Shown here one piece after another: positions 1 to 64,000 of a stretch of 64,000 nt of DNA. Within the stretch, counting starts at the first letter, position 1. Every line of letters starts with the position of its first letter. The DNA lies in contig CAZSFP010000002.1 in the NCBI GenBank assembly GCA_964606285.1, positions 43,890-107,889 of the forward strand. The letters are read 5' to 3'. The position numbers and the translations under genes were made by a program. The DNA comes from an uncultured Candidatus Saccharibacteria bacterium. GTDB taxonomy: Bacteria > Patescibacteriota > Minisyncoccia > Phycocordibacterales > UBA9973. The notes under the pieces were generated by a model. That model worked only from the letters and a program-made list of their open reading frames with translations. It made no database searches and had not been told where the DNA came from.

Positions 1-630
1 ATAGAACTTCCGGGAGCAGTCTTCGGACTTCCGTGGAATGCTGATCTCGTTCACCAAGTTATCGTGGGTATGGAAGCCAACAAGCGTGCAGGCACAGCGG
101 ATTCAAAAGACCGCAGTGAAGTGCGCGGTGGTGGCCGAAAACCATGGCAACAAAAAGGTACTGGTCGTGCTCGTCACGGATCTTCACGTTCTCCGATCTG
201 GAAAGGCGGCGGTGTCACACACGGTCCACTTTCTATCAAAGGATATGAACAAAAGATCAACAAAAAGATGCGTGCAAAAGCGCTTTATGTGATCCTCTCA
301 AAGAAATTGAAAACTGGAAACATGCTCTTTGTTGATGCGGTTGATCTTGCAGCTCGCAAGACTAAAGATGCGCAAGTATTGCTCTCTAGTCTCGCAAAGA
401 TCACTGGTTTCGAACGTTTGGCAAATGGTACTCGTCCACAAGGACTTGTCCTTGTACCGAACATGGACCTCGCGATAAAAAAGAGTTTCAGTAACTTGTC
501 ATCAGTTCGTGTTGTCGATGTAAAGAACGTCAGCGCGCTTGATGTTATGTCGCACAAGTACGTCATTATTACTCATCCGGAAGATTCAATCGCTTTCTTG
601 AAAGGCAAGTTGACTCCGAACGCAAAATAA
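1..630 (+). CDS. rplD: 50S ribosomal protein L4 (5' partial, continues upstream of window)
   Basis: Frame 1 reads open from base 1 (…LPGAVFGLPWNADLVHQVIVGMEANKRAGTA…KPWQQKGTGRARHGS…). The translation matches the L4 family and the gene sits in the S10 operon. Confidence 0.9.
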   Translation: MELPGAVFGLPWNADLVHQVIVGMEANKRAGTADSKDRSEVRGGGRKPWQQKGTGRARHGSSRSPIWKGGGVTHGPLSIKGYEQKINKKMRAKALYVILSKKLKTGNMLFVDAVDLAARKTKDAQVLLSSLAKITGFERLANGTRPQGLVLVPNMDLAIKKSFSNLSSVRVVDVKNVSALDVMSHKYVIITHPEDSIAFLKGKLTPNAK

Positions 631-634
631 TTTT

Positions 635-961
635 ATGGCACTCCTCCGAACAAAAAAGAAAGCAGCCGAAGAATCAAAAGCGGATGTAAAATCATCATCA
701 CTTATCTTGGGTCCACGCATTACTGAAAAAGCATCTATTCTCGCTGGGAAAAATATTTACACATTTACTGTTGCTTCAAACGTAACAAAAAGTGAACTTG
801 CGAAAGCAATCAAAACGCTCCACAAGGTTACTCCGATTGCGATCAACATGGTCAAAATCCCAGAACGTCGCGTCACTGTTCGCGGCAAGGTCGGTGTTGC
901 AAAAGGCGGAAAAAAAGCCTATATTACCCTGAAGAAAGGCGATACTATCGCATTTGCCTAA
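635..961 (+). CDS. rplW: 50S ribosomal protein L23
   Basis: 108-aa ORF with the L23 signature (…GKNIYTFTVASNVTKSELAKAIK…). It follows rplD in the conserved order. Confidence 0.9.
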   Translation: MALLRTKKKAAEESKADVKSSSLILGPRITEKASILAGKNIYTFTVASNVTKSELAKAIKTLHKVTPIAINMVKIPERRVTVRGKVGVAKGGKKAYITLKKGDTIAFA

Positions 962-970
962 TATATTTTT

Positions 971-1828
971 ATGAAAACATTTCGTCCTACAACTGCATCA
1001 CGCCGACACATGTCTGTCGTCACGTACAAAAACGTGTTGACTGAAAGTGCTCCACTCAAGTCCCTCACAAAAGGATTTCGTCGTGGAACTGGCCGCAACA
1101 ACCAAGGTCGCATCACGACTCGCCACAAAGGTGGTGGTCACAAGCGAAGCTTCCGTGATATTGATTTCAAATATCATGACAAAATGGATATTCCAGCACG
1201 CGTTGCGTCTGTCGAATACGATCCAAACCGTTCAGGTTTGATCGGACTCCTCGTGTATCGTGATGGTGAAAAGCGTTATACGCTTCTCCCAAAAGACGTC
1301 AAAGTTGGCAGTGTCATCGTGACATCTGCGACTGCGCCAGTCACGTCTGGTAACCGTCTTCCACTCAAGGCAATCCCAGTCGGTACATTCGTCTACAACA
1401 TCGAGATCAAGCCACGTGGCGGTGCAAAAATCGCCCGCGCAGCAGGTATCTTTGCTCAAGTTGTCGCGCATGATAACGGTCAAGCCCTCATCAAGATGCC
1501 GTCGACAGAAATCCGCAAAGTCACTGATACGTGTTTCGCATCTGTCGGAACAGTTTCAAATGAAGAGTACAAGCTCATGAACTACGGTAAAGCCGGTCGT
1601 TCACGCCACAAGGGTATCCGTCCAACAGTTCGTGGTACTGCCATGAACCCAGTTGACCACCCATACGGTGGAGGTGAAGGTGTCCAAGGCCGAGGTCTCC
1701 GTCGCGCAAAGTCCCTCTGGGGCAAGCCGACAGGCAAAGGTCAAAAGACTCGTACACCAAAGAAATACTCAAATGTCTTCATTGTTTCTCGCCGAAAGGT
1801 TGGCAAGAATCGAAAGTCAGGAGCGTAA
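971..1828 (+). CDS. rplB: 50S ribosomal protein L2
   Basis: 285 aa with GRNNQGRITTRHKGGGHKR and other L2 motifs. Position in the operon is conserved. Confidence 0.95.
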   Translation: MKTFRPTTASRRHMSVVTYKNVLTESAPLKSLTKGFRRGTGRNNQGRITTRHKGGGHKRSFRDIDFKYHDKMDIPARVASVEYDPNRSGLIGLLVYRDGEKRYTLLPKDVKVGSVIVTSATAPVTSGNRLPLKAIPVGTFVYNIEIKPRGGAKIARAAGIFAQVVAHDNGQALIKMPSTEIRKVTDTCFASVGTVSNEEYKLMNYGKAGRSRHKGIRPTVRGTAMNPVDHPYGGGEGVQGRGLRRAKSLWGKPTGKGQKTRTPKKYSNVFIVSRRKVGKNRKSGA

Positions 1829-1850
1829 TCAAATTTTACAAAACAAAAAT

Positions 1851-1876
1851 ACCGGCAAAAGACCGGTATTTTTGTT
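1851..1876 (+). terminator. Intrinsic terminator-like hairpin (ACCGGcaaaagaCCGGT + T-run) inside the r-protein cluster, after rplB
   Basis: Perfect 5-bp GC-rich stem with a loop, followed by TATTTTTGTTTG, directly after the rplB stop. Confidence 0.5.
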
Positions 1877-1936
1877 TGAAAAATAAGAACATACACACCT
1901 CTGTAAAAGGAAAAATATGGTATGAATTATTTCTCC

Positions 1937-1964
1937 TTGACTTTTATTCTCATTTTGCTAATAT
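1937..1964 (+). promoter_or_regulatory. Sigma70-like promoter (TTGACT-16/17-TGcTAATAT) upstream of rpsS
   Basis: TTGACT at 1937-1942 and an extended -10 TGCTAATAT at 1956-1964. The same TGCTATACT-type extended -10 recurs elsewhere in the window. Confidence 0.45.
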
Positions 1965-2002
1965 CCCCATAGCTCGCTGTGAGCTATTTATTTTTAGGAC
2001 AT

Positions 2003-2347
2003 ATGACACGATCACTCAAAAAAGGCCCATATATTGACGAAAAGCTCTTGAAAAAGATTGCTGGCAAGAAACCTCTCGAAACAGGGGTTATCAAGACATG
2101 GGCACGAGCGGCGCAAATCAGTCCTGAAATGGTTGGATTCACCTTCGGTGTTCACAATGGCCGTGTCCACGTTGAAGTATTGGTCAGTGAAGACATGGTC
2201 GGTCACAGACTCGGTGAATTCTCACTCACACGCAAATTTAACCGTCACGGTGGAAAGATTCAGAAAGAACTTGATATGAAGAAAAAGGAATCTGAAATCG
2301 CCGCAGCACAAGCCGCAAAAGCAGCTCCTGCCGACAAAAAGAAATAA
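2003..2347 (+). CDS. rpsS: 30S ribosomal protein S19 with Lys/Ala-rich C-terminal tail
   Basis: [19 protein letters not shown]… matches the S19 N-terminus. The ORF track starts at 1979, but the family start is the ATG at 2003. Confidence 0.9.
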
Positions 2348-2353
2348 TTTTTT

Positions 2354-2722
2354 ATGAAAGCGTCACTCTCTAATTATCGTCAATCTCCTCGAAAAGTCCG
2401 TCTTGTTGCTGATGTCATCAAAGGCAAGTCTGTTGCTGCTGCTGATGCACAGCTCATGTTCACGACAAAGCGTGCTGCTCCTATTTTCAAAAAACTCTTG
2501 GCATCAGCTGTTGCAAATGCGATCAATGCTGGCGTGAACAAGGATGAACTCATGATTGCTGATCTCCGGGTTGATGCAGGTGTTGTGCTCAAGCGTTTCA
2601 TGCCGCGAGCTCGTGGATCTGCATATCAGATCAAAAAGCGAACGAGTCATGTTACACTCATCCTTGCCCAGAAAGCAGTTGATACAAAGAAAAGTAAAAA
2701 AGCTCCTGTAGCAAAAAAATAA
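2354..2722 (+). CDS. rplV: 50S ribosomal protein L22
   Basis: 122 aa. PRKVRLVADVIKGKSV and the rest match L22, in conserved order after rpsS. Confidence 0.9.
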   Translation: MKASLSNYRQSPRKVRLVADVIKGKSVAAADAQLMFTTKRAAPIFKKLLASAVANAINAGVNKDELMIADLRVDAGVVLKRFMPRARGSAYQIKKRTSHVTLILAQKAVDTKKSKKAPVAKK

Positions 2723-2728
2723 TTTTAT

Positions 2729-3403
2729 ATGTCAAAAATAGTTCACCCATACGCACATAGACTTGTTATCCTCCGTGATTGGAAATCACGCTGGTTTGCA
2801 ACATCAAAGAATTTCAAGAACACACTCCGCGGTGATGTCCTCATCCGTTCATTCCTTGAGAAAAAACTTCGTGGTTCATATGTTTCAAACATTGAAATCG
2901 AACGCAGTAGAAAATTCCTCCGCATCATCATTTCAACATCACGCCCAGGCATGATCATTGGTCGCAGTGGGGAAGGTGCGCAAAAGCTTCGCGAAACACT
3001 TCTCAAAATGATGGTAAAAGAAGGTATCAAGACTCAAGAAGAATTGAAAATCGATATCACTGAAGTTACATCACCAGAATCAGATGCAGCAATCGTTGCC
3101 TTCATGGTTGTTGAAGGACTTGAAAAACGTCTTCCATTCCGCCGTGTCCTCAAGCAAACAGTTGAAAAGGTTATGGCAGTCCGTGGTGTCAAAGGAGTTC
3201 GTATCGTTCTCGGAGGACGTCTTGGCGGAGCTGAAATTGCTCGTACAGAAGAGATCAAGAAAGGTTCTATCCCACTTCAGACTTTCCGTGCTGACATCGA
3301 TTTTGCTCGTGAACGTGCAAACATGGCGTATGGTGTTATCGGCGTCAAAGTATGGATTTACCGCGGTGAAATTTTTACAGACAAGAAAACAACGAAAGAA
3401 TAA
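2729..3403 (+). CDS. rpsC: 30S ribosomal protein S3
   Basis: 224 aa with KH/S3 C-terminal motifs (GRSGEGAQKLRE…GVRIVLGGRLGGAEIAR). Confidence 0.95.
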   Translation: MSKIVHPYAHRLVILRDWKSRWFATSKNFKNTLRGDVLIRSFLEKKLRGSYVSNIEIERSRKFLRIIISTSRPGMIIGRSGEGAQKLRETLLKMMVKEGIKTQEELKIDITEVTSPESDAAIVAFMVVEGLEKRLPFRRVLKQTVEKVMAVRGVKGVRIVLGGRLGGAEIARTEEIKKGSIPLQTFRADIDFARERANMAYGVIGVKVWIYRGEIFTDKKTTKE

Positions 3404-3419
3404 TATTTAATACAATTTT

Positions 3420-3848
3420 ATGTTACTTCCAAAGAAAGTTAAATATCGAAAATGGCAAAACGGACGACGAAATATGTCGAACCCTGTTCCTATGGCAACT
3501 CGCGGTACAACTGTTGCTTTTGGTTCATTTGGACTCAAAGCTGAATCTGCGGCACGTGTGACATCAAACCAGATCGAATCAGCCCGTAAGGCGATGGCTC
3601 GTACTGTAACCAAAGTTGGCCGGTCATGGATTCGTATTTTTCCAGATCGACCGTATACACAAAAAGGTGCTGGTGTAGGTATGGGAAAGGGTAAGGGTGA
3701 TCCACAAGGATACTGTGTCGAAGTCTATCCAGGACGCGTTCTCTTTGAGGTCGACGGTGTCGATGAAAAGATTGCCCGCGAAGCGCTCCGCAAGGCAGGA
3801 ACAAAGCTTCCAGTAAAATGCCGCGTCGTCGCCCGCAAGGACGCATAA
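3420..3848 (+). CDS. rplP: 50S ribosomal protein L16
   Basis: MLLPKKVKYRKWQNGR… matches the L16 N-terminus and length (142 aa). Confidence 0.95.
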   Translation: MLLPKKVKYRKWQNGRRNMSNPVPMATRGTTVAFGSFGLKAESAARVTSNQIESARKAMARTVTKVGRSWIRIFPDRPYTQKGAGVGMGKGKGDPQGYCVEVYPGRVLFEVDGVDEKIAREALRKAGTKLPVKCRVVARKDA

Positions 3849-3891
3849 GCTTTACAAACACTCATTTTTAGAGTAAGGTATCACACAGTCT

Positions 3892-4128
3892 ATGAATACA
3901 ACAACAAACAAAAAAATACTGAAAGGCGTCGTCGTCTCAGACAAGATGGATAAAACTGTTGTTGTCAAAGTCGACCGATACGTCAAGCACCAAAAATATC
4001 AGAAATACTACACTATTTCAAAGAAATTCAAGGCGCATGACGAAGAAAACAAGTCAAAAGTTGGCGATAAAGTCAGTATCGAAGAAACTCGTCCAATCTC
4101 AAAAGATAAGCATTTCAAAGTCATCTAA
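3892..4128 (+). CDS. rpsQ: 30S ribosomal protein S17 (follows rplP directly; no L29 gene between them)
   Basis: 78 aa, [32 protein letters not shown] matches S17. Only 43 nt separate it from rplP, which leaves no room for rpmC. Confidence 0.9.
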
Positions 4129-4160
4129 CATCGTTTGTATTTAATTTTTAATTTAACTTT

Positions 4161-4532
4161 ATGATTCAAGCAGGAACAATCGTGAATATCACAGACAACG
4201 CCGGCGGTAAAGTCGGTAATGTCTTCAAGATTCTTGGTGGCTCACACCGACGCTATGCGGAACTTGGTGATCTCGTGGTTATTTCTGTGCGATCTGCTGA
4301 ACCACGCAAGGGTGTCAAAAAGAAAGATGTCCATCATGCCGTTGTTGTTCGTACACGAAATGCATTTCGTCGCAAGGACGGTTCATATATTCGATTTGAC
4401 GACAATGCTGTTGTTATTCTTGAAAAGGACAAGCAAGATCCAAAAGCTGGACGTATCTTTGGACCAATTCCACGCGAACTTGCTGAACGTGGTTATCAGA
4501 AAATCATTTCATTGGCACCAGAAGTCATCTAA
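4161..4532 (+). CDS. rplN: 50S ribosomal protein L14
   Basis: MIQAGTIVNITDNAGGK… matches the L14 N-terminus; 123 aa. Confidence 0.95.
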   Translation: MIQAGTIVNITDNAGGKVGNVFKILGGSHRRYAELGDLVVISVRSAEPRKGVKKKDVHHAVVVRTRNAFRRKDGSYIRFDDNAVVILEKDKQDPKAGRIFGPIPRELAERGYQKIISLAPEVI

Positions 4533-4544
4533 TTTATATATTTT

Positions 4545-4811
4545 ATGAACATAAAGAAAAACGACATCGTAGTCATACTGACAGGCAAAGACAAGGGCAA
4601 ACAAGGCGCGGTTGTTCGTTCATTGCCAAAGATGAATAAGGTTATCGTCGAAGGATTGAACATGACAAAGAAACACCAAAAACCTCGCACTCGATCTGAG
4701 AAAGGGAAGACTGTGTCAGTTGCAATGCCGATTCATGCGTCAAATGTCCGCCTTGCTGATAAAACTGCAAAAGCCGCTCCAAAAAAGAAAAAGGCAGCAG
4801 TAAAAAAATAA
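4545..4811 (+). CDS. rplX: 50S ribosomal protein L24 (KOW) with Lys-rich tail
   Basis: 88 aa, [25 protein letters not shown] is a KOW motif in the L24 position. Confidence 0.9.
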
Positions 4812-4829
4812 TCCCACTTATACTATTTT

Positions 4830-5369
4830 ATGGAAACGACAAAACAAAAAGAACAAAATTCATACAAGACGCTCAAATCTGAGTTCGGTTATACGAACGC
4901 ACTTGCAGCACCACGCCTCGTCAAAGTCGTTATTTCTGTGGGAACAGGATCAATGATAAAGAAAGACAAGCACAAGAATGATTTCGTTGTTGATCGTCTC
5001 TCTCGTATTGCTGGACAGAAGCCAGCGGTGAAGAGTGCAAAACAATCAGTTGCATCATTTAAGACTCGTCAAGGCGATCCTATCGGTGTTTCTGTAACAC
5101 TTCGTGGTGCACGTATGTATTCATTCCTCGACAAGTTGCTCAACATCGCACTTCCTCGAACAAAGGACTTCCGTGGTTTGAATAGCAAGGCGATCGACAA
5201 TATCGGCAATCTCACTATCGGTATCAAAGAACACTCAATTTTCCCTGAAACATCAGATGAAGAATTAAAAGATGTTTTCGGTCTCGCAATCACACTCGTG
5301 ACAACTGCAAAGACCAAAGCTGAAGCAGCTGCTTTCTTTGATCTCCTCCAGGTTCCATTCAAGAAATAA
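4830..5369 (+). CDS. rplE: 50S ribosomal protein L5
   Basis: 179 aa with L5-family motifs (…GVSVTLRGARMYSFLDKL…). Confidence 0.95.
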   Translation: METTKQKEQNSYKTLKSEFGYTNALAAPRLVKVVISVGTGSMIKKDKHKNDFVVDRLSRIAGQKPAVKSAKQSVASFKTRQGDPIGVSVTLRGARMYSFLDKLLNIALPRTKDFRGLNSKAIDNIGNLTIGIKEHSIFPETSDEELKDVFGLAITLVTTAKTKAEAAAFFDLLQVPFKK

Positions 5370-5378
5370 ATTTTATAA

Positions 5379-5416
5379 AACACAAAAGCCGCTCTAGAGC
5401 GGCTTTTGTGTTTTAT
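5379..5416. terminator. Strong intrinsic terminator after rplE (ACACAAAAGCCGCTC-taga-GCGGCTTTTGTGT + T-run)
   Basis: Perfect 14-bp inverted repeat immediately after the rplE stop, followed by TTTTATTTG. Confidence 0.7.
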
Positions 5417-5473
5417 TTGCTATTTCAAAAATATATGGTATATTATCTTAAAATAAATCTTTATATATCTCCT

Positions 5474-5866
5474 ATGAAAGGACATGCGCCACACCTGAGA
5501 GTCTCTGTTGACTCATTGTATCTTTTAAAAAAGAAAAATTGGGAATACCTTGACTCTCTTGAAAATATTGTATTTATTCGATCTATTCGTGATGAAGTTG
5601 TTGTTCACTGTAGAGATTTAAAAAAAGTTATTGCGTTTATGACAATGAAAAATCTTGTTATATTATTACCAAAGCAAAAATTTATACGCATTCACCGGCA
5701 ATATATAGTGAATCTTGAATTTGTGAAAGAATACAACAAAAATACTTTGTACATGAAAAACGGAAAAACTTTTCCTGTAGGCAAGGTGTATAGAACAGCC
5801 ACCATAAAAGTCGTTCCCCGAAAGAAGACAGAGAAAAAAGCACAGGTATTACAAATGGCAGCCTGA
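5474..5866 (+). CDS. Stand-alone LytTR-family DNA-binding domain protein, inserted into the r-protein operon
   Basis: …ENIVFIRSIRDEVVVHCRDLKK…LPKQKFIRIHRQYIVNLEFVKEY…LYMKNGKTFPVGKVY matches the LytTR domain signature (FxRxHRSYxVNL…NG…PVSR). Its composition is AT-rich compared with the flanking r-protein genes. Confidence 0.75.
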   Translation: MKGHAPHLRVSVDSLYLLKKKNWEYLDSLENIVFIRSIRDEVVVHCRDLKKVIAFMTMKNLVILLPKQKFIRIHRQYIVNLEFVKEYNKNTLYMKNGKTFPVGKVYRTATIKVVPRKKTEKKAQVLQMAA

Positions 5867-5884
5867 TGTCTTGTTGTCTCACTT

Positions 5885-5914
5885 AAAATCCCGCACAAAA
5901 TGCCGGGATTTTTT
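5885..5914 (+). terminator. Intrinsic terminator after the LytTR gene (AATCCCGgcacaaaatgCCGGGATT + T-run)
   Basis: 7-bp GC-rich stem followed by TTTTTCATTTC. Confidence 0.6.
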
Positions 5915-5970
5915 CATTTCATATATATTATTAATATGTAGACTATTCTTCGTTGTGAATAGGGTATCAG

Positions 5971-5998
5971 TTGACATTTTTTCTCGTTCTGCTAAGAT
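5971..5998 (+). promoter_or_regulatory. Sigma70-like promoter (TTGACA-16-TGcTAAGAT) restarting the spc operon at rpsZ
   Basis: Consensus -35 TTGACA at 5971-5976 and an extended -10 at 5990-5998, about 110 nt upstream of the rpsZ ATG. Confidence 0.5.
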
Positions 5999-6109
5999 GG
6001 GCGGGTTGTGATTTTCACGACATATATCGGTCAATCCATCGTCCTTTGCCTGGTTTCAAATGAAAGCAGACAAAATATGATGAGATATTGCCGATAAATA
6101 CTACACAGT

Positions 6110-6295
6110 ATGGCAAAAACATCCACAGTTGCGCGATCGCAAAAAAAACCAAAATTCAGTACACGGGCAAAAAACCGCTGTTTTCGTTGTGGTCGTGGCC
6201 GAGGATACATGGGTGATTTCGGTATCTGCCGTATCTGTTTCCGAGAACTTGCCAATGATGGCTTGATCCCAGGAGTTCGAAAATCAAGTTGGTAA
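6110..6295 (+). CDS. rpsZ: 30S ribosomal protein S14, zinc-binding short form (type Z)
   Basis: 61 aa with a C-x2-C…C-x2-C pattern ([26 protein letters not shown]) and a C-terminal GVRKSSW. Confidence 0.9.
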
Positions 6296-6386
6296 ATAAC
6301 ACAAGTAAAAGGTTCAGGGTGTCAGGGAATAGTCATACGAATGCATTCACTACAACCTAAAACCTCTTACCTATAACCTAAACACA

Positions 6387-6773
6387 ATGGATCCAATAGC
6401 AGACATGTTGAATATGATAAAGAATGCAGGCCGCGGCACAAAGGACGTTGTTGTCGTTCCTTTTTCTACGGTCAAACAATCCATCGCGAACTGCCTCCTC
6501 AAAGAAGGATATATCGCTGGTGCGGCAAAGAAGACACGAGATGAACACCCTGTCCTTGAACTCTCAGTACTCCGTGTCAATGGCGAGCCAAAGATCAATG
6601 ACATCGTTCGTGTATCCAAGCCGTCACGTCGTGTGTACTATGCAATGAAAGACATTCGTCCGATCCGTTATGGTCATGGTCGTGTTTTTCTTTCAACACC
6701 GAAAGGTATCATGACAGGTGAACAAGCCCGCAAAGAACAGGTCGGCGGCGAAGTGCTTTTCAAAATCTGGTAA
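6387..6773 (+). CDS. rpsH: 30S ribosomal protein S8
   Basis: MDPIADMLNMIKNAGRG… matches the S8 N-terminus; 128 aa. Confidence 0.95.
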   Translation: MDPIADMLNMIKNAGRGTKDVVVVPFSTVKQSIANCLLKEGYIAGAAKKTRDEHPVLELSVLRVNGEPKINDIVRVSKPSRRVYYAMKDIRPIRYGHGRVFLSTPKGIMTGEQARKEQVGGEVLFKIW

Positions 6774-6786
6774 TTTATATACTTTT

Positions 6787-7320
6787 ATGTCACGAATCGG
6801 AAAACAAATCATCTCTATACCAGCAGGCGTCACCGTTACAAAAGACGGCATGATTCTTTCTGTGAAAGGTCCAAAGGGAACATTGTCTCGATCATTTTTT
6901 GATTCAATCGCTATCACGATCGCCGACAACACTGTGACATTTGCTCCAGTAAAACTCACTGTCGAATCAAATGCTCTCTGGGGAACATACGCCGCTCATG
7001 TCAAAAATATGATCACTGGCGTCACTGAAGGATTTTCAAAGAAACTTATTCTCGAAGGAGTCGGATACAAATCTGAAGTCAAAGGAAAAGACCTCAATCT
7101 CGCTCTCGGTTTCTCTCATCCTGTTGTTGTTGCAATTCCAGAAAATCTCACAGTGACTGCTGAAAAGAATGTTATTACGTTTTCAGGTATGGACAAGGAG
7201 TCAGTCGGACAATTCGCAGCAAAGATTCGTGCAATGAAGAAACCAGAACCATACAAAGGGAAAGGTTTTCATTATGACGATGAAACAGTTCGCCGAAAAC
7301 AAGGTAAGAAGGCTGCATAA
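6787..7320 (+). CDS. rplF: 50S ribosomal protein L6
   Basis: [21 protein letters not shown]… matches the L6 N-terminus. Start corrected to the ATG at 6787, inside the longer ORF that begins at 6718. Confidence 0.9.
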
Positions 7321-7331
7321 AAAATCATTTT

Positions 7332-7676
7332 ATGAATACAACACTACTACAAAAAAGACTCCGTTTGAAGAAAAAGATACGAACAAAAGTATTTGGTACT
7401 GCAGACTGCCCTCGACTCTCTGTATTTCGATCAAATGCGCATATTTACGCACAACTTATTGATGATACAAAAGGTGTAACACTCGCATCAGCAAGTGATA
7501 TGAGTATGAAGAAAGGAACAAAAAAAGAACATGCTGCACATGTTGGAAAGACTGTTGCCGAAGAAGCAAAAAAGTTGGGTATTGCGAAAATCGTCTTTGA
7601 TCGCAACGGTTTCCGTTATACTGGACGAGTTGCACTCCTTGCAGCCGCTGCACGAGATAACGGACTTACATTTTAA
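7332..7676 (+). CDS. rplR: 50S ribosomal protein L18
   Basis: 114 aa with the L18 signature ([18 protein letters not shown]…[15 protein letters not shown]). Confidence 0.9.
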
Positions 7677-7681
7677 TTTTT

Positions 7682-8272
7682 ATGGAACCACAAACACCTA
7701 CAACTCAATCAGCAGCACCGGCACGACGCCCAAGCACAGGAGCCCCACGACCAATGGGATCTTCAGGATCACGTCCAAGTGGTCGCCGATCTTTTGCTGA
7801 TCGTCCAAAATCTGAATTTGATCAAAAGATCATTGCAATCCGCCGTGTTACTCGCGTCGTCTCTGGTGGTCGCCGTATGAGTTTTGCTGTTGCAATGCTT
7901 ATCGGTGATAAAAAAGGTGCGATTGGATTGGGAACAGGTAAGGCAGCTGATACATCTCTTGCAATCCAGAAAGCACTCAAGGCTGCGCAAAAGCACATGA
8001 TCAAAGTTTCTATCACAAAGAACGGTTCTATTGCGCACAATGTGTCTGCAAAATACTCAAGCTCTATGATCATGATCATGCCGAACAAAAACCGCGGTTT
8101 GGTTGCAGGTTCTGCAATCCGAGACATTCTCGTCCTCGCTGGTGTCAAACATGCGACATCAAAAGTCCTTTCAGGTAGCAAGAACAAATTGAATATGGCA
8201 AAGGCTGTTCTCAAGGCACTCGAAGCGATTTCAACACCACATCGTCCAACTGGTACACCAGCTGTTCAATAA
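7682..8272 (+). CDS. rpsE: 30S ribosomal protein S5 with low-complexity N-terminal extension
   Basis: S5 dsRBD and C-terminal motifs (IIAIRRVTRVVSGGRRMSFAVAMLIGDKKG…). rplO follows directly, with no rpmD gene. Confidence 0.9.
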   Translation: MEPQTPTTQSAAPARRPSTGAPRPMGSSGSRPSGRRSFADRPKSEFDQKIIAIRRVTRVVSGGRRMSFAVAMLIGDKKGAIGLGTGKAADTSLAIQKALKAAQKHMIKVSITKNGSIAHNVSAKYSSSMIMIMPNKNRGLVAGSAIRDILVLAGVKHATSKVLSGSKNKLNMAKAVLKALEAISTPHRPTGTPAVQ

Positions 8273-8281
8273 TATTTTTTT

Positions 8282-8713
8282 ATGCAAAAAAACGAATTAC
8301 AATCAAAGACAAAGCGTGTATTCAAAAAGACTGTCGGTCGCGGTGGCAAACGCGGCAAGACTTCTGGTCGTGGCACAAAAGGGCAGTCTGCTCGTGCTGG
8401 TAATAAAAAGCGTCCACAAATGCGCGATATCATCAAGAAGCTCCCAAAGAACCGTGGGTATCGTTTTAAATCTTTTGCAATCAAGCCCGCATCAGTAACA
8501 CTTGCGGCTATCGAAAAAGCATTTGATGCAAAAGCGATCGTCTCTCCACAGACACTTCTCGAAAAAGGCCTCGTCCGTCTCGTCGGTGGTCATCTTCCTG
8601 TCGTCAAAATTCTCGCAACAGGCACTCTCACAAAATCTCTCACGATTCAAAACGTTGTTGTTTCTAAATCCGCAAAAGACGCTATCGAAAAAGCAGGTGG
8701 TGCGGTACAATAG
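8282..8713 (+). CDS. rplO: 50S ribosomal protein L15
   Basis: 143 aa with a Gly/Arg/Lys-rich N-terminal segment (GRGGKRGKTSGRGTKGQ) typical of L15, placed just before secY. Confidence 0.9.
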   Translation: MQKNELQSKTKRVFKKTVGRGGKRGKTSGRGTKGQSARAGNKKRPQMRDIIKKLPKNRGYRFKSFAIKPASVTLAAIEKAFDAKAIVSPQTLLEKGLVRLVGGHLPVVKILATGTLTKSLTIQNVVVSKSAKDAIEKAGGAVQ

Positions 8714-8719
8714 ACCAAT

Positions 8720-17842: not shown

Positions 17843-17865
17843 CCTCTCCTAGATTAGGAGAGGGT
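17843..17865. repeat. REP-like 23-bp palindrome CCCTCTCCTAGATTAGGAGAGGG (copy 1)
   Basis: Near-perfect palindrome. An inverted partner lies at 17933-17955, and a third copy at 59311-59334. Confidence 0.6.
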
Positions 17866-17932
17866 TGGGGTGAGGTCGATATCTGTATCAAAAAAATACT
17901 ACAATACTTCAACCTCATCCGCCTTTCAGGCA

Positions 17933-17955
17933 CCTTCTCCTAATCTAGGAGAAGG
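17933..17955. repeat. REP-like 23-bp palindrome CCTTCTCCTAATCTAGGAGAAGG (copy 2). Together with copy 1 and the flanking GGGGTGAGGT/ACCTCATCC it forms a roughly 115-bp imperfect hairpin.
   Basis: Reverse complement of copy 1, with two substitutions. Confidence 0.6.
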
Positions 17956-17961
17956 GGAAAC

Positions 17962-17990
17962 AAAAACCCCTCGATAGCGAGGGGTTTTTA
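17962..17990 (-). terminator. Intrinsic terminator of the infC-rpmI-rplT operon (AAAAACCCCTCGctatCGAGGGGTTTTT)
   Basis: Perfect 9-bp GC stem flanked by A- and T-runs, immediately downstream of rplT on the minus strand. Confidence 0.7.
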
Positions 17991-18335
17991 TTATGCGACT
18001 GCTTTGACGATTTTTTCAAAGACTGCTGGTTCGTGTTCTGCAAAGTATGCGAGAACTTTTCGATCGAGTGATACATTCTTTTTCTTGAGTGCATCGATGA
18101 ACTTTGAGTAGGAGAGACCGTGTGGGCGAACCGCAGCATTGAGTTTGACGTTCCAAAGTGTGCGGCGGTCAGCTTTCTTGTCTTTGCGGTGTGCAAAGGC
18201 ATAACTGCCGGCATGAACGATTGCTTCTTTTGCGAGAGCCTCTTTGTTTTTTCGTCCAAAACGAAATCCTTTTGTCTGAGCAAGGACGTTCTTTCGGCGC
18301 TTGTTTTTGATTGTTCCTCGTTTAACGCGTGTCAT
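17991..18335 (-). CDS. rplT: 50S ribosomal protein L20
   Basis: MTRVKRGTIKNKRRKNVLAQTKGFRFGRKN… matches the L20 N-terminus; 114 aa. Confidence 0.95.
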   Translation of the reverse strand: MTRVKRGTIKNKRRKNVLAQTKGFRFGRKNKEALAKEAIVHAGSYAFAHRKDKKADRRTLWNVKLNAAVRPHGLSYSKFIDALKKKNVSLDRKVLAYFAEHEPAVFEKIVKAVA

Positions 18336-18366
18336 AAAGTTAGATTATATGTAGGTATTAGTAATA

Positions 18367-18555
18367 TTAAATGCCAAATGGGAGCATACGGCCTTGCATT
18401 TTGCTGGTCATAACAAAGTTTTGAGCCTTTTTGCCGTTCAATTGCTTGACGCGGGATTGCTTGGCATTGTTGTGGTTAAACCCTGGTTTTCGGGCGAGAA
18501 CCTTGCCGTTCTTTGTTATTTTGAGTCTTTTTGTGTAGGATTTGTTTGTTTTCAT
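18367..18555 (-). CDS. rpmI: 50S ribosomal protein L35
   Basis: 62 aa, MKTNKSYTKRLKITKNGKVLARKPG… matches L35. Confidence 0.9.
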   Translation of the reverse strand: MKTNKSYTKRLKITKNGKVLARKPGFNHNNAKQSRVKQLNGKKAQNFVMTSKMQGRMLPFGI

Positions 18556-18556
18556 A

Positions 18557-19066
18557 CTATTTTTTGTTTCTTTCGATAGTGACCGTGATGCCTTTCGGCC
18601 CCTTTTTCATGTCATCCGCAATCTTATACTCTTCTGTGATTAAATGCAAGATCCGAGCCAATCGTTCCTTAAGGAAACCTTCTTCCATGTATTTTGCACG
18701 TCCGGCGAGATAGAGCTCGATTTTGATACGGTGGCCGTCCTTGAGCCAGTCAGATGCCATCTTGGCCTTGAGTGCGAGGTCGTGTTCACCGGTACCGATC
18801 TTGATTTGGATAGACTTTGTCTCGGTAATCTTTGCTTTTGATTTGGCAAGCTTCTGCTTTTTGTTCAAATCGTATTGGAATTTGCCGTATTCCATGATTT
18901 TTGCAAGTGGCGGATTGCTGTTTGGGTTGATTTCGATCAAATCGAGACCTTTTTCATGAGCAAGGTTCATTGCGTCTCTGAGAGTCATGACGCCGATATT
19001 GTCACCGTTCTCATCGAGAACCCGAAGCTCGGCTGCGCGTATATAGTTGTTGATGCGTTCTTTCAA
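18557..19066 (-). CDS. infC: Translation initiation factor IF-3 (non-AUG start; the ORF track uses TTG at 19064-19066)
   Basis: 169 aa with IF-3 N- and C-domain motifs (…IRAAELRVLDENG…EKGLDLIEINPNSNPPLAKIMEYGKF…). infC classically uses an unusual start codon. Confidence 0.9.
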   Translation of the reverse strand: MKERINNYIRAAELRVLDENGDNIGVMTLRDAMNLAHEKGLDLIEINPNSNPPLAKIMEYGKFQYDLNKKQKLAKSKAKITETKSIQIKIGTGEHDLALKAKMASDWLKDGHRIKIELYLAGRAKYMEEGFLKERLARILHLITEEYKIADDMKKGPKGITVTIERNKK

Positions 19067-19238
19067 TGGCGATGGTAAATATACTAATGAATAGAAAGAC
19101 CATCATAGTAAAAAATAGGCAAAAAGTCAATCCCGACGTAAGGTCAGGACCCCGACCAAAGCGTCTGGAATAGGATAATTTCCTTTACTTTTTCCATATT
19201 TCTTGTATTATAATAAAAAATCTAAAATAATCGTGTTT

Positions 19239-19655
19239 ATGAAAAAAATCCTGTTCTTTATTGTTTGTACTCCTTTTTTCTTCGGCTGTTCACTACCGGG
19301 CCAATCGAGTTTTTATCAAATCTATGATAGTTTCAAAGAAAAGGTCCCGGATGGTACTGTTGCTTCGTATATGGATGAGGCGAATTATTTCTTCATTTAT
19401 ATGGAAAAAGAAAATTTGGCCAAGGGAAACTATATGCGTGTTTTATTTGAAAATGAAACATTTAAAGACAGTGTTGAACTTTCATTTGATCCAGCATCAG
19501 ATCCATTTATTGCCGCCAATTGTAAAAAGTGTCCTTCTGGTACATATCTTGCAACGGTCACATATTTGAGATATGCGAGTATGTATATGAATTCAGTAGA
19601 GTCCTCATATTACACTGACACAGTTAAAGTGTTGCAATTACCCGAAAAGAATTAA
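19239..19655 (+). CDS. Putative lipoprotein (hypothetical)
   Basis: MKKILFFIVCTPFFFGCS… is a signal peptide plus a lipobox-like FFGC. Start taken at the second ATG of ORF 19203..19655. Confidence 0.5.
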   Translation: MKKILFFIVCTPFFFGCSLPGQSSFYQIYDSFKEKVPDGTVASYMDEANYFFIYMEKENLAKGNYMRVLFENETFKDSVELSFDPASDPFIAANCKKCPSGTYLATVTYLRYASMYMNSVESSYYTDTVKVLQLPEKN

Positions 19656-19722
19656 AAAATAAAAATATTGCTTCAAAAAAATCTCCGCCAACCGGTCGGA
19701 GATTTTATGCTATAGTCCTCGT

Positions 19723-20436
19723 ATGATTCTCCCTGTCTGGAAAAACATATATGAGACACCGCTTGCGTGTATCAATCGCACGAAGCTCTCACATCCTGAT
19801 CTTCTCGATCCGGTGACCTATGCCGGTCGGCTCGATCCCATGGCAGAAGGTGTTCTCTTGTTGCTCTCCGGTGATGATGTCCACAAGAAAGATGAATATC
19901 TTCATTTCGATAAAGAATATGAGATTGATGTTATTCTCGGACTTGCAACAGATACAGGAGATTTGCTCGGTTTACCAACTGTTGGAACTATACCGGATGA
20001 GAAAAATATCGAACAAACGATTCTTTCTTTTATCGGTATGTATGAACAATCATATCCATTATTCTCTTCTCGGACAGTTGCTGGAAAACAATTACACGAA
20101 TATGGTAGAGAGGGAACTGATGTTGCATTACCGTCTCATGCAGTAACAATACAAAATATTGAAATTATTTCTCGTGATCAAGTCTCACTTGTAGATCTCA
20201 CGGAACAAGCAATCAAAGCAACAGAAAATGTTACTGGTGATTTCCGACAATCTCAGATTGCAGGCGCGTGGAAAAATATAGAGAAAGAAGTATTATTCCC
20301 ACGTTACACGCTTCGAGTCACGTGTTCTTCAGGCACGTATATGCGTCAGTTAGCGATCGATATCGGCACACGTCTCGGTTCTATTGCGTGTACTTCTCGC
20401 ATTGTTCGCATACGAGTGGGGGAACATAGAATATAA
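19723..20436 (+). CDS. truB: tRNA pseudouridine(55) synthase TruB
   Basis: AGRLDPMAEGVLLL catalytic-Asp motif and TYMRQLAIDIG; 237 aa. Confidence 0.85.
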   Translation: MILPVWKNIYETPLACINRTKLSHPDLLDPVTYAGRLDPMAEGVLLLLSGDDVHKKDEYLHFDKEYEIDVILGLATDTGDLLGLPTVGTIPDEKNIEQTILSFIGMYEQSYPLFSSRTVAGKQLHEYGREGTDVALPSHAVTIQNIEIISRDQVSLVDLTEQAIKATENVTGDFRQSQIAGAWKNIEKEVLFPRYTLRVTCSSGTYMRQLAIDIGTRLGSIACTSRIVRIRVGEHRI

Positions 20437-20437
20437 A

Positions 20438-20470
20438 AATTTCCGAGACAATATCTCGGAAATTTTTAAT
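20438..20470. terminator. Bidirectional terminator between truB (+) and ssrA (-) (AAAAATTTCCGAGACAatatCTCGGAAATTTTT)
   Basis: Perfect 11-bp stem with A/T-runs on both sides. Confidence 0.65.
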
Positions 20471-20473
20471 TTG

Positions 20474-20857
20474 TGGAACTGGGCGGAATCGAACCGCCGT
20501 GCAATCATATTCTCAATACGAATCTCCGTGTGCAGATTCTTTCTTGTTTTAAATCATCTGTCTATGAAAGAAACAAAACAACAGACGATCGATCCCTGTG
20601 TTTCGGACGCTGTATCGGGAGGTACAACATTCCTATCATGAAATATGAAGCTCACTTTCTTCTATCATGAAATCAAAGAAGTGAACTGCTCGCGATTAAA
20701 CGCGGGCAAAAGCAAAGTTTGCCATACCGAAGTATGGAGACTTTACTCCTGAACGAAATGCGTTTGCATTTACGGTGTTGCAAGAAGTTTTGCGAGATTC
20801 CTGTGGACTCGACACGCACGCACTGAGGACACATGACTGTCTAGGCCTTTCAGTCCC
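20474..20857 (-). ncRNA. ssrA: tmRNA (ssrA), one-piece
   Basis: Minus-strand 5' end GGGACUG pairs with the 3' CAGUUCC. The 3' tRNA-like T-arm is GGCGGUUCGAUUCCGCC followed by CAGUUCC-A. The encoded tail is ACAA, so CCA is not fully encoded. The candidate tag ORF reads …GCA AAC UUU GCU UUU GCC CGC GUU UAA (ANFAFARV*). It lies immediately 3' of smpB. Confidence 0.75.
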
Positions 20858-20859
20858 AA

Positions 20860-21303
20860 TTATTTCAATTTCAATGTTCGCCGAATCTCACGATCGGTGT
20901 CTCGTTTTTTGATTGAGGCGCGCTTGTCATGTTTCTTTTTTCCCTTCATGAGCCCGAGCGCGATCTTGAGTTTCGCTCCTTTATTATACACTCGAAGTGG
21001 CACTAGTGTCAAACCCTTCTCATGGATGTCACGTTCGAGTACTTTGATTTCTTTTTTAGTAATAAGGAGTCGTCGTGTCCGGCGTGGATCATAATCGGTC
21101 GGTGTATTTTTTACCTGGTATGGCGGAATAAACATACCAATAATATAGAGCTCACCGCCACGAATGATGCTGTATGATCCTTCAAATGTTCCTTGTCCGT
21201 TTCGTAATGATTTCACTTCATGACCAAAAAGCTCGATCCCAACTTCGTAGGTTTCGATGATTTCATAATCAAATTTTGCTTTTCGGTGCTCGATCAATGC
21301 CAT
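20860..21303 (-). CDS. smpB: SsrA-binding protein SmpB
   Basis: 147 aa, …KAKFDYEIIETYEVGIELFGHEVKSLRNG… and a basic C-tail match the SmpB family. The stop codon is 2 nt from the tmRNA 5' end. Confidence 0.9.
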   Translation of the reverse strand: MALIEHRKAKFDYEIIETYEVGIELFGHEVKSLRNGQGTFEGSYSIIRGGELYIIGMFIPPYQVKNTPTDYDPRRTRRLLITKKEIKVLERDIHEKGLTLVPLRVYNKGAKLKIALGLMKGKKKHDKRASIKKRDTDREIRRTLKLK

Positions 21304-21360
21304 GAGCAGATTCTAACATATTGAATTGATTATGATATATCACCGTAGTATCATAAAGGC

Positions 21361-22794
21361 ATGACTACAGAAAACTTTGTTACTCGAGAAAGAGCAGAAA
21401 ATCTCTCTCCTTTGCATGTGGAGAAGATTGAAGAAATAAAAAGACCTAAAATTGAGATTACGAAAGATGGTAAACTTAGTATTGATGGAGTGATTCAAGA
21501 AAAATATACCGATGTAGATTTTGATAAAAATCCTCAGAAAAATAATTCTGATTTGATTCAATTTCGAGCCTTTTCTGATTCAAAAAGAGAAGACCATAAT
21601 TCGTATATTATTGATGTCAAAAATCCTGAAAAAGAACTTCTGGTTATTTCTCAGGATAAAAATAAAACTATTTTAGTAAATGGAAATAAATGGGATGCAC
21701 TGCAGGGTAAAGATGTCTATTTCGGAGGATATCATGTAGAAGTAGATCCAGAAGGAAAAAAAGTTGTTTTTCGAGAAACCGGACATGATAATGAGAGTGT
21801 TATCGTTAATAATGTTGAATGGAAAACAAAGTTTAAAGACGGGATAAGATTTGCTACTAGTAGGTTTGGTACGACGTATGCACTCGGTGGTGGTGTGTGG
21901 TATTCGAAATTGGTTGTTGATGACAAGGAATGGATATATCCAAAATCTGAACAAGGGAACAGTGCTCATGGTGATGAAATCCGAGATGCTGTAGTGAGTA
22001 AAAATGGTATTGTTGCGGGTGTGGTAAATCTGGCGAAGGGAGCAGGAGAGCATGTTTTTGTCGGCGATAAGATCGGTGCAAAAACAGAATGGAAACACGG
22101 AATGTATTCTATAGAAAAAATTATTATCGATGATAAAACTGACACTGTAGCTGTTTTTGGACAAACAGAATCTAGTTCAAGTAAAAAAAGTTTGATTATA
22201 AACGATATTCCGTATGACATTGAAGGTAATCCAACTTCTTTGGATGTATTTAAATTTGAAGATGGCGAGGTATACAAAGAGAGAGAAGGAGGAGTGCTCA
22301 TAGAATACAAAAATGCCCTCGGAGAAAAAGTGACCGAAAGAATTGAAGTTCGTGAAGGTGCCAAGGAAATCCAAGAACAGAAAGAGAAAAAAAGTAGCGA
22401 AGACAGAGCACTTGAAGATTTGCGTCGAATGATTGCAAAAGAAAATATTCCGCTCGAGGATATCCTCAAACGGTTGAAGAATACAGAAGGACTTGAAAAA
22501 GCGAATGAAAAAAATAAAGAATTGGAATCACAAATCAATGAACTTTCTGCAGAAAAAACAAAACTTGAAATGGGAATACAAAATATGAAAAAATCCCATG
22601 AAGAAGAAACAAGAAATTTGGAAGTACAATTATCAAGAGCAGAAATGGTTGTGAGAAAACTTGAGAATATTTTGAAAGACGCAACGAATGTGACATTTGG
22701 TTCAGACAAAAAATTGTCCGCTGATTCTATGAAATTGGCTATGGAAACTATCCAAGATTTACGAAAGAATAATAACTGGACTCCGGGAACATAA
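21361..22794 (+). CDS. Hypothetical protein with C-terminal coiled-coil (AT-rich, atypical codon usage)
   Basis: 477 aa. The N-terminal part is beta-rich and the C-terminal 120 aa is E/K-rich heptad-like. GC is about 33 %. Confidence 0.5.
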   Translation: MTTENFVTRERAENLSPLHVEKIEEIKRPKIEITKDGKLSIDGVIQEKYTDVDFDKNPQKNNSDLIQFRAFSDSKREDHNSYIIDVKNPEKELLVISQDKNKTILVNGNKWDALQGKDVYFGGYHVEVDPEGKKVVFRETGHDNESVIVNNVEWKTKFKDGIRFATSRFGTTYALGGGVWYSKLVVDDKEWIYPKSEQGNSAHGDEIRDAVVSKNGIVAGVVNLAKGAGEHVFVGDKIGAKTEWKHGMYSIEKIIIDDKTDTVAVFGQTESSSSKKSLIINDIPYDIEGNPTSLDVFKFEDGEVYKEREGGVLIEYKNALGEKVTERIEVREGAKEIQEQKEKKSSEDRALEDLRRMIAKENIPLEDILKRLKNTEGLEKANEKNKELESQINELSAEKTKLEMGIQNMKKSHEEETRNLEVQLSRAEMVVRKLENILKDATNVTFGSDKKLSADSMKLAMETIQDLRKNNNWTPGT

Positions 22795-22810
22795 AAACTA
22801 AAATCTAAGT

Positions 22811-22848
22811 AAAGAAAAAGACTTCCTCAAAACGAGAGAAGTCTTTTT
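22811..22848 (+). terminator. Intrinsic terminator (AAAGACTTCctcaaaacgagaGAAGTCTTT + TTC)
   Basis: 9-bp stem after the 21361..22794 gene. Confidence 0.5.
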
Positions 22849-23259
22849 CTTGTGGATACTAAGAATTGTAGTAATTTTATTTTCCAATAAAAAATCCCCG
22901 CGTGATGATTGGCGAGGAATTTTTTACCACGTGTTTTAGTGTGCGTTTTGTGTTCCGCGAATGGCATGATGATGCGCAAGGGAACTGCACTCTGCGTGGG
23001 TTTTCCTTTGATGATGGAACGATGGCGGTATTACATGCGCTTGTCCGATTGAACGAAGATAAGCTAACAGGAAGGGACCGACCAGGCGTAACTATACAAA
23101 TGGCGTTGTAATTTACATTGCAACGAAAGAACTATGTACTTTATGCTGACGTCTCAGAATAAGATACATTGATTACTGTATACTCCTTTATGCTTCAAAA
23201 GGCAACTATATATAGTCTATGGATGCAAAAAAGCCTGTTTTCATATATACTGTCTCGAT

Positions 23260-25188
23260 ATGGCATCACCATTTCCAAAGAACAAAAAGAATACCAATAA
23301 CGGTAAAGACAAGAACAAAAAGGAGGTCAAGGTCGTCCTTGGGCTCGGTAATATGATTACCGGCGTCATCCTCTTTTTTATTGTTCTATCCGCACTGTAT
23401 TCACTTATAGGTGAAAAGAAATCTCAAGTAACAGATGTCCCTATATCGACATTGGCAGGGGAAGTGATCAACGGCGAAATCAAGGCAATCAGTGTCTTGA
23501 ACGACAAAATCAAGATTGAACGCACAGATGGGGCACTCCAAGAATCAAAAAAAGAAACCGGTGCATCGCTTGTTGAAACCTTGACGAGTTATGGTGTGAC
23601 ACCAGTGCAACTCGCTGCTGTTGAAATATCAGTTGAAAATGAAAGCGGTATTGGTTACTGGATCGTATCACTCCTTCCAATCGTACTCCCGATACTTCTC
23701 ATTTTCGGATTCCTTTGGTTTCTTTCACGACAAATGAAAGGATCTGGCATGCAAGCATTTACCTTTGGTCAATCCAAGGCAAAACTGACTGATCCAAATG
23801 ACAAGAACAACCGAGTAACGTTTGCTGACGTTGCTGGCAATAAAGAAGCAAAGCAGGAATTGCTCGAGATTGTCGACTTTCTTCGTAATCCAAAAAAATT
23901 CCTCGACATCGGTGCGCAAATTCCAAAAGGCGTGATGCTTACAGGTGCACCGGGTACTGGTAAAACACTTCTTGCGCGCGCAGTCGCGGGGGAAGCGTCT
24001 GTACCATTCTTTCATCTCTCAGGTTCTGAATTTGTCGAAATGTTTGTCGGTGTCGGAGCATCACGTGTTCGTGATCTCTTCCAAATGGCAAAACGCGCAT
24101 CACCATCTATTGTCTTTATCGATGAAATCGATGCCGTCGGTCGTGTGCGTGGTACTGGTGTTGGCGGGGGCAATGATGAGCGCGAACAGACACTTAACCA
24201 GATTCTCGTCGAGATGGATGGCTTTGAACCAAATGAAAAAGTTATCGTTATCGCTGCGACAAACCGAAATGATGTCCTTGATCCAGCACTTCTTCGTCCG
24301 GGTCGATTTGATCGTCGGGTCATGCTCGATCTTCCAGATCTCGCTGATCGTGAAGAGATACTGAAAATTCATGCTCGCAAGAAACCATTTGCCGAAGATG
24401 TAAAGCTTCGTACGATTGCCGAACGAACTCCAGGATTCTCTGGTGCCGATCTCTATTCACTGATGAATGAAGGCGCGATTCTTGCTGCTCGTGAAAATCG
24501 CACAACAGTTGCACAAACCGATCTCATTCGATCTATCGAAAAAGTTATCATGGGTCCGGAACGATCAAGTCATCTCTTGTCTAAAAAAGAAAAAGAAATT
24601 ACCGCGTATCACGAAGCGGGGCATGCAATCGTTTCGTCAGTTTTGGAATACGCTGATCCTGTTCACAAAGTAACGATCATTTCTCGTGGTCGTGCAGCTG
24701 GATATACACTCAAGCTTCCACTCGAAGAAAAAAAACTACAGTCAAAAAATGAATTTCTTGATGATCTCGCTGTCTCGATGGGAGGTTATGCTGCAGAGCA
24801 ATTGATCTTTGGTGATATCACGACCGGACCGTCAAATGACTTGCAGGTTGCAACAGGGCTTGCGCGTGCCATGGTGACACGATGGGGTATGAGTGACGTT
24901 ATCGGTCCGATGGCACTTGAAAGCGATGGAGGACGAGCAATGTTTGGTGACGGAATCAATGACGATGTATTGTCGAAATCTTCTTCCGGAAAAATTAGCA
25001 GTGAGGTCAAAAAGATTCTCGACGAAGCACTTGTCCGTGCAAACAAGGTACTCGCTGATCATCGTGGCGCTTTTGATGCGATTGCAAAGAAATTGATCGA
25101 AGTAGAAACACTTGAACAAGCTGAGTACGAAGTCATTCTTCAAAAACACGGTATTGCACTCAAAAAACTCCCGGAAAATAAAGCATAA
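23260..25188 (+). CDS. ftsH: ATP-dependent zinc metalloprotease FtsH
   Basis: TM segments, AAA motifs ([18 protein letters not shown]…), an SRH motif, and the HEAGH zinc site. Confidence 0.95.
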
Positions 25189-25204
25189 TGATACACTCAT
25201 ATAT

Positions 25205-25486
25205 ATGAATCAGACGCAGATAAAAAAGTTGGCAGCGCTCGCCCGCATAGAAATATCAGACGAAGAACTCGCGTCATTTTCTGCCGATCTCGGTGCGATA
25301 TTGGCGTATGTCGATCAGATTCGAGCGGTGACAGAAAAAGTCGGTGATGTTGCAGGCCAGGAAATGCTGGACAATGTTGCACGTGTCGATGTCGTCACTC
25401 GAACAACTGGTGAATACACTGATTCGATTTTATCGCTTGCACCTGATCGCGACGGAAACTATGTCAAAGTAAAAAAGATTTTATAA
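25205..25486 (+). CDS. gatC: Asp/Glu-tRNA(Asn/Gln) amidotransferase subunit C
   Basis: About 93 aa, …IKKLAALARIEISDEELASFSADLGAILAYVDQI… matches GatC. Start corrected to the ATG at 25205. Confidence 0.8.
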   Translation: MNQTQIKKLAALARIEISDEELASFSADLGAILAYVDQIRAVTEKVGDVAGQEMLDNVARVDVVTRTTGEYTDSILSLAPDRDGNYVKVKKIL

Positions 25487-25491
25487 TTTGT

Positions 25492-26931
25492 ATGACTACC
25501 ATCGATCTCAAAAATCTCACAATAGAAAAAGCACATGCGGCTCTCGTAGCGGGTGAGTATACCGTGCGTGATCTTGTCCGTGCGTATCAAACTGTCGCAA
25601 AAGAAAAAAACGGAGATATCAATGCATATCTCGAAATCTTTCGCGATGAAGTCATCGACGAGCAGATCGATCGCGCACAGGATATGTTCACTGTCGGCAC
25701 CGCAACTGCGCTTACCGGTATTCCTGTTGCCATCAAAGACAATATGCTCATGAAGGGTGAAATTTCCAGTGCGTCGTCAAAGATACTTGGTAATCATCAA
25801 GCGGTCTATGATGGTACGGTTATAAAAATTTTGAAAGATGCCGGTGCGGTTATTCTCGGCCGGACAAACATGGATGAATTTGCCATGGGGTCATCAACTG
25901 AAAACAGTGCGTATGGTCCGACAAAAAATCCTGTTGCATTTGATCGTGTACCAGGAGGATCATCCGGTGGTAGTGCAGCGGCGGTTGCTATGGATGGTGC
26001 GCTTATTTCATTTGGTTCAGATACCGGCGGATCGATCCGTCAACCAGCAGCATTTTGTGGACTTGTCGGACTCAAGACTTCATATGGTAGCGTGTCTCGA
26101 TCCGGATTGATCGCGATGGCATCATCTCTCGATCAGATCGGTCCGTTTACAAAAACTGTTAGTGAAGCAGAAACAATTTTCAATATGATAAGTACGTACG
26201 ATCCGCTTGATGGCACTTCTGTTCCAGTTGAAGTACGAGAAAAAATAAAAAATAATGCAAGTCCATTAAAAAAGAAAATTGGCGTGCCACGTGCATGGGT
26301 GGAGAGTGAAGGAATAGCAGAAAGTGTCAAAAAAAATTTTTCAGAAAATTTAAAAACATTGGAGGCGTGCGGCTATGAATTGGTTGATGTCGATATGTCG
26401 CTTGCCGAACACTCGCTCGCGGTCTATTACATCCTTATGCCAGCAGAAGTTTCGAGTAATCTTGCTTGTTTTGACGGTATTCGTTATGGACAAAGCAAGG
26501 ACGGGGTATCACTCCTTGATGTATATGAAAAAAGTCGTGCGCAAGGTTTCGGCAAGGAAACTCGGCGCCGTATTCTTCTCGGTACGTATATTCTCTCGCA
26601 TGGGTATTATGATGCATATTACGGCAATGCATGGCGTCTTCGCCGGGCAATTGAAAAAGAATTTGCAACGCTCTTTGAAACAGTGGATGCGATTGTTACA
26701 CCAACATCTCCGTTCCCGCCATTCAAACAAGGGGAGAAAACAGCAAACCCACTCGAAATGTATATGTCGGATCTTTTTACTGTTCCTGCAAACATCGCTG
26801 GTATTCCAGCAATCGCTATTCCGTCGGGGACTGATGCCGACGGACTACCAATGAGTATCCAGTTTATGGCACCGATGTTCCGTGAAGATATTCTCTTTTC
26901 CATAGGCAAGGATTTTGAACAGCGTGTATAA
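25492..26931 (+). CDS. gatA: Asp/Glu-tRNA(Asn/Gln) amidotransferase subunit A (amidase)
   Basis: 479 aa with the amidase signature GGSSGGSAAAVA and an S-cisS-K triad context. Confidence 0.9.
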   Translation: MTTIDLKNLTIEKAHAALVAGEYTVRDLVRAYQTVAKEKNGDINAYLEIFRDEVIDEQIDRAQDMFTVGTATALTGIPVAIKDNMLMKGEISSASSKILGNHQAVYDGTVIKILKDAGAVILGRTNMDEFAMGSSTENSAYGPTKNPVAFDRVPGGSSGGSAAAVAMDGALISFGSDTGGSIRQPAAFCGLVGLKTSYGSVSRSGLIAMASSLDQIGPFTKTVSEAETIFNMISTYDPLDGTSVPVEVREKIKNNASPLKKKIGVPRAWVESEGIAESVKKNFSENLKTLEACGYELVDVDMSLAEHSLAVYYILMPAEVSSNLACFDGIRYGQSKDGVSLLDVYEKSRAQGFGKETRRRILLGTYILSHGYYDAYYGNAWRLRRAIEKEFATLFETVDAIVTPTSPFPPFKQGEKTANPLEMYMSDLFTVPANIAGIPAIAIPSGTDADGLPMSIQFMAPMFREDILFSIGKDFEQRV

Positions 26932-26939
26932 TACGATAT

Positions 26940-27542
26940 ATGTCACAAATTCCTGATCAAATACAAAATATTCCTGATCCACAGTATTTCAATATCGAAT
27001 ACATTTTTTATAAAATAGCACATTTTTTCGTGGCGCTTGTCGGTGGTGATTTGTCATTCTCGTTATTTTTAGAAAATATTTGGAAAATAATTTCCATCAT
27101 CGTTGGACTCATTGCAGCAGTCTTTTTTGCAATACTTTTTTATTCATGGCTTCGGCACAAAGAGATCGAAGAACAGGAAGAAAAGAAATGGAAAGCACTG
27201 ATCATCGAAGACATGCCAGAAGCACCCACTGAGACGAAATGGGATATCATCGAAGCGCACAGTTATGGTGAAAGTCCGGCTGAATGGCGTCTTGCAATCA
27301 TCGAAGCCGATAGTATTCTCGATCAACTCCTGATCGCTCGCGGATTTGCTGGTGAGAATCTCGGTGAACGACTCAAAAACATTCCGACAGGAAAGCTCGG
27401 TACGATCAATGAAGCATGGGAAGCGCACAAGATCCGCAACCGCATCGCTCACGAAGGATCGAACTTTGCTTTGTCAAAACCCGAAGCTCGTCGCACCATC
27501 GAACGCTACCGCGCAGTATTCAAAGAATTGGGATATATTTAA
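26940..27542 (+). CDS. Membrane-anchored DUF4145/HEPN-like domain protein, in the position where gatB normally follows gatA
   Basis: There are 2 N-terminal TM helices. The C-terminal domain is …LIARGFAGENLGERLKNIPTGKLGTINEAWEAHKIRNRIAHEG…, with an Rx4H motif in a DUF4145-like context. Confidence 0.5.
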   Translation: MSQIPDQIQNIPDPQYFNIEYIFYKIAHFFVALVGGDLSFSLFLENIWKIISIIVGLIAAVFFAILFYSWLRHKEIEEQEEKKWKALIIEDMPEAPTETKWDIIEAHSYGESPAEWRLAIIEADSILDQLLIARGFAGENLGERLKNIPTGKLGTINEAWEAHKIRNRIAHEGSNFALSKPEARRTIERYRAVFKELGYI

Positions 27543-27549
27543 AATCAAA

Positions 27550-27580
27550 AAATCCCCACACGGTTGTGTTGGGGATTTTA
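27550..27580. terminator. Bidirectional terminator (AAAAATCCCCACACggttGTGTTGGGGATTTT)
   Basis: 10-bp stem with A/T-runs, between convergent genes. Confidence 0.65.
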
Positions 27581-28075
27581 GATTTCGAGCAAGCTGGGAT
27601 CTCGAGGTTCATAATAGGAAGGTTTACGAAGAGCCGTTTTGTCTTCATTGAAATAAACGCGACCAAAAAATGTTTCACCGTTGAGGATTTTTGAAACGAT
27701 TTCTTTGTCTGCAGGAAGCATTTTTCCATAAGGAACCATATCAAAAGCAAATTCTTTTGCGTCTTTCATTTCATTTGTGTCTTGGATGACGCCTGTAACT
27801 TCTTTTACAATATAGAAGGTCACATCAAAATCAGGGACGTCAGTATCATTGTTGACAAAGAAAAAATGAACGAGTGCTACCGGATGAATTTTGTCGGGAG
27901 AACACGTAGCCCCACCAGTTTCTTCGGTAAATTCTCTCGCAATATTTTTTCTGATTGTTTCTCCTGTTTCAACTTTACCTCCCCAGCCATTGTAGAGACC
28001 GGCGCCAATTTTTCGCTGTTTTATACCAAGTGTTATTTTGTATCCTTTGATCGGATAGACGACTGTTGCTTTCAT
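27578..28075 (-). CDS. NUDIX hydrolase
   Basis: Nudix box GWGGKVETGETIRKNIAREFTEETG; 165 aa. Confidence 0.8.
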   Translation of the reverse strand: MKATVVYPIKGYKITLGIKQRKIGAGLYNGWGGKVETGETIRKNIAREFTEETGGATCSPDKIHPVALVHFFFVNNDTDVPDFDVTFYIVKEVTGVIQDTNEMKDAKEFAFDMVPYGKMLPADKEIVSKILNGETFFGRVYFNEDKTALRKPSYYEPRDPSLLEI

Positions 28076-28143
28076 ATTGTACTAGTATTTTACTATAGTA
28101 GTACTCCTTTTGTATGCACAATGCAAGGCAGGGTGCCTATGCT

Positions 28144-28189
28144 ATACCCCCACACTTACCTTTGAGAAAAGTAAGTGTGGGGGTATACT
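28144..28189 (+). promoter_or_regulatory. Perfect 16-bp-stem hairpin (ATACCCCCACACTTAC…GTAAGTGTGGGGGTAT) whose 3' arm ends in GGGGTATACT, 6 nt upstream of the pilD ATG. It is a compact relative of the CCCGTTAGA cassette arms, and the TATACT is positioned for a leaderless transcript.
   Basis: Inverted repeat at 28144-28159 and 28171-28186. TATACT at 28184-28189 and the ATG at 28196. Confidence 0.45.
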
Positions 28190-28195
28190 TTTTAT

Positions 28196-28993
28196 ATGAC
28201 ATCACTTATTTTGATCCTCTCGTTTGTATTTGGGGCGATTATCGGCAGTTTTCTCAATGTCGTGATCTATCGCATGAACACAGGTCGTTCCTGGGGTGGC
28301 CGATCGCACTGCATGCGCTGTAACAAGCAGCTCGCATGGTATGAATTGATTCCGATTGTCTCATGGCTCGCGCTCCGTGGTCGTTGTCGGTCATGTACGG
28401 CATCTATATCTCCGCAATATATTATCGTTGAGACTATTATGGGTGTTGTGACACTTCTTACTGTGTTAACATTTTTGCCATTGGCAACTATGTCTATAGG
28501 ATCATTCCTCTCACTCTCGCTAATCTACCTTCTCTTTTTCTCAGTACTTGCTGTCATTGCGTTTTATGATATTCGACACAAGGTCATTCCGCATGTACCA
28601 CTCATCCTTCTCGTTGTTGTTGCTGTCTGGATCAAATGTCTCGGTCCAAGTATTTTTCCACTCCAATTACCAGCGTTTGCAAGTTTTGTTCCGATACTGT
28701 TTGCGGTGCCGTTCTGGTTGTTGTCACGATTTTCTCGAGAGACACTCTTTGGTATGGGGGATGTAAAACTGATTGCAATACTCGCTTTTTTCCTCGGGTT
28801 ATGGAACGGATTCCTCATGATCGTTCTCGCATTTGTCATCGGTGCGGTCTACGGCATCGGTCTTGTTCTTTTGAAGAAAGCAGATAAAAAGACACAAGTT
28901 CCTTTCGCCCCATTCCTTATCCTCTCTACTATACTCATCTTCTTTGGGTTCATATCTTTCCCTATGATCTTTTCTCTGTTTTCGGTATACTAG
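28196..28993 (+). CDS. pilD: Prepilin peptidase (A24 family, PilD-like)
   Basis: N-terminal CxxC…CxxC zinc motif, DIRHKVIPH and GMGDVKL catalytic-Asp motifs, and multiple TM segments. Confidence 0.85.
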   Translation: MTSLILILSFVFGAIIGSFLNVVIYRMNTGRSWGGRSHCMRCNKQLAWYELIPIVSWLALRGRCRSCTASISPQYIIVETIMGVVTLLTVLTFLPLATMSIGSFLSLSLIYLLFFSVLAVIAFYDIRHKVIPHVPLILLVVVAVWIKCLGPSIFPLQLPAFASFVPILFAVPFWLLSRFSRETLFGMGDVKLIAILAFFLGLWNGFLMIVLAFVIGAVYGIGLVLLKKADKKTQVPFAPFLILSTILIFFGFISFPMIFSLFSVY

Positions 28994-28997
28994 ATAT

Positions 28998-29121
28998 ATG
29001 AATCCCGTTAGAAGTCACGATCACAATGGGACAATAATCATATGAAAATAAAAAATATTATCAATTTTAATCAAAAAGGAGATGCACGAACAATGATCGT
29101 GATCTACTTCTAACGGGATGA
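28998..29121. repeat. CCCGTTAGA inverted-repeat cassette, copy 2 (ATGAATCCCGTTAGAAGT … ACTTCTAACGGGATGA). The core carries an AAGGAG SD plus a 6-codon uORF (MIVIYF, 29093..29113) that stops 4 nt before the pilin ATG. The right arm contains that ATG.
   Basis: Arms are 14/14 complementary. The terminal motif is the same as copy 1, but the core sequence is different. Confidence 0.6.
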
Positions 29122-29723
29122 GGAAATCTTTTGATCGCGGTGTTACATTTATCGAACTGATCGTTGTCATCGCGATTTTTGGTATCATCGCTGGCATCAT
29201 TCTTTTCAATTACAGTGGATTTGATAGTAATATCAAATTGCAAAATACTATGAATGATATTGCGACAACTGTAAAATCAGCGCAGATTTCCGGCAGTTCT
29301 GGAAAATTTGATACACGGATGGCAGGGGCAATGGCTGCATATCGTCCAACATACGGTATTTATTTCAAGAATGATGCATTGGGAGGGTCTTTTACTTATT
29401 TTGTTGATACACCAAACAATGGCATCATCAACAACAATGCGTTTGATGCAACATTCAACGAAGATATAAAAATCATTGCGTTTCAAAACGGATTTAAAAT
29501 TAACAAGATTTGTTACGATCAAAAAACATTGTCAGTAAATACTAGTTGCGATACTTCCACGACAGCCGAAGCAACCGCTACTTTTACTCGTCCTGATTTG
29601 TTCGCGTATTTGCCGGACGGTATTGGTGGAAAGTATAATGATGTCAATATTACAGTCGAAGCACCGAACGGTATGATGAAGACATTGGTTATCTATGCGT
29701 CTGGTGCGATGTCTATCGAATAA
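29118..29723 (+). CDS. Type IV pilin-like protein (pseudopilin) 1
   Basis: N-terminal prepilin motif …RGVTFIELIVVIAIFGIIAGI…; 201 aa. Confidence 0.8.
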   Translation: MRKSFDRGVTFIELIVVIAIFGIIAGIILFNYSGFDSNIKLQNTMNDIATTVKSAQISGSSGKFDTRMAGAMAAYRPTYGIYFKNDALGGSFTYFVDTPNNGIINNNAFDATFNEDIKIIAFQNGFKINKICYDQKTLSVNTSCDTSTTAEATATFTRPDLFAYLPDGIGGKYNDVNITVEAPNGMMKTLVIYASGAMSIE

Positions 29724-29724
29724 T

Positions 29725-30339
29725 ATGAAAAAAACTATTTCACACAATAAAGGGTTCACACTTGTTGAGATAATGATCGCAACTGGACTGTTTGTTGTTG
29801 TTGTCACAATCGGTATCACAGCAGTGCTCAATATTAATCGTGGTCACAAAAAGACACAAGCATTTCGAACGGCATTTGATAATCTGTCGTTTATCATGGA
29901 AGACATATCTCGCAATGTACGCCTGGGATCAAATATTCATTGTACAGATTTCAATACTGCGTATACACAAATAATTTTATCCATTCCGGCACCGACATCA
30001 TGCGCGGGTGGCAATAGTGCCATCATTTTTACACCACCCAAAAAAGATCCGGCTGCGATCGGAGATTTGTCTGTGTATGCAATCGATACAAATACCGTTG
30101 CTGATTCTGCGGTTCGACTCTATCATTCAATAGATGGCGGTGCGACGTTTAGTGCAGTAACACCAGGCGATATCACCATAGATCCTGCAAAATCCGGTTT
30201 CATGGTTCTCAATGTAGGACAGGGCGAAGCCGGTCAAGCTCGTGTGACGATTCGCTTGGCAGGCATTGTCACATATCGCGATATTACGACACCGTTTGAT
30301 TTGCAGACAACAGTGTCAGCGAGATTGCTCGATCAATAA
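29725..30339 (+). CDS. Type IV pilin-like protein (pseudopilin) 2
   Basis: MKKTISHNKGFTLVEIMIATGLFVVVV… is a class III signal sequence. Start corrected to 29725. Confidence 0.8.
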   Translation: MKKTISHNKGFTLVEIMIATGLFVVVVTIGITAVLNINRGHKKTQAFRTAFDNLSFIMEDISRNVRLGSNIHCTDFNTAYTQIILSIPAPTSCAGGNSAIIFTPPKKDPAAIGDLSVYAIDTNTVADSAVRLYHSIDGGATFSAVTPGDITIDPAKSGFMVLNVGQGEAGQARVTIRLAGIVTYRDITTPFDLQTTVSARLLDQ

Positions 30340-30340
30340 T

Positions 30341-31081
30341 ATGAAAAAAACTATTTTACATAACAAAGGATTCACGCTTATCGAGACACTCGTCGCATTG
30401 TCTATTTTTTCATTGTCCATTGTCGCTCTCATTGTCGCGGCAGGGCAGGGAGTATCGAATTTTCAGACGATCAAGGCACGATTGACTGCGTCCTATCTCG
30501 CCCAAGAAGGTGTTGAACTTGTCCACAATATCCGTGATACAGAAATGGAAACCGGGTCATGGGCTTCATTTATAGGCACATCATCTCCTGTTGCTAATTG
30601 TTTTTTAAATCAAAATCCGAATGGCTGTACTATCGATGCTGTATATGCACCACAAAACATAGACGTACAAGCTTGCACGTCTTCTGTATGTCCGTTTATG
30701 AAATATGACCAGTTTGTCGGCTACAATCATTCACCAACATATCCAACAAATACTGTTTTTAGACGAACTATAGCATTGACTCTTCTTCCATTGAACAATG
30801 AAGTCGAAGTGAAAAGTACGGTGAGTTATACTATAGGCGGCACGACATCACAGATAGTGATGAGTGAAATTCTTACGAATTGGATAGGAAATATTTCTTC
30901 ATCTCCATCGAGTAATCCATCGCCGCAAACAACCGGTTCACAATCTCCTTCAAATACATCACCAAGTAGTTCATCTCCATCTCAACAAACAACAGGGTCG
31001 CAAAATATGTCACAATCACCACAACAGCAAGTACAACAGGGTCAACCACCGTCATCCAATATGATCTCAACAACACCATAA
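30341..31081 (+). CDS. Type IV pilin-like protein (pseudopilin) 3 with S/P/Q-rich C-terminus
   Basis: MKKTILHNKGFTLIETLVALSIFSL… prepilin motif. Start corrected to 30341. Confidence 0.8.
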   Translation: MKKTILHNKGFTLIETLVALSIFSLSIVALIVAAGQGVSNFQTIKARLTASYLAQEGVELVHNIRDTEMETGSWASFIGTSSPVANCFLNQNPNGCTIDAVYAPQNIDVQACTSSVCPFMKYDQFVGYNHSPTYPTNTVFRRTIALTLLPLNNEVEVKSTVSYTIGGTTSQIVMSEILTNWIGNISSSPSSNPSPQTTGSQSPSNTSPSSSSPSQQTTGSQNMSQSPQQQVQQGQPPSSNMISTTP

Positions 31082-31082
31082 T

Positions 31083-33625
<2,543 letters not shown>

Positions 33626-33627
33626 TA

Positions 33628-33655
33628 CAAAATCCCCTCACATGAGGGGATTTTG
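33628..33655. terminator. Bidirectional terminator (CAAAATCCCCTCAcatGAGGGGATTTTG)
   Basis: Perfect 11-bp stem between convergent ligA (+) and the surface-protein gene (-). Confidence 0.65.
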
Positions 33656-33669
33656 TATGTTAGATTCGA

Positions 33670-35886
33670 TTACGCTTTTGTAAAGTATTTTCGAGTAACG
33701 AGAACGAGGATTGCGATCACGAGTCCGAGAAGGAGCCATCCGAGGAGTGTTCCTGGAAGGAATCCACCAGAACCGAAGAGGGCGAGGCCGGCAAGATTTG
33801 AATTTGATGAACCATTGTTCGACATGTTTTGTGTCGCGTACGCGGTGACATCATGATTCGTATTTGCTGTTCCTGTCGCGAAACTCATTTTTGCAGTTGT
33901 AACGAGAAGATCTCGATTTGTTGCATTCTTGAGGATAGTTCCAGTCACTGTGAATGATCCACTTTGGTGTGCGCCGATAGTACCGAGTGATACGATGAGT
34001 GCGCCATCAGATGCGATTGATCCTGCTGTTGAACGAGTGAGTGCAATTTCTTGTGGTGGGAGAACACGAACGATAGTTTGTTTGAGGTTCGTACCAGTCA
34101 AGTTCTTGTACTTCACGGTAAATGTTGTTTGATCGCCGACATAGACGTTTTCATAGTCAGGCGTGATAGAGAATGAAACGTATTGTGTGCCATTTCCTGA
34201 TGTCACATATACTGTTGTATTTGTGACAGTTGGAGTTGTTGGTTGAACGATTGGGAACACACATGATCCGTTGTTTACTGTCGCTTGTGGGTTATAGTTT
34301 GTCGCTGATGCTACTGTACAACCATAGATTGCTTGTGGTGGCTGAACAGGGAATATACATGAACCGTTGTTGATAGTTGCCTGTGGATTGTAGTTGAGTG
34401 CACCTGAAATAGTACAACCATATATTTGTGTTTGTGGGAACACACATGATCCGTTGTTTACTGTCGCTTGTGGGTTGTAATTCGTTGCTGATACAATTGT
34501 ACATCCATAAACCTGTGGTGGATTTTGTACATAGGTACATGTTCCATTACCAATTGTCGCTTGTGGATTGTAGTTTGTCGCTGATGGGTCAGTACATCCA
34601 TAGACTTGAGTTTGTGTAAAAGTACATGAACCGTTATCGACAGTCGCGTTCGGATTGTAATTGTTTGCAGTTGGATTTGTACAGCCAGAAATTGGTGTAA
34701 CAATGTTTTGACCGACTTGGAATTTAAGGACGATAGATCCTTGTGTGCTCCATCCTTGAGCGATTGTACCGATGTCGATACCGCCTGCAAAGATTGCAGA
34801 CTCACTTTGTCCGTTTGGAAGTGGTTGTGCTGTCTGAGATTGGTTTGGATACCATTTTACAGATCCAGGAATAAAAGTAAGTGTTTGTGATGATGTGATC
34901 GAAACATTGGCACTACCAGAAACTGCTGGTGCGTTGTCTGCAGAGACAGAACCAGAGAGATTGTGCATTGTTGATGCGCCGAGTGACTGTGCTGAAGTAA
35001 CGCGGAGTTTTGTATGGGTCGCAGCAGCAATACCATTGTTATGATAGTAGATTGTCATCGAAACGACATTTCCTGCTTGGAGAATAGCGTTTGAACATGT
35101 GTTATTTGATCCAGGAATAGATGTTGTCCAACATGTTGTTGTGATGCCGTGTTGTGTAAAGTTCATGGCACGAACTGTTGGTCGATCTGAAACGTTGTTA
35201 TTGAAAACTGTTTGTGCTGATGTTTGTACTTCTGGAATGACAAATGTCATTGAACCAGTTGCGTACATCGGAAGGCCTCCGTAGACAGCATATGCTTTTA
35301 CATAGTATGTACCTGGTGTGAGGTTTGAAACAGTAGATTGAAAACTTGGTGTTCCGTTTTGGAATGTTCCGTTTGTCGAAAGTGTCATCGCTGTTGTTGG
35401 TCCGTATTTGAAAAACGTTTGAACTCCTGTTGTGCCGATGTTTGAAAATCCACGAAGTGTAACATCATTGCCGTTAACAATAGGTGCGATATTTTGAACA
35501 GCCGCTTGTGTCACAGTAAATGACACGGCAGTTCCATAGAGTGGGGTGCCGCCTGAAACAGGGAAGCCAACCGCACGGAAATAATATGTTCCCGGGGTTG
35601 AGATCACAACTGGACTTGAAGAGAAAGAAGATGAGCCAGTTGTATTCGAAAGGGCTGTTGTATTCGAAAGGGAATTCGTGTTTGGTCCCCATTGGAATCC
35701 CTTTTGATATGTCTGACCTTGCGTGTTGATAAAGCCGTTAAAAGTAACGGTTGCACCACTGACCATTGCGGGAATTGTGGAGATAGATGGATTTGCTGCC
35801 TTGACGACAGACGGAGCAACGAGTCCTCCGACGAGGGCGATTGCAACGAGAAATCCTTTGATTGTAAGCATATTTTTGATATTCAT
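33670..35886 (-). CDS. Large secreted/cell-surface protein with five 28-aa Cys-containing tandem repeats (YGCTxxSATNYNPQATxxNGSCxFP) and a C-terminal TM anchor preceded by an LPGT(L) sortase-signal-like motif
   Basis: N-terminal signal peptide. Repeats span aa 400-548. C-terminus is …GGFLPGTLLGWLLLGLVIAILVLVTRKYFTKA. Confidence 0.6.
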   Translation of the reverse strand: MNIKNMLTIKGFLVAIALVGGLVAPSVVKAANPSISTIPAMVSGATVTFNGFINTQGQTYQKGFQWGPNTNSLSNTTALSNTTGSSSFSSSPVVISTPGTYYFRAVGFPVSGGTPLYGTAVSFTVTQAAVQNIAPIVNGNDVTLRGFSNIGTTGVQTFFKYGPTTAMTLSTNGTFQNGTPSFQSTVSNLTPGTYYVKAYAVYGGLPMYATGSMTFVIPEVQTSAQTVFNNNVSDRPTVRAMNFTQHGITTTCWTTSIPGSNNTCSNAILQAGNVVSMTIYYHNNGIAAATHTKLRVTSAQSLGASTMHNLSGSVSADNAPAVSGSANVSITSSQTLTFIPGSVKWYPNQSQTAQPLPNGQSESAIFAGGIDIGTIAQGWSTQGSIVLKFQVGQNIVTPISGCTNPTANNYNPNATVDNGSCTFTQTQVYGCTDPSATNYNPQATIGNGTCTYVQNPPQVYGCTIVSATNYNPQATVNNGSCVFPQTQIYGCTISGALNYNPQATINNGSCIFPVQPPQAIYGCTVASATNYNPQATVNNGSCVFPIVQPTTPTVTNTTVYVTSGNGTQYVSFSITPDYENVYVGDQTTFTVKYKNLTGTNLKQTIVRVLPPQEIALTRSTAGSIASDGALIVSLGTIGAHQSGSFTVTGTILKNATNRDLLVTTAKMSFATGTANTNHDVTAYATQNMSNNGSSNSNLAGLALFGSGGFLPGTLLGWLLLGLVIAILVLVTRKYFTKA
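34243..34689 (-). repeat. Five tandem roughly 84-bp coding repeats inside the surface-protein gene
   Basis: Repeated TGTACAACCATA…/TGTACATCCATA… blocks in the DNA and YGCT…NGSC in the protein. Confidence 0.7.
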
Positions 35887-36004
35887 ACCTATATTATAGC
35901 AAATTATACGTATTTGTCAAGGTATATATTGACGTTATTTTATAAGTATTGTGACGCATATATCGGTCGAATATTTCAAAAAAGTTGCCAAAACAGGCTC
36001 ATTT

Positions 36005-36322
36005 GATAGAGTAGGACTGTTGTATTGGATGATTGCGCCGCGTCTGACGTGGTGAGGAAAGTCCGAACACAGCCTTGCCAGAAGAATGATGCGCATTTTG
36101 TTTTGTTTGTATGCTGCCATAGTATATACGCAAGAAATTATTTCTTTACAGGAATAGAGTGCGCATCATTCTTCTGGTACGGAGCATGTAGTGGGTAATA
36201 CCCATCCGGCGCAAGCCGCGAGGTGCGAGCAGTGACGCTCGAGACGAAAGTCGGAGGCCCCGTTAGGGTGAATCTTGTAGAAATACAAGGGTGAAACGGC
36301 TAAATCCTTACATCTGTGCAAG
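36005..36322 (+). ncRNA. rnpB: Probable RNase P RNA (rnpB) with a roughly 100-nt AT-rich hairpin insertion (17-bp stem CAGAAGAATGATGCGCA…TGCGCATCATTCTTCTG)
   Basis: GAGGAAAGUCCGaAC matches the conserved P4 5' strand at 36055-36068. ACGGCUAAAUCC at about 36296-36307 is consistent with the P4 3' strand carrying a bulged U. GGGUGAAA lies upstream of it. The locus is an intergenic GC-rich island between divergent genes. Confidence 0.55.
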
Positions 36323-36620
36323 ATCGTATTCTTTCATTTTTTTAATGAAAGTTTGAATCGCTTGAGGATTCTGGTAACAGAATTCCCAGATAAATGATCA
36401 TCTGATTTGCCATTGCGAAAGTAATGGCAAATCATACAGAATTCGGCTTATAGATACAACAATTATCAAAACCCCGGCTCCGAAGGCTGGGGTTTTGTCA
36501 TGTCTGTTCGCTTGATTCGTCATATATGGTGAGGGCACAGATACTTGACTTTATAGGTATTTCGTGCTATTTTTCACATGAGTTCTCTAACAATTTCACA
36601 AACAAAAAAAACGAAAGTAC

Positions 36621-39005
36621 ATGAAAAAAATGATTCGATTGGGCATGCTTATGGTATGCCTGGTGTTAGCCTTCACAGCAACAAAAGCGCAAGAACAAGG
36701 TTTCTACATAGTAGAAACCAATATTCCAACAAATGTTACATCAACCGGAGGAAATCTACGTGGTGAATTTACAGCCAGTAGTGCAGTGAATGTAGGGTTT
36801 CAAATGAGACCCTTGGATTCACTGTTTACCCCAACTGATTATTTTTTCGGAATGACCAGTAGTAATCCTGTTTTCTCGGATTCAATTAATTATGTTGCAA
36901 GTTCATTGTTTACAGGTGTGCCGTATTATTACCGTTTGGTAATGGTGCGTCCTTTGTATAACGATACTATTTACGGACAAGCAATTGCATTTACACCAAC
37001 GGCACAAGTTGTGGTGGCACCGGTAGTTACCAATGTTCAGCTTAGTTCAGTTACATACAGTTCGATGAATGTATCTTCGTATATAAATACGCAAGGTGCA
37101 AATACGAATTGGCGAGTTAAAATGGGAACAACATTTCCATTGCCGGTCGTTACTGGCTGGATGAACATGGGAACAGTATCAGCAACAGTTTCAACAATCA
37201 TCGCGGTTCCATCAGGAGAACTGGTGCACGTTGAGATCGAAGCAAACAATGGACAAACTGCAACATCGTCACCGGTGTCACAGCAAATCCCGAATGCACC
37301 GATTGCTGATGCGACATGTGCATTGCCGGTAGTAAGTGGTACCACTTGGAATTCAATCAGCTTGCAATCACAAGTTACAACCAACAACAGTCAAACTGAC
37401 ATGAACTGGGAATGGGGAACACAAATTCCTTCGAACAGTTCAACAGGATGGTTGGTGTTCGGTTCGATCAGTGGTAATGCAAATGTAACGATCCCAAATC
37501 TGATAGAAAATACACAGTACATTATTCGTGCTACGTGCAGAAACCAGACAGGGAATGTTCACGTTACAGACTACATTACTGCAACGACAAACAGTCAGCC
37601 ACAAAATTTACCACCAGCAATTGCAACAGCACTGAGTGCGAATACAAGCAGTGTTACAGTAAACGGAACGTGGTCTGCTTCGGGAGTATTTCCGAGTACT
37701 ATCAGAACGGAATATGCACTTAATGCAAATTTCTCTTTTCCGGTAAGTATTGTTTCTCAAAATAATTACAATACACTACAAGGAAATGAGGTGGTAACAA
37801 TCAGTCCATTGAATTCAAATCAACAAGTTTGGGTTCGTCAGATTATTACGAACAGTTCTGGAAGTGATACATCTATTGCGACAATTACCACAGCAGAAAA
37901 TATCGTTCAGGTAACGGTAGGTAATGCAGTGGTTGTGTCTCAATCTGTTGGACAAACAACAATCAGTTTTGTTGTTTCGATGGGGAGTGATTCTCCGGCT
38001 CTTATGGAGCTCGAGGGGTCACTTGATCCACAATTCGGAACAATTACTGAATTTGCATCTGCAAATGTGACTGCAAGCGGAACACAATCATTGAACGCAT
38101 CTTCTGTGCTCTTGTCTGCCGGTTCAACATGGTACATGCGTGTTCGTGCAAGTGATTCGAATAGCAACACTGTTTCAAATACAGTTGTTGTCACAATCCC
38201 TCCGGATCTTGCAGTGCCGACAATCATTGCTGCAACGGTAACTGATACCACCAACGATGGTGGAACAGTTGTCGTAAATTACAACGGTAATGGTAATGCA
38301 ACACAGCTTACACTGTATTCAGGGTTATCAGGTACCACACTCAATGATTCAGTATCACAATTTGGATCATCCGGTTCTGGATCAGCTTCATTTACATTGA
38401 CTGGTTATCTTGAAAATACACAAGTATTTTATCAAGTGAAAGCGACCAGTATTGCTGGATCAGTATGGAGTAATGTTCAATCGTTTGTAACAACGCAAGA
38501 CATCTTGCTTGTGCCTCCAACGGTAGCAACGATCAGTGCCTGGGGAAATTCCTCAGGTGGAAAAATCAAATATAGCTATGCAGCTGTAAATGATTTTCAA
38601 GCATGGGGTGAAGTAACTCAAAACAATTGGAGTACAATCACTCCGACTGCAGTAGAAATAAAATCTGCAGGTGCAGGTATTGATACACTCACGATTGATG
38701 GACCACTTGCCAACGGCACGTATGCTGTTCAGGTGGTGGGTTATGTTATCAATCACGCTCCAGTAAATGGGGGAGTTGCCACGTTTACAGTTGGTTCTGT
38801 CGGTATACCCGAACTGATGAAAAGGATAAAGTTCGAAGGAGTTTTATTTTTGAATTCAGTTGAAGGAAAACTGATGGGAATGCATACTGTAAAGCAATTT
38901 ACTGACATTAGTTTCTTGTACACGGAGACACCAACAGGAGTGTATAATTACACTCTCATAGAGGACAATAAAGTCCTTGGTAGCGGTAAGTTGTTTGTGA
39001 GATAG
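36621..39005 (+). CDS. Large secreted protein with multiple fibronectin type III-like domains
   Basis: Signal peptide MKKMIRLGMLMVCLVLAFTATKA. Recurrent FN3-like signatures are YYYRL, YIIRATCRNQTGN, WYMRVRASDSN, VFYQVKATSIAGS and TYAVQVVGY. 794 aa. Confidence 0.6.
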   Translation: MKKMIRLGMLMVCLVLAFTATKAQEQGFYIVETNIPTNVTSTGGNLRGEFTASSAVNVGFQMRPLDSLFTPTDYFFGMTSSNPVFSDSINYVASSLFTGVPYYYRLVMVRPLYNDTIYGQAIAFTPTAQVVVAPVVTNVQLSSVTYSSMNVSSYINTQGANTNWRVKMGTTFPLPVVTGWMNMGTVSATVSTIIAVPSGELVHVEIEANNGQTATSSPVSQQIPNAPIADATCALPVVSGTTWNSISLQSQVTTNNSQTDMNWEWGTQIPSNSSTGWLVFGSISGNANVTIPNLIENTQYIIRATCRNQTGNVHVTDYITATTNSQPQNLPPAIATALSANTSSVTVNGTWSASGVFPSTIRTEYALNANFSFPVSIVSQNNYNTLQGNEVVTISPLNSNQQVWVRQIITNSSGSDTSIATITTAENIVQVTVGNAVVVSQSVGQTTISFVVSMGSDSPALMELEGSLDPQFGTITEFASANVTASGTQSLNASSVLLSAGSTWYMRVRASDSNSNTVSNTVVVTIPPDLAVPTIIAATVTDTTNDGGTVVVNYNGNGNATQLTLYSGLSGTTLNDSVSQFGSSGSGSASFTLTGYLENTQVFYQVKATSIAGSVWSNVQSFVTTQDILLVPPTVATISAWGNSSGGKIKYSYAAVNDFQAWGEVTQNNWSTITPTAVEIKSAGAGIDTLTIDGPLANGTYAVQVVGYVINHAPVNGGVATFTVGSVGIPELMKRIKFEGVLFLNSVEGKLMGMHTVKQFTDISFLYTETPTGVYNYTLIEDNKVLGSGKLFVR

Positions 39006-39030
39006 CGATGAAATAGCTGCTCTTTTTAAT

Positions 39031-39068
39031 AAAAATCCCCTCACTATTTAGGAGGGGATTTTTTTTGT
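39031..39068 (+). terminator. Intrinsic terminator (AAAAATCCCCTCactatttaGGAGGGGATTTTTTTT)
   Basis: 9-bp stem plus an 8-T run after the FN3-protein gene. Confidence 0.7.
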
Positions 39069-39077
39069 GCCAAATAC

Positions 39078-39106
39078 TTGACTTTTGTTCTCTGATCTGC
39101 TATACT
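39078..39106 (+). promoter_or_regulatory. Near-consensus promoter TTGACT-N17-TGcTATACT with no downstream protein gene
   Basis: -35 at 39078-39083 and an extended -10 TGCTATACT at 39098-39106. Confidence 0.5.
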
Positions 39107-39112
39107 CTTTTT

Positions 39113-39195
39113 GTGAGTGTTTGGGCGATCTCGATTTTTTATCAAACAACACAAATGCTGCACAGACCCGCTTCGGCGGGTTTTGTGTTTTTTGG
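39113..39195 (+). ncRNA. Candidate orphan small RNA (about 80 nt) between that promoter and an intrinsic terminator (ACACAAA…CCCGCttcgGCGGG…TTTGTGT + T7)
   Basis: The promoter (above) is followed by a UUCG-tetraloop hairpin and a T-run at 39181-39193. The next gene lies on the opposite strand. Confidence 0.35.
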
Positions 39196-39207
39196 GGAAT
39201 AGAAAAC

Positions 39208-39236
39208 AAAAAAAGCCCTTTTTAAAGGGCTTTTTA
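39208..39236 (-). terminator. Terminator of the minus-strand gene 39241..39660 (AAAAAAAGCCCTTTttaAAGGGCTTTTT)
   Basis: Perfect 8-bp stem with A/T-runs. Confidence 0.6.
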
Positions 39237-39240
39237 TCAT

Positions 39241-39660
39241 TCAACTGTCTCTTTTAAATACTATCCGTTCGATATTTCCGGTGCTTATCATATACATGTA
39301 AAATTCCTGATCATGTTCGTTTGTGTAACGGATTGTTCCATATGAAATAGATTCACCTAAAAATATATGGTGATCTGTGGCAGAAATTCCTATATGTGTT
39401 GTGCCACCGTTGATAGTTGTTTTATTTTTTGAAATGTTTGAAACAATTTTTGTTTGTTCGTTGTCAGTATGTTTTTCTAGTGTAAAAAAAAGTTTCAACA
39501 TTGATAAAAGAAAATATTTTTCTTTTACTAGATAGTGAAATTCTATTTCGATAGGGTACATGCCGCAATCTTTCATTTTTTGAAATTTTTTATTCCAAAA
39601 TGTCACAGGATCATCTTTTGTGATTTTTTCTTGTATGGATATTTCAATATAATCAGGCAT
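39241..39660 (-). CDS. Hypothetical protein (AT-rich)
   Basis: 139-aa ORF with no recognisable motifs and low GC. Confidence 0.45.
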   Translation of the reverse strand: MPDYIEISIQEKITKDDPVTFWNKKFQKMKDCGMYPIEIEFHYLVKEKYFLLSMLKLFFTLEKHTDNEQTKIVSNISKNKTTINGGTTHIGISATDHHIFLGESISYGTIRYTNEHDQEFYMYMISTGNIERIVFKRDS

Positions 39661-39758
39661 AATAATTCAAGTATAAAGTTCATTTTCTCCTATACTACTC
39701 TTTTTTCTTCATTCGGCAATATCTCCCTTTTTTCTGGCACATATGCTATACTCGGGGC

Positions 39759-39890
39759 AGTGCAGTCTCTCTCTTCATGACCAGCGACTGCACTCACATA
39801 AAGCATTTGTGTTGGAGCTCGCACTCGCTGGTCTTGAAGAGAGAGAAATAAAAATAACCACATATGATGTGGTTATTTTTATTTTTATTG
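39759..39890 (+). ncRNA. Candidate structured sRNA or cis element with two mutually exclusive hairpins. It lies downstream of a TGcTATACT -10 (39744-39752) and ends in a bidirectional terminator.
   Basis: Hairpin A is GTGCAGTC(39760-67)…GACTGCAC(39786-93). Hairpin B is a 19-bp stem, TCTCTCTTCAtGACCAGCGA (39768-87) with TCGCTGGTCtTGAAGAGAGA (39825-44). The shared segment 39768-39785 cannot be in both. Terminator is AAAAATAACCACATatgATGTGGTTATTTTT (39849-39880). Confidence 0.35.
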
Positions 39891-39954
39891 AAAATATATT
39901 TTTTAATTATTTTTTATTTTCTGTTTGTAAAAAAATAAAAAATAATTTTTTGAG

Positions 39955-39963
39955 TTATCCACA
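39955..39963 (+). promoter_or_regulatory. Perfect DnaA-box consensus TTATCCACA inside a roughly 170-bp, more than 80 % AT stretch (39885-40060)
   Basis: Exact 9-mer match. Degenerate related 9-mers (ATAACCACA/TGTGGTTAT) lie at 39854-39875. No dnaA/dnaN is in the window. Confidence 0.3.
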
Positions 39964-40110
39964 CATGTGATGAAAAAAATATTGCATAATATTTGTTTCT
40001 CTATGATAATAGATATAGAAGGTTGTATCGAAAATTTACAAAAGTTTATTTATTAAATTTTTTGTTGGTCGCTCGATGCACATCTTTTAGAAATAATTTT
40101 CGTATATATT

Positions 40111-40200
40111 ATGGCAGCAAAAAAGAAAGCGAAGAAAGTCGCAAAAAAGTCAGCTAAGAAAGGTGCTAAAAAGAAAGCTGGCAAAAAGAAGAAGAAATAA
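40111..40200 (+). CDS. 29-aa poly-lysine/alanine mini-protein (MAAKKKAKKVAKKSAKKGAKKKAGKKKKK), histone H1/Hc-tail-like
   Basis: Uninterrupted ATG…TAA frame with its own upstream AT-rich region. Two intrinsic terminators follow directly, at 40238-40266 and 40272-40298. It is below the 60-aa cutoff of the ORF track. Confidence 0.35.
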   Translation: MAAKKKAKKVAKKSAKKGAKKKAGKKKKK

Positions 40201-40237
40201 TATTTCTCTTCGCACTCTCTTCCAAATGTGCTCAAAA

Positions 40238-40266
40238 CAAAAATCCCAGATGGCGGGGATTTTTGT
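40238..40266 (+). terminator. Intrinsic terminator (AAAAATCCCagatggcGGGGATTTTTGTTTTTT)
   Basis: GC stem plus T-run, 38 nt after the mini-ORF stop. Confidence 0.55.
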
Positions 40267-40401
40267 TTTTTATCTGTCCTCATTCATGAGGGCAGATAAA
40301 AAACCCCTGCGTAGCTTTGTGCGAAGCAGGGTAATTGCTTTTAAAAATATTTTTTATCTTTGCTGCAGGGTCCATTTTGTGCTATACTCACCCGTATTGC
40401 T

Positions 40402-42849
40402 ATGTCATTTATCCAATCAATTTTCGGCGACAAGGGTACCCGATTTGCGCGATCAAATCGCTCTCTTGTTTCGAAAATAAACGCACTTGAGTCTTCTGTA
40501 CAAACGCTCTCTCCAGAAGATTTTCCAAAAAAAACCCAAGAATTTCGTGATCGTCTCGCGAAAGGGGAATCACTTGATGCTGTTGTTCCAGAAGCGTTCG
40601 CTTTGGTCCGTGAGGCAGCAAAACGGGTACTCGGACAACGTCACTATGATGTGCAGTTGATTGGTGGACTCGCACTCTATCAGGGTCATATTGCTGAGAT
40701 GCGAACCGGTGAAGGAAAAACACTTGTGGCAACATTGCCGGTCTATACGCTCGCACTTCGGGGCGATGGCGTGCATGTTGTCACAACCAATGATTATCTC
40801 GCACGTCGTGATGCGGTATGGATGGGACAAATCTACGCATACCTTGGACTTTCTGTCGGTGTTATCAATACACAGACGGTGTCATATCTCTACGATCCAT
40901 CACATACCGAAAAAGACGCAGAACGCGACAATGTCGGTGCATACAAAGTTGAATACGAATTTCTTCGTCCGTCATCACGCCGTGATGCGTATGCCGCCGA
41001 TATTACGTATGGTACGAACAATGAGTATGGTTTTGATTATCTCCGTGACAATCTCGTTGGCCACAAGAATCAGATCGTACAACGATCACATGCGGTGGCA
41101 ATCGTCGATGAAATCGACTCGATCTTGATCGATGAGGCGCGAACACCGCTCATTATCTCCTCTCCAGCAGAAGAATCTGGGGAACTCTATAATACATTTG
41201 CAAAAATCGCCGCTCAACTCGTGCCAGAGACGGATTATACGGTTGATGAAAAAATGCGTGCGATCCAGCTCACAGATGCTGGCATTACGCATGCAGAAAA
41301 ATTATTGGGTATTTCTGATATCTATACAGAACGCGGCATCAAATATGTACATCATTTGGAAACCGCTATTCGGGCAAAAGCACTTTTTATAAAAGACAAA
41401 GAATATACCGTCACAAACGGTGAGATTATTATTGTTGACGCCTCAACAGGACGACTTATGCACGGCAGACGTTACAACGAAGGATTGCATCAGGCGATCG
41501 AAGCCAAGGAGCACGTGACGATTCAAAAGGAGAGTCGGACAGCAGCATCTATTACATTTCAAAACTATTTTAGATTTTATAAACATCTCTGTGGTATGAC
41601 CGGTACGGCAAAAACATCTTCCGAGGAATTTTTCAAAGTCTACGGTCTCGAAGTCATCAGTATTCCGACACATCGGGCAATTGCGCGTCGCGATCACACG
41701 GATCTTGTCTACCAGACAGAGAAGGGCAAGTGGCGGGCGATTGCTGACAAGGTCACAGAGCTTCACAAAAAAGGCCAGCCGGTATTGATCGGAACTATTT
41801 CTATTGAAAAAAATGAATTATTGTCGGAATATTTGAAATCATATGGCATTCCGCATACACTGCTCAATGCAAAAAATCATGAAAAAGAAGGAGAGATTGT
41901 TGCCATGGCCGGTAAACGTGGTGCAGTCACGATTGCCACAAACATGGCGGGTCGCGGTGTCGACATCAAGCTTGGTGGTCCTGATGGAACACCAGCAGAT
42001 GCAGATGAAGTTCGTGCAGTTGGTGGTCTCTTTGTCCTTGGAACTGAGCGACATGAAGCGCGCCGCATCGACAACCAGCTTCGGGGGCGATCTGGTCGTC
42101 AGGGCGATCCGGGTGAAACCCAATTCTTCGTCTCGCTCGAAGATGATCTCATGCGTATTTTCGGATCTGATCGATTGAAAGCGATGATGGGACGGTTTGG
42201 TATTCCAGAAGAACAGCCGATCGAGAACAAGCTTGTCATGCGTGCACTCGAAAGTGCCCAGGAAAAGATCGAGGGCTTTCATTTTGATGCTCGAAAACAG
42301 ACACTTGAATACGACGATGTCATTAACCGTCAGCGTGAATCCATTTATACCCGCCGCCGATCCATGCTTGTTAGTGATAATGCATATATTCTCGAGTATG
42401 TCCTTGGTCTCATTGCGGGGGATACCAGAGAAAACATTATCAAAGAAAAAAGAACAATTTTGGGTGACGAGGCATTTTCTGATACTGCCCGCCGAATCAT
42501 TCTCTATACGACTGATATTCTCTGGGTGGAACATTTGGAAACTATGGAATACACCCGTCAGTCGGTAAACTTGCGGGCATATGGCCAGCGTGAACCTTTG
42601 ATTGAATACAAAAAAGAGGCCCTGATCCTGTTCCGGGACATGGAAGCGAGATTCAAAGATCAAGTCACCCAACTTCTTTCGACCCTTGATGTTGCGGTCA
42701 TAAAACAGTCAGAGCATCCGACAATAGAAGTAATTCCCGAGAAAAATAGTGAAAATACAGGAGAAAAGAAGGTAGGGCGCAATGATCCGTGCCCATGTGG
42801 TAGCGGTAAAAAGTATAAAAAGTGTCATGGTACCGAAACTGATGTCTAG
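40402..42849 (+). CDS. secA: Preprotein translocase ATPase SecA
   Basis: DEAD-like motor motifs (…MRTGEGKTLVATLP…DEIDSILIDEARTPLIIS…) and the C-terminal zinc motif CPCGSGKKYKKCHG. Start taken at MSFIQSIFG (40402). Confidence 0.95.
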   Translation: MSFIQSIFGDKGTRFARSNRSLVSKINALESSVQTLSPEDFPKKTQEFRDRLAKGESLDAVVPEAFALVREAAKRVLGQRHYDVQLIGGLALYQGHIAEMRTGEGKTLVATLPVYTLALRGDGVHVVTTNDYLARRDAVWMGQIYAYLGLSVGVINTQTVSYLYDPSHTEKDAERDNVGAYKVEYEFLRPSSRRDAYAADITYGTNNEYGFDYLRDNLVGHKNQIVQRSHAVAIVDEIDSILIDEARTPLIISSPAEESGELYNTFAKIAAQLVPETDYTVDEKMRAIQLTDAGITHAEKLLGISDIYTERGIKYVHHLETAIRAKALFIKDKEYTVTNGEIIIVDASTGRLMHGRRYNEGLHQAIEAKEHVTIQKESRTAASITFQNYFRFYKHLCGMTGTAKTSSEEFFKVYGLEVISIPTHRAIARRDHTDLVYQTEKGKWRAIADKVTELHKKGQPVLIGTISIEKNELLSEYLKSYGIPHTLLNAKNHEKEGEIVAMAGKRGAVTIATNMAGRGVDIKLGGPDGTPADADEVRAVGGLFVLGTERHEARRIDNQLRGRSGRQGDPGETQFFVSLEDDLMRIFGSDRLKAMMGRFGIPEEQPIENKLVMRALESAQEKIEGFHFDARKQTLEYDDVINRQRESIYTRRRSMLVSDNAYILEYVLGLIAGDTRENIIKEKRTILGDEAFSDTARRIILYTTDILWVEHLETMEYTRQSVNLRAYGQREPLIEYKKEALILFRDMEARFKDQVTQLLSTLDVAVIKQSEHPTIEVIPEKNSENTGEKKVGRNDPCPCGSGKKYKKCHGTETDV

Positions 42850-42899
42850 ACTCTAAAAATTACAAAATTTATTTAAATTATTGTCAAATCAAAATCGAT

Positions 42900-42930
42900 A
42901 AAAAACCCTTATTTTATAAGGGTTTTTTAT
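42900..42930 (+). terminator. Intrinsic terminator after secA (AAAAACCCTTATtttATAAGGGTTTTTT)
   Basis: Perfect stem with a T-run. Confidence 0.65.
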
Positions 42931-43034
42931 GTTTGACACCACTCAAAAATATGGTATAACTATTGACTTTTTATTCGCAATATGCTACTATATACTTGTA
43001 ATCCCGAAAGGGGTTTTTCATTTGGGATAACCAC

Positions 43035-43649
43035 ATGAACCAACCGTCACGATGTTCTACGGAGCACACACCGTCACTTATGACTACAAAAACTACAACA
43101 GCATCTCGTATCTTTTATTCAATTATCATGCTTCCAATGATGTCCGCAGGACTCTCTATCGACCATGTCGATACGATCAATGTTTTGCCGGTTCCAACAG
43201 AAGGAGTATCGATCACAACTTCAATCTCAGAAGACGCAATCATCGAGCAGATCCGTAAGGAACGTGCACAGGCGATTGACGACTACTTTGCATCACGAAA
43301 CCTCCCGCTTGCGGGTTATGGTATGAAAATGGTTATCGAAGCTGAAAAGAATGGTCTTGATTGGCGTTTGATTCCAGCGATTGGTATGCGTGAATCAACT
43401 GGTGGTAAGTTTGCATGTAAAAGTGCCGACTACAGTCCATTCGGTTTCGGTTCATGCCGTATCGACTTTGATTCATATGATCATGCGATCGAAGTTGTTG
43501 CCCGTAACTTGGGTGGTAACAATCCTCGAACAAAGGGTAGTTATGCAAACAAGACGCTTGTCCAAAAATTGAAATCCTATAACTCGGTCATCCCGACCTA
43601 TACAAAAGAAATTTTCTCTATCATGAACAAGATTTCTCCAGACGCTTAA
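43035..43649 (+). CDS. Secreted/membrane hypothetical protein, possibly lysozyme-like (weak)
   Basis: N-terminal hydrophobic segment. The IPAIGMRESTGGKF segment weakly resembles the GH23/SLT catalytic Glu-Ser region. 204 aa. Confidence 0.35.
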   Translation: MNQPSRCSTEHTPSLMTTKTTTASRIFYSIIMLPMMSAGLSIDHVDTINVLPVPTEGVSITTSISEDAIIEQIRKERAQAIDDYFASRNLPLAGYGMKMVIEAEKNGLDWRLIPAIGMRESTGGKFACKSADYSPFGFGSCRIDFDSYDHAIEVVARNLGGNNPRTKGSYANKTLVQKLKSYNSVIPTYTKEIFSIMNKISPDA

Positions 43650-43659
43650 TCGTTTGGGC

Positions 43660-43695
43660 ACAAAAAAATCCCGTCACATTGTGGCGGGATTTTGT
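43660..43695. terminator. Bidirectional terminator (AAAAAAATCCCGTCACAttGTGGCGGGATTTTGTG)
   Basis: GC stem with A/T-runs, between convergent genes. Confidence 0.6.
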
Positions 43696-44228
43696 GTTAC
43701 CGGAGGGAAGAAGTAATTTTCGAAATAGTTTCTGAATTCTGTGATTTTCTTCCAGAACTTTTTCCGAAATCGTGTTTTCTTTTCTCTGTCGCATGTTGCC
43801 TGTATTGCATAGAAGAGTGCTTCTTCTTTGTCCAAGAATTGACTTTTTATTTGAGATAAAGTTTCAATTTCTTCAATGATGAGCGACTCATATTTCTTTT
43901 TTTCAGGATCAGAAACGTTTACCAGAGAAGAACGAGATGGTTGTATTTCACGACACATAGGAGAAATATCATCCATAAAGGATTCAAATGATTGCCATCT
44001 GTTGTGTATTTTGTTATCAGAAAAATGACACGCAAACACTTCTCTCATGGAAATCATAAAATAACTTGATTTTCTTATCGCGCCAATTTTTTTCTTTTTG
44101 TTATAGAGTCGGAGTACGCGTTTTGCTAATACATATGTTTCGTGAAATTTTAATTTTTCTAATTCTTCTCTTGTTTTTAGTTTTTTGGGACGAATTATCT
44201 TTTTCTTTTTGTGATAATATCTTGGCAT
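43674..44228 (-). CDS. Hypothetical basic protein (AT-rich)
   Basis: 184-aa ORF with a K/R-rich N-terminus and no recognisable domain. Confidence 0.4.
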   Translation of the reverse strand: MPRYYHKKKKIIRPKKLKTREELEKLKFHETYVLAKRVLRLYNKKKKIGAIRKSSYFMISMREVFACHFSDNKIHNRWQSFESFMDDISPMCREIQPSRSSLVNVSDPEKKKYESLIIEEIETLSQIKSQFLDKEEALFYAIQATCDREKKTRFRKKFWKKITEFRNYFENYFFPPVTQNPATM

Positions 44229-44356
44229 TTCAAGGAATATAAAAGTTTTCTTTATTCTACGCTATTTTATGGTAGTGTCAACAGCTTCACAATGTACATT
44301 GACTTTAGAGGAATGGTGGGGTAGTGTGCTGGTAAACAATGTAAAAATTCTGTTCT

Positions 44357-45136
44357 ATGAAACCTCGTTTAGAAAAAATTGTTGAAGACAATAAAACCAC
44401 TGAAATAAAAGTATTTTTTAGAAATTCACTTTTGTTTCTCATTCCTTTCATTCTCTGTAGTGTGATTGTATTTTTACTGATATTTTTTGATGTTTGGTAT
44501 ATAAATACAGGCACAGAATTTGCTCGATATATCATACTTCCCGTTTCTGCGGGTCTTGTTCTTGGTGTTATTTTTTGGGTTATGTTTCCAAAGACAACAA
44601 TAAGAAAAATAGAACCGATAGAGATGTGGGTAAACAAAGATTCTCATATCGTTTTTTATCCTCAAACAAGATATAAGATACCTTCAGATGTATTTAAAAA
44701 GGAATTTAAAAATGTTTGTTCCATCAGCCTTAACTCCAGAGCTTCACTTACTATAGACATATCGTTTCTCAGAGAAGCCGAAGAGGTGCGAAAATTGCTT
44801 TGTTCTGTTGAGATCAAATGGAATGGTAGCGGTGGAGACATGCAAAGATTTTTAGATGAAGAAAAAGAGATCATAAAAATGGGGTTATTGTTTGAAAAAC
44901 AGATACAGTATGATAGCCCACAAGAGATCGATGTTCTCACTCCGTTTCTTTATTATCATCTTCCTGAAATGAAGAATCAAAAGGGAAAAGAACTTGCGAA
45001 ATTGTACAATCCTTCCAGTGCAGAACAGCAAGAATTGTATCGTACAATTATTCGCGATTATTTTGATAGTTTAGGATATAGACTTGTTATCAATGGTTCT
45101 TTCGCTCTTCCGGGAGAGATATATACACCTTGGTAA
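44357..45136 (+). CDS. Hypothetical membrane protein
   Basis: 259 aa with two N-terminal TM helices and no recognisable domain. It is AT-rich. Confidence 0.45.
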   Translation: MKPRLEKIVEDNKTTEIKVFFRNSLLFLIPFILCSVIVFLLIFFDVWYINTGTEFARYIILPVSAGLVLGVIFWVMFPKTTIRKIEPIEMWVNKDSHIVFYPQTRYKIPSDVFKKEFKNVCSISLNSRASLTIDISFLREAEEVRKLLCSVEIKWNGSGGDMQRFLDEEKEIIKMGLLFEKQIQYDSPQEIDVLTPFLYYHLPEMKNQKGKELAKLYNPSSAEQQELYRTIIRDYFDSLGYRLVINGSFALPGEIYTPW

Positions 45137-45139
45137 ATT

Positions 45140-45170
45140 AAAAAAAAAGACACACTGTGTCTTTTTTTTT
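45140..45170. terminator. Bidirectional terminator (AAAAAAAAGACACActGTGTCTTTTTTTTT)
   Basis: Perfect palindrome with A8/T9 runs, between the 44357 gene (+) and dnaE (-). Confidence 0.65.
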
Positions 45171-45175
45171 GTTTT

Positions 45176-48100
45176 CTATATCACTTTTACCTGATCAGCA
45201 ATGATGCTTTTCTCACCGTTTCTGACAGAGATTTTTCCCTTTACTAGGAGACAAATATCGGGCTTTATAATGCTTTGTACTGTAACAAAAAGTTTTGGGA
45301 AAAAGACGACTTCGATCGATCCATCATAATCTGCAATTTTTACGAATGCCATCTGATCCTGTTTTTTTGTAAACACTGCTCGGACTGTTTCGATAATTCC
45401 AGCAAGCATAACTACTTGATCAGCTTTGCCAGAAACTAACATGTCTTTACTTGATCGTGGTAGTGCAAGTACTTTCTCTTTGATTCGGTCGAGTGGGTGG
45501 CCAGAAATATACAGGCCGAGCAAATCCTTTTCCCATACCAACTTCTCTTCGTTTGTTGCTGCTGGAGCTGGATCGAGATCAAGGTGCGAAGTGATGAGTT
45601 CCGGATTGAAACTAAAGAGTGATGTCTGCGTACTTGTTTTGACTGCATCTTTGTTAAATCCCAAGAGACGTTCCATGTTTGCGAGAAGTTGACCGCGTTC
45701 ACCGAATGCATCAAGCGCGCCGGATTTAATAAGTGCCTCAAGGGATTTTTTGTTGACGTTCTTGTGGGTGACGCGAGTGAGAAAATCTGACAGACTTTTA
45801 TACAGACCATTTTTTCGCTCGGCAATAATTGCGTCAGAAATATCAACACCGAGATTTTTGATCGTGTAGAGACCAAAGCGGATGGTACGGCTTTCGACGA
45901 GTGTTTTGCCTGTTTCTGGTGCGATACTGAATCCACCAAAACTTTCATTGATATCAGGAGGAAGAATGGCGATGCCCATGCGGCGGCATTCAGCAACGTA
46001 GATACCGATGGTATCGATATCACCAGATTCAGCAGTCATCATGGCGGTCATGTAGGCGACAGGGTAGTTTGCTTTCATGTAGGCGGTTTGGTACGCGACG
46101 CGACCGTACGATGCAGCGTGGGCTTTGTTGAAACCGTAGCCTTGGAATGGTTCGAACAGTGTCCAGATGAACTCTGCTTCTTTTTTGCTCATGCCGCTGT
46201 GCGATTGGCAACCATCAACGAATTTGACGTGCTGCTTCGCCATTTCTTCCGGAATTTTTTTACCGACAGCTTTACGAAATTTATCGACCTCATCCCAGTC
46301 ATAGCCGGCAAGTTCAATAGCCGTGAAGAGCAAGTCATCCTGATACACGAGGAGTCCGAGAGATGGTCCGAGATAACTTCGCATTTTGGGATGATAAAAT
46401 TTCACAGCACTTTTGCCGTGTTTTCGTTTGACATATTCGTCGATGTTCTGCATCGGGCCCGGACGATAAAGCGCCACCATCACGTTGATGTCGTGGATAA
46501 CAGTCGGTTTGAGTTCTTTGAGAATCTTGGTCATACCACCACCGTTGAGCTGGAAGACACCTTCTGTTTCACCGCGAGCAAGCATCATGTAGGTTTTTTT
46601 GTCATCAAGCGGGATTTTGTTGATGTCGATATCGACACCGTAGATGGTTTTGACGAGTTCAATACTCTCTGCAAGGAATGACAGGTTGCGAATTCCCAAA
46701 AAGTCGAATTTCGGTAAACCTGCGTCTTCGATCGAATACATATCGTACTGTGTGATGAGTTTTCCGCCTTTCGGGTCGAGTTGGATCGGCGTGAATTCGG
46801 TCATTGGACGAGGAGAAATAACAACCCCTGCTGCGTGAACGGAGATGTGTCGTGCACAGCCTTCGATTTTTCTCGCCATGTCCATGATGATTGGAACTTC
46901 ACGTTCGGTGTCGTACATTTCTTTGAGTTCGGGAACGAGTTCGAGCGCCTTGTCGATGGTCATTGGTGCACCTTGTGATCCCATAGGAATCAATTTTGAA
47001 ATACGATCGCCAACGTTGTATGGATAGCCGAGTGCGCGAGCAACATCGCGCACTGCACCACGTGCCATCATCGTACCGAATGTTCCGATCTGTGCCACAT
47101 TTTCTTCACCATATTTTTTACGAGCGTATTCGATCAATTCATCACGTCTGGTGTCAGCGATGTCCATGTCGATATCGGGCGGGGACGGACGAAATGGATT
47201 GAGAAATCGTTCAAAAGGGAGATCATAGTCAATCGGATTGATATTGGTAATACCACAAACATATGAAACGAAAGAGCCTGCTGCGGATCCTCGGGTGTTG
47301 GTTAGTATACCGTGCGCACGTGTATATGCCATGAGATCCGCCACAACGAGAAAGTATGATGGATATCCTTTCATTTTTATGACATCAAGCTCATATTCTA
47401 GGCGTTTGATTACAGTGTCTGTTTTTTCTAGTTGGAGACGTTCAAGTCCTTCATACGCCATTTTTTTGAGGGCATCATTTGGATCAGCATTGTCATCGAG
47501 CTTGTACTCAGGGAAGTACAATTTTCCAAGCTCTATTTCGAGATCAACAAGGTCTGCGACTTTTTGAGTATTGAGATATGCATCTGGAATTTCTTTGAAT
47601 GCATTCCATGCTTCGTCAGATGTTATGAATGAATAATTTCCATTCTTCATTGAAATTTTTGAAGCACCGACTTCACTGCCGGTGTTGATGGCGACGAGCG
47701 TGTCTTGGACTTCGGCATCTTCGGCATGGAGATAGTGTGCGTCCCAGGTGCCAACGATCGGTAGGTCCATATCTTTTGCTATGGCAACAATTGTCGGAAT
47801 AAGTGGCATGTACCAGTCGATCTCGTCATGCTTCATGATTTCAACAAAAACGGAATCTTTGCCGAAGCATTCGATATAAAATGCAAGCAATTTTTTCGCT
47901 TCCTCCAATTGATTATTTTTTACATAATGAATAAATCGACTGCCTGGACATCCGGAGAGACAAATAATCCCTTCACCATATTGTCGGAGAATGTCATGAT
48001 CCATGCGCGGTTTGTAATAGTAACCCTCGACGGATGCCATGGTCACTAGTTTCATCAAGTGTTTGTAGCCAGTTTCATTTCGGGCGATCAGTGTGAGGTG

Positions 48101-48400
48101 GTATCGTTTACTGTCGAGTGATGCATCTTTGTCGAGACGACTACGCTCCGCGATGTATGCTTCGACGCCGATGAGTGGTTTGATGCCTGCTTTTTTGCAT
48201 TCTTGATAAAACTCTATTGATCCGTACATTGCGCCGTGATCCGTGAGTGCAAGTGCGGTCATGCCGTCAGCTTTTGCTTTTTTGACGAGTGCGGGGATTT
48301 TTGACAGTCCATCAAGAAGGGAATAGTGCGAGTGTGTATGCAGATGGACAAATTTTTGTTCTGGACGATTCATGCGATCAAAGTATACCCCGTTAGACAT
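45176..48400 (-). CDS. dnaE: DNA polymerase III alpha subunit DnaE. The true start is probably the second ATG at 48373 (MNRPEQKFVHLHTHSHYSLLDG). The first ATG lies inside the IR arm.
   Basis: 1074 aa with an N-terminal PHP domain (HLHTHSHYSLLDG), polymerase core and OB-fold. Confidence 0.9.
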   Translation of the reverse strand: MSNGVYFDRMNRPEQKFVHLHTHSHYSLLDGLSKIPALVKKAKADGMTALALTDHGAMYGSIEFYQECKKAGIKPLIGVEAYIAERSRLDKDASLDSKRYHLTLIARNETGYKHLMKLVTMASVEGYYYKPRMDHDILRQYGEGIICLSGCPGSRFIHYVKNNQLEEAKKLLAFYIECFGKDSVFVEIMKHDEIDWYMPLIPTIVAIAKDMDLPIVGTWDAHYLHAEDAEVQDTLVAINTGSEVGASKISMKNGNYSFITSDEAWNAFKEIPDAYLNTQKVADLVDLEIELGKLYFPEYKLDDNADPNDALKKMAYEGLERLQLEKTDTVIKRLEYELDVIKMKGYPSYFLVVADLMAYTRAHGILTNTRGSAAGSFVSYVCGITNINPIDYDLPFERFLNPFRPSPPDIDMDIADTRRDELIEYARKKYGEENVAQIGTFGTMMARGAVRDVARALGYPYNVGDRISKLIPMGSQGAPMTIDKALELVPELKEMYDTEREVPIIMDMARKIEGCARHISVHAAGVVISPRPMTEFTPIQLDPKGGKLITQYDMYSIEDAGLPKFDFLGIRNLSFLAESIELVKTIYGVDIDINKIPLDDKKTYMMLARGETEGVFQLNGGGMTKILKELKPTVIHDINVMVALYRPGPMQNIDEYVKRKHGKSAVKFYHPKMRSYLGPSLGLLVYQDDLLFTAIELAGYDWDEVDKFRKAVGKKIPEEMAKQHVKFVDGCQSHSGMSKKEAEFIWTLFEPFQGYGFNKAHAASYGRVAYQTAYMKANYPVAYMTAMMTAESGDIDTIGIYVAECRRMGIAILPPDINESFGGFSIAPETGKTLVESRTIRFGLYTIKNLGVDISDAIIAERKNGLYKSLSDFLTRVTHKNVNKKSLEALIKSGALDAFGERGQLLANMERLLGFNKDAVKTSTQTSLFSFNPELITSHLDLDPAPAATNEEKLVWEKDLLGLYISGHPLDRIKEKVLALPRSSKDMLVSGKADQVVMLAGIIETVRAVFTKKQDQMAFVKIADYDGSIEVVFFPKLFVTVQSIIKPDICLLVKGKISVRNGEKSIIADQVKVI

Positions 48401-48494
48401 CGCCTGACAAATTGTTCCTATATACCATAATGCTTTTTTAAAATTCTTATTTTATACACAGTTCTCTGAGATGTTTGTGTCTAACGGGGTATAC
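48383..48494. repeat. CCCGTTAGA inverted-repeat cassette, copy 3 (GTATACCCCGTTAGACA … TGTCTAACGGGGTATAC; 17-bp perfect arms) in the dnaE / small-ORF divergent region
   Basis: Arms at 48383-48399 and 48478-48494 with an AT-rich 78-bp core. On the minus strand, the left-arm TATACT sits 8 nt upstream of the dnaE second ATG. Confidence 0.6.
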
Positions 48495-48588
48495 CAGAGC
48501 GGCGCCTTGCTTGACAAAAAATATGAATTTGTCGTTGTGTACTCGGTGTCTTATCGTGTTTTCTGATATACTTTCAGAAAAGAATCAT

Positions 48589-48861
48589 ATGGATAAAATG
48601 TTCTCTCCTTTTATTTACCGCAAGATGGTTATCGTTCTCACGATCGTAAATATTACACTTCTTTGTGTAACACTTCTCTATTTTCTTTCTATTGAATATA
48701 TTCCACCTTTGTATCGGTCGTATGCATATGATGCGGGAATGTTAGTGTATATGAAAAACATTGTCGGGGTGTGTATACAGGCTGTTTGTATTGTTATCAA
48801 AGAGTCTTTTGAAAGAGACAGGGAATTGTGTTCTCAAAAAATTCTTGATTATATAATCTAA
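48589..48861 (+). CDS. Small hypothetical membrane protein (about 90 aa)
   Basis: MDKMFSPFIYRKMVIVLTIVNITLLCVTLLYFLSIEYI… has two TM helices. The ORF track's 48475 start is a TTG extension that overlaps the IR arm. Confidence 0.4.
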   Translation: MDKMFSPFIYRKMVIVLTIVNITLLCVTLLYFLSIEYIPPLYRSYAYDAGMLVYMKNIVGVCIQAVCIVIKESFERDRELCSQKILDYII

Positions 48862-48865
48862 AAGT

Positions 48866-48888
48866 AAAACGCGCCTATGGCGCGTTTT
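48866..48888 (+). terminator. Intrinsic terminator (AAAACGCGCCtatGGCGCGTTTT)
   Basis: Perfect GC-rich stem with a T-run. Confidence 0.65.
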
Positions 48889-48894
48889 GTTGTA

Positions 48895-48917
48895 TGTGTC
48901 GCCAAACGGGGTATACT
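48895..48917 (+). promoter_or_regulatory. Solo cassette arm TGTGTCgccaAACGGGGTATACT, 6 nt upstream of the rnhB ATG (leaderless-type -10)
   Basis: 19 of 21 positions match the copy-3 right arm TGTGTCTAACGGGGTATAC. TATACT at 48912-48917 and the ATG at 48924. Confidence 0.45.
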
Positions 48918-48923
48918 CTCTAT

Positions 48924-49526
48924 ATGAAGACATCTATAGGTATTGATGAAGTAGGAAGGGGGCCGGTTGCTGGACCGGTGTCAGTGGGAGCAATGCAGGT
49001 CATAGGAAACAGGTTGCGGGGAATAGTAAAAAACACAGAAAAGATACTCGAAGTAAGATTGAAAGATTCTAAAAAGCTTTCAAGAAAACAACGGGAATTG
49101 TGGTTTGAACAAATAAAAGAATGGAAGAAAAAGAAATTATGTGATTTTATTGTTGTTTCTGTTACTGCAAAAGAAATAGATCAGATAGGTATTTCAAAAG
49201 CAATCCGTAAAGCATTGAAACGATCTCTCGCTGCACTTCGTCCAACAAAGCAGACACCCGTTCTTCTTGATGGTGGATTGAAGGCGCCAATAGAATTCAA
49301 AAATCAAAAAACTATCATCAAGGGTGATGAAAAAGAATCAGTTATCGCCCTCGCGTCCATTGTCGCCAAGGTAACCCGAGATAGGTATATGATAGTGCAA
49401 GCAAAAAAATATCCGGCATACGGTTTTGAAACAAACGTTGGATATGGTACAAAGAAGCAGTACGCGGCGATCAAAAAGCACGGATTGACGCCACTCCATC
49501 GCAAAACCTATCTCAAAAACTTATGA
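48924..49526 (+). CDS. rnhB: Ribonuclease HII
   Basis: MKTSIGIDEVGRGPVAGPV… matches the RNase HII DEDD N-terminal motif. Start corrected to 48924. Confidence 0.85.
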   Translation: MKTSIGIDEVGRGPVAGPVSVGAMQVIGNRLRGIVKNTEKILEVRLKDSKKLSRKQRELWFEQIKEWKKKKLCDFIVVSVTAKEIDQIGISKAIRKALKRSLAALRPTKQTPVLLDGGLKAPIEFKNQKTIIKGDEKESVIALASIVAKVTRDRYMIVQAKKYPAYGFETNVGYGTKKQYAAIKKHGLTPLHRKTYLKNL

Positions 49527-50245
49527 CTTATATATACGGTATTCATCCCATAGAAGAAATCCTCCTCACTGACAAAGGTGCGGTGACGAAAGTCTATTGC
49601 AAGGAAACGATCAAAATGCCAGACGGTATCCGTGAATTGCTCAAAAAGACAAAAGTGCCGTTTTCTTTTGTTCCTGAATATAAAATTGAAGCATTTGTCG
49701 GCGATGTCGTGCATCAGGGTGTTGTTGCTGAAATCACGCCTGTTCCGTTTGTTGAACTTGATTCATTTATCAAAACACTTGATCTCGATCAGAATCCCGC
49801 ACTGGTTCTCTTTGATGAACTCGAAGATCCAGGCAATGTTGGTGCGATTATTCGGACAGGTACCGCACTAGGTGTCAGTGGGTTTCTGTTTCCAAAACAT
49901 CGTCAGGTCCAAATTTCTGCCGGTGTCTACAAATCTTCTGCGGGAACGATCGGTCGCGTGCCACTTGTCCGTGTTGGCAACGTCAATGACACACTCCGTA
50001 CGCTCAAAGAAAAACGGTTCTGGATCGTCGGACTCGATGGGACTGCACCGACAACACTTTGGAAAGAAGACTTCGCCATGCCGATTGTTTTTGTGATCGG
50101 CAACGAAGGGGAAGGGCTTCGCGAAAAAACAAAAGAACTCTGTGATTTCCTCATTTCAATTCCTATGCAACACGGTGTTGAATCACTCAATGCATCTGTA
50201 TCCACAGCGCTTGTTCTAGGAGAATGGTACCGTCGGAGAGTATAA
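49523..50245 (+). CDS. rlmB: 23S rRNA (guanosine-2'-O)-methyltransferase RlmB (SpoU/TrmH family)
   Basis: SpoU motifs (…LDELEDPGNVGAIIRTGTALGV…VIGNEGEGLRE…ESLNASVS…); 240 aa. Confidence 0.8.
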   Translation: MTYIYGIHPIEEILLTDKGAVTKVYCKETIKMPDGIRELLKKTKVPFSFVPEYKIEAFVGDVVHQGVVAEITPVPFVELDSFIKTLDLDQNPALVLFDELEDPGNVGAIIRTGTALGVSGFLFPKHRQVQISAGVYKSSAGTIGRVPLVRVGNVNDTLRTLKEKRFWIVGLDGTAPTTLWKEDFAMPIVFVIGNEGEGLREKTKELCDFLISIPMQHGVESLNASVSTALVLGEWYRRRV

Positions 50246-50325
50246 TAGATTGTAACAACCTTTCATTTTTATCTAAAGACATTTTTTAAATGTCTTTTTG
50301 ATCAGATGAAAGAATTTTTATTCTC

Positions 50326-52305
50326 ATGAAGCAAGACACTATTACTTATTTTGCAGAAACGGATTATCGTAACAAACGAACGCGTTTTGGTATCAAAGCG
50401 TCTGATCGGTCTCGTCATATGTATGTCATCGGAAAGACGGGTATGGGTAAATCGACTCTTTTGGAAAATATGGCCATTCAGGACATTCAGAATGGTGAAG
50501 GTATGGCGTTTATCGATCCGCACGGTGGCACCGTCGAAAAACTCCTCGATTATATTCCTGAGCATCGCATCCAAGACGTTGTTTATTTCGCACCGTTCGA
50601 TCTCGAATATCCGATGGCGTTCAATGTCATGGAAAATATCGGTGCTGACAAACGACACCTTGTTGCTTCAGGTCTCATGAGTACATTCAAAAAAATCTGG
50701 GTGGATGCATGGAGCGCCCGCATGGAATACATATTGAACAATACGATTCTTGCGTTGCTTGAATATCCGGAAGCGACCCTCATGGGTGTCAACAAAATGC
50801 TCTCGGATAAAGAATTTCGAAAAACTGTTCTCGAGCACGTGACTGACCCGTCAGTCAAATCTTTTTGGATAGATGAATTTGCGAAATATACCGAACGTAT
50901 GGCGCAAGAGGCTGTGCCTGCGATTCAAAACAAGATTGGTCAGTTTACTGCCAATCCACTCATTCGAAATATTATTTCCCAGCCGACATCATCATTTGAT
51001 ATTCGTGACATGATGGACAAGAAAAAAATACTTCTCATTAACTTGTCCAAGGGCCGGATCGGCGAACAAAACGCTGCACTCCTCGGTGGTATGCTTATCA
51101 CAAAGATTTATCTCGCAGCAATGTCGCGTGCTGATATATCTGCATCGACCCTTGAATCTTTGCCGTCATTTTATTTCTTTGTTGATGAATTCCAGTCTTT
51201 TGCCAGTGATAGTTTTGCGGATATTCTTTCTGAGGCCAGAAAATACAAGCTTGCGATGACGATTACTCACCAGTACGTCGAACAAATGGGAGACGAAGTC
51301 AAGGCGGCGGTGTTCGGTAACGTCGGTACCATGGTGATTTTCCGTGTAGGTTCGACTGATGCGGATATTTTTGAAAAAGAATTTGCCCCTGTGTTTACTG
51401 CTGAAGACATCGTAAATCTCGACAAACGGCAGATTTATCTCCGTCTCATGATTGATGGTGTCGGATCAAAACCATTTTCTGCCGTCACGTTGCCGCCGAT
51501 CCAGATCGCAGGTGGTGTATCGTTTCGTGAACAGGTTATTGCAGCATCACGACAACAATATACGACTGATCGAAAGATTGTTGAAGATAAAATCAAAATT
51601 TGGATTGAAGCGGGTCGCGATACAACTGAGAAGAAGCCTAAAAAGCCGTACGATCCTTCCTATGTGCCGAAATCGTATCAAGGTCAGCAAGGGACACAGT
51701 ATCAATCTCAGTCTCCATCGCAATCATCATATCAACAGCCACAGACACAACCATACAAAAAACCATTTGCGCCACGACCGTCTGGTCCGTCGCCGAAACT
51801 ACATGATCTTCTGCAAAAACTTGAAGCAGGAGATATTGTGCCAGTTGAAGATATACAGCCGGTAGTACAAAAAGAAATTGTAAAACCAGTCATTCCTCCG
51901 CCGCCGGTAGTCAATAAAATTCCAGCCGCGGAAGCAAAATCTCACTTCACTGAAGTTCGTCTACCGGACGGACAAGTTTCTCGGGATAAAGAAGAAAAAA
52001 ATATTTCGCACGCACCACATGGGTCACTTCGAGATGCTCCACTCAAACCACAAGGCCTCGCGCCAAAAATGGCGGCAAAAGTTACCGGCAAGAACAATGA
52101 TGTCTTGAAACAAGCACTTGCCCGAGCGCTTGAAAAAAAGGTCCTCCAACCAGCAGAAACGGTTTCATCGCAAGAATCAGTTGTATCAGCATCAAGTGCT
52201 GTTCCAGAAAAAAAAGAAGAACCTGTGCTACAGTCTCCACAGCAACAGTCACCACAAAAGAAACGAGAAGTACCTGAAGATGTATTGCGACGAATTCTTG
52301 AATAA
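50326..52305 (+). CDS. TraD/VirD4-like (T4SS coupling-protein family) ATPase, paralog 2, with Q/P-rich C-terminal low-complexity tail
   Basis: HMYVIGKTGMGKSTLLENMAIQDIQNGEGMAFIDPHG, ILLINLSKGRIGE, FFVDEFQSF and SEARKYKLAMTITHQY are collinear with the C-terminal half of ORF 12413..15136. Confidence 0.7.
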   Translation: MKQDTITYFAETDYRNKRTRFGIKASDRSRHMYVIGKTGMGKSTLLENMAIQDIQNGEGMAFIDPHGGTVEKLLDYIPEHRIQDVVYFAPFDLEYPMAFNVMENIGADKRHLVASGLMSTFKKIWVDAWSARMEYILNNTILALLEYPEATLMGVNKMLSDKEFRKTVLEHVTDPSVKSFWIDEFAKYTERMAQEAVPAIQNKIGQFTANPLIRNIISQPTSSFDIRDMMDKKKILLINLSKGRIGEQNAALLGGMLITKIYLAAMSRADISASTLESLPSFYFFVDEFQSFASDSFADILSEARKYKLAMTITHQYVEQMGDEVKAAVFGNVGTMVIFRVGSTDADIFEKEFAPVFTAEDIVNLDKRQIYLRLMIDGVGSKPFSAVTLPPIQIAGGVSFREQVIAASRQQYTTDRKIVEDKIKIWIEAGRDTTEKKPKKPYDPSYVPKSYQGQQGTQYQSQSPSQSSYQQPQTQPYKKPFAPRPSGPSPKLHDLLQKLEAGDIVPVEDIQPVVQKEIVKPVIPPPPVVNKIPAAEAKSHFTEVRLPDGQVSRDKEEKNISHAPHGSLRDAPLKPQGLAPKMAAKVTGKNNDVLKQALARALEKKVLQPAETVSSQESVVSASSAVPEKKEEPVLQSPQQQSPQKKREVPEDVLRRILE

Positions 52306-52316
52306 AATAAACTCGT

Positions 52317-53699
52317 ATGAAAAAGATTTTCCTTCTCAGTCTATCTTTTATATCAGTTCATGCTTGTCATGCTTCGGTCATGTTTTCTGAAATCATGTAT
52401 GATCTCGATGGTACTGATACGGATCGTGAATGGGTAGAAATTTATAACGGAGGATCTGACAGCATTGATCTGTCTACTTGGAAATTTTTTGAAGGAAATA
52501 CAAATCACAGTCTCGTTCCTGTAGACGGTAGTGGAACACTTGCTGCAAATACGTATGCAGTTATCGCTGATAAACCAGATACTTTTCGAATTGACTGGCC
52601 GAATTATTCTGGACTGTTGTTTGATTCAAGTTTTTCTCTAACTAATGATCCGGGTGAGACATTGTCACTCAAGGACGCAAGTCTTGCCGTTATTGATACG
52701 ATAACATATACGAATACCAGTGGTGCTCAAGGTGACGGAAATTCCTTGCAGAAAATGAACAGTATTTTGATATCAGCAGCACCTACTCCAGGTGCAGTAA
52801 ATAGTGCTGGTGATTCAGGGGGAGGTGATTCATCACTGGCTGATAGTAGTGGATCTATAGCACCTGCTCCCAAAATCATAGAATCGACAGTCTCTAAAAT
52901 ACAAACTGATATCATCGTACCGCAGACGATTTTTTCCGGCATTTCATTTCAATGTAAAACAAAAACAATCGGTTTTGCATCTGAGAATAGAAATCACGGT
53001 TCGTGGATATGGTCATTTGGTGATGGAAACGCAATTGAGCAAAAAACAAATGATCCATTTTCTTGTATGTATGAATATCCTGGGACATATGTGATGACAC
53101 TTGCGTATAGAACAAATCCATATCTTCCGGAACCCGATGCGACGGACCGTGTTCTTGTTACGGTGGTTGCACCAGATTTGGTTATTTCATCACTGTTGCC
53201 TGACGGGGGAGTAGTACTCAAAAATATGTCGTCGAAAGAAATCGATGTTTCAGGTTGGAAAATAACACGAGGTGCAACAGTGTTTGTATTTCCATCAACA
53301 ACTATTTTTCTTCCAAACAAAGAACTGACTATTAGTCAAAAACATTCTCATCTCTCAACTGATATTCCTGTAACACTTTTCAATCCCGCTGGTGATAGTA
53401 TTTCGATATTTCCCACACCTGTTGTCTCGAAATTTTCTTCAGGTGTTTCATCTACTGTTCGTACTACTTCTCCATCGTCTTCGAGAGTATATACACCTAT
53501 TGCACCAGAAACAGCAGAGAAAAAAGACGGTGCATTGCTCGCGAGTGTCGCAGCTGTACCGGCTGCAAAAAAACCCTGGAAAGCAGTTTTACCGTTTGCT
53601 GGATTTGCGCTTGTCTCTGGTCTCGGTGGTTATACGTGGTGGCGGTACTCAAGACCTCCAAAGGTGGAAGATGAGGATGACTATGAAATAGTTGAATAA
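52317..53699 (+). CDS. Secreted, C-terminally membrane-anchored protein with lamin-tail-domain (LTD)-like repeats
   Basis: Signal peptide. FSEIMYDLDGTDTDREWVEIYNGGSDSIDLSTWKF resembles the LTD motif (SEI…EWIEL.N…DLSGW). A second LTD-like block is …KNMSSKEIDVSGWKITRG…. C-terminal TM is VLPFAGFALVSGLGGYTWW. Confidence 0.5.
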   Translation: MKKIFLLSLSFISVHACHASVMFSEIMYDLDGTDTDREWVEIYNGGSDSIDLSTWKFFEGNTNHSLVPVDGSGTLAANTYAVIADKPDTFRIDWPNYSGLLFDSSFSLTNDPGETLSLKDASLAVIDTITYTNTSGAQGDGNSLQKMNSILISAAPTPGAVNSAGDSGGGDSSLADSSGSIAPAPKIIESTVSKIQTDIIVPQTIFSGISFQCKTKTIGFASENRNHGSWIWSFGDGNAIEQKTNDPFSCMYEYPGTYVMTLAYRTNPYLPEPDATDRVLVTVVAPDLVISSLLPDGGVVLKNMSSKEIDVSGWKITRGATVFVFPSTTIFLPNKELTISQKHSHLSTDIPVTLFNPAGDSISIFPTPVVSKFSSGVSSTVRTTSPSSSRVYTPIAPETAEKKDGALLASVAAVPAAKKPWKAVLPFAGFALVSGLGGYTWWRYSRPPKVEDEDDYEIVE

Positions 53700-53735
53700 T
53701 AAAAACTCTGTGGTCACAGAGTTTTTATTATTTAT
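53700..53735. terminator. Bidirectional terminator (AAAAACTCTGTGgtCACAGAGTTTTT)
   Basis: Perfect 10-bp stem between convergent genes. Confidence 0.65.
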
Positions 53736-54436
53736 CGGACGGTATTTGTAAAGTTAAATGACACAGACGTATTGTCTTTTATCGTTATAATCTTTTCTGT
53801 ATTTGTTCTGATATTTCCGATTGGTGGGAGAATGATAGTATAGGATCCATTAACAAGTGTTGTTTCAAATGTACCTGATGGATTGATAGTGACAGAAGTT
53901 ATTGCACCGGTTGAGGATCTGATAGATGCGGACATGTTTTCAAAGACATACAGTGGACACTCACCTTTATGTGTTGCTTCACAGACATTTGTTACTGTAA
54001 TAACTCCCGTAAGTGTGTGTGATGCTACAGCTGGGGTACTGTTGGTCATGGTGTCATTTCCTCCGGATGTTGTTTGTTCTCCTGTTGTGTCAGGAATTTT
54101 TGCCGCAGGTTCCATGAAGGTTGTCGATTCTATTTGAGTAGAAGAAACAGTTTCAAGAGGGATCGGTTCTATCAACATAGATTTGAAAGGATAGAGCGTA
54201 TCACCGGGATTTGCTTTTGTTGCAAAAAATGTCAAGCCGCTTGTTGCAATAACGAGACCAAGTGTGAGAAAAACCGCACCTTCGAGTAACTTGCTCGTAT
54301 ACCATGGCGAACGAATAGGGGCGCTCACTGGGTGTTTGGCGACGAACATCGAAATCTGCGCGCGTATGCGTGATTTTTCTTCAGCGGTCATGCTGATGTT
54401 TTTTAGTTCTTTGATTGTTTCGTTGAAGTTGTTCAT
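53732..54436 (-). CDS. Putative anti-sigma factor (single-TM membrane protein) co-transcribed with the ECF sigma factor
   Basis: 234 aa with a cytoplasmic N-terminal helix (…MTAEEKSRIRAQI…) and a TM segment (AVFLTLGLVIATSGLTFF). Its start overlaps the upstream sigma-factor stop (ATGA). Confidence 0.5.
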   Translation of the reverse strand: MNNFNETIKELKNISMTAEEKSRIRAQISMFVAKHPVSAPIRSPWYTSKLLEGAVFLTLGLVIATSGLTFFATKANPGDTLYPFKSMLIEPIPLETVSSTQIESTTFMEPAAKIPDTTGEQTTSGGNDTMTNSTPAVASHTLTGVITVTNVCEATHKGECPLYVFENMSASIRSSTGAITSVTINPSGTFETTLVNGSYTIILPPIGNIRTNTEKIITIKDNTSVSFNFTNTVR

Positions 54437-54963
54437 AGAGGTTCTGGAACGTCGCTACCGAGCACTGTTTTCAATTTCTCGAGACCGCGATGGATTTTGA
54501 CTGATGTGGCGTTCTCACTGGCACCAGTGATCTCAGCTATTTCTTTGATTGAGAGATCATCAATATATCGAAGCGTCAGGACATCGCGATATTTCTCATC
54601 AAGAGTTGATAGTGCATCGCGAGCACGCGTGGCATCAAAGATCGTTTCGTGCCGTTCTGTGACATCAACAGAATCTTTGATGTCAAACGTTTCTACTTCG
54701 AGCATCGCATCGAGAGAATAGGATTTTTTCTTGCGACGGTAATCAATGATCAGATTGGTCGCGACTTTGTATAAAAAGGGACGGATCTGATCAACTTTTT
54801 TGCCAGCAGAGAGATATTCCCATGTTTTCGTAAATGTGTCCTGTGCGAGATCGAGTGCGAGCTGGTGGTCGCTCGTCTGAATTTTGCAGTAGCGAAAAAT
54901 AGCATCCGCATACATCTCGTATGCTTCGAGGAATTCTGTCTCGATGTGTTGCCCGGTTGTCAT
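54433..54963 (-). CDS. RNA polymerase ECF-type sigma-70 factor
   Basis: Sigma-2 (…FLYKVATNLIIDYRRKKK…) and sigma-4 (…LTLRYIDDLSIKEIAEITGASENATSVKIHRG…) regions. Start taken at MTTGQ (54963) inside the longer ORF. Confidence 0.8.
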   Translation of the reverse strand: MTTGQHIETEFLEAYEMYADAIFRYCKIQTSDHQLALDLAQDTFTKTWEYLSAGKKVDQIRPFLYKVATNLIIDYRRKKKSYSLDAMLEVETFDIKDSVDVTERHETIFDATRARDALSTLDEKYRDVLTLRYIDDLSIKEIAEITGASENATSVKIHRGLEKLKTVLGSDVPEPL

Positions 54964-55338
54964 GTTGCTTTGATATAGAGACGGAAGACATAGTGTCTTC
55001 TTACAAGGTAAGTATACGAATTTTAGCCTGATAAGAAAAGGGGAAAACAAACAAGCCCGGCTATTTAGCACGGGCTGTTTTTCTTTCTTTCTTTTGTTCA
55101 AAATGCATTTGAAGGAGAACACATCCTGCGATGACTGCGAAGCCAAGTATAGAAGTGATAATCCCCGTTTTCATGTCAGTAACATCTGTGTGAATAAATG
55201 AAGAAAGAATGTCGATAAATTTTGATTTCATTTTTTTATTTTTTTGTTCGTTTCACCTAATATGACGACACATATTTGCATATCTTACAAGGTTTAGAAA
55301 ACCTTTTAAAAATAAGGGTTATATGGCATACTTGGGTC

Positions 55339-56562
55339 ATGCAGCAGAAAAAGAAGGTTGTTATCGTCGGTGGCGGATTTGGTGGTATACGTACCGCCCG
55401 CGCACTTGATCGTTACCGAGATAGTCTCGATGTTATTCTTATTTCTGACAAAACATACTTTGAATATTATCCCGCATTGTATCGCCTCGTCACTGGTGCA
55501 TCACCGATCGAGGCCTGTGTATCACTCGAAGAAATGCTCTCTGGTACCGAGACATTAATCGTGCATGACAAGATCGTCTCAGTCGATAGTACACAAAAAT
55601 CTTGTACGGGAGCAAGTGGGGAAACATATCATGGTGATGCACTCGTACTTGCGCTTGGTAGTCAAACCGCATACTTCAATATTCCCGGACTTCCTGATCT
55701 TTCGTTTGGTTTCAAATCAGTCCACGAAGCACTTGAACTTAAAAAACATCTGCATGATTTATTTGTTTCCTGCAAAGATTCTCTGAAAGACGAATTGGTC
55801 TCTCATTTTCATGTTGTTATCGTCGGTGGCGGCGCATCTGGTGTTGAAGTTGCAGGTGATATGTCAGCGTTCCTTAAAAAAATTGCAAAGAAACACAATG
55901 TGACGCCGTCGTTCGTAACGATTGATATTGTTGAGGCTGCACCGCGACTGATCGCACAAATGCCGGAGAAAGTTTCAGGTCGTATCGAGGCACGACTTCG
56001 AAAAAATGGCGTGAATATATTTCTCAACCGCGCCCTTGTTCGCGAAGAAGTCGAAGGGGTCTATATGAAAGACATGTCGCTCGATGCAAAGACAGTGATT
56101 TGGACCGCGGGAACAGAAGTTAATCCGCTTTATAAAACTATCAGTGGTTTTTCTTTCAATCAAAAAGGCCGTGTCCTCGTCAATGAATATCTGGAAGCAA
56201 AAAACATTTCTGGGGTTTATATCGTCGGAGATGGGGCAGATACGCCGTATACTGGTCTTGCTCAAACTGCGATCCATAATGCGGATTTTGTCGCAAAAGA
56301 CATCGGACGAATACTTGTTGGAAACAAAAAACGATCTGTCTATGAACCTCGAAAAACAGCATTTGTCATTCCTGTGGGGGACGATTGGGCAATTTTTTCA
56401 TATAAACAATTCATGTTTTCTGGTTGGTTTGCATATCTCCTTCGTCATGTTGTTGATTTTCAATTCTTTGCTCGAACCGTTTCGATTTCAACATTATTCG
56501 CTATATTTTTTCGTGGATGGAAATATCGTTCCATCGATGAAGACTGTCCACTATGCCGATAA
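55339..56562 (+). CDS. ndh: Type II NADH dehydrogenase (NDH-2, FAD-dependent pyridine nucleotide-disulfide oxidoreductase)
   Basis: Two GxGxxG dinucleotide folds (VVIVGGGFGG; VVIVGGGASG) and an NDH-2-like C-terminal membrane-anchor region. Confidence 0.8.
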   Translation: MQQKKKVVIVGGGFGGIRTARALDRYRDSLDVILISDKTYFEYYPALYRLVTGASPIEACVSLEEMLSGTETLIVHDKIVSVDSTQKSCTGASGETYHGDALVLALGSQTAYFNIPGLPDLSFGFKSVHEALELKKHLHDLFVSCKDSLKDELVSHFHVVIVGGGASGVEVAGDMSAFLKKIAKKHNVTPSFVTIDIVEAAPRLIAQMPEKVSGRIEARLRKNGVNIFLNRALVREEVEGVYMKDMSLDAKTVIWTAGTEVNPLYKTISGFSFNQKGRVLVNEYLEAKNISGVYIVGDGADTPYTGLAQTAIHNADFVAKDIGRILVGNKKRSVYEPRKTAFVIPVGDDWAIFSYKQFMFSGWFAYLLRHVVDFQFFARTVSISTLFAIFFRGWKYRSIDEDCPLCR

Positions 56563-57329
56563 AAAAACCAACAACCTGGAGTGCTGTTGCGCCGTGGTAT
56601 GACACACTGCTTGAAGGCAGTGCTGACACGTATCAGAGTGCAGTTATCGCACCGAATCTGCTTCGCGTGCTTGATCTCAAAAAAGGGGACAAAGTACTCG
56701 ACCTCGCGTGTGGTCAGGGATTTTTTAGTCGATTGCTTCATGATGCCGGTGCACGCGTGACCGGTGCTGACATATCCGCTGAGTTGATCGCCATCGCCAA
56801 AGAACGTTCACCAAAAGACATATCTTACAAAATTTCTCCATCGCATTCGTTGCCATTTATGACTGACTTGGGGCAAGACGCAGTGCTCATCGTGCTAGCT
56901 CTCGAAAATATCAAGGATGTTGCCGGAACGCTTGTCGAAGCATCCCGCGTACTTCTTCCAAATGGTCACATCTCGATCGTACTTATGCATCCGGCATTTC
57001 GTATTCCTCGCGACAGTGGGTGGATGTATGATGCACCAACACAGAAACAAATGCGCACTATCTCATCGTATCTCTCTGAGAAAGAATACGAGATCGTCAT
57101 GAATCCCGGAGAAACGAATAAAAACAAACAAGTCAAAACCATTTCCTATCACCGATCACTCCAGTGGTACATGAAAACATTTCGCAAGGCCGGTCTCGCC
57201 ATCACTCGTCTCGAAGAATGGATATCTCACAAAGAATCAGGCAAGGGTCCGCGCAAAGCGACTGAGGATACTGCTCGCAAAGAAATACCTATGTTTCTCT
57301 ATGTAGAATTGGTAAAAATCACAAAATAA
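56553..57329 (+). CDS. Class I SAM-dependent methyltransferase
   Basis: Motif I VLDLACGQGFFS and motif post-I; 258 aa. Confidence 0.7.
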   Translation: MPIKKPTTWSAVAPWYDTLLEGSADTYQSAVIAPNLLRVLDLKKGDKVLDLACGQGFFSRLLHDAGARVTGADISAELIAIAKERSPKDISYKISPSHSLPFMTDLGQDAVLIVLALENIKDVAGTLVEASRVLLPNGHISIVLMHPAFRIPRDSGWMYDAPTQKQMRTISSYLSEKEYEIVMNPGETNKNKQVKTISYHRSLQWYMKTFRKAGLAITRLEEWISHKESGKGPRKATEDTARKEIPMFLYVELVKITK

Positions 57330-57456
57330 CCCTTTGTTTTCAATGGTTCTATACCATTGACTTTGTGTATAAATATGCTATAATTATACCGAGGCAGAAT
57401 TACTCTGCAATCGTGTACCGGCATTTCCGGAGTCCTTTAAAAAAACTTAAAAAAGT

Positions 57457-58245
57457 ATGGGACAGAAACAAGAAGAAAGAACAAATCAAATTCTTTCAAA
57501 CACAGAAACAGACGGTCGCATATCGTCCGGAAAAATATATGCGTGTGGATTTCCAATTTTATTTTCTGACAGAGAACTTTTCTGTTGGGGGGTGAAAAAC
57601 AATTTCAAAGGGCAGATATGCTCCAAGGGAGTTGGGTCAACAGCAACTCCTGCGGATCAACCAGGTTCAGCTTTTGAAAGAAATTTGGCGCACCTCATGC
57701 AGCTGGCTGGATTCAATCATTCAGAAAGATCTACCCTCCTGAAAGTATTCAATTTTCAGTTGGAAAAAAATGTTCCAGAAAGGAAAATTCCTTTCTGTAC
57801 CATGGTGCGTGCGTTCATGGAAAAAACCGGAACATATCCGGTACGGTTTCTCAATCCCTTCAAGGGAGATGGTGGCGTGTTTAACCCAAACAGGGCACCA
57901 AAACCGGATCAGTTTTTTTATCCAGTGCTGAGTGTTGTTATCCCACACGGGGATGACACCAAAGTAACAGATGTGAGTAATCTCCGATTGCTTACCCAGG
58001 GAAGTGATCTGCAACGGGATAACTTTGACCCGACAGCATCGGACCCAGACTGGAGAGGGATATGGACCGGAAAAAATCTCGAGAACATCGAGAGAAGTAT
58101 GACTCTGAGTCATATCGACCCATTCAAAAAAAGTTTAGAAGTGATGAAGATTCACTTTAAAGAACTGCAGGAAAATGTAGGGGATGCAAAAAGATATGAG
58201 TATTATAATACTCGAGTAAAACTTTTACAGAAACTTTTGTCCTAA
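57457..58245 (+). CDS. Hypothetical protein with atypical (AGA/AGG/GGA) codon usage and its own consensus promoter TTGACT-N17-TATAAT (57350-57379)
   Basis: 262-aa ORF with no recognisable domain. Its codon usage differs from the core genes. Confidence 0.4.
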   Translation: MGQKQEERTNQILSNTETDGRISSGKIYACGFPILFSDRELFCWGVKNNFKGQICSKGVGSTATPADQPGSAFERNLAHLMQLAGFNHSERSTLLKVFNFQLEKNVPERKIPFCTMVRAFMEKTGTYPVRFLNPFKGDGGVFNPNRAPKPDQFFYPVLSVVIPHGDDTKVTDVSNLRLLTQGSDLQRDNFDPTASDPDWRGIWTGKNLENIERSMTLSHIDPFKKSLEVMKIHFKELQENVGDAKRYEYYNTRVKLLQKLLS

Positions 58246-58456
58246 CAATCAAAGTAAAACCGCACAATCTATCGATGTTGATATCGACAGCGCTTGTGCG
58301 GTTTTTTTATTGTAACAAAACCAGAATAAGGCCGTCTGTATAAGGGAAATAGGGGTTTTTTAGGTATTGACTTTTCATACACAATATGATACAATATTCC
58401 CAAAGGAGGTAACTCCATCGCGCACCGCGAAACTGTGCTTTTTAAAAAACATTAAA

Positions 58457-59242
58457 ATGAAATATATTTTAATCATAGTTCTTGCAATTGTTGTCGGTCT
58501 TACTTCATGTAAACCCGCAAAAGAAGTTTCAAAAGCTGAATCAAAAAAAACTGAAAAGAAAAAAGAAACAAAACAACAGGATACTTTAACCATGAGTGTT
58601 GGAACAATAGAAAAATATGTTCTTGACGCAGAAAAGATGAAAAGTATGCAATATTACCTGAAGGGAAATATTGAGCTGTACTCAAAAAATCCTGCTGATA
58701 CACTCAGTGTGTCACTTTCATCGAAGGTTGATGAAAGTGGAAAATTATTGGTTGGGAAGAAAGGAAATACTCCCGATATAGTGATTCCGAGTGGAACACC
58801 TTGTATCGTGGCAAGTGTTGAAGGTATAGATATATTTGTGCAGTTTTCGACAGATAAAGAAAAGCAGATAAAATTTATGCCACATCTTACTGATAGTATT
58901 TATTATCCTCTTGGAAAATTAAGTAAAAAGATTTACTACGGAGGACAGGTAATGTACATCTCAGAAGAAAGTTTGAATGCACGTTTTGTTTTTTTGAAAG
59001 ATAATTTACCACAGACCAGTAATTCACAAACAGAAAGTGGAGTAACTATTTTTCAAAAAGATGCTCTTCCGGAGGGTTCTGGAGTTCAAAAAAAATCTGG
59101 AAACAATGGAGAGTTTGGAAATTTTTCAATTCCCGGCAGTTCGGGTCAACAACAAACGCAACAAGAACAAAAACAGGAAACAAAACCTGCGAATCAAAAT
59201 CAACAACCAAAGAAAGGAGCGGATCGCTTCGATCTTCCTTGA
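58457..59242 (+). CDS. Lipoprotein (hypothetical) with Q/N/K-rich C-terminal tail
   Basis: MKYILIIVLAIVVGLTSC is a signal peptide plus an LTSC lipobox. Start corrected to 58457. Confidence 0.6.
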   Translation: MKYILIIVLAIVVGLTSCKPAKEVSKAESKKTEKKKETKQQDTLTMSVGTIEKYVLDAEKMKSMQYYLKGNIELYSKNPADTLSVSLSSKVDESGKLLVGKKGNTPDIVIPSGTPCIVASVEGIDIFVQFSTDKEKQIKFMPHLTDSIYYPLGKLSKKIYYGGQVMYISEESLNARFVFLKDNLPQTSNSQTESGVTIFQKDALPEGSGVQKKSGNNGEFGNFSIPGSSGQQQTQQEQKQETKPANQNQQPKKGADRFDLP

Positions 59243-59261
59243 TGATGATTCATCAAATAAA

Positions 59262-59292
59262 AAATCCCCGCACAATCGTGGGGATTTTTTTT
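59262..59292. terminator. Bidirectional terminator (AAAAAATCCCCGCACAatcGTGGGGATTTTTTTT)
   Basis: GC stem with A/T-runs. Confidence 0.65.
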
Positions 59293-59310
59293 ATTGTATA
59301 GGTGTTCTCT

Positions 59311-59334
59311 CCCTCTCCTAGTCTAGGAGAAGGG
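59311..59334. repeat. REP-like palindrome CCCTCTCCTAGTCTAGGAGAAGGG (copy 3)
   Basis: Same motif as 17843-17865 and 17933-17955, again between convergent gene ends. Confidence 0.6.
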
Positions 59335-59341
59335 AATGCTT

Positions 59342-60115
59342 TTACAATACAAATACGAGAAATAAGATACCCACAACAATCCGATAAATGCCGAATGGAA
59401 TAAACGTATGATTGGATATGAACCGCAAGAGCCAGCGCATGGCGATATAGGCAACGATTGCCGCAGTGACAGCTCCGATACAGAGAAGCAGCCACTCGTG
59501 TGCTGTAAATGAAAAACCTGTTTTCAGGAGGTCGAGTCCGGTGGCGGCGCCGAGTGTTGGGATAGCGAGGAGAAATGAAAAATAGACGAGGCTCTTTCGT
59601 CCGATACCAATCAATCGTCCGCCAATGATTGTCGCACCTGAACGGGAAATACCGGGGATGAGAGCTATAGATTGGAAGAGACCAAGGAGAAATGACTGTT
59701 TGTAGGAAATGTCGCCAATTGATCGATCCTCAGGAAGTGACACATTTTCTTTTTTGAACCATTCGACGAGGATCATGATGATACCGCCGATAATGAGTGC
59801 CCAGGCAACGATCGCGGGATTATCGAGAAATTGTTTGACGTATTTGTATGCGAGGAGACCGATGATCGCAGTTGGTAGGAAGGCGATAGCAATTTTTTTG
59901 TATATTTCAACATTGTTCCAAATATCTTTTATCGCGAGAGCAAGAACAGAAATGATCGCGCCGCCTTGAATCACGATTTCAAATGTTTTTAAAAATTCTG
60001 TTGATTCGAGTCCGAGTAGATTACTCGCGAGAATTAAGTGTCCAGTCGAAGAGATGGGGAGGAATTCCGTGATTCCTTCAACGATACCGAGAATGATGGC
60101 GTGGAGGATGGTCAT
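59342..60115 (-). CDS. uppP: Undecaprenyl-diphosphatase (BacA/UppP)
   Basis: 257 aa, 8-TM protein, …EGITEFLPISSTGHL…PGISRSGATI… match UppP motifs. Confidence 0.9.
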   Translation of the reverse strand: MTILHAIILGIVEGITEFLPISSTGHLILASNLLGLESTEFLKTFEIVIQGGAIISVLALAIKDIWNNVEIYKKIAIAFLPTAIIGLLAYKYVKQFLDNPAIVAWALIIGGIIMILVEWFKKENVSLPEDRSIGDISYKQSFLLGLFQSIALIPGISRSGATIIGGRLIGIGRKSLVYFSFLLAIPTLGAATGLDLLKTGFSFTAHEWLLLCIGAVTAAIVAYIAMRWLLRFISNHTFIPFGIYRIVVGILFLVFVL

Positions 60116-60117
60116 GG

Positions 60118-60807
60118 TTAGTTGTTGACCGCATAATACGTGCCGATGATAGCTGCAGTTTCACCACGAAGTACGGTTGGCGCGAGATGGATAAATGTTG
60201 CGCCATGTTTCTCTGCAAGCGCACGTTCCTTGTCAGTCCAACCACCTTCGGGTCCGACAAAAATTGCTTTATTTCCCGGTTTTTTCACTACATCTTTTTC
60301 CTCGGTGATTGTATCGCAAAATAGTATTTCTGTGTCTTTAGAAATACATGCAAATGCATCTTTGAGTGACATGATGTCATGAATTGTCGGAATATAAGCA
60401 CGGCCGGATTGTTCGGCTGCGTTGCGGGCGATCTTGTCCAATCGGTCGAGACGAATACCTGTTTTGATTGTTCGGTCAGTAAGAAGTGGTGTGAAATCAG
60501 TAATCCCGAGCTCGGTTGCTTTTTCGAGGGCGTATTCGGTATGTTCGCGTTTGAGCATGCCTAAAAATAGGTGAATTGTATGTGGTTGTTCATTTTTGTT
60601 TCGGCGTTTCTCAAGTATTTCGATGATAGGAATATCACCGATTCGGGTCATGGTTCCGTCGTATTCGAATCCGTCACCATTGAAGAGAATCACTCGTTCG
60701 TGAATCTTTATTCGAACGACATGGATATGATCAATCGCGACCGTGTCGACGATCGTGTTGGTGCCGAGGGCGAGATTTTGTTTGCAGAAAAATCGGTGAA
60801 TTTTCAT
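60118..60807 (-). CDS. rsmE: 16S rRNA (uracil1498-N3)-methyltransferase RsmE
   Basis: PUA-like N-terminal domain plus …AIFVGPEGGWTDKE… SPOUT motif. Start taken at MKIHRFF. Confidence 0.75.
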   Translation of the reverse strand: MKIHRFFCKQNLALGTNTIVDTVAIDHIHVVRIKIHERVILFNGDGFEYDGTMTRIGDIPIIEILEKRRNKNEQPHTIHLFLGMLKREHTEYALEKATELGITDFTPLLTDRTIKTGIRLDRLDKIARNAAEQSGRAYIPTIHDIMSLKDAFACISKDTEILFCDTITEEKDVVKKPGNKAIFVGPEGGWTDKERALAEKHGATFIHLAPTVLRGETAAIIGTYYAVNN

Positions 60808-60851
60808 GATATAGCCAGAATACCACATTTTTGTTATGATGATATCTTCAT

Positions 60852-61244
60852 ATGAAATTGCTCGACAAAACATATTATGCCGTCAAACGTTCCTCTGCGG
60901 GCTTAGGCATTTTTGCTCAAAAGGATATACCAAAAGGTGAACGGATCATCGAATATGTTGGCCCTATGTTGACTGCTGCGCAAGCTGATGAAAAGGGTGG
61001 GCAGTACCTTTTTGAGATCAGTAGTCGACGGACGATCGATGGTGCGACACGTAAAAATACTGCACGATATATTAATCATTCCTGCGCGCCAAATGCAGAT
61101 GCGTTTATCGAAGGTTCCCGTGTCTTTATCTATGCAAAGCGATTGATCAAAGCAGGGGAGGAGATATCGTACAATTACGGTAAAGATTTTTTCAATGAAT
61201 ACATCAAACCGAAAGGTTGCCGGTGTGTGAAATGTAAAGACTAG
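60852..61244 (+). CDS. SET-domain protein (putative protein-lysine N-methyltransferase)
   Basis: …RYINHSCAPNA…GEEISYNYG… are SET motifs, with a C-terminal Cys cluster CRCVKC (post-SET-like); 130 aa. Confidence 0.75.
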   Translation: MKLLDKTYYAVKRSSAGLGIFAQKDIPKGERIIEYVGPMLTAAQADEKGGQYLFEISSRRTIDGATRKNTARYINHSCAPNADAFIEGSRVFIYAKRLIKAGEEISYNYGKDFFNEYIKPKGCRCVKCKD

Positions 61245-61298
61245 ACCTTTTGCCTTTTTCACATCTTTTTGATAGGATATGTGAGTTCTTGTAGACAT

Positions 61299-61325
61299 GC
61301 TCCCCAGATAGGGATCGAACCTTGG
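61299..61325 (-). pseudogene. Degenerate inverted copy of the tRNA-Asn 3' end (T-arm + acceptor; 21 of 27 positions identical)
   Basis: Minus-strand reading is CCAAGGTTCGATCCCTATCTGGGGAGC, against the tRNA 3' end CCTAGGTTCGAGCCCTAGCCGAGGAGC. There is no matching 5' half. Confidence 0.35.
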
Positions 61326-61360
61326 AGAGTACAAAATAATACAAAAAAACAATTTACCAT

Positions 61361-61436
61361 TCCTCGGTAGCTCAGTTGGTAGAGCGCCTCCCTGTTAAGG
61401 AGGATGTCCTAGGTTCGAGCCCTAGCCGAGGAGCCA
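61361..61436 (+). tRNA. tRNA-Asn (anticodon GTT), CCA encoded
   Basis: Acceptor TCCTCGG/CCGAGGA, D-arm GCTCAGTTGGTAGAGC, anticodon stem-loop CCTCC-CTGTTAA-GGAGG, T-arm GGTTCGAGCCC, discriminator G, then CCA. Confidence 0.9.
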
Positions 61437-62936
61437 GTTAGGACTACTAGCTAGTTCTAGTACTAAATTGAACGGAGAAGCTATTGAAAAATATAGCTTT
61501 TTTCCGTTTACAGTCGGGTTCTGAAGTATATAGTTCAAAAATGCTCTTTTCTCAGCAGGTTCAGAACTATTCTCAAAAATGGTCTTTGCTCTGCGTGCTA
61601 CAGAAATGACTGTAGCAACGGTTGTTTGGTAGTCGTAATCAGCTTTTCTGTGTTCAGAAAGTTCAATTTCCAGTGTCTGCATTTTGTCCTGATACTCTTG
61701 ATGCTTTTTGTCATAGATGTCCTTAGTAATACTCTGGTCTAAGAATGCTTCAAGAAGTCGATCAGTTTTTCCTTTAACATTGTCGTAGTCAGTTCTTATA
61801 CGATTTATTTGTGCTTTATGAAAAACAACTTCTGCTTCAGTGTTCTTTCGTAGTTCGTCAACAAGACCATTCTGAGTTTCCTCAGTGATACTCTCAAATC
61901 GCTCCAAGACCTCATAAATGGGCTTCAGAAGCTCTAGTTCGTTCACATAGACCCTTTCACATATCTTCTTGGAATTGGTACAAGAACCGATTACATACTG
62001 CTTACCACTGGGCTTTAGCTTATGCTCAAATGAGATGGCACATCCGCAGTTATGACACTTCAAAAGTCCTTTGAATATAAAGTCCTTGGAATGTGCCTTA
62101 GAGGGCATTTTCTTGCGTTTTGAGCGTATTTCTTGGCACTTATCGAAGAGTTCCCTTGAAATCAATCGGGGATACTTATGAGCATAAGAGCCATACTTCT
62201 TTGACATAGCAACACCACAGTAAAAACTATCCTTGAGTATATTTTCTATACAACTTTTTGACAGCTTAAAGCCCTTGATACTTCTTAGTCCAAGTTCTGT
62301 CATTTCTATTCGTATGGTTTCAAGTGAGTGATTTCCTGTTGCATAAAGCTCAAACATTTTTGTAATAAGATGACCTCTTTCAGGGTCAATAATGATGTCC
62401 TTACGCAGTCGCTTTTCAGCGTCTAGTTGAACATTCAGATAACCCAAACGAACAGCTCCTGTCCATTCGCCATTTCTTCGCTTTTGTTCAAATGCTCGTC
62501 TTACATTGTCGCCAATCGCATCAGAATAGTATTTAGCCAAACCCAAGCTCATACCAAACTGGAACTTTTCTACAGCCGACATCTGGCTGTTTATGATTTG
62601 ACCCTCTGAAACGAAATGAAGCTCAATTTTGTCAGCTACGGCAAGTTCATAAAGCCGAGCAACTCGTTTATCAAAAACACTTCTTGAAAGACGGTCTACC
62701 TTATCAAAGCAGACCGCAATCTTTTCTTTCTTCATTACTCCTTCAACAAACTCAAGAAGTTTATCGAACTCATCTCGCTTTTCTTTGTAGGCACTTTCAT
62801 CAAAGCTATACGACTTTACGACGTCAAAAGATTTCTTAGAACAGTAACTTCTAATACGCTCTGTCTGAGCAGGTAAAGAGTTACCAGCTTCCTTTTGTTC
62901 TTCAGTTGATACTCGTGATACGTCTATAGCTTTCAT
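61422..62936 (-). mobile_element. Large serine recombinase (resolvase domain, recombinase domain and zinc ribbon). Its 3' end overlaps the tRNA-Asn 3' end, so it is the probable integrase of an island integrated at tRNA-Asn.
   Basis: IDVSRVSTEEQ catalytic Ser and DKVDRLSRS. The recombinase domain is followed by a Cys cluster (CHNCGCA…CTNSKKIC). 504 aa. GC is about 38 % with AGA/TTA codon usage, unlike the core genes. Confidence 0.85.
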
Positions 62937-62939
62937 AGG

Positions 62940-64000
62940 TTATAAATCGTACGAAGTTTTTAGTCGCTTTTCTTTATTGTGTCGTTCAATAGCAAGTTGA
63001 ATTAACTTATCAATTAACTCTGTATACGATATACCGCTAGCTTCCCATAATTTTGGATACATACTAATTTTAGTAAATCCTGGAATGGTGTTTACCTCAT
63101 TGATAATCACTTCTTTACCGTCACGCAAAAACATATCTACTCTAGCCATACCTTCAAGACAAAGGGCTTTAAAAGCTTTGATTGCAACTTGTTGTACTTC
63201 TTCCATTAATTCAGCGGGTAGTTTTGCAGGTATTTCTAATAGAGCACCATTTTCGTCAATATATTTTGCTTGGTAAGAATAAAATTCGTGATTAGGAATA
63301 ATTCTACCTGCGACTGAAGCAATAGGGTTTTCGTTTCCCAGGATAGAACATTCGACTTCATCGCCAACTATTGCTTCTTCTACCAAGATTTTATTGTCGT
63401 ATTCAAATGCTATTTTTATGGCTGTTTCTAACTCTTCTTTAGTATTTGCTTTACTTACACCCACTGAAGAACCTAAGTTAGCGGGCTTTGTAAAAATAGG
63501 CAAACCTAACTGTTCAATTATTTTATCTAAATCAATATCAGAAGAAGTGTCTAAACATATAAAGTCCGCTATAGGCACTCCTGCACCTTTAAGAAGTCGC
63601 TTCATTACATCTTTGTCCATACCAACCGCAGAACCTAACACTCCTGCCCCAACGAATGGTACATCTAAAAGCTTTAGTAATCCCTGAACTGTACCGTCCT
63701 CACCAAATGGTCCGTGCAAAACTGGAAATGCGACATCAATTGGTTTCTCAGGCACATCATTAGATAGCGTAACTAGTTGCTGGCTTGATTGACCTGGAAC
63801 TAAAGCTACTTCTTTACTATTTTCCTTATTTAGTTTTATTAACTTTGGGTTATTGTCGTTAAGCAGGTACTGAGACGCAGTATTGAGTTGCCACTTTCCC
63901 GTCTTATCAATCCCAATTGGAACTATTTCATACTTGTCCTTATCAATTGCATCAATGATATTTTTAGCAGATTGAAGTGAAACTTCGTGTTCTGCCGACT
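62940..64000 (-). CDS. ddl: D-alanine--D-alanine ligase (N-terminus beyond window end), low-GC and island-like
   Basis: …[41 protein letters not shown]…. The reading frame stays open upstream of the ORF-track start (GTG at 63753), through …[39 protein letters not shown]… to the window edge. Confidence 0.85.
   Translation of the reverse strand, partial: [352 protein letters not shown]

Follow-up and report, generated by a model that had tools for sequence, protein, structure and literature searches.

A stand-alone LytTR gene with divergent alleles in an open junction of the ribosomal protein gene cluster of CPR bacteria

Variable islets between core genes, such as capsule and O-antigen loci and defence hotspots, are swapped by flank-anchored homologous recombination. 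Phylogenies of uncultured bacteria routinely use the ribosomal protein gene cluster as their marker block, on the assumption that it is syntenic and inherited vertically. Transcription factors are very few in CPR bacteria. In AgrA, ComE and the Bacillus cereus regulator 3d6w, the LytTR domain forms the C-terminal part of a phosphorylated response regulator. The HdrR/HdrM and BrsR/BrsM pairs of Streptococcus mutans are LytTR Regulatory Systems (LRS), in which a small, receiver-less LytTR regulator without a cognate kinase is co-transcribed with a membrane inhibitor from an extended -10 promoter, and LRS operons carry a pair of 9-bp direct repeats, separated by 11-13 bp and located 4-11 bp upstream of the -35 element (PMC6193735). 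The spc operon of E. coli has an mRNA copy of 16S helix 21 at the start of rplE, to which S8 binds (PMC3616713, PMC4176348).

In the 64,000-nt stretch of DNA analysed here (the window), a gene for a 130-aa LytTR protein was found between rplE and rpsZ. Like HdrR and BrsR, this protein is small and receiver-less, has no cognate kinase and is preceded by an extended -10 promoter, but unlike those systems its gene is monocistronic, lies in a ribosomal gene cluster and is hypervariable between close strains. The locus shares with variable gene islets the conserved flanks, the unrelated cargo, the lack of an integrase and the replacement of alleles with sharp identity boundaries. However, its flanks are ribosomal genes of the most conserved cluster and its cargo is a single small transcription factor. 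Taken as a whole, the locus is probably an old gap with an S8-like leader, in which a recombination-shuffled, lineage-specific, stand-alone LytTR factor resides as cargo.

The LytTR gene and its transcription unit

The rplE gene (uL5; 4830..5369, + strand; Pfam Ribosomal_L5 and L5_C) is the last gene of the upstream transcription unit, and its product is 96-98% identical at the amino acid level in the related loci L081, L164, L166 and L169. The LytTR gene is located at 5474..5866 on the + strand, including the stop codon, and starts with ATG. Its product matched PF04397 with 57.4 bits (cut-off 22.6, E 1.7e-15) over residues 29-108 and profile positions 8-91 of 98. This was the sole domain found, as the preliminary description of the locus had proposed. 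The receiver domain (REC, PF00072) was absent from the 130-aa protein, and the NCBIfam BtsR and LytR models matched it with their C-terminal parts alone, far below the cut-off. No histidine kinase adjoins the gene, the neighbours being rplE and rpsZ in the window and likewise in L081, L164 and L166, which agrees with the earlier statement that both a cognate kinase and a receiver are lacking. The 130-aa protein is not a two-component response regulator. A longer, GTG-started ORF from 5408 was rejected; it overlaps the LytTR promoter and receives no support from the N-termini of homologues.

The AlphaFold2 model of the protein had a pLDDT of 88.4 and contained 12 strands and 3 helices, in agreement with the ten-stranded beta-fold of the AgrA type, and its top Foldseek matches were 3d6w, 4xqj, 3bs1 (AgrA) and 4cbv (ComE), with a probability of 1.0. 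The modelled beta-fold resembled AgrA, ComE and 3d6w with TM scores of about 0.75-0.77, normalised to the target, at a sequence identity of 15-23%, and the F-x-R-x-H-R...V-N motif of these LytTR domains is conserved in the window protein, which consists of the LytTR domain alone. F70, R72, I73, H74, R75 and N80 were invariant across six aligned members of the family, while the R/H/R positions of the motif varied in the distant P0121 and P0122. The core motif and both termini are conserved in the family, including an N-terminal motif, M-x-H-x-P-H-[LI]-R, and, in seven of eight members, a C-terminus of the form ...[MI]AA. A function of the ...MAA/IAA tail as an ssrA-like degron was not supported, as the tmRNA tag of the organism ends in ...FAFARV. 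The protein is most likely a stand-alone transcription factor that would bind DNA via the predicted LytTR beta-fold. Lacking a receiver, it would depend for its control on its cellular level or on a partner encoded at another locus.

The LytTR unit is bounded by two predicted terminators, as described previously, with slightly shifted coordinates. Terminator 1 (5375..5416), predicted to be a bidirectional intrinsic terminator that ends the rplE unit, is a perfect palindrome with 21-nt arms of 100% complementarity, a 19-bp stem (-27.7 kcal/mol, z -8.95) and a G+C core followed by a U-rich tract. It carried compensatory changes in L081 and L164 (GCCGCTC.. to ACCGCCG..), and it alone stood out in a local repeat search of 5360-6115. 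The putative LytTR promoter (5417..5444, + strand; TTGCTA, 16 nt, TG-n-TATATT, extended -10) was found by pattern scan and is kept in all alleles, including those of the distant L168 and L169, despite the divergence of the coding sequences. Terminator 2 (5885..5914, + strand), a hairpin at about 5885-5912 plus a T-run, is predicted to end the LytTR unit about 20 nt past the stop codon (-11.3 kcal/mol, z -3.9); the pattern scan did not pick it up because of its loop size. A hairpin with a T-run was present at the same position in L081, L082, L164 and L169, with differing sequences. The rpsZ operon promoter (5971..5998, + strand; TTGACA, 16 nt, TG-C-TAAGAT) has an extended TG and 10/12 matches, is nearly identical in L081, L082, L164 and L166, and the arrangement TTGACW...TGCTAGTAT precedes the leader in distant relatives as well. 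Promoter-like sites in the region were not above chance (24 found vs 27.6 expected), so it is this conservation that supports the consensus promoter already proposed before rpsZ.

The LytTR gene lies immediately upstream of the rpsZ promoter in seven contigs, and its product could be a dedicated local regulator of this promoter that couples ribosomal protein synthesis to a signal. Such a role would fit the inverted repeat CTATTC-8-GAATAG just upstream of the -35 element in the window, and a different inverted repeat, CCAAT-9-ATTGG, at the same place in L082. However, LytTR-type 9-bp direct repeats were found near neither promoter, and 9-bp direct repeats were not enriched across the window (35 found vs 31.6 expected). 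Changes in the spacer that precedes the rpsZ promoter are not correlated with those in the LytTR allele, and L081 and L166, whose LytTR proteins differ, are identical in spacer, promoter and leader; an allele-specific operator at this place was rejected on these grounds. Furthermore, about 110 nt of additional DNA separate the LytTR gene from the promoter in L164, another ORF lies between them in L169, and most relatives have the same promoter and leader but no LytTR gene. We therefore consider a dedicated local regulator unlikely.

The protein could also be the regulator half of an LRS of the HdrR/BrsR type, with the gene for the membrane inhibitor at another locus. It is receiver-less and of similar size, and its extended -10 promoter is like that of LRS operons (PMC6193735). 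However, no membrane-protein gene is present downstream, the LytTR unit being monocistronic between two terminators, and no 9-bp direct repeats were found 4-11 bp upstream of the -35 element, where 5340-5425 contained 0 repeat pairs with at least 7/9 matches and the space is taken by terminator 1. As both the co-transcribed membrane inhibitor and the direct repeats are missing, LRS membership was rejected despite the receiver-less protein, and an LRS of this split form appears improbable.

Open junctions of the ribosomal gene cluster

Two of the 15 junctions of the cluster, L2|S19 (rplB|rpsS) and L5|S14 (rplE|rpsZ), were expanded in about 90 related Patescibacteria loci. The rplE|rpsZ gap (n = 90) had a median of 748 nt and a maximum of 4274 nt, and 69% of the gaps exceeded 300 nt, while the rplB|rpsS gap had a median of 519 nt in relatives, with 73% above 300 nt. 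The remaining junctions had medians of 9-46 nt, except for L16|S17 (234 nt), which contains rpmC. The earlier assumption that the rplE-rpsZ junction is normally tight thus fails in this clade; in distant relatives with an L5 identity of <50%, the rplE|rpsZ gaps were 14-136 nt. The second operon break of the window, at rplB|rpsS (1829..2002, + strand), comprises a predicted terminator hairpin, a TTGACT..TGCTAATAT promoter and a short hairpin. The best L5 matches, at about 70%, came from Paceibacteria, Nomurabacteria or Minisyncoccia MAGs, in keeping with an origin of the window in a Patescibacteria (CPR) bacterium of the Paceibacteria/Nomurabacteria type. A scan of JGI metagenomes with L5 returned nothing above 75% identity, and the close relatives were obtained from protein look-ups only.

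The gap cargo was unrelated across loci and included N_methyl pilin-like, cytidylate-kinase-like, Na/Ca exchanger, NUDIX and NTP transferase proteins, a 1300-aa NHL/LysM protein, an Asp protease, MazF, sigma-70 and AAA_28. An integrase or transposase was present neither in the window gap nor among about 30 cargo proteins of relatives. A full-text literature search of limited scope found no description of the junction hotspots or of an rpsZ/S8 leader in CPR bacteria. In a large CPR clade, two junctions of the marker block are hotspots for accessory genes and carry recombination breakpoints, which bears on how such contigs are used for binning, for concatenated trees and for the tracking of strains.

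The family to which the LytTR protein belongs is very small, with eight clusters in billions of proteins, all eight from metagenomes. The gene lies after rplE in all seven clusters with known upstream context. The most distant member, L168, has TMEM175 and CorA downstream within 3.4 kb and not rpsZ, so site fidelity may hold only within a narrow clade. The gene was absent from about 125 relatives with an L5 identity of <=75%. PADLOC gave no match, and the single PHROG match was a LytTR-containing family of unknown function. On these grounds, and with no relatives in viral contigs, a phage or defence origin was rejected. An integrative element or prophage remnant was rejected as well, since the LytTR locus showed no integrase or transposase, no flanking direct repeats and no viral relatives.

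The LytTR coding sequence had the second lowest G+C content among 58 window ORFs (0.33 vs 0.42 +/- 0.044), and G+C dipped to 0.29-0.31 in 300-nt windows vs about 0.42-0.45 nearby, consistent with the lower G+C reported previously. Its GC3 was 0.31 vs 0.373 +/- 0.076 for window genes. This shift is small, within 1 sd, and the low G+C therefore comes mostly from amino acid content.

The preliminary description explained the locus by horizontal acquisition, and a recent insertion of a foreign regulator could have broken a continuous spc operon and brought in the terminators and the restart promoter. All alleles have a low G+C content (0.33-0.35), relatives with an L5 identity of <=75% lack the gene, and the gene has its own promoter and terminators, all of which would fit such an event. 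However, the rpsZ promoter and leader are kept in 59 loci that have no LytTR gene, some with gaps of only 135-250 nt, and the operon break therefore predates the LytTR gene, contrary to the view that an insertion split the operon. Seven of the eight members occupy the same site although the alleles are only 37-76% identical, so the gene must have been long resident there. Neither the GC3 value nor the lack of an integrase, flanking direct repeats or viral-contig relatives suits a recent arrival. We consider a recent insertion improbable too. From the proposal of horizontal acquisition, the lineage-specific distribution and the low G+C stand, while a recent one-off event does not. The comparison of relatives at the junction, proposed in the same description, returned the same gene at the same site in close relatives, without the core-like composition expected of an ancestral gene. 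Judged from the aligned loci, the rplE|rpsZ gap is an old, clade-wide operon break with a putative promoter of its own.

Divergence and replacement of LytTR alleles

The LytTR alleles are 37-61% identical to the window allele. Relative to the window, the flanking ribosomal proteins are 91-100% identical, and adk and map are 89% and 94% identical, respectively. The dS of the flanks was 0.2-0.5 (about 1.0 for SecY, window vs L081), while the LytTR gene showed a pS of 0.58-0.76, a dN of 0.25-0.45 and a dN/dS of 0.09-0.4, values to be read with the little power that selection tests have with eight known members. All eight alleles are intact ORFs. These values indicate that the LytTR gene is probably functional and under purifying selection.

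L081 and L166 are 97-100% identical in the flanks on both sides, but only 48-75% identical at the nucleotide level in the LytTR coding sequence, and their LytTR proteins are 55% identical (42% in the N-terminal part). L166 also carries a 488-nt extra gene relative to L081. The LytTR gene of L082 is an intragenic chimera: in its product, the N-terminal part shares 90% identity with the L166 type and 27% with the window protein, the C-terminal part shares 69% with the window type, and L082 rpsZ is 99% identical to that of the window. The alignments show that divergent LytTR alleles have been swapped between near-identical strains. The depth of the alleles and their mosaicism, and not a dN/dS >1, suggest that diversifying selection may act on the LytTR gene.

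A decaying or neutral remnant might seem hypervariable only against the slowest-evolving genes of the genome, and the contrast between the LytTR gene and its flanks is indeed partly inflated, since ribosomal dS is unusually low (0.2-0.5) compared with SecY (about 1.0, window vs L081). A similarly low identity between the window and L164, about 40%, was seen for another small low-G+C ORF (11655-12182, minus strand). However, all alleles are intact with a dN/dS of 0.09-0.4, the LytTR motif and termini are conserved, the AlphaFold model is confident, the LytTR promoter is conserved, the terminators show compensatory changes, and ordinary proteins are 89-94% identical. Clock-like decay cannot yield flanks that are about 99% identical around a coding sequence that is 48-75% identical, as between L081 and L166. 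A remnant is the least credible of these alternatives.

We return to the reading of a recombining cargo gene in an old gap. The S10-spc cluster would have been cut anciently into separate transcription units at rplB|rpsS and rplE|rpsZ in this CPR clade, and the rpsZ-rpsH-rplF... unit would be transcribed from its own extended -10 promoter with a leader whose core would copy the 16S S8 site. DNA between the rplE stop codon and the rpsZ promoter would leave ribosomal expression undisturbed, and the flanks of the gap, which belong to the most conserved DNA of the genome, would anchor homologous recombination that replaces the cargo. Because cargo would be harmless at this place and the flanks are highly conserved, the gap would collect accessory genes. 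In the narrow lineage of the window the resident cargo would be the monocistronic LytTR gene, expressed from a promoter of its own and flanked by terminators, and the target or partner of the LytTR protein would differ between strains. As a strain-variable yet positionally fixed factor, it offers a handle on strain-level ecology, for example host or phage specificity.

A more far-reaching version of this reading is put forward tentatively, as a possibility that may well prove wrong. The two open junctions of Paceibacteria-type CPR bacteria would be homology-anchored cassette sites, and in the lineage of the window negative frequency-dependent selection would keep ancient, recombining LytTR alleles as a strain-specificity or immunity-like regulator, perhaps related to host, phage or competence, inside the genome's most conserved locus and beside an S8-mimic leader that independently re-invents spc feedback.

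The rpsZ leader RNA

A small 5'-terminal hairpin (6005..6021, + strand) was predicted at the start of the rpsZ mRNA by RNAfold of 6005-6112 and is conserved in close relatives. It is followed by the structured rpsZ leader (6026..6097, + strand) and by rpsZ itself (6110..6295, + strand; PF00253, E 2.6e-24), the first gene of the downstream unit, which encodes a zinc-type uS14 of 61 aa that is 97-100% identical in close relatives. The leader model R1, which was built without the clade of the window, gave a single match in the window, the leader (32.7 bits, E 8e-7). In relatives it gave 59 matches, one per locus, all directly upstream of rpsZ-rpsH. In the leader alignment 96.8% of cells were paired and 17 of 19 pairs covaried, a result equalled by 0 of 500 shuffles, and the fold had a z of -6.8. 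The leader structure is conserved and ancestral upstream of rpsZ. No Rfam family matched the leader at the gathering threshold, and matches at E up to 10 were at chance level.

The leader core (5'-RAUC / 5'-GAUAUY) resembles the S8 site of 16S helix 21, 5'-AGUC(596-599) / 5'-GAUACU(639-644) in E. coli. As neither the window nor the retrieved loci contain a 16S gene, the comparison uses E. coli 16S, for which the helix 21 sequence was verified and the features of the S8 site were taken from PMC4176348. The exact E. coli AGUC / GAUACU was found in the leader of L010, and GGUC / GAUACC in that of L014. The equivalents of U598, C599-G639, A640 and A642 are invariant in the leaders, while the U641 equivalent is C in four. 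At the 597-643 equivalent, 25 of the 28 leaders have A-U and 3 have G-C, an extra bulged A is present, and two Watson-Crick pairs come after the S8-site equivalents of the core. In the window the AUA of the core is located at 6087-6089, with the A642 equivalent at 6089.

The E. coli spc S8 operator is an mRNA element in the spc region that copies the helix 21 S8 core, which the core of the CPR leader resembles, and in both cases S8 is encoded in the unit concerned. The E. coli operator is located at the rplE start, while the CPR element is located in the rpsZ 5' leader, has three helices and a variable hairpin unlike the E. coli operator, and is confined to the CPR clade. As the E. coli S8 element is confined to Gammaproteobacteria, the CPR leader, with its predicted S8 binding, would be an independent invention, and it is a testable candidate for a ribosomal-protein autoregulatory RNA outside Gammaproteobacteria. 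The distance from leader to start codon ranges from about 12 to >100 nt, and a simple occlusion mechanism would therefore not be general. The proposed ligand, S8 (uS8), is encoded by rpsH (6387..6773, + strand, from the ORF list), the second gene of the rpsZ unit, and may thus feed back on the leader of its own mRNA. PF00410 was called on the rpsH orthologues of L081 and L164, and the rpsH product of the window contains an LSTPKG motif, the counterpart of the conserved S-T-S/T RNA-binding tripeptide (PMC4176348).

The LytTR transcription unit and its product

The S10-spc ribosomal cluster was located by ORF list and Pfam on the forward strand at the 5' end of the window. The stop codon of rplE (+) lies at 5369 and is followed by terminator 1 at 5375-5416, a 42-nt perfect palindrome whose 19-bp hairpin has U-rich sequence on either side of a G+C core (-27.7 kcal/mol, z -8.95). 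Pattern scans placed a promoter-like site with an extended -10 (TTGCTA-16-TG-n-TATATT) immediately 3' of this terminator, at 5417-5444, and the rpsZ promoter (TTGACA-16-TGCTAAGAT) at 5971-5998. Between them lie the LytTR ORF (5474-5866, ATG start, 130 aa) and terminator 2 (about 5885-5914), a hairpin with a T-run (-11.3 kcal/mol, z -3.9). A 110-nt leader separates the rpsZ promoter from rpsZ (6110-6295; 61 aa, zinc type), and rpsH (6387-6773), the second gene of this unit, encodes S8.

The preliminary description had reported a LytTR-only gene of low G+C, with terminators and a promoter and with neither receiver domain nor kinase, between rplE and rpsZ. Coordinates, hairpin folds and domain searches confirmed this arrangement. 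The only Pfam match of the ORF was PF04397 (LytTR, E 1.7e-15), and profile searches of the 130-aa protein found no receiver domain. G+C of the coding sequence was 0.33 and GC3 only 0.31, compared with 0.42 +/- 0.044 and 0.373 +/- 0.076, respectively, in the ORFs of the window. The structure predicted from a 36-sequence alignment was confident (pLDDT 88.4), and Foldseek matched it with probability 1.0 to solved structures of the LytTR domains from AgrA, ComE and a B. cereus regulator. We were thus able to show a LytTR fold without a signalling domain, encoded in its own transcription unit.

A/U-rich leaders precede rplE, the LytTR gene, rpsZ and rpsH (4811-4829, 5447-5473, 6098-6109 and 6374-6386, respectively), and no Shine-Dalgarno-like purine run was visible by eye in these four stretches. 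Position 1 of three independent Logan contigs (L082, L083 and L167) falls within the terminator 1 palindrome, suggesting that it breaks de Bruijn assemblies, a point to consider when the locus is sought in public assemblies.

Junctions of the ribosomal cluster in relatives

An L5 query retrieved Paceibacteria, Nomurabacteria or Minisyncoccia (CPR/Patescibacteria) MAGs at identities of at most 71% among GTDB species representatives and at most 75% in JGI metagenomes. Every cluster junction was measured in loci with L5 identity of at least 53%. The rplE-rpsZ junction had been described as normally tight, which fails in this clade: its gap exceeded 300 nt in 69% of 90 loci (median 748 nt, maximum 4274 nt). 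The rplB-rpsS gap exceeded 300 nt in 73% of 37 loci (median 519 nt, maximum 2053 nt), and the L16-S17 gap, which contains rpmC, in 16% of 107 loci (median 234 nt, maximum 470 nt). The remaining 12 junctions (48-128 loci) had medians of 9-46 nt and never exceeded 300 nt (maximum at most 285 nt). The rplE-rpsZ gap was 14-136 nt in distant relatives labelled Doudnabacteria or Saccharibacteria (L5 identity below 50%).

The accessory genes in the rplE-rpsZ gap were unrelated to each other across the relatives. Pilin-like N_methyl proteins with a 110-aa partner occurred in 6-8 genomes; other genes encoded a cytidylate-kinase-like protein, an Na/Ca exchanger, NUDIX, a nucleotidyl transferase, a 1300-aa NHL/LysM protein, an aspartyl protease, MazF, a sigma-70 factor and an AAA_28 ATPase, and many ORFs had no Pfam match. 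No integrase or transposase was found among these genes, and none of those in the surveyed relatives matched the LytTR protein of the window. Their position was constant, always 3' of the rplE stop codon and 5' of the rpsZ promoter, and in most relatives rpsZ is preceded by a conserved TTGACW...TGCTAGTAT promoter and leader. Therefore, contrary to the preliminary proposal, the LytTR gene did not create the operon break. The junction is a clade-wide hotspot; the break, promoter and leader are ancestral and the LytTR gene is an old resident. Of the proposed regulatory insertion, a lineage-specific, compositionally distinct and insulated gene with neither receiver nor kinase stands, while its cause and timing do not.

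In the recurrent pair, a protein of ~110 aa without Pfam match precedes one to three pilin-like proteins bearing the N-terminal methylation motif (PF07963), at L015 6925-8294, L024 1329-2196, L027 4093-4924, L029 3431-4325, L030 7255-7743, L044 6561-7417 and L031 6650-7030. The rplB-rpsS junction of the window (1829-2002) contains a terminator hairpin, a promoter (TTGACT..TGCTAATAT) and a short hairpin before rpsS. The corresponding junction of the LytTR-bearing contig L081 (3769-4463) includes a minus-strand ORF of 117 aa without counterpart in L166, another such contig. The rpmC gene (uL29) is missing at rplP-rpsQ of the window (3849-3891), where the gap is just 44 nt, likewise in L081 and L164; tblastn found no trace of L29 across the 64-kb window. 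In more distant relatives, an L29 gene of 62-71 aa occupies this position.

A candidate S8-mimic leader of rpsZ

A covariance model built from 28 leaders, with close relatives of the window excluded, gave a single match in the 64-kb window, at 6026-6097 (+; 32.7 bits, E 8e-7), preceded by a 5' hairpin at 6005-6021. Across 163 loci it gave 59 matches, one per locus, on the plus strand and directly upstream of rpsZ. In the model-based alignment, 96.8% of cells were paired and 17 of 19 pairs showed compensatory changes; this alignment was fitted to the model, so pairing is somewhat inflated. Controls were far lower, as none of 500 shuffles reached this value and slid structures were 38-52% paired. 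RNAalifold on a plain MAFFT alignment already showed 14 of 17 pairs covarying. The window leader folds at -36.9 kcal/mol (z -6.8) and had no match in Rfam 15.

The leader core has 5'-(G/A)AUC-3' opposite 5'-GAUAU(C/U)-3'. The S8 site in helix 21 of E. coli 16S rRNA, verified by sequence, has 5'-A596 G597 U598 C599-3' opposite 5'-G639 A640 U641 A642 C643 U644-3', and is defined by the (G597-C643).U641 and A595.(A596-U644) triples and the invariant A642 (PMC4176348). In the leader, the counterparts of U598, C599-G639, A640, U641 and A642 are conserved, with no variation except at U641 (C in four leaders), and the next two pairs are retained and covary. Two leaders read exactly AGUC/GAUACU (L010) and GGUC/GAUACC (L014). 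Repression of the spc operon by S8 in E. coli uses a mimic of this kind located where rplE begins and found only in Gammaproteobacteria (PMC3616713), whereas the candidate CPR leader lies 5' of rpsZ, with S8 encoded by the second gene of the unit. The distance from leader to start codon varies among loci. From these sequence features, we infer a candidate S8 feedback leader that evolved independently; this new candidate ribosomal-protein leader goes beyond the preliminary description.

In four loci (L049, L051, L055 and L163), the main motif gives way, ~60-110 nt upstream of rpsZ, to another conserved hairpin (GAUUGGAAGC ... GCUAACCAAUC), and a further variant ending in GCGAUAUUGG occurs in L019, L034, L045 and L053.

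Divergence and replacement of LytTR alleles

Three LytTR relatives emerged from a word-indexed search of 5.8 billion proteins, and alignment searches brought the number to seven. Exhaustive HMMER of 1.84 billion representatives gave two matches at E 1e-30 or better and one at 6.6e-19, beyond which only generic LytTR proteins appeared (~1e-10). In L081, L082, L083, L164/L165, L166, L167 and L169, the gene immediately follows rplE, immediately precedes rpsZ, or does both; in L168, the most distant member, it stands at the contig start, with other genes downstream. The contigs are closely related to the window, with identities of 91-100% for ribosomal proteins, 89% for adk, and 94% for both map and a 907-aa HerA/TraG-like ATPase. 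LytTR identities to the window were 99, 61, 42, 37, 36, 35 and 37%.

By Nei-Gojobori, flanking ribosomal genes had dS 0.2-0.5, dN 0.004-0.03 and dN/dS 0.01-0.11, and SecY had about 1.0, 0.03 and 0.03, respectively. For LytTR, dS was saturated (pS 0.58-0.76), dN was 0.25-0.45 and dN/dS 0.09-0.4; the gene is thus constrained yet deeply diverged. All alleles are intact. Each keeps the N-terminal M-x-H-x-P-H-[LI]-R motif and the F-x-R-x-H-R...N core, the latter without change in six members and in variant form in the two most distant; the C-terminal ...[MI]AA tail is present in all except the most distant protein (P0122). The variable N-terminal half corresponds to the first six strands of the fold. 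The LytTR promoter, both terminators, and the rpsZ promoter and leader remain 95-100% identical, with compensatory stem changes in the terminators of the LytTR unit.

The comparison of L081 with L166 and the L082 allele were decisive for hypervariability by replacement rather than decay. L081 and L166 are 97-100% identical in 100-nt windows over several kb on both sides, while their LytTR coding sequences are 48-75% identical (55% aa). L082 carries a chimeric LytTR that shares 90% identity with the L166 type and 27% with the window in the N-terminal part, and 69% with the window type in the C-terminal part, beside an rpsZ 99% identical to that of the window. These patterns are beyond the reach of point substitution, whereas recombination can generate them by replacing alleles, with breakpoints that also fall inside the gene. 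Selection may maintain the alleles. Their exchange inside the most conserved locus of the genome likewise extends the earlier finding.

The protein is probably a functional DNA-binding regulator. Neither hallmark of LytTR Regulatory Systems (PMC6193735), a membrane inhibitor or direct repeats 5' of the -35, was found at this locus. LytTR-type repeats were not enriched within the 64-kb window, and no defence-system or viral affiliation of the gene was found. The best-supported mechanism is a stand-alone LytTR transcription factor that would be controlled by dosage or an unlinked partner and whose specificity may vary between strains. Comparison of relatives' loci, including L081 with L166, revealed no operator co-varying with the allele.

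Between rplE and the LytTR gene, L166 carries an extra 488-nt monocistronic unit (7401-7912) with its own terminators, absent from L081; it encodes a 129-aa acidic protein without Pfam, PADLOC or PHROG match. In L164, an insertion of ~110 nt (8540-8650) between the LytTR terminator and the rpsZ promoter forms a long inverted repeat, is bounded by duplicated GTTGAC (the -35 sequence) and looks like a miniature inserted element. In L169 (1640-1783), the LytTR terminator is followed by a promoter-like site and a further ORF (MKILLIESSKYGF...) in place of the rpsZ leader; this ORF is only partly readable, as the contig ends inside it.

Another hypervariable islet lies at 11655-12182 (-), between map and the HerA/TraG-like ATPase gene. 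Its small ORF (175 aa, G+C 0.33) has no Pfam match and only about 40% identity over 91 aa to its L164 counterpart. Elsewhere in the window, the tmRNA gene (20473-20857, -) is predicted to encode an unusual tag, ANAFRSGVKSPYFGMANFAFARV, whose end differs from the common ...LAA.

Follow-up and report, generated by a model that had tools for sequence, protein, structure and literature searches.

A predicted membrane-tethered HEPN-fold protein family linked to gatC and gatA in Paceibacteria

To our knowledge, bacterial HEPN RNases have been described almost exclusively in defence systems or as toxins. tRNA is among the substrates of HEPN enzymes: the anticodon nucleases PrrC and RloC cut it. In HEPN domains generally, an Rx4-6H motif ends core helix 3, with a polar residue (N, D or H) after the arginine, and an acidic residue lies in helix 2; domains that keep Rx4-6H are predicted RNases, and non-catalytic ones usually lack the motif (PMC3710099). 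The conserved histidine is essential in the HEPN RNases PrrC and RloC, as is the arginine in PrrC, and in the circularly permuted KEN domain the polar residue that follows the arginine aids catalysis (PMC3710099). Proteins that combine transmembrane (TM) segments with a HEPN domain are already known from comparative genomics as predicted membrane RNases: Anantharaman et al. (2013; PMC3710099) described a TM-HEPN group of the Abi2/Swt1 family and a DUF4145 group with a 'WP' TM helix, recorded fusions of DUF4145 to 'TM and SH3' in Firmicutes, and discussed three membrane-associated HEPN groups as stimulus-dependent RNases. The gene analysed here, called X, encodes a protein of similar layout at the end of a gatC-gatA operon. 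A literature search returned no description of its family or of a link between HEPN and gat genes; a family that spans the Paceibacteria, behaves as a core gene and stays linked to gatCAB appears to be undescribed.

The window (the whole stretch of DNA that was analysed, 64 kb) contains one copy of X, in the following surroundings.

23260-25188, FtsH gene, upstream of gatC
25205..25486, + strand, gatC (TIGR00135 equivalog at 53.9 bits, cutoff 47.1; Pfam GatC)
25492..26931, + strand, gatA, encoding the glutaminase subunit of GatCAB (TIGR00132 equivalog at 528.4 bits, cutoff 481.1)
26940..27542, + strand, X, 200-aa ORF for a predicted membrane-tethered HEPN-fold protein
27542..27590, no strand assigned, hairpin and U-rich tail separating X from the convergent NUDIX gene, a probable bidirectional intrinsic terminator
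28175..33625, + strand, prepilin peptidase, pilin-like genes and ligA, here downstream of X (Pfam and NCBIfam)

The gatA product also matches Pfam Amidase (1e-132). The gatA stop (26931) is separated from the ATG of X (26940) by 8 nt, and the RNA of 27542..27590 folds at -19.8 kcal/mol (z -3.44), a stability reached by 0 of 200 shuffles. Because of this short gap and the hairpin that precedes the convergent NUDIX gene, gatC-gatA-X probably forms one transcription unit ending at the terminator after X, in agreement with an earlier sequence-only reading of this DNA, which had placed the ORF directly after gatC-gatA and expected co-transcription. A consensus scan for promoters and terminators performed at chance level and missed the hairpin after X, the stem of which has a 1-nt bulge; an Rfam search found no regulatory RNA near gatC-gatA-X. 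A TATAAT lies at 26927-26932, from which a leaderless mRNA beginning at the ATG of X might arise.

Within the protein, alignment, hydropathy and an AF2 model (mean pLDDT 85) delimit the following parts.

26940..27077, + strand, N-terminal segment, residues 1-46, predicted extracytoplasmic (alignment, hydropathy)
27078..27152, + strand, transmembrane helix, residues 47-71 (Kyte-Doolittle 19-residue mean up to 2.86)
27231..27539, + strand, predicted HEPN-fold domain, residues 98-200 (helices 100-108 and 113-133, insert 141-147, helices 156-175 and 180-197)
27303..27311, + strand, E122-A123-D124 in the second core helix
27426..27452, + strand, H163-K-I-R166-N167-R-I-A-H171, the R-N-x3-H (Rx4H) catalytic-type motif with an upstream His

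Two TM helices had been proposed from the sequence. The helix at residues 47-71 is clear and sits inside a long modelled helix, 38-87; the other candidate, at residues ~25-39, is a weakly hydrophobic helix that peaks at 1.78 and is poorly conserved, so that a single-pass topology is the better description. The N-terminal segment carries an FNIEY-type motif, [LIFV]N[LIVF][EDQ][YFW], in 172 of 258 family members. Family-wide, the flanks of the main TM helix contain a mean of 3.2 K+R on the C-terminal side versus 0.86 on the N-terminal side; from this excess, the positive-inside rule predicts that the HEPN domain is cytoplasmic.

In the model, the first hairpin consists of helices 100-108 and 113-133, with E122 and D124 in the latter; an insert with the short helix 141-147 separates the core helices; the third core helix, 156-175, ends with R-N-x3-H, at the position of the HEPN active site; and helix 180-197 closes the bundle. 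X thus has the four-helix up-down bundle, with an insert between core helices 2 and 3, that characterizes HEPN proteins. Foldseek comparison of the whole model, TM helix included, with the PDB gave nothing significant; its top matches were the HEPN proteins MtlR, 1wty, HepS and AbiV, and the structural neighbours of X include HepT toxins, AbiV, AbiA and HepS, with sacsin HEPN, Csx1 and Csm6 ranked lower. A profile search of the PDB with X likewise returned nothing significant, and a weak profile alignment sets the R and H of X onto the 'RNKVAH' motif of Csm6. We conclude with high confidence that the C-terminal domain of X has the HEPN fold, as had been proposed from its sequence.

The Rx4H arrangement read earlier from the sequence is confirmed: R166-x4-H171, encoded at 27435-27452, lies within EAWEAHKIRNRIAHEG, residues 158-173 of X. 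Checking of the motif across relatives shows that D124, H163, R166, N167 and H171 are invariant in 258/258 family sequences, and that W116, E122 (251/258), G138 and W160 are nearly so. By helix position, E122 and D124 fit the conserved acidic site of HEPN helix 2, in a form other than the typical Ex3[KR]. Homologues of the Nealsonbacteria type have EAE at this site and R-Q-x3-H as the motif, with Q in place of N after the arginine.

That R, N and H are invariant together with an acidic position and another His points to catalysis more than to a surface for binding, and on sequence grounds X is with moderate confidence predicted to be active as a nuclease. Several considerations count against this: some HEPN domains are non-catalytic binders; the Nealsonbacteria-type homologues have Q after the arginine; and no regulator of X was identified, while an unregulated constitutive RNase would be harmful. 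X might instead be a non-catalytic HEPN protein that binds a ligand, RNA or protein, for example to tether GatCAB, the transamidosome or tRNA to the membrane, or a nucleotide-binding regulator; its tight operon linkage with GatCA(B) would suit a structural partner, and no cognate inhibitor of a nuclease is visible nearby. However, such domains typically lose Rx4-6H (PMC3710099) and X keeps the whole set of residues in every family sequence, so that we consider a purely binding role unlikely.

Assignment to a named family is less straightforward. X of the window reaches no Pfam, NCBIfam or PADLOC threshold and matches neither PF13643 (DUF4145) nor any HEPN model even at E<=10. Weak matches to T4SS_pilin (0.025), a Mbov_0395 pilin-like model (0.0095) and CARF_2M (0.0031) fall on the TM region and were set aside as compositional, reflecting a hydrophobic helix; the last of these, to a CARF-2TM model, is the only PADLOC signal. 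Across the family, the weak Pfam signal is confined to HEPN families, all below gathering thresholds. A domain-only scan of 39 member sequences gave the following matches.

HEPN_Swt1 (PF18731): 24/39 members, best E 3.4e-4, sub-threshold
DUF4145 (PF13643): 5/39 members, best E 1.9e-3, sub-threshold
RiboL-PSP-HEPN: 5/39 members, best E 2.7e-3, sub-threshold
Hypoth_Ymh: 4/39 members, best E 1.5e-2, sub-threshold
pEK499_p136: 3/39 members, best E 2.3e-3, sub-threshold
Cthe2314: 2/39 members, best E 4.5e-2, sub-threshold
Apea: 1/39 members, best E 3.4e-2, sub-threshold

The HEPN_Swt1 scores are ~12 bits against a gathering threshold of 27.5 bits, and a full-length scan matched DUF4145 in 2/27 members (best E 3.1e-3). 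Membership in DUF4145, which the sequence-only reading had proposed, is therefore not borne out: sub-threshold hits to that model are fewer than those to HEPN_Swt1, and the window protein has none. We conclude that X belongs to the HEPN superfamily (Pfam clan CL0291) as a new family that has neither a name nor a model and that keeps the active-site signature intact. Its members are annotated at source as 'hypothetical protein' or 'protein of unknown function with transmembrane region', and none carries a precomputed Pfam domain; since current libraries leave all members unannotated, the family merits a profile model of its own.

The family is large. A word-indexed search found 744 homologues of X, and an exhaustive search found 2,392 clusters (50% identity, E<=1e-3), 1,312 of them at E<=1e-10; when one genome per species was scanned, at least 591 species had a relative of X. 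All named species that carry it are of the Paceibacteria/Parcubacteria type (Campbell-, Kaiser- and Nomurabacteria, Paceibacterota). Comparison of the window with a 90%-identical relative of the same gene order (L094) gives approximate dN/dS values, with dS near saturation, of 0.042 for X, 0.054 for gatA, 0.036 for ftsH and 0.058 for ligA, showing that X is under strong purifying selection. X occurs in at least 591 species, at 35-50% identity, and its chromosomal position is fixed; this indicates that it is a vertically inherited, lineage-specific core gene of Paceibacteria (Parcubacteria).

This distribution bears directly on the earlier proposal that X may be a minimal Abi-type toxin tethered to the membrane, whether its role were in abortive infection or that of the toxin in a toxin-antitoxin system. 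Many HEPN families (DUF4145, AbiD/F, AbiV, HepT) are indeed defence or toxin nucleases, HepT toxins, AbiV, AbiA and HepS are structural neighbours of X, and a few members match DUF4145 weakly. Against these resemblances stand the breadth and fixity of the family (the locus is fixed in 80/80 species sampled), a dN/dS of ~0.04, the single copy in the window, and a PADLOC result that extends no further than the TM region. Among the conserved neighbours of X there are no antitoxin, MNT, restriction-modification or other defence genes. The Abi-type reading is accordingly unlikely, and we assign it a very small probability.

Gene order was compared in 83 fetched X loci, 80 of which represent one locus per species. 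X adjoins gat genes in 82/82 distinct relative loci, and gatA lies directly upstream on the same strand in 81/83 loci, or 78/80 species; an arrangement that looked odd in a single sequence is thus the rule in the species sampled from this lineage. The estimated gap from gatA stop to X start has a median of ~23 nt and is <=55 nt in 63/77 loci, and a gene of the gatC family lies upstream of gatA in 72/84 sequences (the 83 loci and the window). Two loci depart from this pattern: in one (L006), X and gatA are convergent neighbours; in the other (L047), a gatB, its product identified as GatB by Pfam, lies between gatA and X (ligA-gatC-gatA-gatB-X). In Nealsonbacteria (L091) and Wildermuthbacteria (L092), where the order is gatC-gatA-(aspS)-gatB, a homologue of X (169-170 aa; family HMM E 1e-27 to 1e-34) lies 59-62 nt upstream of gatC and is divergent from it. 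When an alignment of this Nealson type served as the seed of a metagenome scan, the patterns chosen were poor and one locus was found. Complete genomes that carry gatCA-X include CP011215.1 (Campbellbacteria, 752,630 bp) and OY969413.1 (Kaiserbacteria, 993,452 bp). The other gatCAB loci retrieved (L084-L090, L096) lack X.

The conserved block that ORF clustering reveals upstream of X ends in ligA, gatC and gatA; before these come prepilin peptidase, pilin-like genes and two more conserved ORFs, of which one is pilin-like and the other matches no family. Downstream of X, gene families are common to at most 17/83 loci. The conserved neighbours are hence gatA, gatC, ligA and pilin genes beside a variable downstream side, rather than the restriction or abortive-infection loci typical of DUF4145. 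In most relatives the segment from prepilin peptidase to ligA lies directly upstream of gatC; in the window and in its 90%-identical relative it lies downstream of X, and the gatC-gatA-X unit is intact despite this relocation.

These gene orders also bear on the possibility that X is a general membrane-associated nuclease of RNA decay or processing, an analogue of RNase Y, whose position beside gatCA is merely inherited. Such a role would agree with constraint on X at the level of housekeeping genes and with the place of X, which closes a long run of conserved but functionally unrelated genes (prepilin peptidase, pilins, ligA, gatC, gatA, X); ligA-gatC adjacency is also conserved in these loci, and gene order can be conserved without a functional link. 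Yet the linkage to gat genes persists whether X follows gatA in tandem, follows gatB in tandem or diverges from gatC, and it survives the relocation of the ligA block, which goes beyond passive inheritance. Adjacency in all three arrangements favours selection for keeping X beside the gat genes over descent alone, and an RNA-decay nuclease that is beside gatCA by descent alone has, in our estimate, a low probability.

The earlier reading had placed X in the slot where gatB would be expected. A tblastn search with GatB and a Pfam scan of the ten larger ORFs found no gatB in the 64-kb window, as the sequence-only reading had stated, and there is none within 10 kb of X in the 82 fetched loci other than L047. 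That exception, in which gatB and X occur in tandem, shows that X does not substitute for gatB. GatB queries from L047 and from Nealsonbacteria and Wildermuthbacteria, used to seek the gene elsewhere as had been recommended, retrieved only classical gatCAB lineages and did not locate gatB of the gatCA-X genomes. We know of no described role for GatC other than within the GatCAB complex; because GatA and GatC score as true equivalogs and both evolve under purifying selection, we infer that gatB is encoded elsewhere in these genomes.

Longer members of the family offer a clue to what the extracytoplasmic part of X may do. Sequences of >=260 aa make up 16 of the 258, and those inspected (P0187 with 696 aa, P0200, P0201, P0225, P0237 and ORFs in L073 and L030) have a basic N-terminus, a TM helix, one or several repeats, a second TM helix and then the HEPN domain. 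The repeats are of the type 'G..YW.VDFESGPDGWV', with a sub-threshold match to SH3_3 (E 2.6e-4), so that in some homologues the N-terminal part of X is replaced or extended by an extra TM helix and SH3b-like repeats. Interpretation of the 696-aa protein as a GatA-X fusion was rejected, its N-terminus being the TM helix and repeats. To judge by its sequence, this layout suggests a sensor-like protein with a module outside the cell and a predicted RNase inside. The N-terminal TM helix and ectodomain of these long variants are in keeping with the topology predicted for X.

Taken together, these observations suggest the following working model. The single TM helix would anchor X in the cytoplasmic membrane, with the short N-terminus outside and the HEPN domain inside; like other HEPN proteins that keep the motif, which usually work as dimers sharing a composite active site, X would probably dimerize and act as a metal-independent endoribonuclease at the inner face of the membrane. 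Its extracytoplasmic part may gate the RNase as in Ire1, as suggested by the TM-(SH3b-like repeats)-TM arrangement that precedes the same domain in some homologues. The conserved link to GatCAB suggests that its substrate or regulatory logic might concern tRNA-dependent amidation, speculatively tRNA(Gln)/tRNA(Asn) or the gat transcript. We consider the chances about even that X serves as a housekeeping HEPN endoribonuclease that is tethered to the membrane, linked to the GatCAB pathway and possibly responsive to a signal; that it is functionally tied to the amidation pathway or its tRNAs is, taken by itself, a tentative proposal to which we give somewhat less than even weight. The most specific version, an Ire1-like one-component transmembrane RNase whose ectodomain (minimal in the window protein, SH3b-like repeats in other Paceibacteria) senses the envelope or the host-cell surface and whose HEPN domain cuts tRNA(Gln)/tRNA(Asn) or the gat transcript, is improbable; were it true, the supply of amide aminoacyl-tRNAs, and hence translation, would be coupled to the episymbiotic state of these ultra-small bacteria.

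In place of a defence or toxin module, the X family behaves like a core gene across a whole class of the Candidate Phyla Radiation, tied to the essential tRNA-amidation operon and sometimes equipped with a putative surface-sensing ectodomain. If active, X would add an RNase specific to this lineage, with a housekeeping or regulatory role, to the very reduced RNA-metabolism toolkits of these organisms. Parcubacteria have many conserved membrane proteins annotated as 'hypothetical', and X would then offer a concrete way to test the function of one of them.

Comparison with known systems places X near several of them. With HepT/HEPN toxins (5yep_B, 7ae2_A, 8xdj_A) and AF0298/TTHA0636-type proteins it shares a similar domain size and a motif in the penultimate helix, but sequence identity is 7-12%; those proteins are soluble, MNT-paired and patchily distributed, whereas X is membrane-anchored, core-like and without an MNT neighbour. 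With DUF4145 it shares the HEPN fold, an R..N...H-type motif followed by Gly, and TM/SH3 fusions, which are occasional in DUF4145; unlike DUF4145, X has no association with restriction-modification, McrBC, helicase or Abi genes. The tRNA cut by PrrC and RloC would, by analogy, be the class of substrate that the gat linkage suggests for X, although PrrC and RloC are large, ATPase-fused defence proteins linked to restriction systems.

The KEN domain of Ire1 and RNase L has the same R-N-x3-H active-site motif (PMC3710099), and Ire1 crosses the membrane once, its sensor lying outside and its RNase inside, a plan that the long variants of X match; X has no kinase domain and no detectable sequence relationship to Ire1 or RNase L, so that the analogy is one of mechanism only. 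X also resembles the membrane HEPN groups of Anantharaman et al.: one or more TM segments followed by a predicted cytoplasmic HEPN domain with Rx4H, SH3b-like extracytoplasmic repeats in some members, weak HMM signal in the Swt1/DUF4145 region, and the same proposed logic of stimulus-dependent RNA cleavage at the membrane. In contrast to their WP group, WP upstream of the HEPN domain occurs incidentally in 12/258 X members and is absent from the window protein. X also differs from these groups in that no known model matches its family above threshold, and in that it is limited to Paceibacteria, where it is a core gene in the gat operon rather than a component of a defence or mobile context.

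Local rearrangement moved the ligA block in the window and in its close relative L094 and kept gatC, gatA and X, the gene for the membrane-tethered HEPN-fold protein, together as a whole. In most relatives (the window was compared with loci L004-L083) the prepilin peptidase gene, the pilin-like genes and ligA form a block 5' of gatC; in the window (28175-33625) and L094 this block is placed downstream of X, beyond a convergent NUDIX gene, and the gene before gatC is FtsH in its stead. The X locus on one Logan contig (L097:1616-2603) encodes a protein identical to that of the window, yet a 586-aa plus-strand gene begins 13 nt past X and no convergent NUDIX gene is present there; thus, the downstream neighbour varies even among very close strains.

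A promoter-like site (TAGGCA, 18 nt, TATAAT; 10/12 matches) is found at 26903-26932, within the 3' end of gatA, and ends 8 nt ahead of the start codon of X. A transcript begun at this site would be essentially leaderless; promoter-like sites in this region occur at chance level (9 found, against 10.8 expected by chance), and X lacks a visible Shine-Dalgarno sequence.

The following genes lie upstream of X in the window:
16448-17830, plus strand: beta-CASP metallo-beta-lactamase RNase (RNase J/CPSF-like; Lactamase_B, Beta-Casp and RMMBL domains)
19723-20436: truB
20471-20857, minus strand: full-length tmRNA gene (Rfam RF00023, 114 bits)
20860-21303, minus strand: 147-aa ORF, next after the tmRNA gene
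The RNase gene, 9 kb upstream of X, bears on the RNase repertoire of this reduced genome. The tmRNA gene is placed just past truB, and the ORF that follows equals in length the SmpB gene found after truB in L094.

Farther along the window are:
50326-52305: TrwB/TraG-like type IV coupling protein
52317-53699: protein with lamin-tail and PKD domains, next after the coupling protein
61361-61433, plus strand: tRNA gene, within region 61361-63755
61422-62936, minus strand: large serine recombinase (Resolvase, Recombinase and Zn_ribbon_recom domains)
The coupling protein and the lamin-tail/PKD protein, with the recombinase beyond them, hint at a conjugative or DNA-uptake-related island. The tRNA gene overlaps the 3' end of the recombinase gene by 12 nt, and an integrated element may have one of its borders here.

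Among relatives, Nealsonbacteria and Wildermuthbacteria have X proteins of a divergent subfamily (169-170 aa, with EAE and R-Q-x3-H replacing EAD and R-N-x3-H):
L091:2281-2790, minus strand: X homologue, Nealsonbacteria
L092:3717-4229, minus strand: X homologue, Wildermuthbacteria
At both loci gatC-gatA-(aspS)-gatB runs opposite in direction to X, with just 59-62 nt between start codons, and X and the gat genes may therefore share a bidirectional promoter region. In the high-GC Paceibacteria-type MAG contig CAYZWA010000005.1 (L047), the order is gatC-gatA-gatB-X. The GatA encoded there shares only 36% identity with that of the window, versus 49-63% for other X-lineage GatA proteins, and the nearest relatives of its GatB belong to classical gatCAB operons; this locus has either retained the ancestral operon or had its gatAB genes replaced.

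Long variants of X also occur, two of them directly 3' of gatA:
L073:9051-10394: long X family member
L030:1140-2018: long X family member
These and further long members (P0187, P0200, P0201, P0225, P0237) carry an N-terminal TM helix, 1-7 repeats and another TM helix, in this order, ahead of the HEPN domain; the repeats resemble bacterial SH3 domains, with a sub-threshold match to SH3_3 (E 2.6e-4).

Follow-up and report, generated by a model that had tools for sequence, protein, structure and literature searches.

A conserved hairpin RNA upstream of secA and a neighbouring small RNA as a candidate trans-acting pair in Patescibacteria

Does the structured element that occupies a noncoding gap in this stretch of DNA (64,000 nucleotides, hereafter the window) operate as a self-contained RNA switch, or is it one half of something larger? 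An earlier note had described two mutually exclusive hairpins, A with an 8-bp stem and B with a 19-bp stem, lying behind an extended -10 element and ahead of a bidirectional terminator, and had read them as an attenuator- or riboswitch-like switch or as a small regulatory RNA with alternative conformers. Our analysis, which is based on sequence comparison and folding, points away from the switch. We consider it likely that the element specifies a hairpin RNA which, together with a second small RNA encoded nearby (sRNA2), makes up a dedicated base-pairing pair that acts in trans.

The flagged element and the proposed switch

The features of the element and its surroundings are as follows.

39661-40110: intergenic gap of 450 bp, between a gene of 139 aa (minus strand) and a Lys-rich ORF of 29 aa
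39743-39751 (+): predicted extended -10 promoter of the hairpin RNA, TGCTATACT, read from the sequence
39760-39793 (+): hairpin A, specific to the window and outside the conserved RNA; absent from 13 homologs
39764-39848 (+): conserved hairpin RNA, as matched by the covariance-model family
39766-39787 with 39825-39846 (+): basal helix of the hairpin RNA, 21 bp
39777-39851 (+): 24-codon ORF across the hairpin, rejected as a gene
39788-39824 (+): apical domain of the hairpin RNA, about 35 nt
39847-39890 (+): intrinsic terminator of the hairpin RNA, an AU-rich stem of 17-18 bp with a CCACAU/AUGUGG centre, and a T-run

Much of the earlier description holds. The gap is noncoding over its 450 bp, the extended -10 is present, and its position places the expected start of transcription near 39757-39759. 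Both hairpins can be found in the sequence: in hairpin A, 39760-39767 (GTGCAGTC) pairs with 39786-39793 (GACTGCAC) at eight of eight positions, for -11.8 kcal/mol, and in hairpin B, 39768-39787 pairs with 39825-39844 at 19 of 20. Hairpin B is larger than had been noted, consisting of a 26-nt inverted repeat (92%; 39766-39791 and 39821-39846) and extending beyond it into a structured apex. Folding of 39752-39886 gives a minimum free energy of -65.8 kcal/mol (z = -10.0), and none of 200 shuffled sequences folds as well. The terminator, with its A/U-flanked stem (39847-39884) followed by a T-run, qualifies as an intrinsic terminator; it is A/T-symmetric and in that formal sense bidirectional, as claimed, although no gene on the minus strand runs towards it. 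At 39955, 105 nt downstream of the element, there is a perfect DnaA box.

The proposed relationship between the hairpins fares differently. The 18-nt segment 39768-39785, which was said to pair within hairpin A, is in fact its loop. The best structure that contains hairpin A reaches -24.3 kcal/mol, against -48.3 for hairpin B, and the pairs of hairpin A have an equilibrium probability of about zero; hairpin A can only be, at most, a transient co-transcriptional intermediate that lasts up to about position 39830. Among 14 homologs, pairing between leader and core is significant in the window alone (z = -3.7, against -2.1 to +1.6 in the others), and L081 lacks such pairing despite having the same sequence for the 3′ partner of hairpin A. 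With a negligible equilibrium population and no counterpart in 13 homologs, hairpin A offers no basis for a two-hairpin switch. Nor did we find attenuator or riboswitch logic of another kind: no alternative pairing connects the hairpin with the terminator, inspection of the sequence showed no complementarity of the hairpin arms to the terminator, and at 10 or more loci the hairpin is a stand-alone unit with a terminator directly after it.

The 24-codon ORF that was said to span the element does exist and would encode MTSDCTHIKHLCWSSHSLVLKREK. It is not conserved, being disrupted by a 1-nt indel and frameshift in L081 and lacking an ATG in most homologs. As neither the hairpin RNA nor sRNA2 contains a conserved short ORF, a leader-peptide attenuator and a small protein gene were both rejected. 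What stands is the other half of the original proposal, a small structured and probably regulatory RNA with its own promoter and terminator, whose long pairing (hairpin B) is preserved in homologous regions. The product of the hairpin gene is, in all likelihood, a small structured RNA of about 95-130 nt.

A hairpin RNA family upstream of secA

Homologs of the hairpin were recovered by nhmmer and covariance-model searches at 14 loci upstream of secA, and seven further loci were fetched independently through SecA relatives. The family thus defined comprises about 21 loci in Patescibacteria of the Paceibacteria type, always upstream of secA, and each copy has its own promoter, with a -10 of the TGnTATAMT type lying 7-18 nt upstream in the homologs. 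Covariance models R1 and R2 score the window hairpin at 95.8 and 90.9 bits on the plus strand versus 38-40 bits on the minus strand. In an alignment of 12 sequences, 94% of cells are paired, as against 35-47% with slid partners, none of 500 shuffles reaches the observed values, and 21 of 31 pairs have changed on both sides, with many G-U pairs on the plus strand. The basal helix covaries freely; the apical domain of about 35 nt is nearly invariant. An Rfam scan, the check suggested at the outset, matched the element to no family: a gathering-threshold scan of the whole window against Rfam 15 (4227 models) returned tmRNA and tRNA only, and scans of the hairpin from three loci at E<=10 gave only generic noise of the miRNA-hairpin or terminator type, far below threshold. 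The hairpin RNA is a conserved 85-base family of candidate phyla radiation (CPR) bacteria that is absent from Rfam 15.

An inverted repeat of this length and near-perfection, set in AT-rich intergenic DNA with a perfect DnaA box downstream, could also suggest an element that works as DNA, such as a cruciform, a palindrome bound by a protein, a mobile repeat or a piece of an origin. The compensatory changes speak against this, since the many G-U pairs among them would be A-C mismatches on the other strand, as do the strong strand asymmetry of the covariance-model score, the conservation of the upstream promoter, the single copy in 64 kb, and a DnaA box that is solitary and accompanied by no GC-skew switch. 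We assign a DNA-level role a probability close to nil. Two of its specific forms were rejected outright: a repeat, REP or MITE, on account of the one copy in 64 kb and the same syntenic position at every locus, and a replication origin, given one perfect DnaA box at 39955 with neither a box cluster nor a GC-skew switch.

Two further searches concern what the hairpin sequence might match elsewhere. One arm of the basal stem matches ftsH (24341-24360) at 17 of 20 positions; this stem changes freely in sequence from homolog to homolog, and ftsH was therefore rejected as a target. A scan of viral contigs with the core pattern yielded 120 matching stretches, and the 80 examined were all attributed to chance; because none of them scores with R2, they provide a useful negative control.

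The invariable position of the hairpin upstream of secA, at the extreme 5′ end of its predicted transcript in all loci, raises the alternative that it is a cis-acting 5′ leader controlling the downstream operon (murB, hpf, the Lys-rich ORF and secA). At eight loci it does abut an ORF as a 5′ leader with no terminator between them, the ORF being murB in L006, L109, L084, L085, L010 and L083, hpf in L005 (where the hairpin lies directly upstream of hpf-secA) and secA in L096; in L010 and L083 the GTG start codon of murB even falls within the 3′ arm of the hairpin. Against a leader function, a strong terminator immediately follows the hairpin in the window and in at least nine other loci (equivalent terminators are found in L081, L008, L082, L282, L283, L284, L286, L288 and L290), and the next gene has its own promoter in all four loci examined (window, L008, L081 and L001), in which the core is conserved nonetheless. 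The core also lacks the multi-stem organization of a ligand-binding type, no alternative pairing involves the terminator, hairpin A is not conserved, and a leader would leave the co-evolution with sRNA2 described below unexplained. We therefore regard a cis-acting leader, with the complementarity to sRNA2 as a secondary matter, as quite improbable in any of its variants, whether attenuator, riboswitch, RNase III processing site, 5′ stabiliser or A/B switch.

sRNA2 and its complementarity to the hairpin apex

An explanation for the invariant apex is suggested by a second predicted transcript upstream of the hairpin, whose segments S1, S2 and S3 correspond to segments H1, H2 and H3 of the apical domain.

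39078-39106 (+): promoter of sRNA2, with -35 TTGACT at 39078-39083, a 17-nt spacer and extended -10 TGCTATACT at 39098-39106
39113-39193 (+): sRNA2, a predicted small RNA of about 80 nt, detected by covariance model R3
39113-39120 (+): S1, 5′-terminal seed of sRNA2, GUGAGUGU, complementary to H1
39125-39132 (+): S3 of sRNA2, GCGAUCUC, complementary to H3 (GAG and UCGC)
39147-39159 (+): S2 of sRNA2, CAACACAAAUGCU, the exact 13-nt complement of H2
39790-39798 (+): H1, invariant 5′ core of the apical domain, GCACUCACA
39802-39814 (+): H2, apical loop and 3′ side of the apical stem, AGCAUUUGUGUUG, the target of S2
39815-39822 (+): H3, near-invariant 3′ core, GAGCUCGC, the target of S3

The sRNA2 promoter scores 10 of 12 with a TG motif in a promoter scan, and the same arrangement of -35 and -10 precedes sRNA2 in other loci. 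The predicted transcript starts 7 nt past the -10 with 5′-GUGAGUG, conserved across loci as 5′-GUGAGUR, and ends in an intrinsic terminator formed by a stem (39164-39183) and the T-run TTTTGTGTTTTTT; the terminator helix covaries, with 92% of cells paired versus 28-53% with slid partners. Model R3 gives 63 bits in the window and 33-73 bits in 13 other loci, with nothing comparable elsewhere; the detections comprise nine loci and four further distinct loci (five records) outside the set from which the model was built. sRNA2 adjoins the hairpin in 14 distinct loci, on the opposite strand (divergently) only in L082. The two genes are separated by 110-1000 nt across loci, with sRNA2 650 nt upstream of the hairpin in the window and about 110-150 nt upstream in most relatives, and an opposite-strand gene lies between them in the window and in L084. 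sRNA2 was not found near the hairpin in the DNA available for L010, L083, L001, L289, L096 and L019, and in L282 a contig end cuts it off, leaving just the final 25 nt. In L001, a 12-nt stretch complementary to the hairpin lies 4.4 kb away; considered as a remote sRNA2, it falls in a HAM1-like coding region, is partly palindromic and was judged to be chance. Rfam scans of sRNA2 from two loci at E<=10 returned only noise resembling miRNA hairpins or terminators.

Between them, S1, S2 and S3 have complements along the entire apical domain, which by itself contributes only -7.2 kcal/mol to the fold. Within the hairpin, H1 pairs weakly with H3 (G39790-C39822, C39791-G39821, and CUC at 39793-95 with GAG at 39815-17); with S1 it is perfectly complementary. 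The S1:H1 duplex has 8-9 bp in every locus and an energy of -13.2 kcal/mol in the window (-8.9 to -16.3 across 14 loci), and L084 and L109 have A-U where other loci have G-C or G-U. Nowhere in the 64-kb window does the apical domain have a longer exact complement than the 13-nt match of S2 to H2. Joined with S3:H3, this match gives a duplex of 20 bp and -26.2 kcal/mol in the window; the corresponding duplexes comprise 19-22 bp in 13 loci and 12 bp in the remaining one, L005, with energies of -16 to -26 kcal/mol in all 14, and in the nine loci tested against shuffles z lies between -2.4 and -5.8. S3 and S2 are joined by a part of sRNA2 that differs greatly among loci in both length and sequence, and in L082 and L109 the equivalent of S3 is contiguous with S1 and S2.

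The variable positions of S2 and H2 change in step, maintaining exact matches of 11-14 nt, as the following pairs illustrate.

Window: H2 AGCAUUUGUGUUG, S2 CAACACAAAUGCU
L283: H2 AAGUAUUUGUUGUG, S2 CACAACAAAUACUU
L286: H2 AUGCACUUGUGU, S2 ACACAAGUGCAU
L284: H2 UAGGCAAUUGU, S2 ACAAUUGCCUA
L081 and L290: H2 UAGGCAUUUGU, S2 ACAAAUGCCUA

Cognate pairs have a mean duplex energy of -22.5 kcal/mol versus -14.9 for non-cognate pairs, a value that none of 200,000 permutations equalled; permutation tests on earlier subsets had given p = 5e-5 and 6e-5. The complementarity therefore covaries beyond chance and includes explicit compensatory changes, as would be expected for a trans-encoded sRNA. Rich co-variation is confined to S2:H2. 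H1 and H3 hardly vary, so compensatory events are few for S1:H1 and S3:H3, and the case for these two helices is their complementarity. These comparisons demonstrate, for the predicted transcripts, two RNA families with covarying structure, linked genes and complementarity that co-evolves.

The segments run S1-S3-S2 in sRNA2 and H1-H2-H3 in the hairpin, and owing to this permuted order the S1:H1 helix crosses the other two. Such a crossing is plausible on steric grounds, since S1 is the free 5′ end of sRNA2. RNAcofold, which cannot represent a crossing topology, returned no intermolecular pairs. In a search for other targets of sRNA2 in the 64-kb window, none was convincing apart from the hairpin: a 12-nt match in a gatA-like coding region (26405-26416) was rejected, as it is not near a start codon, and the self-antisense signal of sRNA2 is trivial.

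We propose that the apical domain is a docking site for the separately transcribed sRNA2. S1 would pair with H1, S3 with H3 and S2 with H2. In place of the weak internal pairs of the apex, worth -7 kcal/mol, roughly 28-30 base pairs would form between the two RNAs, worth about -35 to -40 kcal/mol, and the basal helix would stay closed. The alternative conformers envisaged in the earlier note probably do exist in this form, with a partner RNA opening the apical domain; they would not arise through hairpin A. That the two RNAs pair in trans, and that pairing is the function of both, we infer from the comparative evidence: trans action is indicated because sRNA2 has its own terminator, is divergent in L082, and is separated from the hairpin by an opposite-strand gene in the window and L084. 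Each RNA has a promoter and a terminator of its own, and the two separate transcription units are evident at the level of sequence only, as conserved predicted promoters and terminators. As output, we think it most likely that the two RNAs would titrate each other or be degraded together, with RNase III cleavage of the newly formed duplex (about 20 bp) as one example. A stand-alone hairpin RNA, as in the window, might then be a decoy or partner dedicated to adjusting how much sRNA2 is free, or the roles might be reversed, and in relatives with the hairpin at the 5′ end of murB, hpf or secA mRNAs, pairing would place these mRNAs under the control of sRNA2.

It is also possible, albeit unlikely, that the heterodimer itself is functional, the two transcripts being halves of a single structured RNA or RNP scaffold of about 165 nt, that is, a split non-coding RNA. 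Both promoters are strong and look constitutive, the genes are tightly linked, the three helices consume the whole conserved apical domain, both partners have been kept across lineages whose SecA proteins are only 50-70% identical, and H1 and H3 are invariant beyond what pairing alone requires. A scaffold is harder to reconcile with the six hairpin loci that have no nearby sRNA2 in the available DNA, with the fusion of the hairpin to an mRNA in eight loci, and with the wide variation in the S3-to-S2 stretch of sRNA2; moreover, no one-piece RNA of matching architecture is known, and Rfam at E<=10 was empty for both RNAs apart from the noise mentioned.

Two adjacent small transcription units with partial complementarity, each with a short ORF (24 codons in the hairpin RNA; 29 codons, GUG-initiated, at the 5′ end of the window sRNA2), likewise bring to mind a module of the type I toxin-antitoxin kind, with a small toxic peptide encoded by one RNA and an antisense antidote supplied by the other. 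Neither ORF, however, is conserved in presence, frame, length or sequence; in sRNA2 the ORFs are anywhere from 9 to more than 30 codons long, with nothing but an 'MS' start in common, and the peptide encoded by the hairpin is not hydrophobic. We consider such a module very improbable, and return to a trans-acting RNA pair as the reading best suited to the data.

Implications and comparison with known systems

Patescibacteria (CPR) account for a large share of bacterial diversity and are ultra-small organisms with tiny genomes, almost all of them uncultured. Our literature search found no description of an sRNA pair or post-transcriptional regulator for this group, nor any published account of the hairpin RNA and sRNA2. 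Two previously unlisted RNA families, with matching three-segment complementarity kept across a class-level clade and adjoining secA, murB and hpf, would offer a concrete, testable entry point into RNA-based regulation in Patescibacteria, since two transcripts of about 80 nt can be synthesised and checked for binding in vitro. A bolder reading we hold possible though doubtful: the pair would be either an obligate heterodimeric split RNA or RNP core specific to Paceibacteria, or the first riboregulatory circuit described in CPR bacteria, with connections to murB and secA (cell envelope and secretion) and to hpf (ribosome hibernation). Permuted three-helix docking, with the partner RNA prying open the entire apex of a clamped hairpin, would in that case be a new architecture of recognition between RNAs. 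For method, the lesson is that the invariant "loop" of an orphan hairpin may be explained by co-evolution with a neighbouring small RNA, and not by a protein or ligand.

Like riboswitches and attenuators, the hairpin RNA is structured, lies close to its promoter, has a conserved interior and is followed by a terminator. It differs in that hairpin A is specific to the window, no terminator-coupled pairing or leader ORF is conserved, and the unit often stands alone. The genomic link to secA invites comparison with the signal recognition particle (SRP). A long single-hairpin form is common to the hairpin RNA, 4.5S SRP RNA and 6S RNA, the latter two being housekeeping-type RNAs with conserved internal loops. 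Small SRP RNA was rejected, as the domain IV motif (GNRA tetraloop, AGCA/GGAA loops) is absent and there is no SRP match at E<=10; no ffh or ftsY motif was found in the 64-kb window. 6S RNA was rejected as well, the hairpin RNA being too short, without a central bubble and without an Rfam 6S match at E<=10.

The raiA motif RNA of Bacillota and Actinomycetota has six stems (P1-P6), two pseudoknots and 51 conserved nucleotides (PMC10861870). Both it and the hairpin RNA come from orphan non-coding genes, which act or would act in trans, and both have the same kind of surroundings, with raiA/hpf downstream and secA close by; as ours is a single hairpin, the resemblance is positional only. Identity with the raiA motif was rejected on this difference in architecture and on the lack of an Rfam raiA match at E<=10 in three homologs.

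Closer parallels are found among RNAs that act by pairing. In plasmid and transposon antisense systems such as CopA/CopT, RNA I/RNA II and RNA-IN/OUT, the antisense RNA attacks a hairpin, and the partners are encoded in cis on opposite strands of the same DNA and are hence fully complementary. As in those systems, the apical loop of a structured hairpin would be recognised and then opened by a partner RNA, and the resulting extended duplex would be a substrate for RNase III. In contrast to them, the genes described here are separate, in tandem or once divergent, the complementary blocks are permuted and imply a crossing topology, and the locus is chromosomal and syntenic with secA. A cis-antisense pair of the CopA/CopT type was rejected accordingly, with genes 110-1000 nt apart and complementarity that is segmental and permuted.

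Trans-encoded sRNAs with multi-site targets, decoys or sponges include OxyS-fhlA, with its two-site kissing interaction, SroC-GcvB, and 3′ETS-leuZ with RyhB/RybB. The predicted pair shares with these systems separate transcription, an sRNA with a 5′-terminal seed and a Rho-independent terminator, imperfect complementarity in several segments, and one RNA that seemingly exists mainly to bind the other. The pair differs from them in having no known mRNA target, in its CPR/Patescibacteria host and in comprising two RNAs that are both absent from Rfam. Further differences are that the sRNA is matched by a dedicated long hairpin, complementary to it over the full conserved apex (about 30 nt, in three segments), and that the two RNAs are encoded by neighbouring genes which co-evolve throughout a bacterial class.

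The hairpin RNA and its homologs

The element at 39764-39848 (+), which the earlier note read as a switch between two alternative stems (hairpins A and B), is, judging from its homologs, a conserved small RNA with an invariant apex, the predicted docking site of an adjoining, co-evolving small RNA, sRNA2. The features described in that note are all present, including hairpin B and the 450-bp gap, and the region reads as follows:

39743-39751, +, extended -10 element TGCTATACT of the hairpin RNA, read from the sequence
39760-39767 with 39786-39793, +, hairpin A, 8 bp, read from the sequence
39777-39851, +, 24-codon ORF spanning the hairpin
39847-39884, +, A/T-flanked terminator hairpin, after hairpin B
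39241-39660, -, 139-aa gene, upstream border of the gap
40111-40200, +, 29-codon Lys-rich ORF without a Pfam match, downstream border of the gap, preceding secA

The region 39752-39886 folds with an MFE of -65.8 kcal/mol (z = -10), and the inverted repeat of the hairpin spans 26 nt (92%). Hairpin A, worth -11.8 kcal/mol, is real yet marginal; the best structure containing it reaches -24.3 versus -48.3 for the hairpin B structure, and it was seen solely in prefixes ending before ~39830. Among 14 homologs (the window and 13 loci, with L handles, from other genomes or metagenomes), an A-like leader pairing occurs in the window alone (prefix z -3.7) and is absent from the 13 others, including L081, despite the same 3′ partner sequence there. 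With a pairing probability of ~0 for A and its absence from those homologs, the switch or attenuator reading is not supported. Nor is the ORF reading, as the 24-codon frame is shifted in L081 and missing from most homologs.

The hairpin pairing itself is preserved, covarying across 12 sequences, in which paired cells amount to 94% versus 35-47% with slid partners and both sides change in 21 of 31 pairs, values reached by no shuffle. G-U pairs are frequent and the plus strand scores 91-96 bits versus 38-40 on the minus strand, which argues for an RNA on the plus strand. Its 21-bp basal helix is free to vary in sequence; the apical domain of ~35 nt is nearly invariant (G-Y-A-CUC-ACAU ... RCAUUUGU ... 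UUG-GAG-CUM-R-C). A TGnTATAMT -10 element lies only 7-18 nt upstream of each copy, so that the hairpin should form the extreme 5′ end of the transcript. An Rfam scan, suggested in the earlier note, found no family for the hairpin, and relaxing the threshold to E<=10 in three homologs gave none either; the reading as a small structured RNA stands, and membership of SRP, 6S, raiA or any curated riboswitch or sRNA family is excluded by that lack of a match. The only RNAs that Rfam recognised in the window are these two:

20471-20857, -, standard one-piece tmRNA (114 bits)
61361-61433, +, tRNA

The adjacent SecA shares no more than 65% identity with its counterparts in GTDB species representatives, the nearest being Patescibacteria MAGs (e.g. 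Nomurabacteria, Vogelbacteria); a larger protein collection held one identical copy, one 93% relative and many at 65-71% labelled Nomurabacteria or Paceibacteria. With nhmmer, the element was found upstream of secA in L010, L008 and L006. Covariance models built from four (R1) and 12 (R2) sequences matched the secA strand of 14 genome or metagenome loci, 15 to ~2000 nt upstream of secA, and the hairpin is also present in seven loci fetched independently via SecA relatives (L282-L284, L286, L288-L290). Of 80 viral-contig stretches with the bare core pattern, used as a negative control, none scored with the model. The window holds a single copy; in L019 (760-905), the hairpin 5′ half is partly duplicated in direct orientation (GGCGGCTATGGGTGAGCACTTAC), immediately upstream of a divergent copy. 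The basal-stem 5′ arm is complementary at 17 of 20 positions to the ftsH coding strand (24341-24360; ftsH, 23260-25188; 0.00 expected by chance), a match judged coincidental, as homologs do not conserve the stem sequence.

An intrinsic terminator directly follows the hairpin in the window and in L081, L008, L082, L282, L283, L284, L286, L288 and L290, making these stand-alone units. Elsewhere, murB starts 2-29 nt past the hairpin (L006, L109, L084, L085) or, with a GTG codon, within its 3′ arm (L010, L083), and the following gene is hpf in L005 and secA in L096. The conserved core is kept even where the hairpin RNA is terminated, and the next downstream gene has its own promoter in all four downstream regions examined (window, L008, L081, L001), which together speak against a leader that acts only in cis. 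The hairpin RNA gene of one sub-lineage lies ~35-60 nt after a tRNA gene (L001, 2790-2866; L289, ~3290-3400); sRNA2 was not found near these two hairpins within the sequence searched, and the partner may be elsewhere in the genome or absent.

A co-evolving RNA, the probable partner

A promoter scan flagged a second transcription unit, sRNA2 (39113-39193, +), 650 nt upstream of the hairpin, three segments of which match the hairpin apical domain (H1-H3):

39078-39106, +, sRNA2 promoter (TTGACT, 17-nt spacer, TGCTATACT)
39113-39120, S1, sRNA2 5′ end, matches H1 (39790-39798)
39125-39132, S3, matches H3 (39815-39822)
39147-39159, S2, matches H2 (39802-39814)
39164-39183, +, sRNA2 terminator

The family was traced through complements of the invariant hairpin core. 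At seven loci 5′-(U)GUGAGUR, the complement of the hairpin YACUCACA, occurs shortly before the hairpin, 7-9 nt past a good promoter. Eight units were used to build a covariance model (A6, R3), which matched nothing but these units, at 54-73 bits, and a ninth in L082, encoded on the other strand and divergent from the hairpin. The model then also matched L283, L284, L286/L287, L288 and L290/L291, none used in building it. The sRNA2 terminator covaries; no conserved ORF was found among the homologs compared, and sRNA2 has no Rfam match.

The S1:H1 duplex (8-9 bp, -9 to -16 kcal/mol) is present in 14 of 14 distinct pairs. The exact S2 match, at 13 nt, is the longest apical-domain complement in the whole window, and the nested S3-S2:H2-H3 duplex (-16 to -26 kcal/mol; z -2.4 to -5.8 against shuffles in the nine pairs tested) spans 19-22 bp in 13 pairs and 12 bp in L005. 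Lineage differences in H2 are mirrored by S2 as exact matches.

Table. H2 and S2 by locus
Locus; H2; S2
Window; AGCAUUUGUGUUG; CAACACAAAUGCU
L283; AAGUAUUUGUUGUG; CACAACAAAUACUU
L286; AUGCACUUGUGU; ACACAAGUGCAU
L284; UAGGCAAUUGU; ACAAUUGCCUA
L081, L290; UAGGCAUUUGU; ACAAAUGCCUA
L084; UAGACAUU; AAUGUCUA

Across the 14 pairs, mean duplex energy is -22.5 kcal/mol for cognate (same-locus) versus -14.9 for non-cognate combinations, 11 sRNA2s place their cognate hairpin first or second among the 14, and the cognate total was equalled by 0 of 200,000 permutations (p = 5e-5 and 6e-5 in smaller subsets). Comparison across loci demonstrates two families of putative RNAs with linked genes, each with a covarying structure and its own predicted promoter and terminator, and a complementarity that co-evolves and is specific to the cognate partner.

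Besides the hairpin and self-antisense, the strongest sRNA2 signal in a window scan is CCGAACACUCGC (26405-26416), which can pair with the first 12 nt of sRNA2 (GUGAGUGUUUGG) and lies inside a gatA-like ORF (25492-26931), far from the start codon.

The secA neighbourhood and other features of the window

Two further elements recur near secA:

Perfect DnaA box TTATCCACA: window 39955-39963; L081 3613-3621; L008 3699-3707; L001 3715-3723
Tiny, extremely Lys-rich ORF (here MAAKKKAKKVAKKSAKKGAKKKAGKKKKK): window 40111-40200 (+); L008 3816-3899; L081 3780-3884; L084 3847; L010 3807; L001 3873

The DnaA box, conserved in all four loci having a stand-alone hairpin and the Lys-rich ORF, sits ~100-110 nt past the hairpin RNA and ~20-30 nt ahead of the -35 element of the ORF promoter. 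It is the sole perfect box in the 64-kb window, where neither a DnaA box cluster nor a GC-skew switch was found, and it therefore looks like the mark of a DnaA-regulated promoter rather than oriC. The Lys-rich ORF, which in several lineages lies a short distance before secA, has a promoter and a terminator (40234-40269) of its own and is predicted by gene callers also in L282, L283, L287 and L291 (29-47 aa); it may encode a small, basic ribosome- or nucleic acid-associated protein. A separate promoter (TTGCTG ... TGCTATACT at 40380-40388; region 40360-40404) serves secA and ends 13 nt short of its ATG (40402), which predicts a nearly leaderless mRNA. A Shine-Dalgarno sequence is absent at the murB, hpf and secA starts of related loci too.

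A 24-nt palindromic motif, CCCTCTCCTAG(A/T)(T/C)TAGGAGA(G/A)GG, occurs at 17842-17865, 17933-17956 and 59311-59334, two copies forming an inverted pair 66 nt apart, and may be a repeated terminator or protein-binding site. A 75-nt unit occurs in five tandem copies (34252-34689; ~87-96 nt spacing, 64-100% identical), which are repeated protein domains within a minus-strand ORF (33670-35886; 738 aa, DUF11 match) that probably encodes a surface protein.

Predicted docking and known systems

We infer that the hairpin RNA and sRNA2 would pair in trans. The apical domain gains just -7.2 kcal/mol from its internal pairing, so the partner should open the apex, while the 21-bp basal helix would remain closed. 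Because H1 pairs with H3 within the hairpin and S1 can pair with S3 within sRNA2, docking would be a strand exchange. Given the order S1-S3-S2 against H1-H2-H3, S1:H1 is predicted to cross the other two helices, a topology that RNAcofold is unable to represent and that would be feasible, S1 being a free 5′ end. As the main alternative, both transcripts might form an obligate heterodimeric RNA. We favour mutual titration or coupled degradation as the output; a stand-alone hairpin would then be dedicated to the role of decoy or partner, with sRNA2 controlling murB, hpf or secA mRNAs where the hairpin is their 5′ leader.

The likeness of the hairpin to the raiA motif RNA (PMC10861870) is its hpf/secA neighbourhood, nothing more. 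The closest functional analogues of the pair are multi-site trans-sRNA/target pairs and sRNA sponges. Antisense systems of the CopA/CopT type, in which a hairpin is opened, are mechanistically close, but they are cis-encoded and fully complementary, and in both respects they differ from the pair described here. In Patescibacteria, a phylum for which the literature searched describes no such small RNAs, the pair represents a variant on a known sort of system.

Follow-up and report, generated by a model that had tools for sequence, protein, structure and literature searches.

The plus-strand genes at 50326-53699 of the window, the 64,000-nucleotide stretch of DNA from a candidate-phyla-radiation bacterium analyzed here, constitute a self-contained two-gene operon. 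The first gene encodes a predicted ATPase of the T4SS coupling protein (T4CP) lineage, the second a secreted protein with lamin-tail domains (LTDs). We place at about even the chance that the two products represent a conserved two-part membrane module, in which an orphan T4CP-lineage ATPase without a transmembrane (TM) segment would be combined with a tail-anchored LTD surface protein. A functional ATPase-LTD module had been suggested in the initial annotation, and the suggestion gained support from a strong LTD match, from adjacency of the genes in 28 of 76 ATPase loci and at 8 of 11 LTD loci, and from the several genomic contexts in which the pair occurs.

The four open reading frames (ORFs) annotated initially (ATPase, LTD protein, sigma factor, and anti-sigma-like protein) were all real and lay at the coordinates claimed. 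The close spacing reported for the ATPase and LTD genes likewise held, with a spacer of 11 nt (52306-52316) rather than 12 nt. Upstream, an AT-rich hairpin followed by a U-run (50260..50312, plus strand; minimum free energy, -18.1 kcal/mol; z, -3.7) lies in the 80-nt spacer 3' of a SpoU-type methyltransferase gene; it is probably the terminator of that gene and insulates the upstream side of the ATPase-LTD unit. Downstream, where the LTD and anti-sigma-like genes converge, a perfect 17-bp hairpin with A-run and U-run flanks (53695..53732, not assigned to a strand; -17.6 kcal/mol; z, -8.4; 0 of 200 shuffles folding equally well) reads as a bidirectional intrinsic terminator. As hairpins occur on both sides, the two genes form an isolated bicistron.

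The ATPase (50326-52305; 659 amino acids [aa]) has a coupling protein fold of the TrwB/VirD4 type without a TM domain. Its core (residues 1-435; 50326..51630, plus strand) consists of a TrwB/VirD4-like nucleotide-binding domain (NBD) into which an all-alpha domain is inserted (helices at approximately residues 107 to 231). Pfam matches were obtained to TrwB_AAD_bind (45.4 bits; cut-off, 20.5), T4SS-DNA_transf (34.1 bits), DUF87 (26.7 bits), and TraG-D_C, and the PF10412 match covers residues 26-345. The Walker A (GKTGMGKS, 36-43) and Walker B (VDEFQ, 286-290) motifs and further catalytic positions showed no variation in 36 homologues. Foldseek returned TrwBdeltaN70 (TM-score, 0.60-0.64 over ~415 columns), DotL, and Cag-beta as the top full-length matches, and identity to TrwB was ~16%. 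The NCBIfam equivalog cut-offs for TraD and VirD4 were not reached; the best match was to conju_CD1115 (54.5 bits; cut-off, 250), and TraD models scored 39-45 bits (cut-offs, 366-647). No TM segment was detected in the ATPase by hydropathy (19-residue maximum, 1.27), Walker A lies only 36 residues from the N terminus, and just 4 of 191 homologues with a short N terminus carry a TM-like segment. Assignment as a HerA-type helicase was rejected: no HAS-barrel was found, the AlphaFold model has just two short beta-strands ahead of the P-loop, NurA, Sir2, and DUF4297 are not encoded adjacently, and HerA (TM-score, 0.45), as well as VirB4, ranked below TrwB (0.63).

The C-terminal ~225 aa (residues 436-659; 31 Pro, 24 Gln; pI 9.5; AlphaFold pLDDT <50) confirm the Q/P-rich disordered tail described initially. 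The disordered, basic, P/Q/S-rich stretch (residues 436-647; 51631..52266, plus strand) includes two short conserved helices (493-499 and 591-602; consensus, SLxxL and NxxxLKxAL), and the tails of many homologues contain a zinc finger. The tail ends in a conserved peptide, EVPEDVLRRILE, the terminal REVPEDVLRRILE and the stop codon occupying 52267..52305 (plus strand). The family consensus is KEVPEDVLRKILE, with E648, P650, E651, L654, and L658 near invariant. The net acidity of the terminal peptide EVPEDVLRKILE makes a direct membrane-targeting helix unlikely. By analogy with other proteins, discussed below, the layout of core, linker, and peptide suggests tethering to a partner. However, the peptide was found in 103 of 120 homologues, equally with and without an adjoining LTD gene, which counts against the module.

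The second gene (52317..53699, plus strand; 460 aa) encodes a protein with a signal peptide (residues 1-19), a first LTD (21-154), an S/G-rich linker, a PKD-like domain (196-284), and a second LTD (288-365), followed by a disordered stalk, a TM helix (424-444), a basic stretch, and an acidic C-terminal peptide (EDEDDYEIVE). The secreted, C-terminally anchored protein with two LTD-like blocks that had been described was thus found as such. Lack of an LTD match had been named in advance as a refutation of the annotation; the PF00932 scan gave 91.6 bits (cut-off, 34.3) in two stretches. Scores for PKD fell just below the cut-offs (PF18911, 23.6 versus 27 bits; PF00801, 20.9 versus 23.5 bits), a WxFGDG motif and a beta-sandwich are present at 196-284, and most homologues have precomputed PKD matches and are annotated as LTD plus PKD. 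The AlphaFold model contains a signal helix (2-13), beta-sandwiches at 21-154, 196-284, and 288-365, the first and last of them modeled confidently, and the TM helix at 424-444. The ectodomain is acidic (pI ~4.5; family median, 4.65; 99% below 6). The cytoplasmic tail (53649..53696, plus strand) ends in a family-conserved acidic motif, [A/S][E/D]D[F/I/M/Y]x[I/L][I/V/M]E-COOH (DDYEIVE here), visible in most of 120 homologues, and no other ORF in the window has such an end. The charges of the acidic LTD tail and the basic ATPase tail are complementary.

Adjacency was scored in 76 species-level loci, an LTD-family gene being counted when its start lay between -100 and +1500 nt from the ATPase stop. 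The initial annotation would have been contradicted by two genes that are never neighbors elsewhere; an LTD-family gene adjoined the ATPase gene in 28 of the 76 loci and was the very next gene in 24. The gap between them (median, 2 nt; interquartile range, -4 to 10.5) is tighter than that to any other neighbor. Viewed from the other side, of 11 LTD-family genes sampled independently, 8 had a TrwB_AAD_bind ATPase encoded directly upstream, in at least four flanking contexts (DUF4015...GT4 genes; m2-m2...MT-UDG-MurA-MurB; PyrRedox-UDG; tandem ATPase), and the LTD-adjacent loci are scattered over the ATPase tree. The adjacency is therefore close, recurrent, and translationally coupled across Paceibacteria-type species. 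Recurrent neighbors of the pair were the envelope-glycan genes DUF4015, GT4, GtrA, and GT2.

The sigma/anti-sigma pair, described initially as part of the ATPase-LTD cluster, is an unrelated lineage-specific insertion beside it. The ECF-type sigma-70 factor (54433..54963, minus strand; 176 aa) matched regions 2 and 4 (Sigma70_r2, 39.5 bits; r4_2, 57.8 bits; TIGR02937, 85.2 bits, cut-off 42.9), and no region 3 match was obtained. Its stop overlaps by 4 nt a minus-strand ORF (53732-54436) for a single-pass membrane protein (TM residues, 54-72), T/S rich in its extracytoplasmic part. The ECF identity, the overlap, and the single TM helix were thus upheld, whereas no anti-sigma family in Pfam or NCBIfam matched the ORF, a putative anti-sigma factor by position and topology. 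Just 4 of the 76 loci have a sigma factor homologue next to the ATPase-LTD pair, and the sigma/anti-sigma pair, including homologues of the membrane protein (c17), is confined to the four closest relatives. Since it is absent in other relatives and a terminator hairpin lies between, it does not belong to the module. In other relatives (L013, L044, and L087) an oxidoreductase gene lies directly 3' of the LTD gene. The genes at 55276..57329 (plus strand), for a FAD/NAD(P) disulfide-oxidoreductase-family protein and a class I SAM methyltransferase, recur downstream of the pair in relatives and are probably what followed it in the ancestral locus, prior to the insertion.

The ATPase had been called the second of its type in the window, and it is a true paralogue of the product of 12413..15136 (plus strand; 907 aa), with 40% identity over 418 residues (E, 3e-99). 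The paralogue has the same core, no tail, and a ~480-aa N-terminal extension; in other clades, the homologue of this extension is a membrane protein in its own right, the gene of which precedes that of the ATPase. Indeed, 36 of 72 loci of a distant clade have a gene for a ~450-aa protein immediately before the ATPase gene, and 27 of 33 such proteins have an N-terminal TM segment. The ATPase family thus pairs recurrently with membrane proteins, which we count in favor of the module.

In the proposed module, the ATPase would be a soluble, predicted hexamer-type P-loop motor of the TrwB/VirD4/TraD lineage that lost its N-terminal membrane domain and instead bears a long, disordered, basic tail with a docking-type end peptide. 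Its partner would be a Sec-exported, C-terminally anchored LTD-PKD-LTD protein on a flexible stalk, with an acidic-hydrophobic end peptide in the cytoplasm. The two may act jointly at the membrane, the LTD protein providing in trans the membrane anchor and extracellular binding part that canonical T4CPs carry in cis or draw from the secretion channel. Docking could proceed through the LTD end peptide, the ATPase terminal peptide, or both, in analogy to binding of TraM by the TraD tail or to recognition of C-terminal signals by T4CPs. The pair presumably stood originally at the start of an envelope-glycan operon (DUF4015, three to six GT4 genes, GtrA, GT2, and a methyltransferase), which suggests a cell-surface role, for example, in handling a surface or secreted macromolecule. 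More broadly, and as a tentative possibility, the near-universal TM-less T4CP-like ATPases could be motors of an unrecognized, T4SS-independent envelope machine whose membrane and extracellular parts are supplied in trans. The partner would be the tail-anchored LTD-PKD-LTD protein, docked by conserved terminal peptides, in Paceibacteria and a 2-TM protein (m1) in other clades, the domain of which would be fused to the ATPase in the first paralogue. If so, such a machine could link cell-surface events, perhaps the binding of a host or substrate or the handling of surface glycoproteins or nucleic acids, to an intracellular ATP-driven translocase, and the T4CP-like ATPases of Patescibacteria would not be leftover conjugation parts.

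The most serious competitor, in our view unlikely, is that the genes are neighbors by descent, with the ATPase a cytoplasmic housekeeping motor acting on DNA, RNA, or nucleoprotein and the LTD protein an independent adhesin or glycan-binding protein. No LTD gene adjoins the ATPase in ~60% of close relatives, and pairing is clade limited, occurring in only 3 of 72 loci of the more distant clade, where the ATPase sits among unrelated housekeeping genes (SecDF, PGK, DHH, RNase H, DnaK, and EF-P); part of the conserved synteny may hence reflect inheritance rather than function. The functionally unrelated RsmI and Mur ligase genes are also syntenic with the ATPase locus; under this reading the ATPase would head an old envelope operon by chance. 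Furthermore, some LTD proteins encoded next to the ATPase lack the tail motif (L003, L076, and P0360), and some with the motif are encoded elsewhere, in a PfkB context (P0370 and P0335); both observations count against the module. In the same genome pairs, identity was 69% for the ATPase core, above that of every neighbor (RsmI, 58%; DUF4015, 50%; MurC/D, 48%; LTD protein, 31%). The core is under very strong purifying selection, and such a difference from the LTD protein is unusual for tightly coevolving partners; the slow evolution suggests that the ATPase is constrained mainly by a universal substrate, possibly nucleic acid. However, descent alone does not account well for a pair that is kept while its surroundings change across at least four contexts, for the tightest gap or overlap of all neighbors, for the ATPase beside 8 of 11 LTD-family genes, or for a bicistron isolated by hairpins.

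It is improbable that the LTD ectodomain captures extracellular DNA that the T4CP-derived ATPase pulls inward, as had been proposed initially. In its favor, ATP hydrolysis by canonical T4CPs depends on DNA, the name of the Pfam family refers to DNA binding, and CedB and CedD, ATPases of archaeal DNA import, show weak similarity at the level of the P-loop. An LTD also occurs in the extracellular nuclease ExeM (E, 0.0015; PMC6085458), the basic ATPase tail and the zinc fingers of homologues would suit a nucleic acid, the strong core conservation is compatible with a universal substrate, and Patescibacteria are nucleotide auxotrophic and naturally competent (PMC10633639). However, the ectodomain is strongly acidic family-wide, the linked genes are those of glycan biosynthesis, and neither protein is able to form a channel; no channel-forming protein, nuclease, ComEC, ComEA, or DprA was encoded in the ~240 loci examined. 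Competence in Saccharibacteria requires ComEC and type IV pili (PMC12857230), and ComEC, ComEA, ComFA, DprA, and pilus genes were not linked to the pair in the window or in related loci. PilD and the pseudopilins annotated in the window are encoded at 28-31.6 kb, about 19-20 kb from the pair and unlinked to it; three of the four annotated pseudopilins had an N_methyl match, and the fourth (31083-31571) had only a similar, KGFAILFT-like N terminus.

A genuine Patescibacteria T4SS coupling protein encoded away from virB4, with the LTD protein as accessory factor or receptor, is still more improbable. T4CPs are the best fold match, and PMC12102498 reports VirB4-based T4SSs for 2,417 of the 3,035 genomes of Patescibacteria and, in other bacteria, T4CP genes that often lie apart from virB4. 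By the counts of that study, however, T4CP homologues occur in 2,918 genomes, more than the 2,417 with VirB4, and in ~2 copies per genome, and the ATPase lacks the TM domain for T4SS docking and scored far under the equivalog cut-offs. In S. epibionticum the homologue is dispensable and the T4SS essential. No T4SS gene, and specifically no VirB4, VirB6, or relaxase domain, was found in the scanned window ORFs or in the 76 + 10 + 72 related loci, and we infer that a module with this ATPase would not serve conjugation. An anti-phage ATPase of HerA or MADS type is very improbable and disfavored: weak PADLOC matches to mad8 (E, 2.6e-16) and HerA models and HerA structures among the Foldseek matches are set against the better fit of TrwB, the missing HAS-barrel N-domain, the lack of NurA, Sir2, DUF4297, or MADS methylase genes adjacent to the ATPase, and a near-universal, single-locus, highly conserved chromosomal gene, the opposite of defense-island behavior.

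Like HerA-NurA, FtsK, and VirB4, the ATPase belongs to the P-loop ASCE superfamily, with weak DUF87/HerA profile and fold matches. Unlike HerA it has neither a HAS-barrel nor a NurA partner, and unlike FtsK it has no alpha or gamma domains; a bona fide FtsK is encoded on the contig of a relative, so the ATPase is not an FtsK replacement there. With TrwB (R388), VirD4, TraD, DotL, and Cag-beta it shares the RecA-like NBD with an inserted all-alpha domain and, as in T4CPs, a variable C-terminal extension with a short conserved end peptide, similar to the TraM-binding tail of F-plasmid TraD. It differs from T4CPs in having no N-terminal TM domain and in being chromosomal, near-universal in the phylum, and encoded apart from VirB4, relaxases, and mobile elements; its core, ~69% identical between species, also contrasts with those of fast-diverging plasmid T4CPs. 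The succession of core, low-complexity linker, and conserved terminal peptide recalls, as an analogy only, the C-terminal linker and peptide of FtsZ with FtsA/ZipA, the SSB tip, and TraD-TraM, whose docking peptides are likewise ~10 residues long. The LTD protein resembles the Shewanella nuclease ExeM and CotH/LTD proteins in its secreted N-terminal LTD beta-sandwich with a strong PF00932 match. Unlike them, it has no catalytic domain, has an acidic surface, carries an LTD-PKD-LTD array on a stalk that is anchored by a C-terminal TM helix, ends in a conserved peptide in the cytoplasm, and is encoded after an ATPase. Both ATPases of the window belong to the orphan T4CP homologues of Quinonero-Coronel et al. 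2025 (PMC12102498), which, according to that study, comprise 5,713 VirD4-like homologues spread over 96% of Patescibacteria genomes (2,918 of 3,035), have an unexplained function, and lie near virB4 in just 148 cases, exaptation being "not ruled out." The two ATPases match these homologues, as portrayed there, in copy number (~2 per genome) and in their location away from virB4. To that description, as retrieved, our analysis adds the missing TM domain, two architectures (N-extended and C-tailed), an LTD partner, and a glycan-operon context, and the recurrent LTD pairing offers a testable lead on the role of these near-universal ATPases.

We consider it roughly an even bet that the ATPase encoded at 50326-52305 and the lamin tail domain (LTD; PF00932) protein encoded at 52317-53699 form a conserved, co-translated module. 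In this module, a motor of the type IV coupling protein (T4CP) type that lacks a transmembrane (TM) segment would act at the membrane together with a tail-anchored surface protein, with the terminal peptides of the two proteins as candidate docking elements.

The 659-aa ATPase exceeds the Pfam thresholds for TrwB_AAD_bind (45.4 bits; cut-off, 20.5), T4SS-DNA_transf, and DUF87 and lies just under that for TraG-D_C (21.0 bits; cut-off, 22). It falls short of the NCBIfam TraD/VirD4 equivalogs by a wide margin, and a PDB sequence search returned nothing beyond a Walker-A-level match to TrwB. Residues 1 to 430 are modeled confidently by AlphaFold, and the closest Foldseek match of this core is TrwBdeltaN70 (TM score, 0.60-0.64 over ~415 aligned columns at ~16% identity), followed by DotL and Cag-beta, with HerA and VirB4 lower. 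Many positions, those of Walker A and Walker B included, do not vary among 36 homologues. The protein starts at the point where TrwB starts once its membrane domain is removed; no hydrophobic segment was found in it, and a TM-like segment occurs in only 4 of 191 homologues with a short N terminus. In comparisons across one set of genome pairs, identity is 69% for the ATPase core, 58% for RsmI, 50% for DUF4015, 48% for MurC/D, and 31% for the LTD protein. The other such ATPase in the window, paralogue 1 (12413-15136, forward strand), is 40% identical across the whole core. The analysis shows that one of the two paralogue types lacks the membrane domain and that this same type is among the most conserved genes of its neighborhood. 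A role as an FtsK replacement was considered and rejected; the contig of a relative carries a normal FtsK.

The tail of the ATPase was initially annotated as Q/P rich and disordered, which the model bears out: residues 432-647 are disordered save for short helices (493-499, 591-602, and 651-658), and the tail is P/Q/S rich and basic (pI 9.5). At its end is a peptide whose family consensus, KEVPEDVLRKILE, is shared by 103 of 120 homologues. This peptide does not track LTD adjacency, being found in 17 of 28 loci with an adjacent LTD gene versus 27 of 48 without. Many ATPase homologues, the window protein not among them, carry a PF23477 treble-clef zinc finger within their disordered tails.

The LTD surface protein (460 aa) matched the Pfam LTD profile at 91.6 bits in two stretches. 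Its layout, drawn from an AlphaFold model and a 23-sequence alignment, comprises a signal peptide, an LTD (21-154), an S/G-rich linker, a PKD-like domain (196-284), a further LTD (288-365), a disordered stalk, a TM helix (424-444), a few basic residues, and the acidic-hydrophobic C-terminal peptide EDEDDYEIVE. Most of 120 homologues end in the motif [A/S][E/D]D[F/I/M/Y]x[I/L][I/V/M]E-COOH. No other ORF in the window carries such an ending, as might be seen for a general sorting signal. In a minority of homologues (P0339, P0343, P0367, P0375, P0385, and P0386), a basic amphipathic C terminus, e.g., GFWSKIIAFFKSIFR, takes the place of both the TM helix and the acidic peptide at the end; P0339, the one looked up, has no ATPase alongside. 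A Foldseek search with the LTD model matched nothing but generic arrays of tandem Ig-like domains (complement C3/C5 and SorCS2), which gave no functional clue. The ends of the two paired proteins are alike (52267-52302, ...PEDVLRRILE; 53670-53696, ...EDDYEIVE), both having acidic residues, a hydrophobic residue, one to three further residues, two aliphatics, and a terminal Glu. This likeness may reflect one common receptor or coincidence.

All four ORFs of the region were recovered at the coordinates first proposed, with a spacer of 11 nt between the ATPase and LTD genes rather than the 12 nt given initially. Upstream, the unit is bordered by a hairpin and U-run after a methyltransferase gene; downstream, the LTD gene is separated from the convergent anti-sigma-like gene by a hairpin of 17 perfectly paired bp (-17.6 kcal/mol; z, -8.4). 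No RNA family was detected over 48000-57500 in Rfam at E values up to 0.1, and promoter-like sequences were no more frequent than expected by chance (10 observed versus 11.7 expected). The convergent genes encode an ECF-type sigma factor (54433-54963), identified by its family match, and an ORF with one TM segment (53732-54436) that shares 4 nt with the sigma gene. The overlap and TM segment agree with the proposed anti-sigma factor; the ORF matched no anti-sigma family, and the label is therefore positional only. Genes for the sigma/anti-sigma pair accompany the ATPase-LTD pair in four close relatives only and are missing where an oxidoreductase gene directly follows the LTD gene. The sigma/anti-sigma pair is a lineage-specific insertion.

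Pairing was assessed in both directions. The forward sample, picked by ATPase similarity, consisted of 80 species-level loci around ATPase orthologues (core identity to that of the window, 68-77%; 76 usable), with genes called by longest-ORF heuristics. An LTD-family ORF started between -100 and +1500 nt from the ATPase stop in 28 of the 76 loci, a count of raw loci that ignores kinship, and was the very next gene in 24 (median gap, 2 nt). The LTD-adjacent state is scattered across the ATPase tree. In the reverse direction, 11 LTD-family proteins from a separate homology search were looked up by exact protein, and a TrwB_AAD_bind ATPase gene was immediately upstream in 8, the other 3 being without one. 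The initial annotation had named the lack of an LTD profile match, or of neighboring in any other genome, as grounds against the proposed module; the match is present, and the genes are neighbors elsewhere.

The pair occurs as DUF4015-ATPase-LTD-GT4; as two Cys-rich m2 proteins followed by ATPase-LTD-methyltransferase-UDG-MurA-MurB; as ATPase-LTD-oxidoreductase-UDG; as tandem ATPases followed by LTD; and in the window's own gene order, unlike the other four. The commonest order is MurD-MurC-RsmI-small TM protein-DUF4015-ATPase-[LTD]-GT4 (three to six copies)-GtrA-GT4-GT2-methyltransferase, and in 45 of 76 loci DUF4015 precedes the ATPase. Close relatives without the LTD gene mostly have glycosyltransferase genes straight after the ATPase. 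The ancestral context of the pair points to the envelope or cell surface. When the window was searched for the partners seen in relatives (DUF4015, GT4, Mur ligases, RsmI, m1, m2, and UDG), it contained only a methyltransferase, an oxidoreductase, and m1, the last as a domain fused to the ATPase in paralogue 1. A uracil-DNA glycosylase family gene (PF03167), not found in the window, lies one to three genes 3' of the pair in loci L001, L013, L044, L081, L083, L087, L088, and L090. Tandem T4CP-like ATPases, in which a short tail-less copy (~440-510 aa) stands beside a long-tailed one, were seen in L090 (193-3973), L096, L097, L102, L105, L108, L113, and L119.

Adjacency could also be inherited synteny, with the ATPase holding a cytoplasmic housekeeping job, the leading alternative, which we regard as rather unlikely. 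In a more distant clade, sampled through P0227 (49% identical), LTD adjacency was found in 3 of 72 loci, and the ATPase neighbors are unrelated housekeeping genes (SecD/F, PGK, DHH, RNase H, DnaK, and EF-P). Immediately upstream of the ATPase in 36 of these 72 loci (among L091-L170) is m1, a different protein of ~450 aa; of 33 members, 27 have a TM segment at the N terminus. The ~480-aa N-terminal extension of paralogue 1 is homologous to m1 (HMM E value, 1.7e-23); the ATPase and its membrane partner are related by fusion or fission. Tight linkage to membrane proteins, or fusion with them, thus recurs more broadly in this ATPase family. The m2 proteins, a ~570-aa Cys-rich cytoplasmic family whose sole Pfam match is a faint zf_Tbcl_2, the zinc finger (PF23477) also seen in many of the ATPase tails, lie beside the ATPase, often in tandem, in L081 (1-3638), L083 (1-3040), L088 (1-953), and 14 of L091-L170.

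DNA capture at the surface by the pair, as the initial annotation proposed, is plausible at the level of the families. For this pair, however, we find it improbable: the LTD ectodomain is acidic (pI 4.5; family median, 4.65), and linkage to a channel, nuclease, or competence gene was not found. A prepilin peptidase gene (Peptidase_A24) followed by four ORFs lies at 28175-31571 on the forward strand, 19 kb from the pair and without synteny with it in relatives. Of the four pseudopilins initially annotated, three ORFs carry N_methyl; the fourth has a KGFAILFT-type N terminus and no Pfam match. The window itself is chromosomal, from a Parcubacteria/Paceibacteria-type Patescibacterium (CPR), and includes housekeeping genes (SecY, Adk, Map, FtsH, GatA, LigA, SecA, DnaE, RNase HII, and others), a tmRNA gene (20473-20857, reverse strand; tag, ANAFRSGVKSPYFGMANFAFARV), and a tRNA-Asn(GTT) gene (61361-61436, forward strand). 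Relatives of the ATPase bear the names Nomura-, Taylor-, Zambryski-, Yonath-, Wolfe-, and Lloydbacteria. Two large ORFs have no confident family, one of 738 aa (33670-35886, reverse strand), with one sub-threshold DUF11 match, and one of 794 aa (36621-39005, forward strand).

A coupling protein serving a type IV secretion system (T4SS) in trans is a decidedly improbable explanation. PMC12102498 counts 5,713 VirD4-like T4CP homologues across 3,035 Patescibacteria genomes, 2,918 of which (~96%) have them; only 148 homologues lie near virB4, and the authors do not rule out exaptation. No recognizable coupling or relaxase protein was reported for the T4SS of S. epibionticum (PMC10633639). Citing that Tn-seq study, PMC12102498 describes the S. 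epibionticum homologue as dispensable and the T4SS as essential. A defense ATPase is highly implausible, PADLOC giving only weak generic mad8 and HerA matches without partner genes.

Patescibacteria make up a large part of bacterial diversity, and their VirD4-like ATPases are described as lacking a secretion-system link and a known role (PMC12102498). Our literature search found no paper joining "lamin tail domain" with Patescibacteria. In the present analysis, such an ATPase is shown to be translationally coupled with one specific surface protein, which is tail anchored and has a conserved cytoplasmic peptide. Should the two form a complex, this would be a new way to build a coupling-protein-type motor, with anchor and ectodomain supplied in trans, and a candidate part of the apparatus by which these episymbionts interact with hosts or assemble the envelope; otherwise, the region is ordinary conserved synteny and the ATPase stays an orphan. 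Compared with known T4CPs, the ATPase shares the fold but differs in its missing membrane domain and missing T4SS linkage, and it thus fails two of their defining features.
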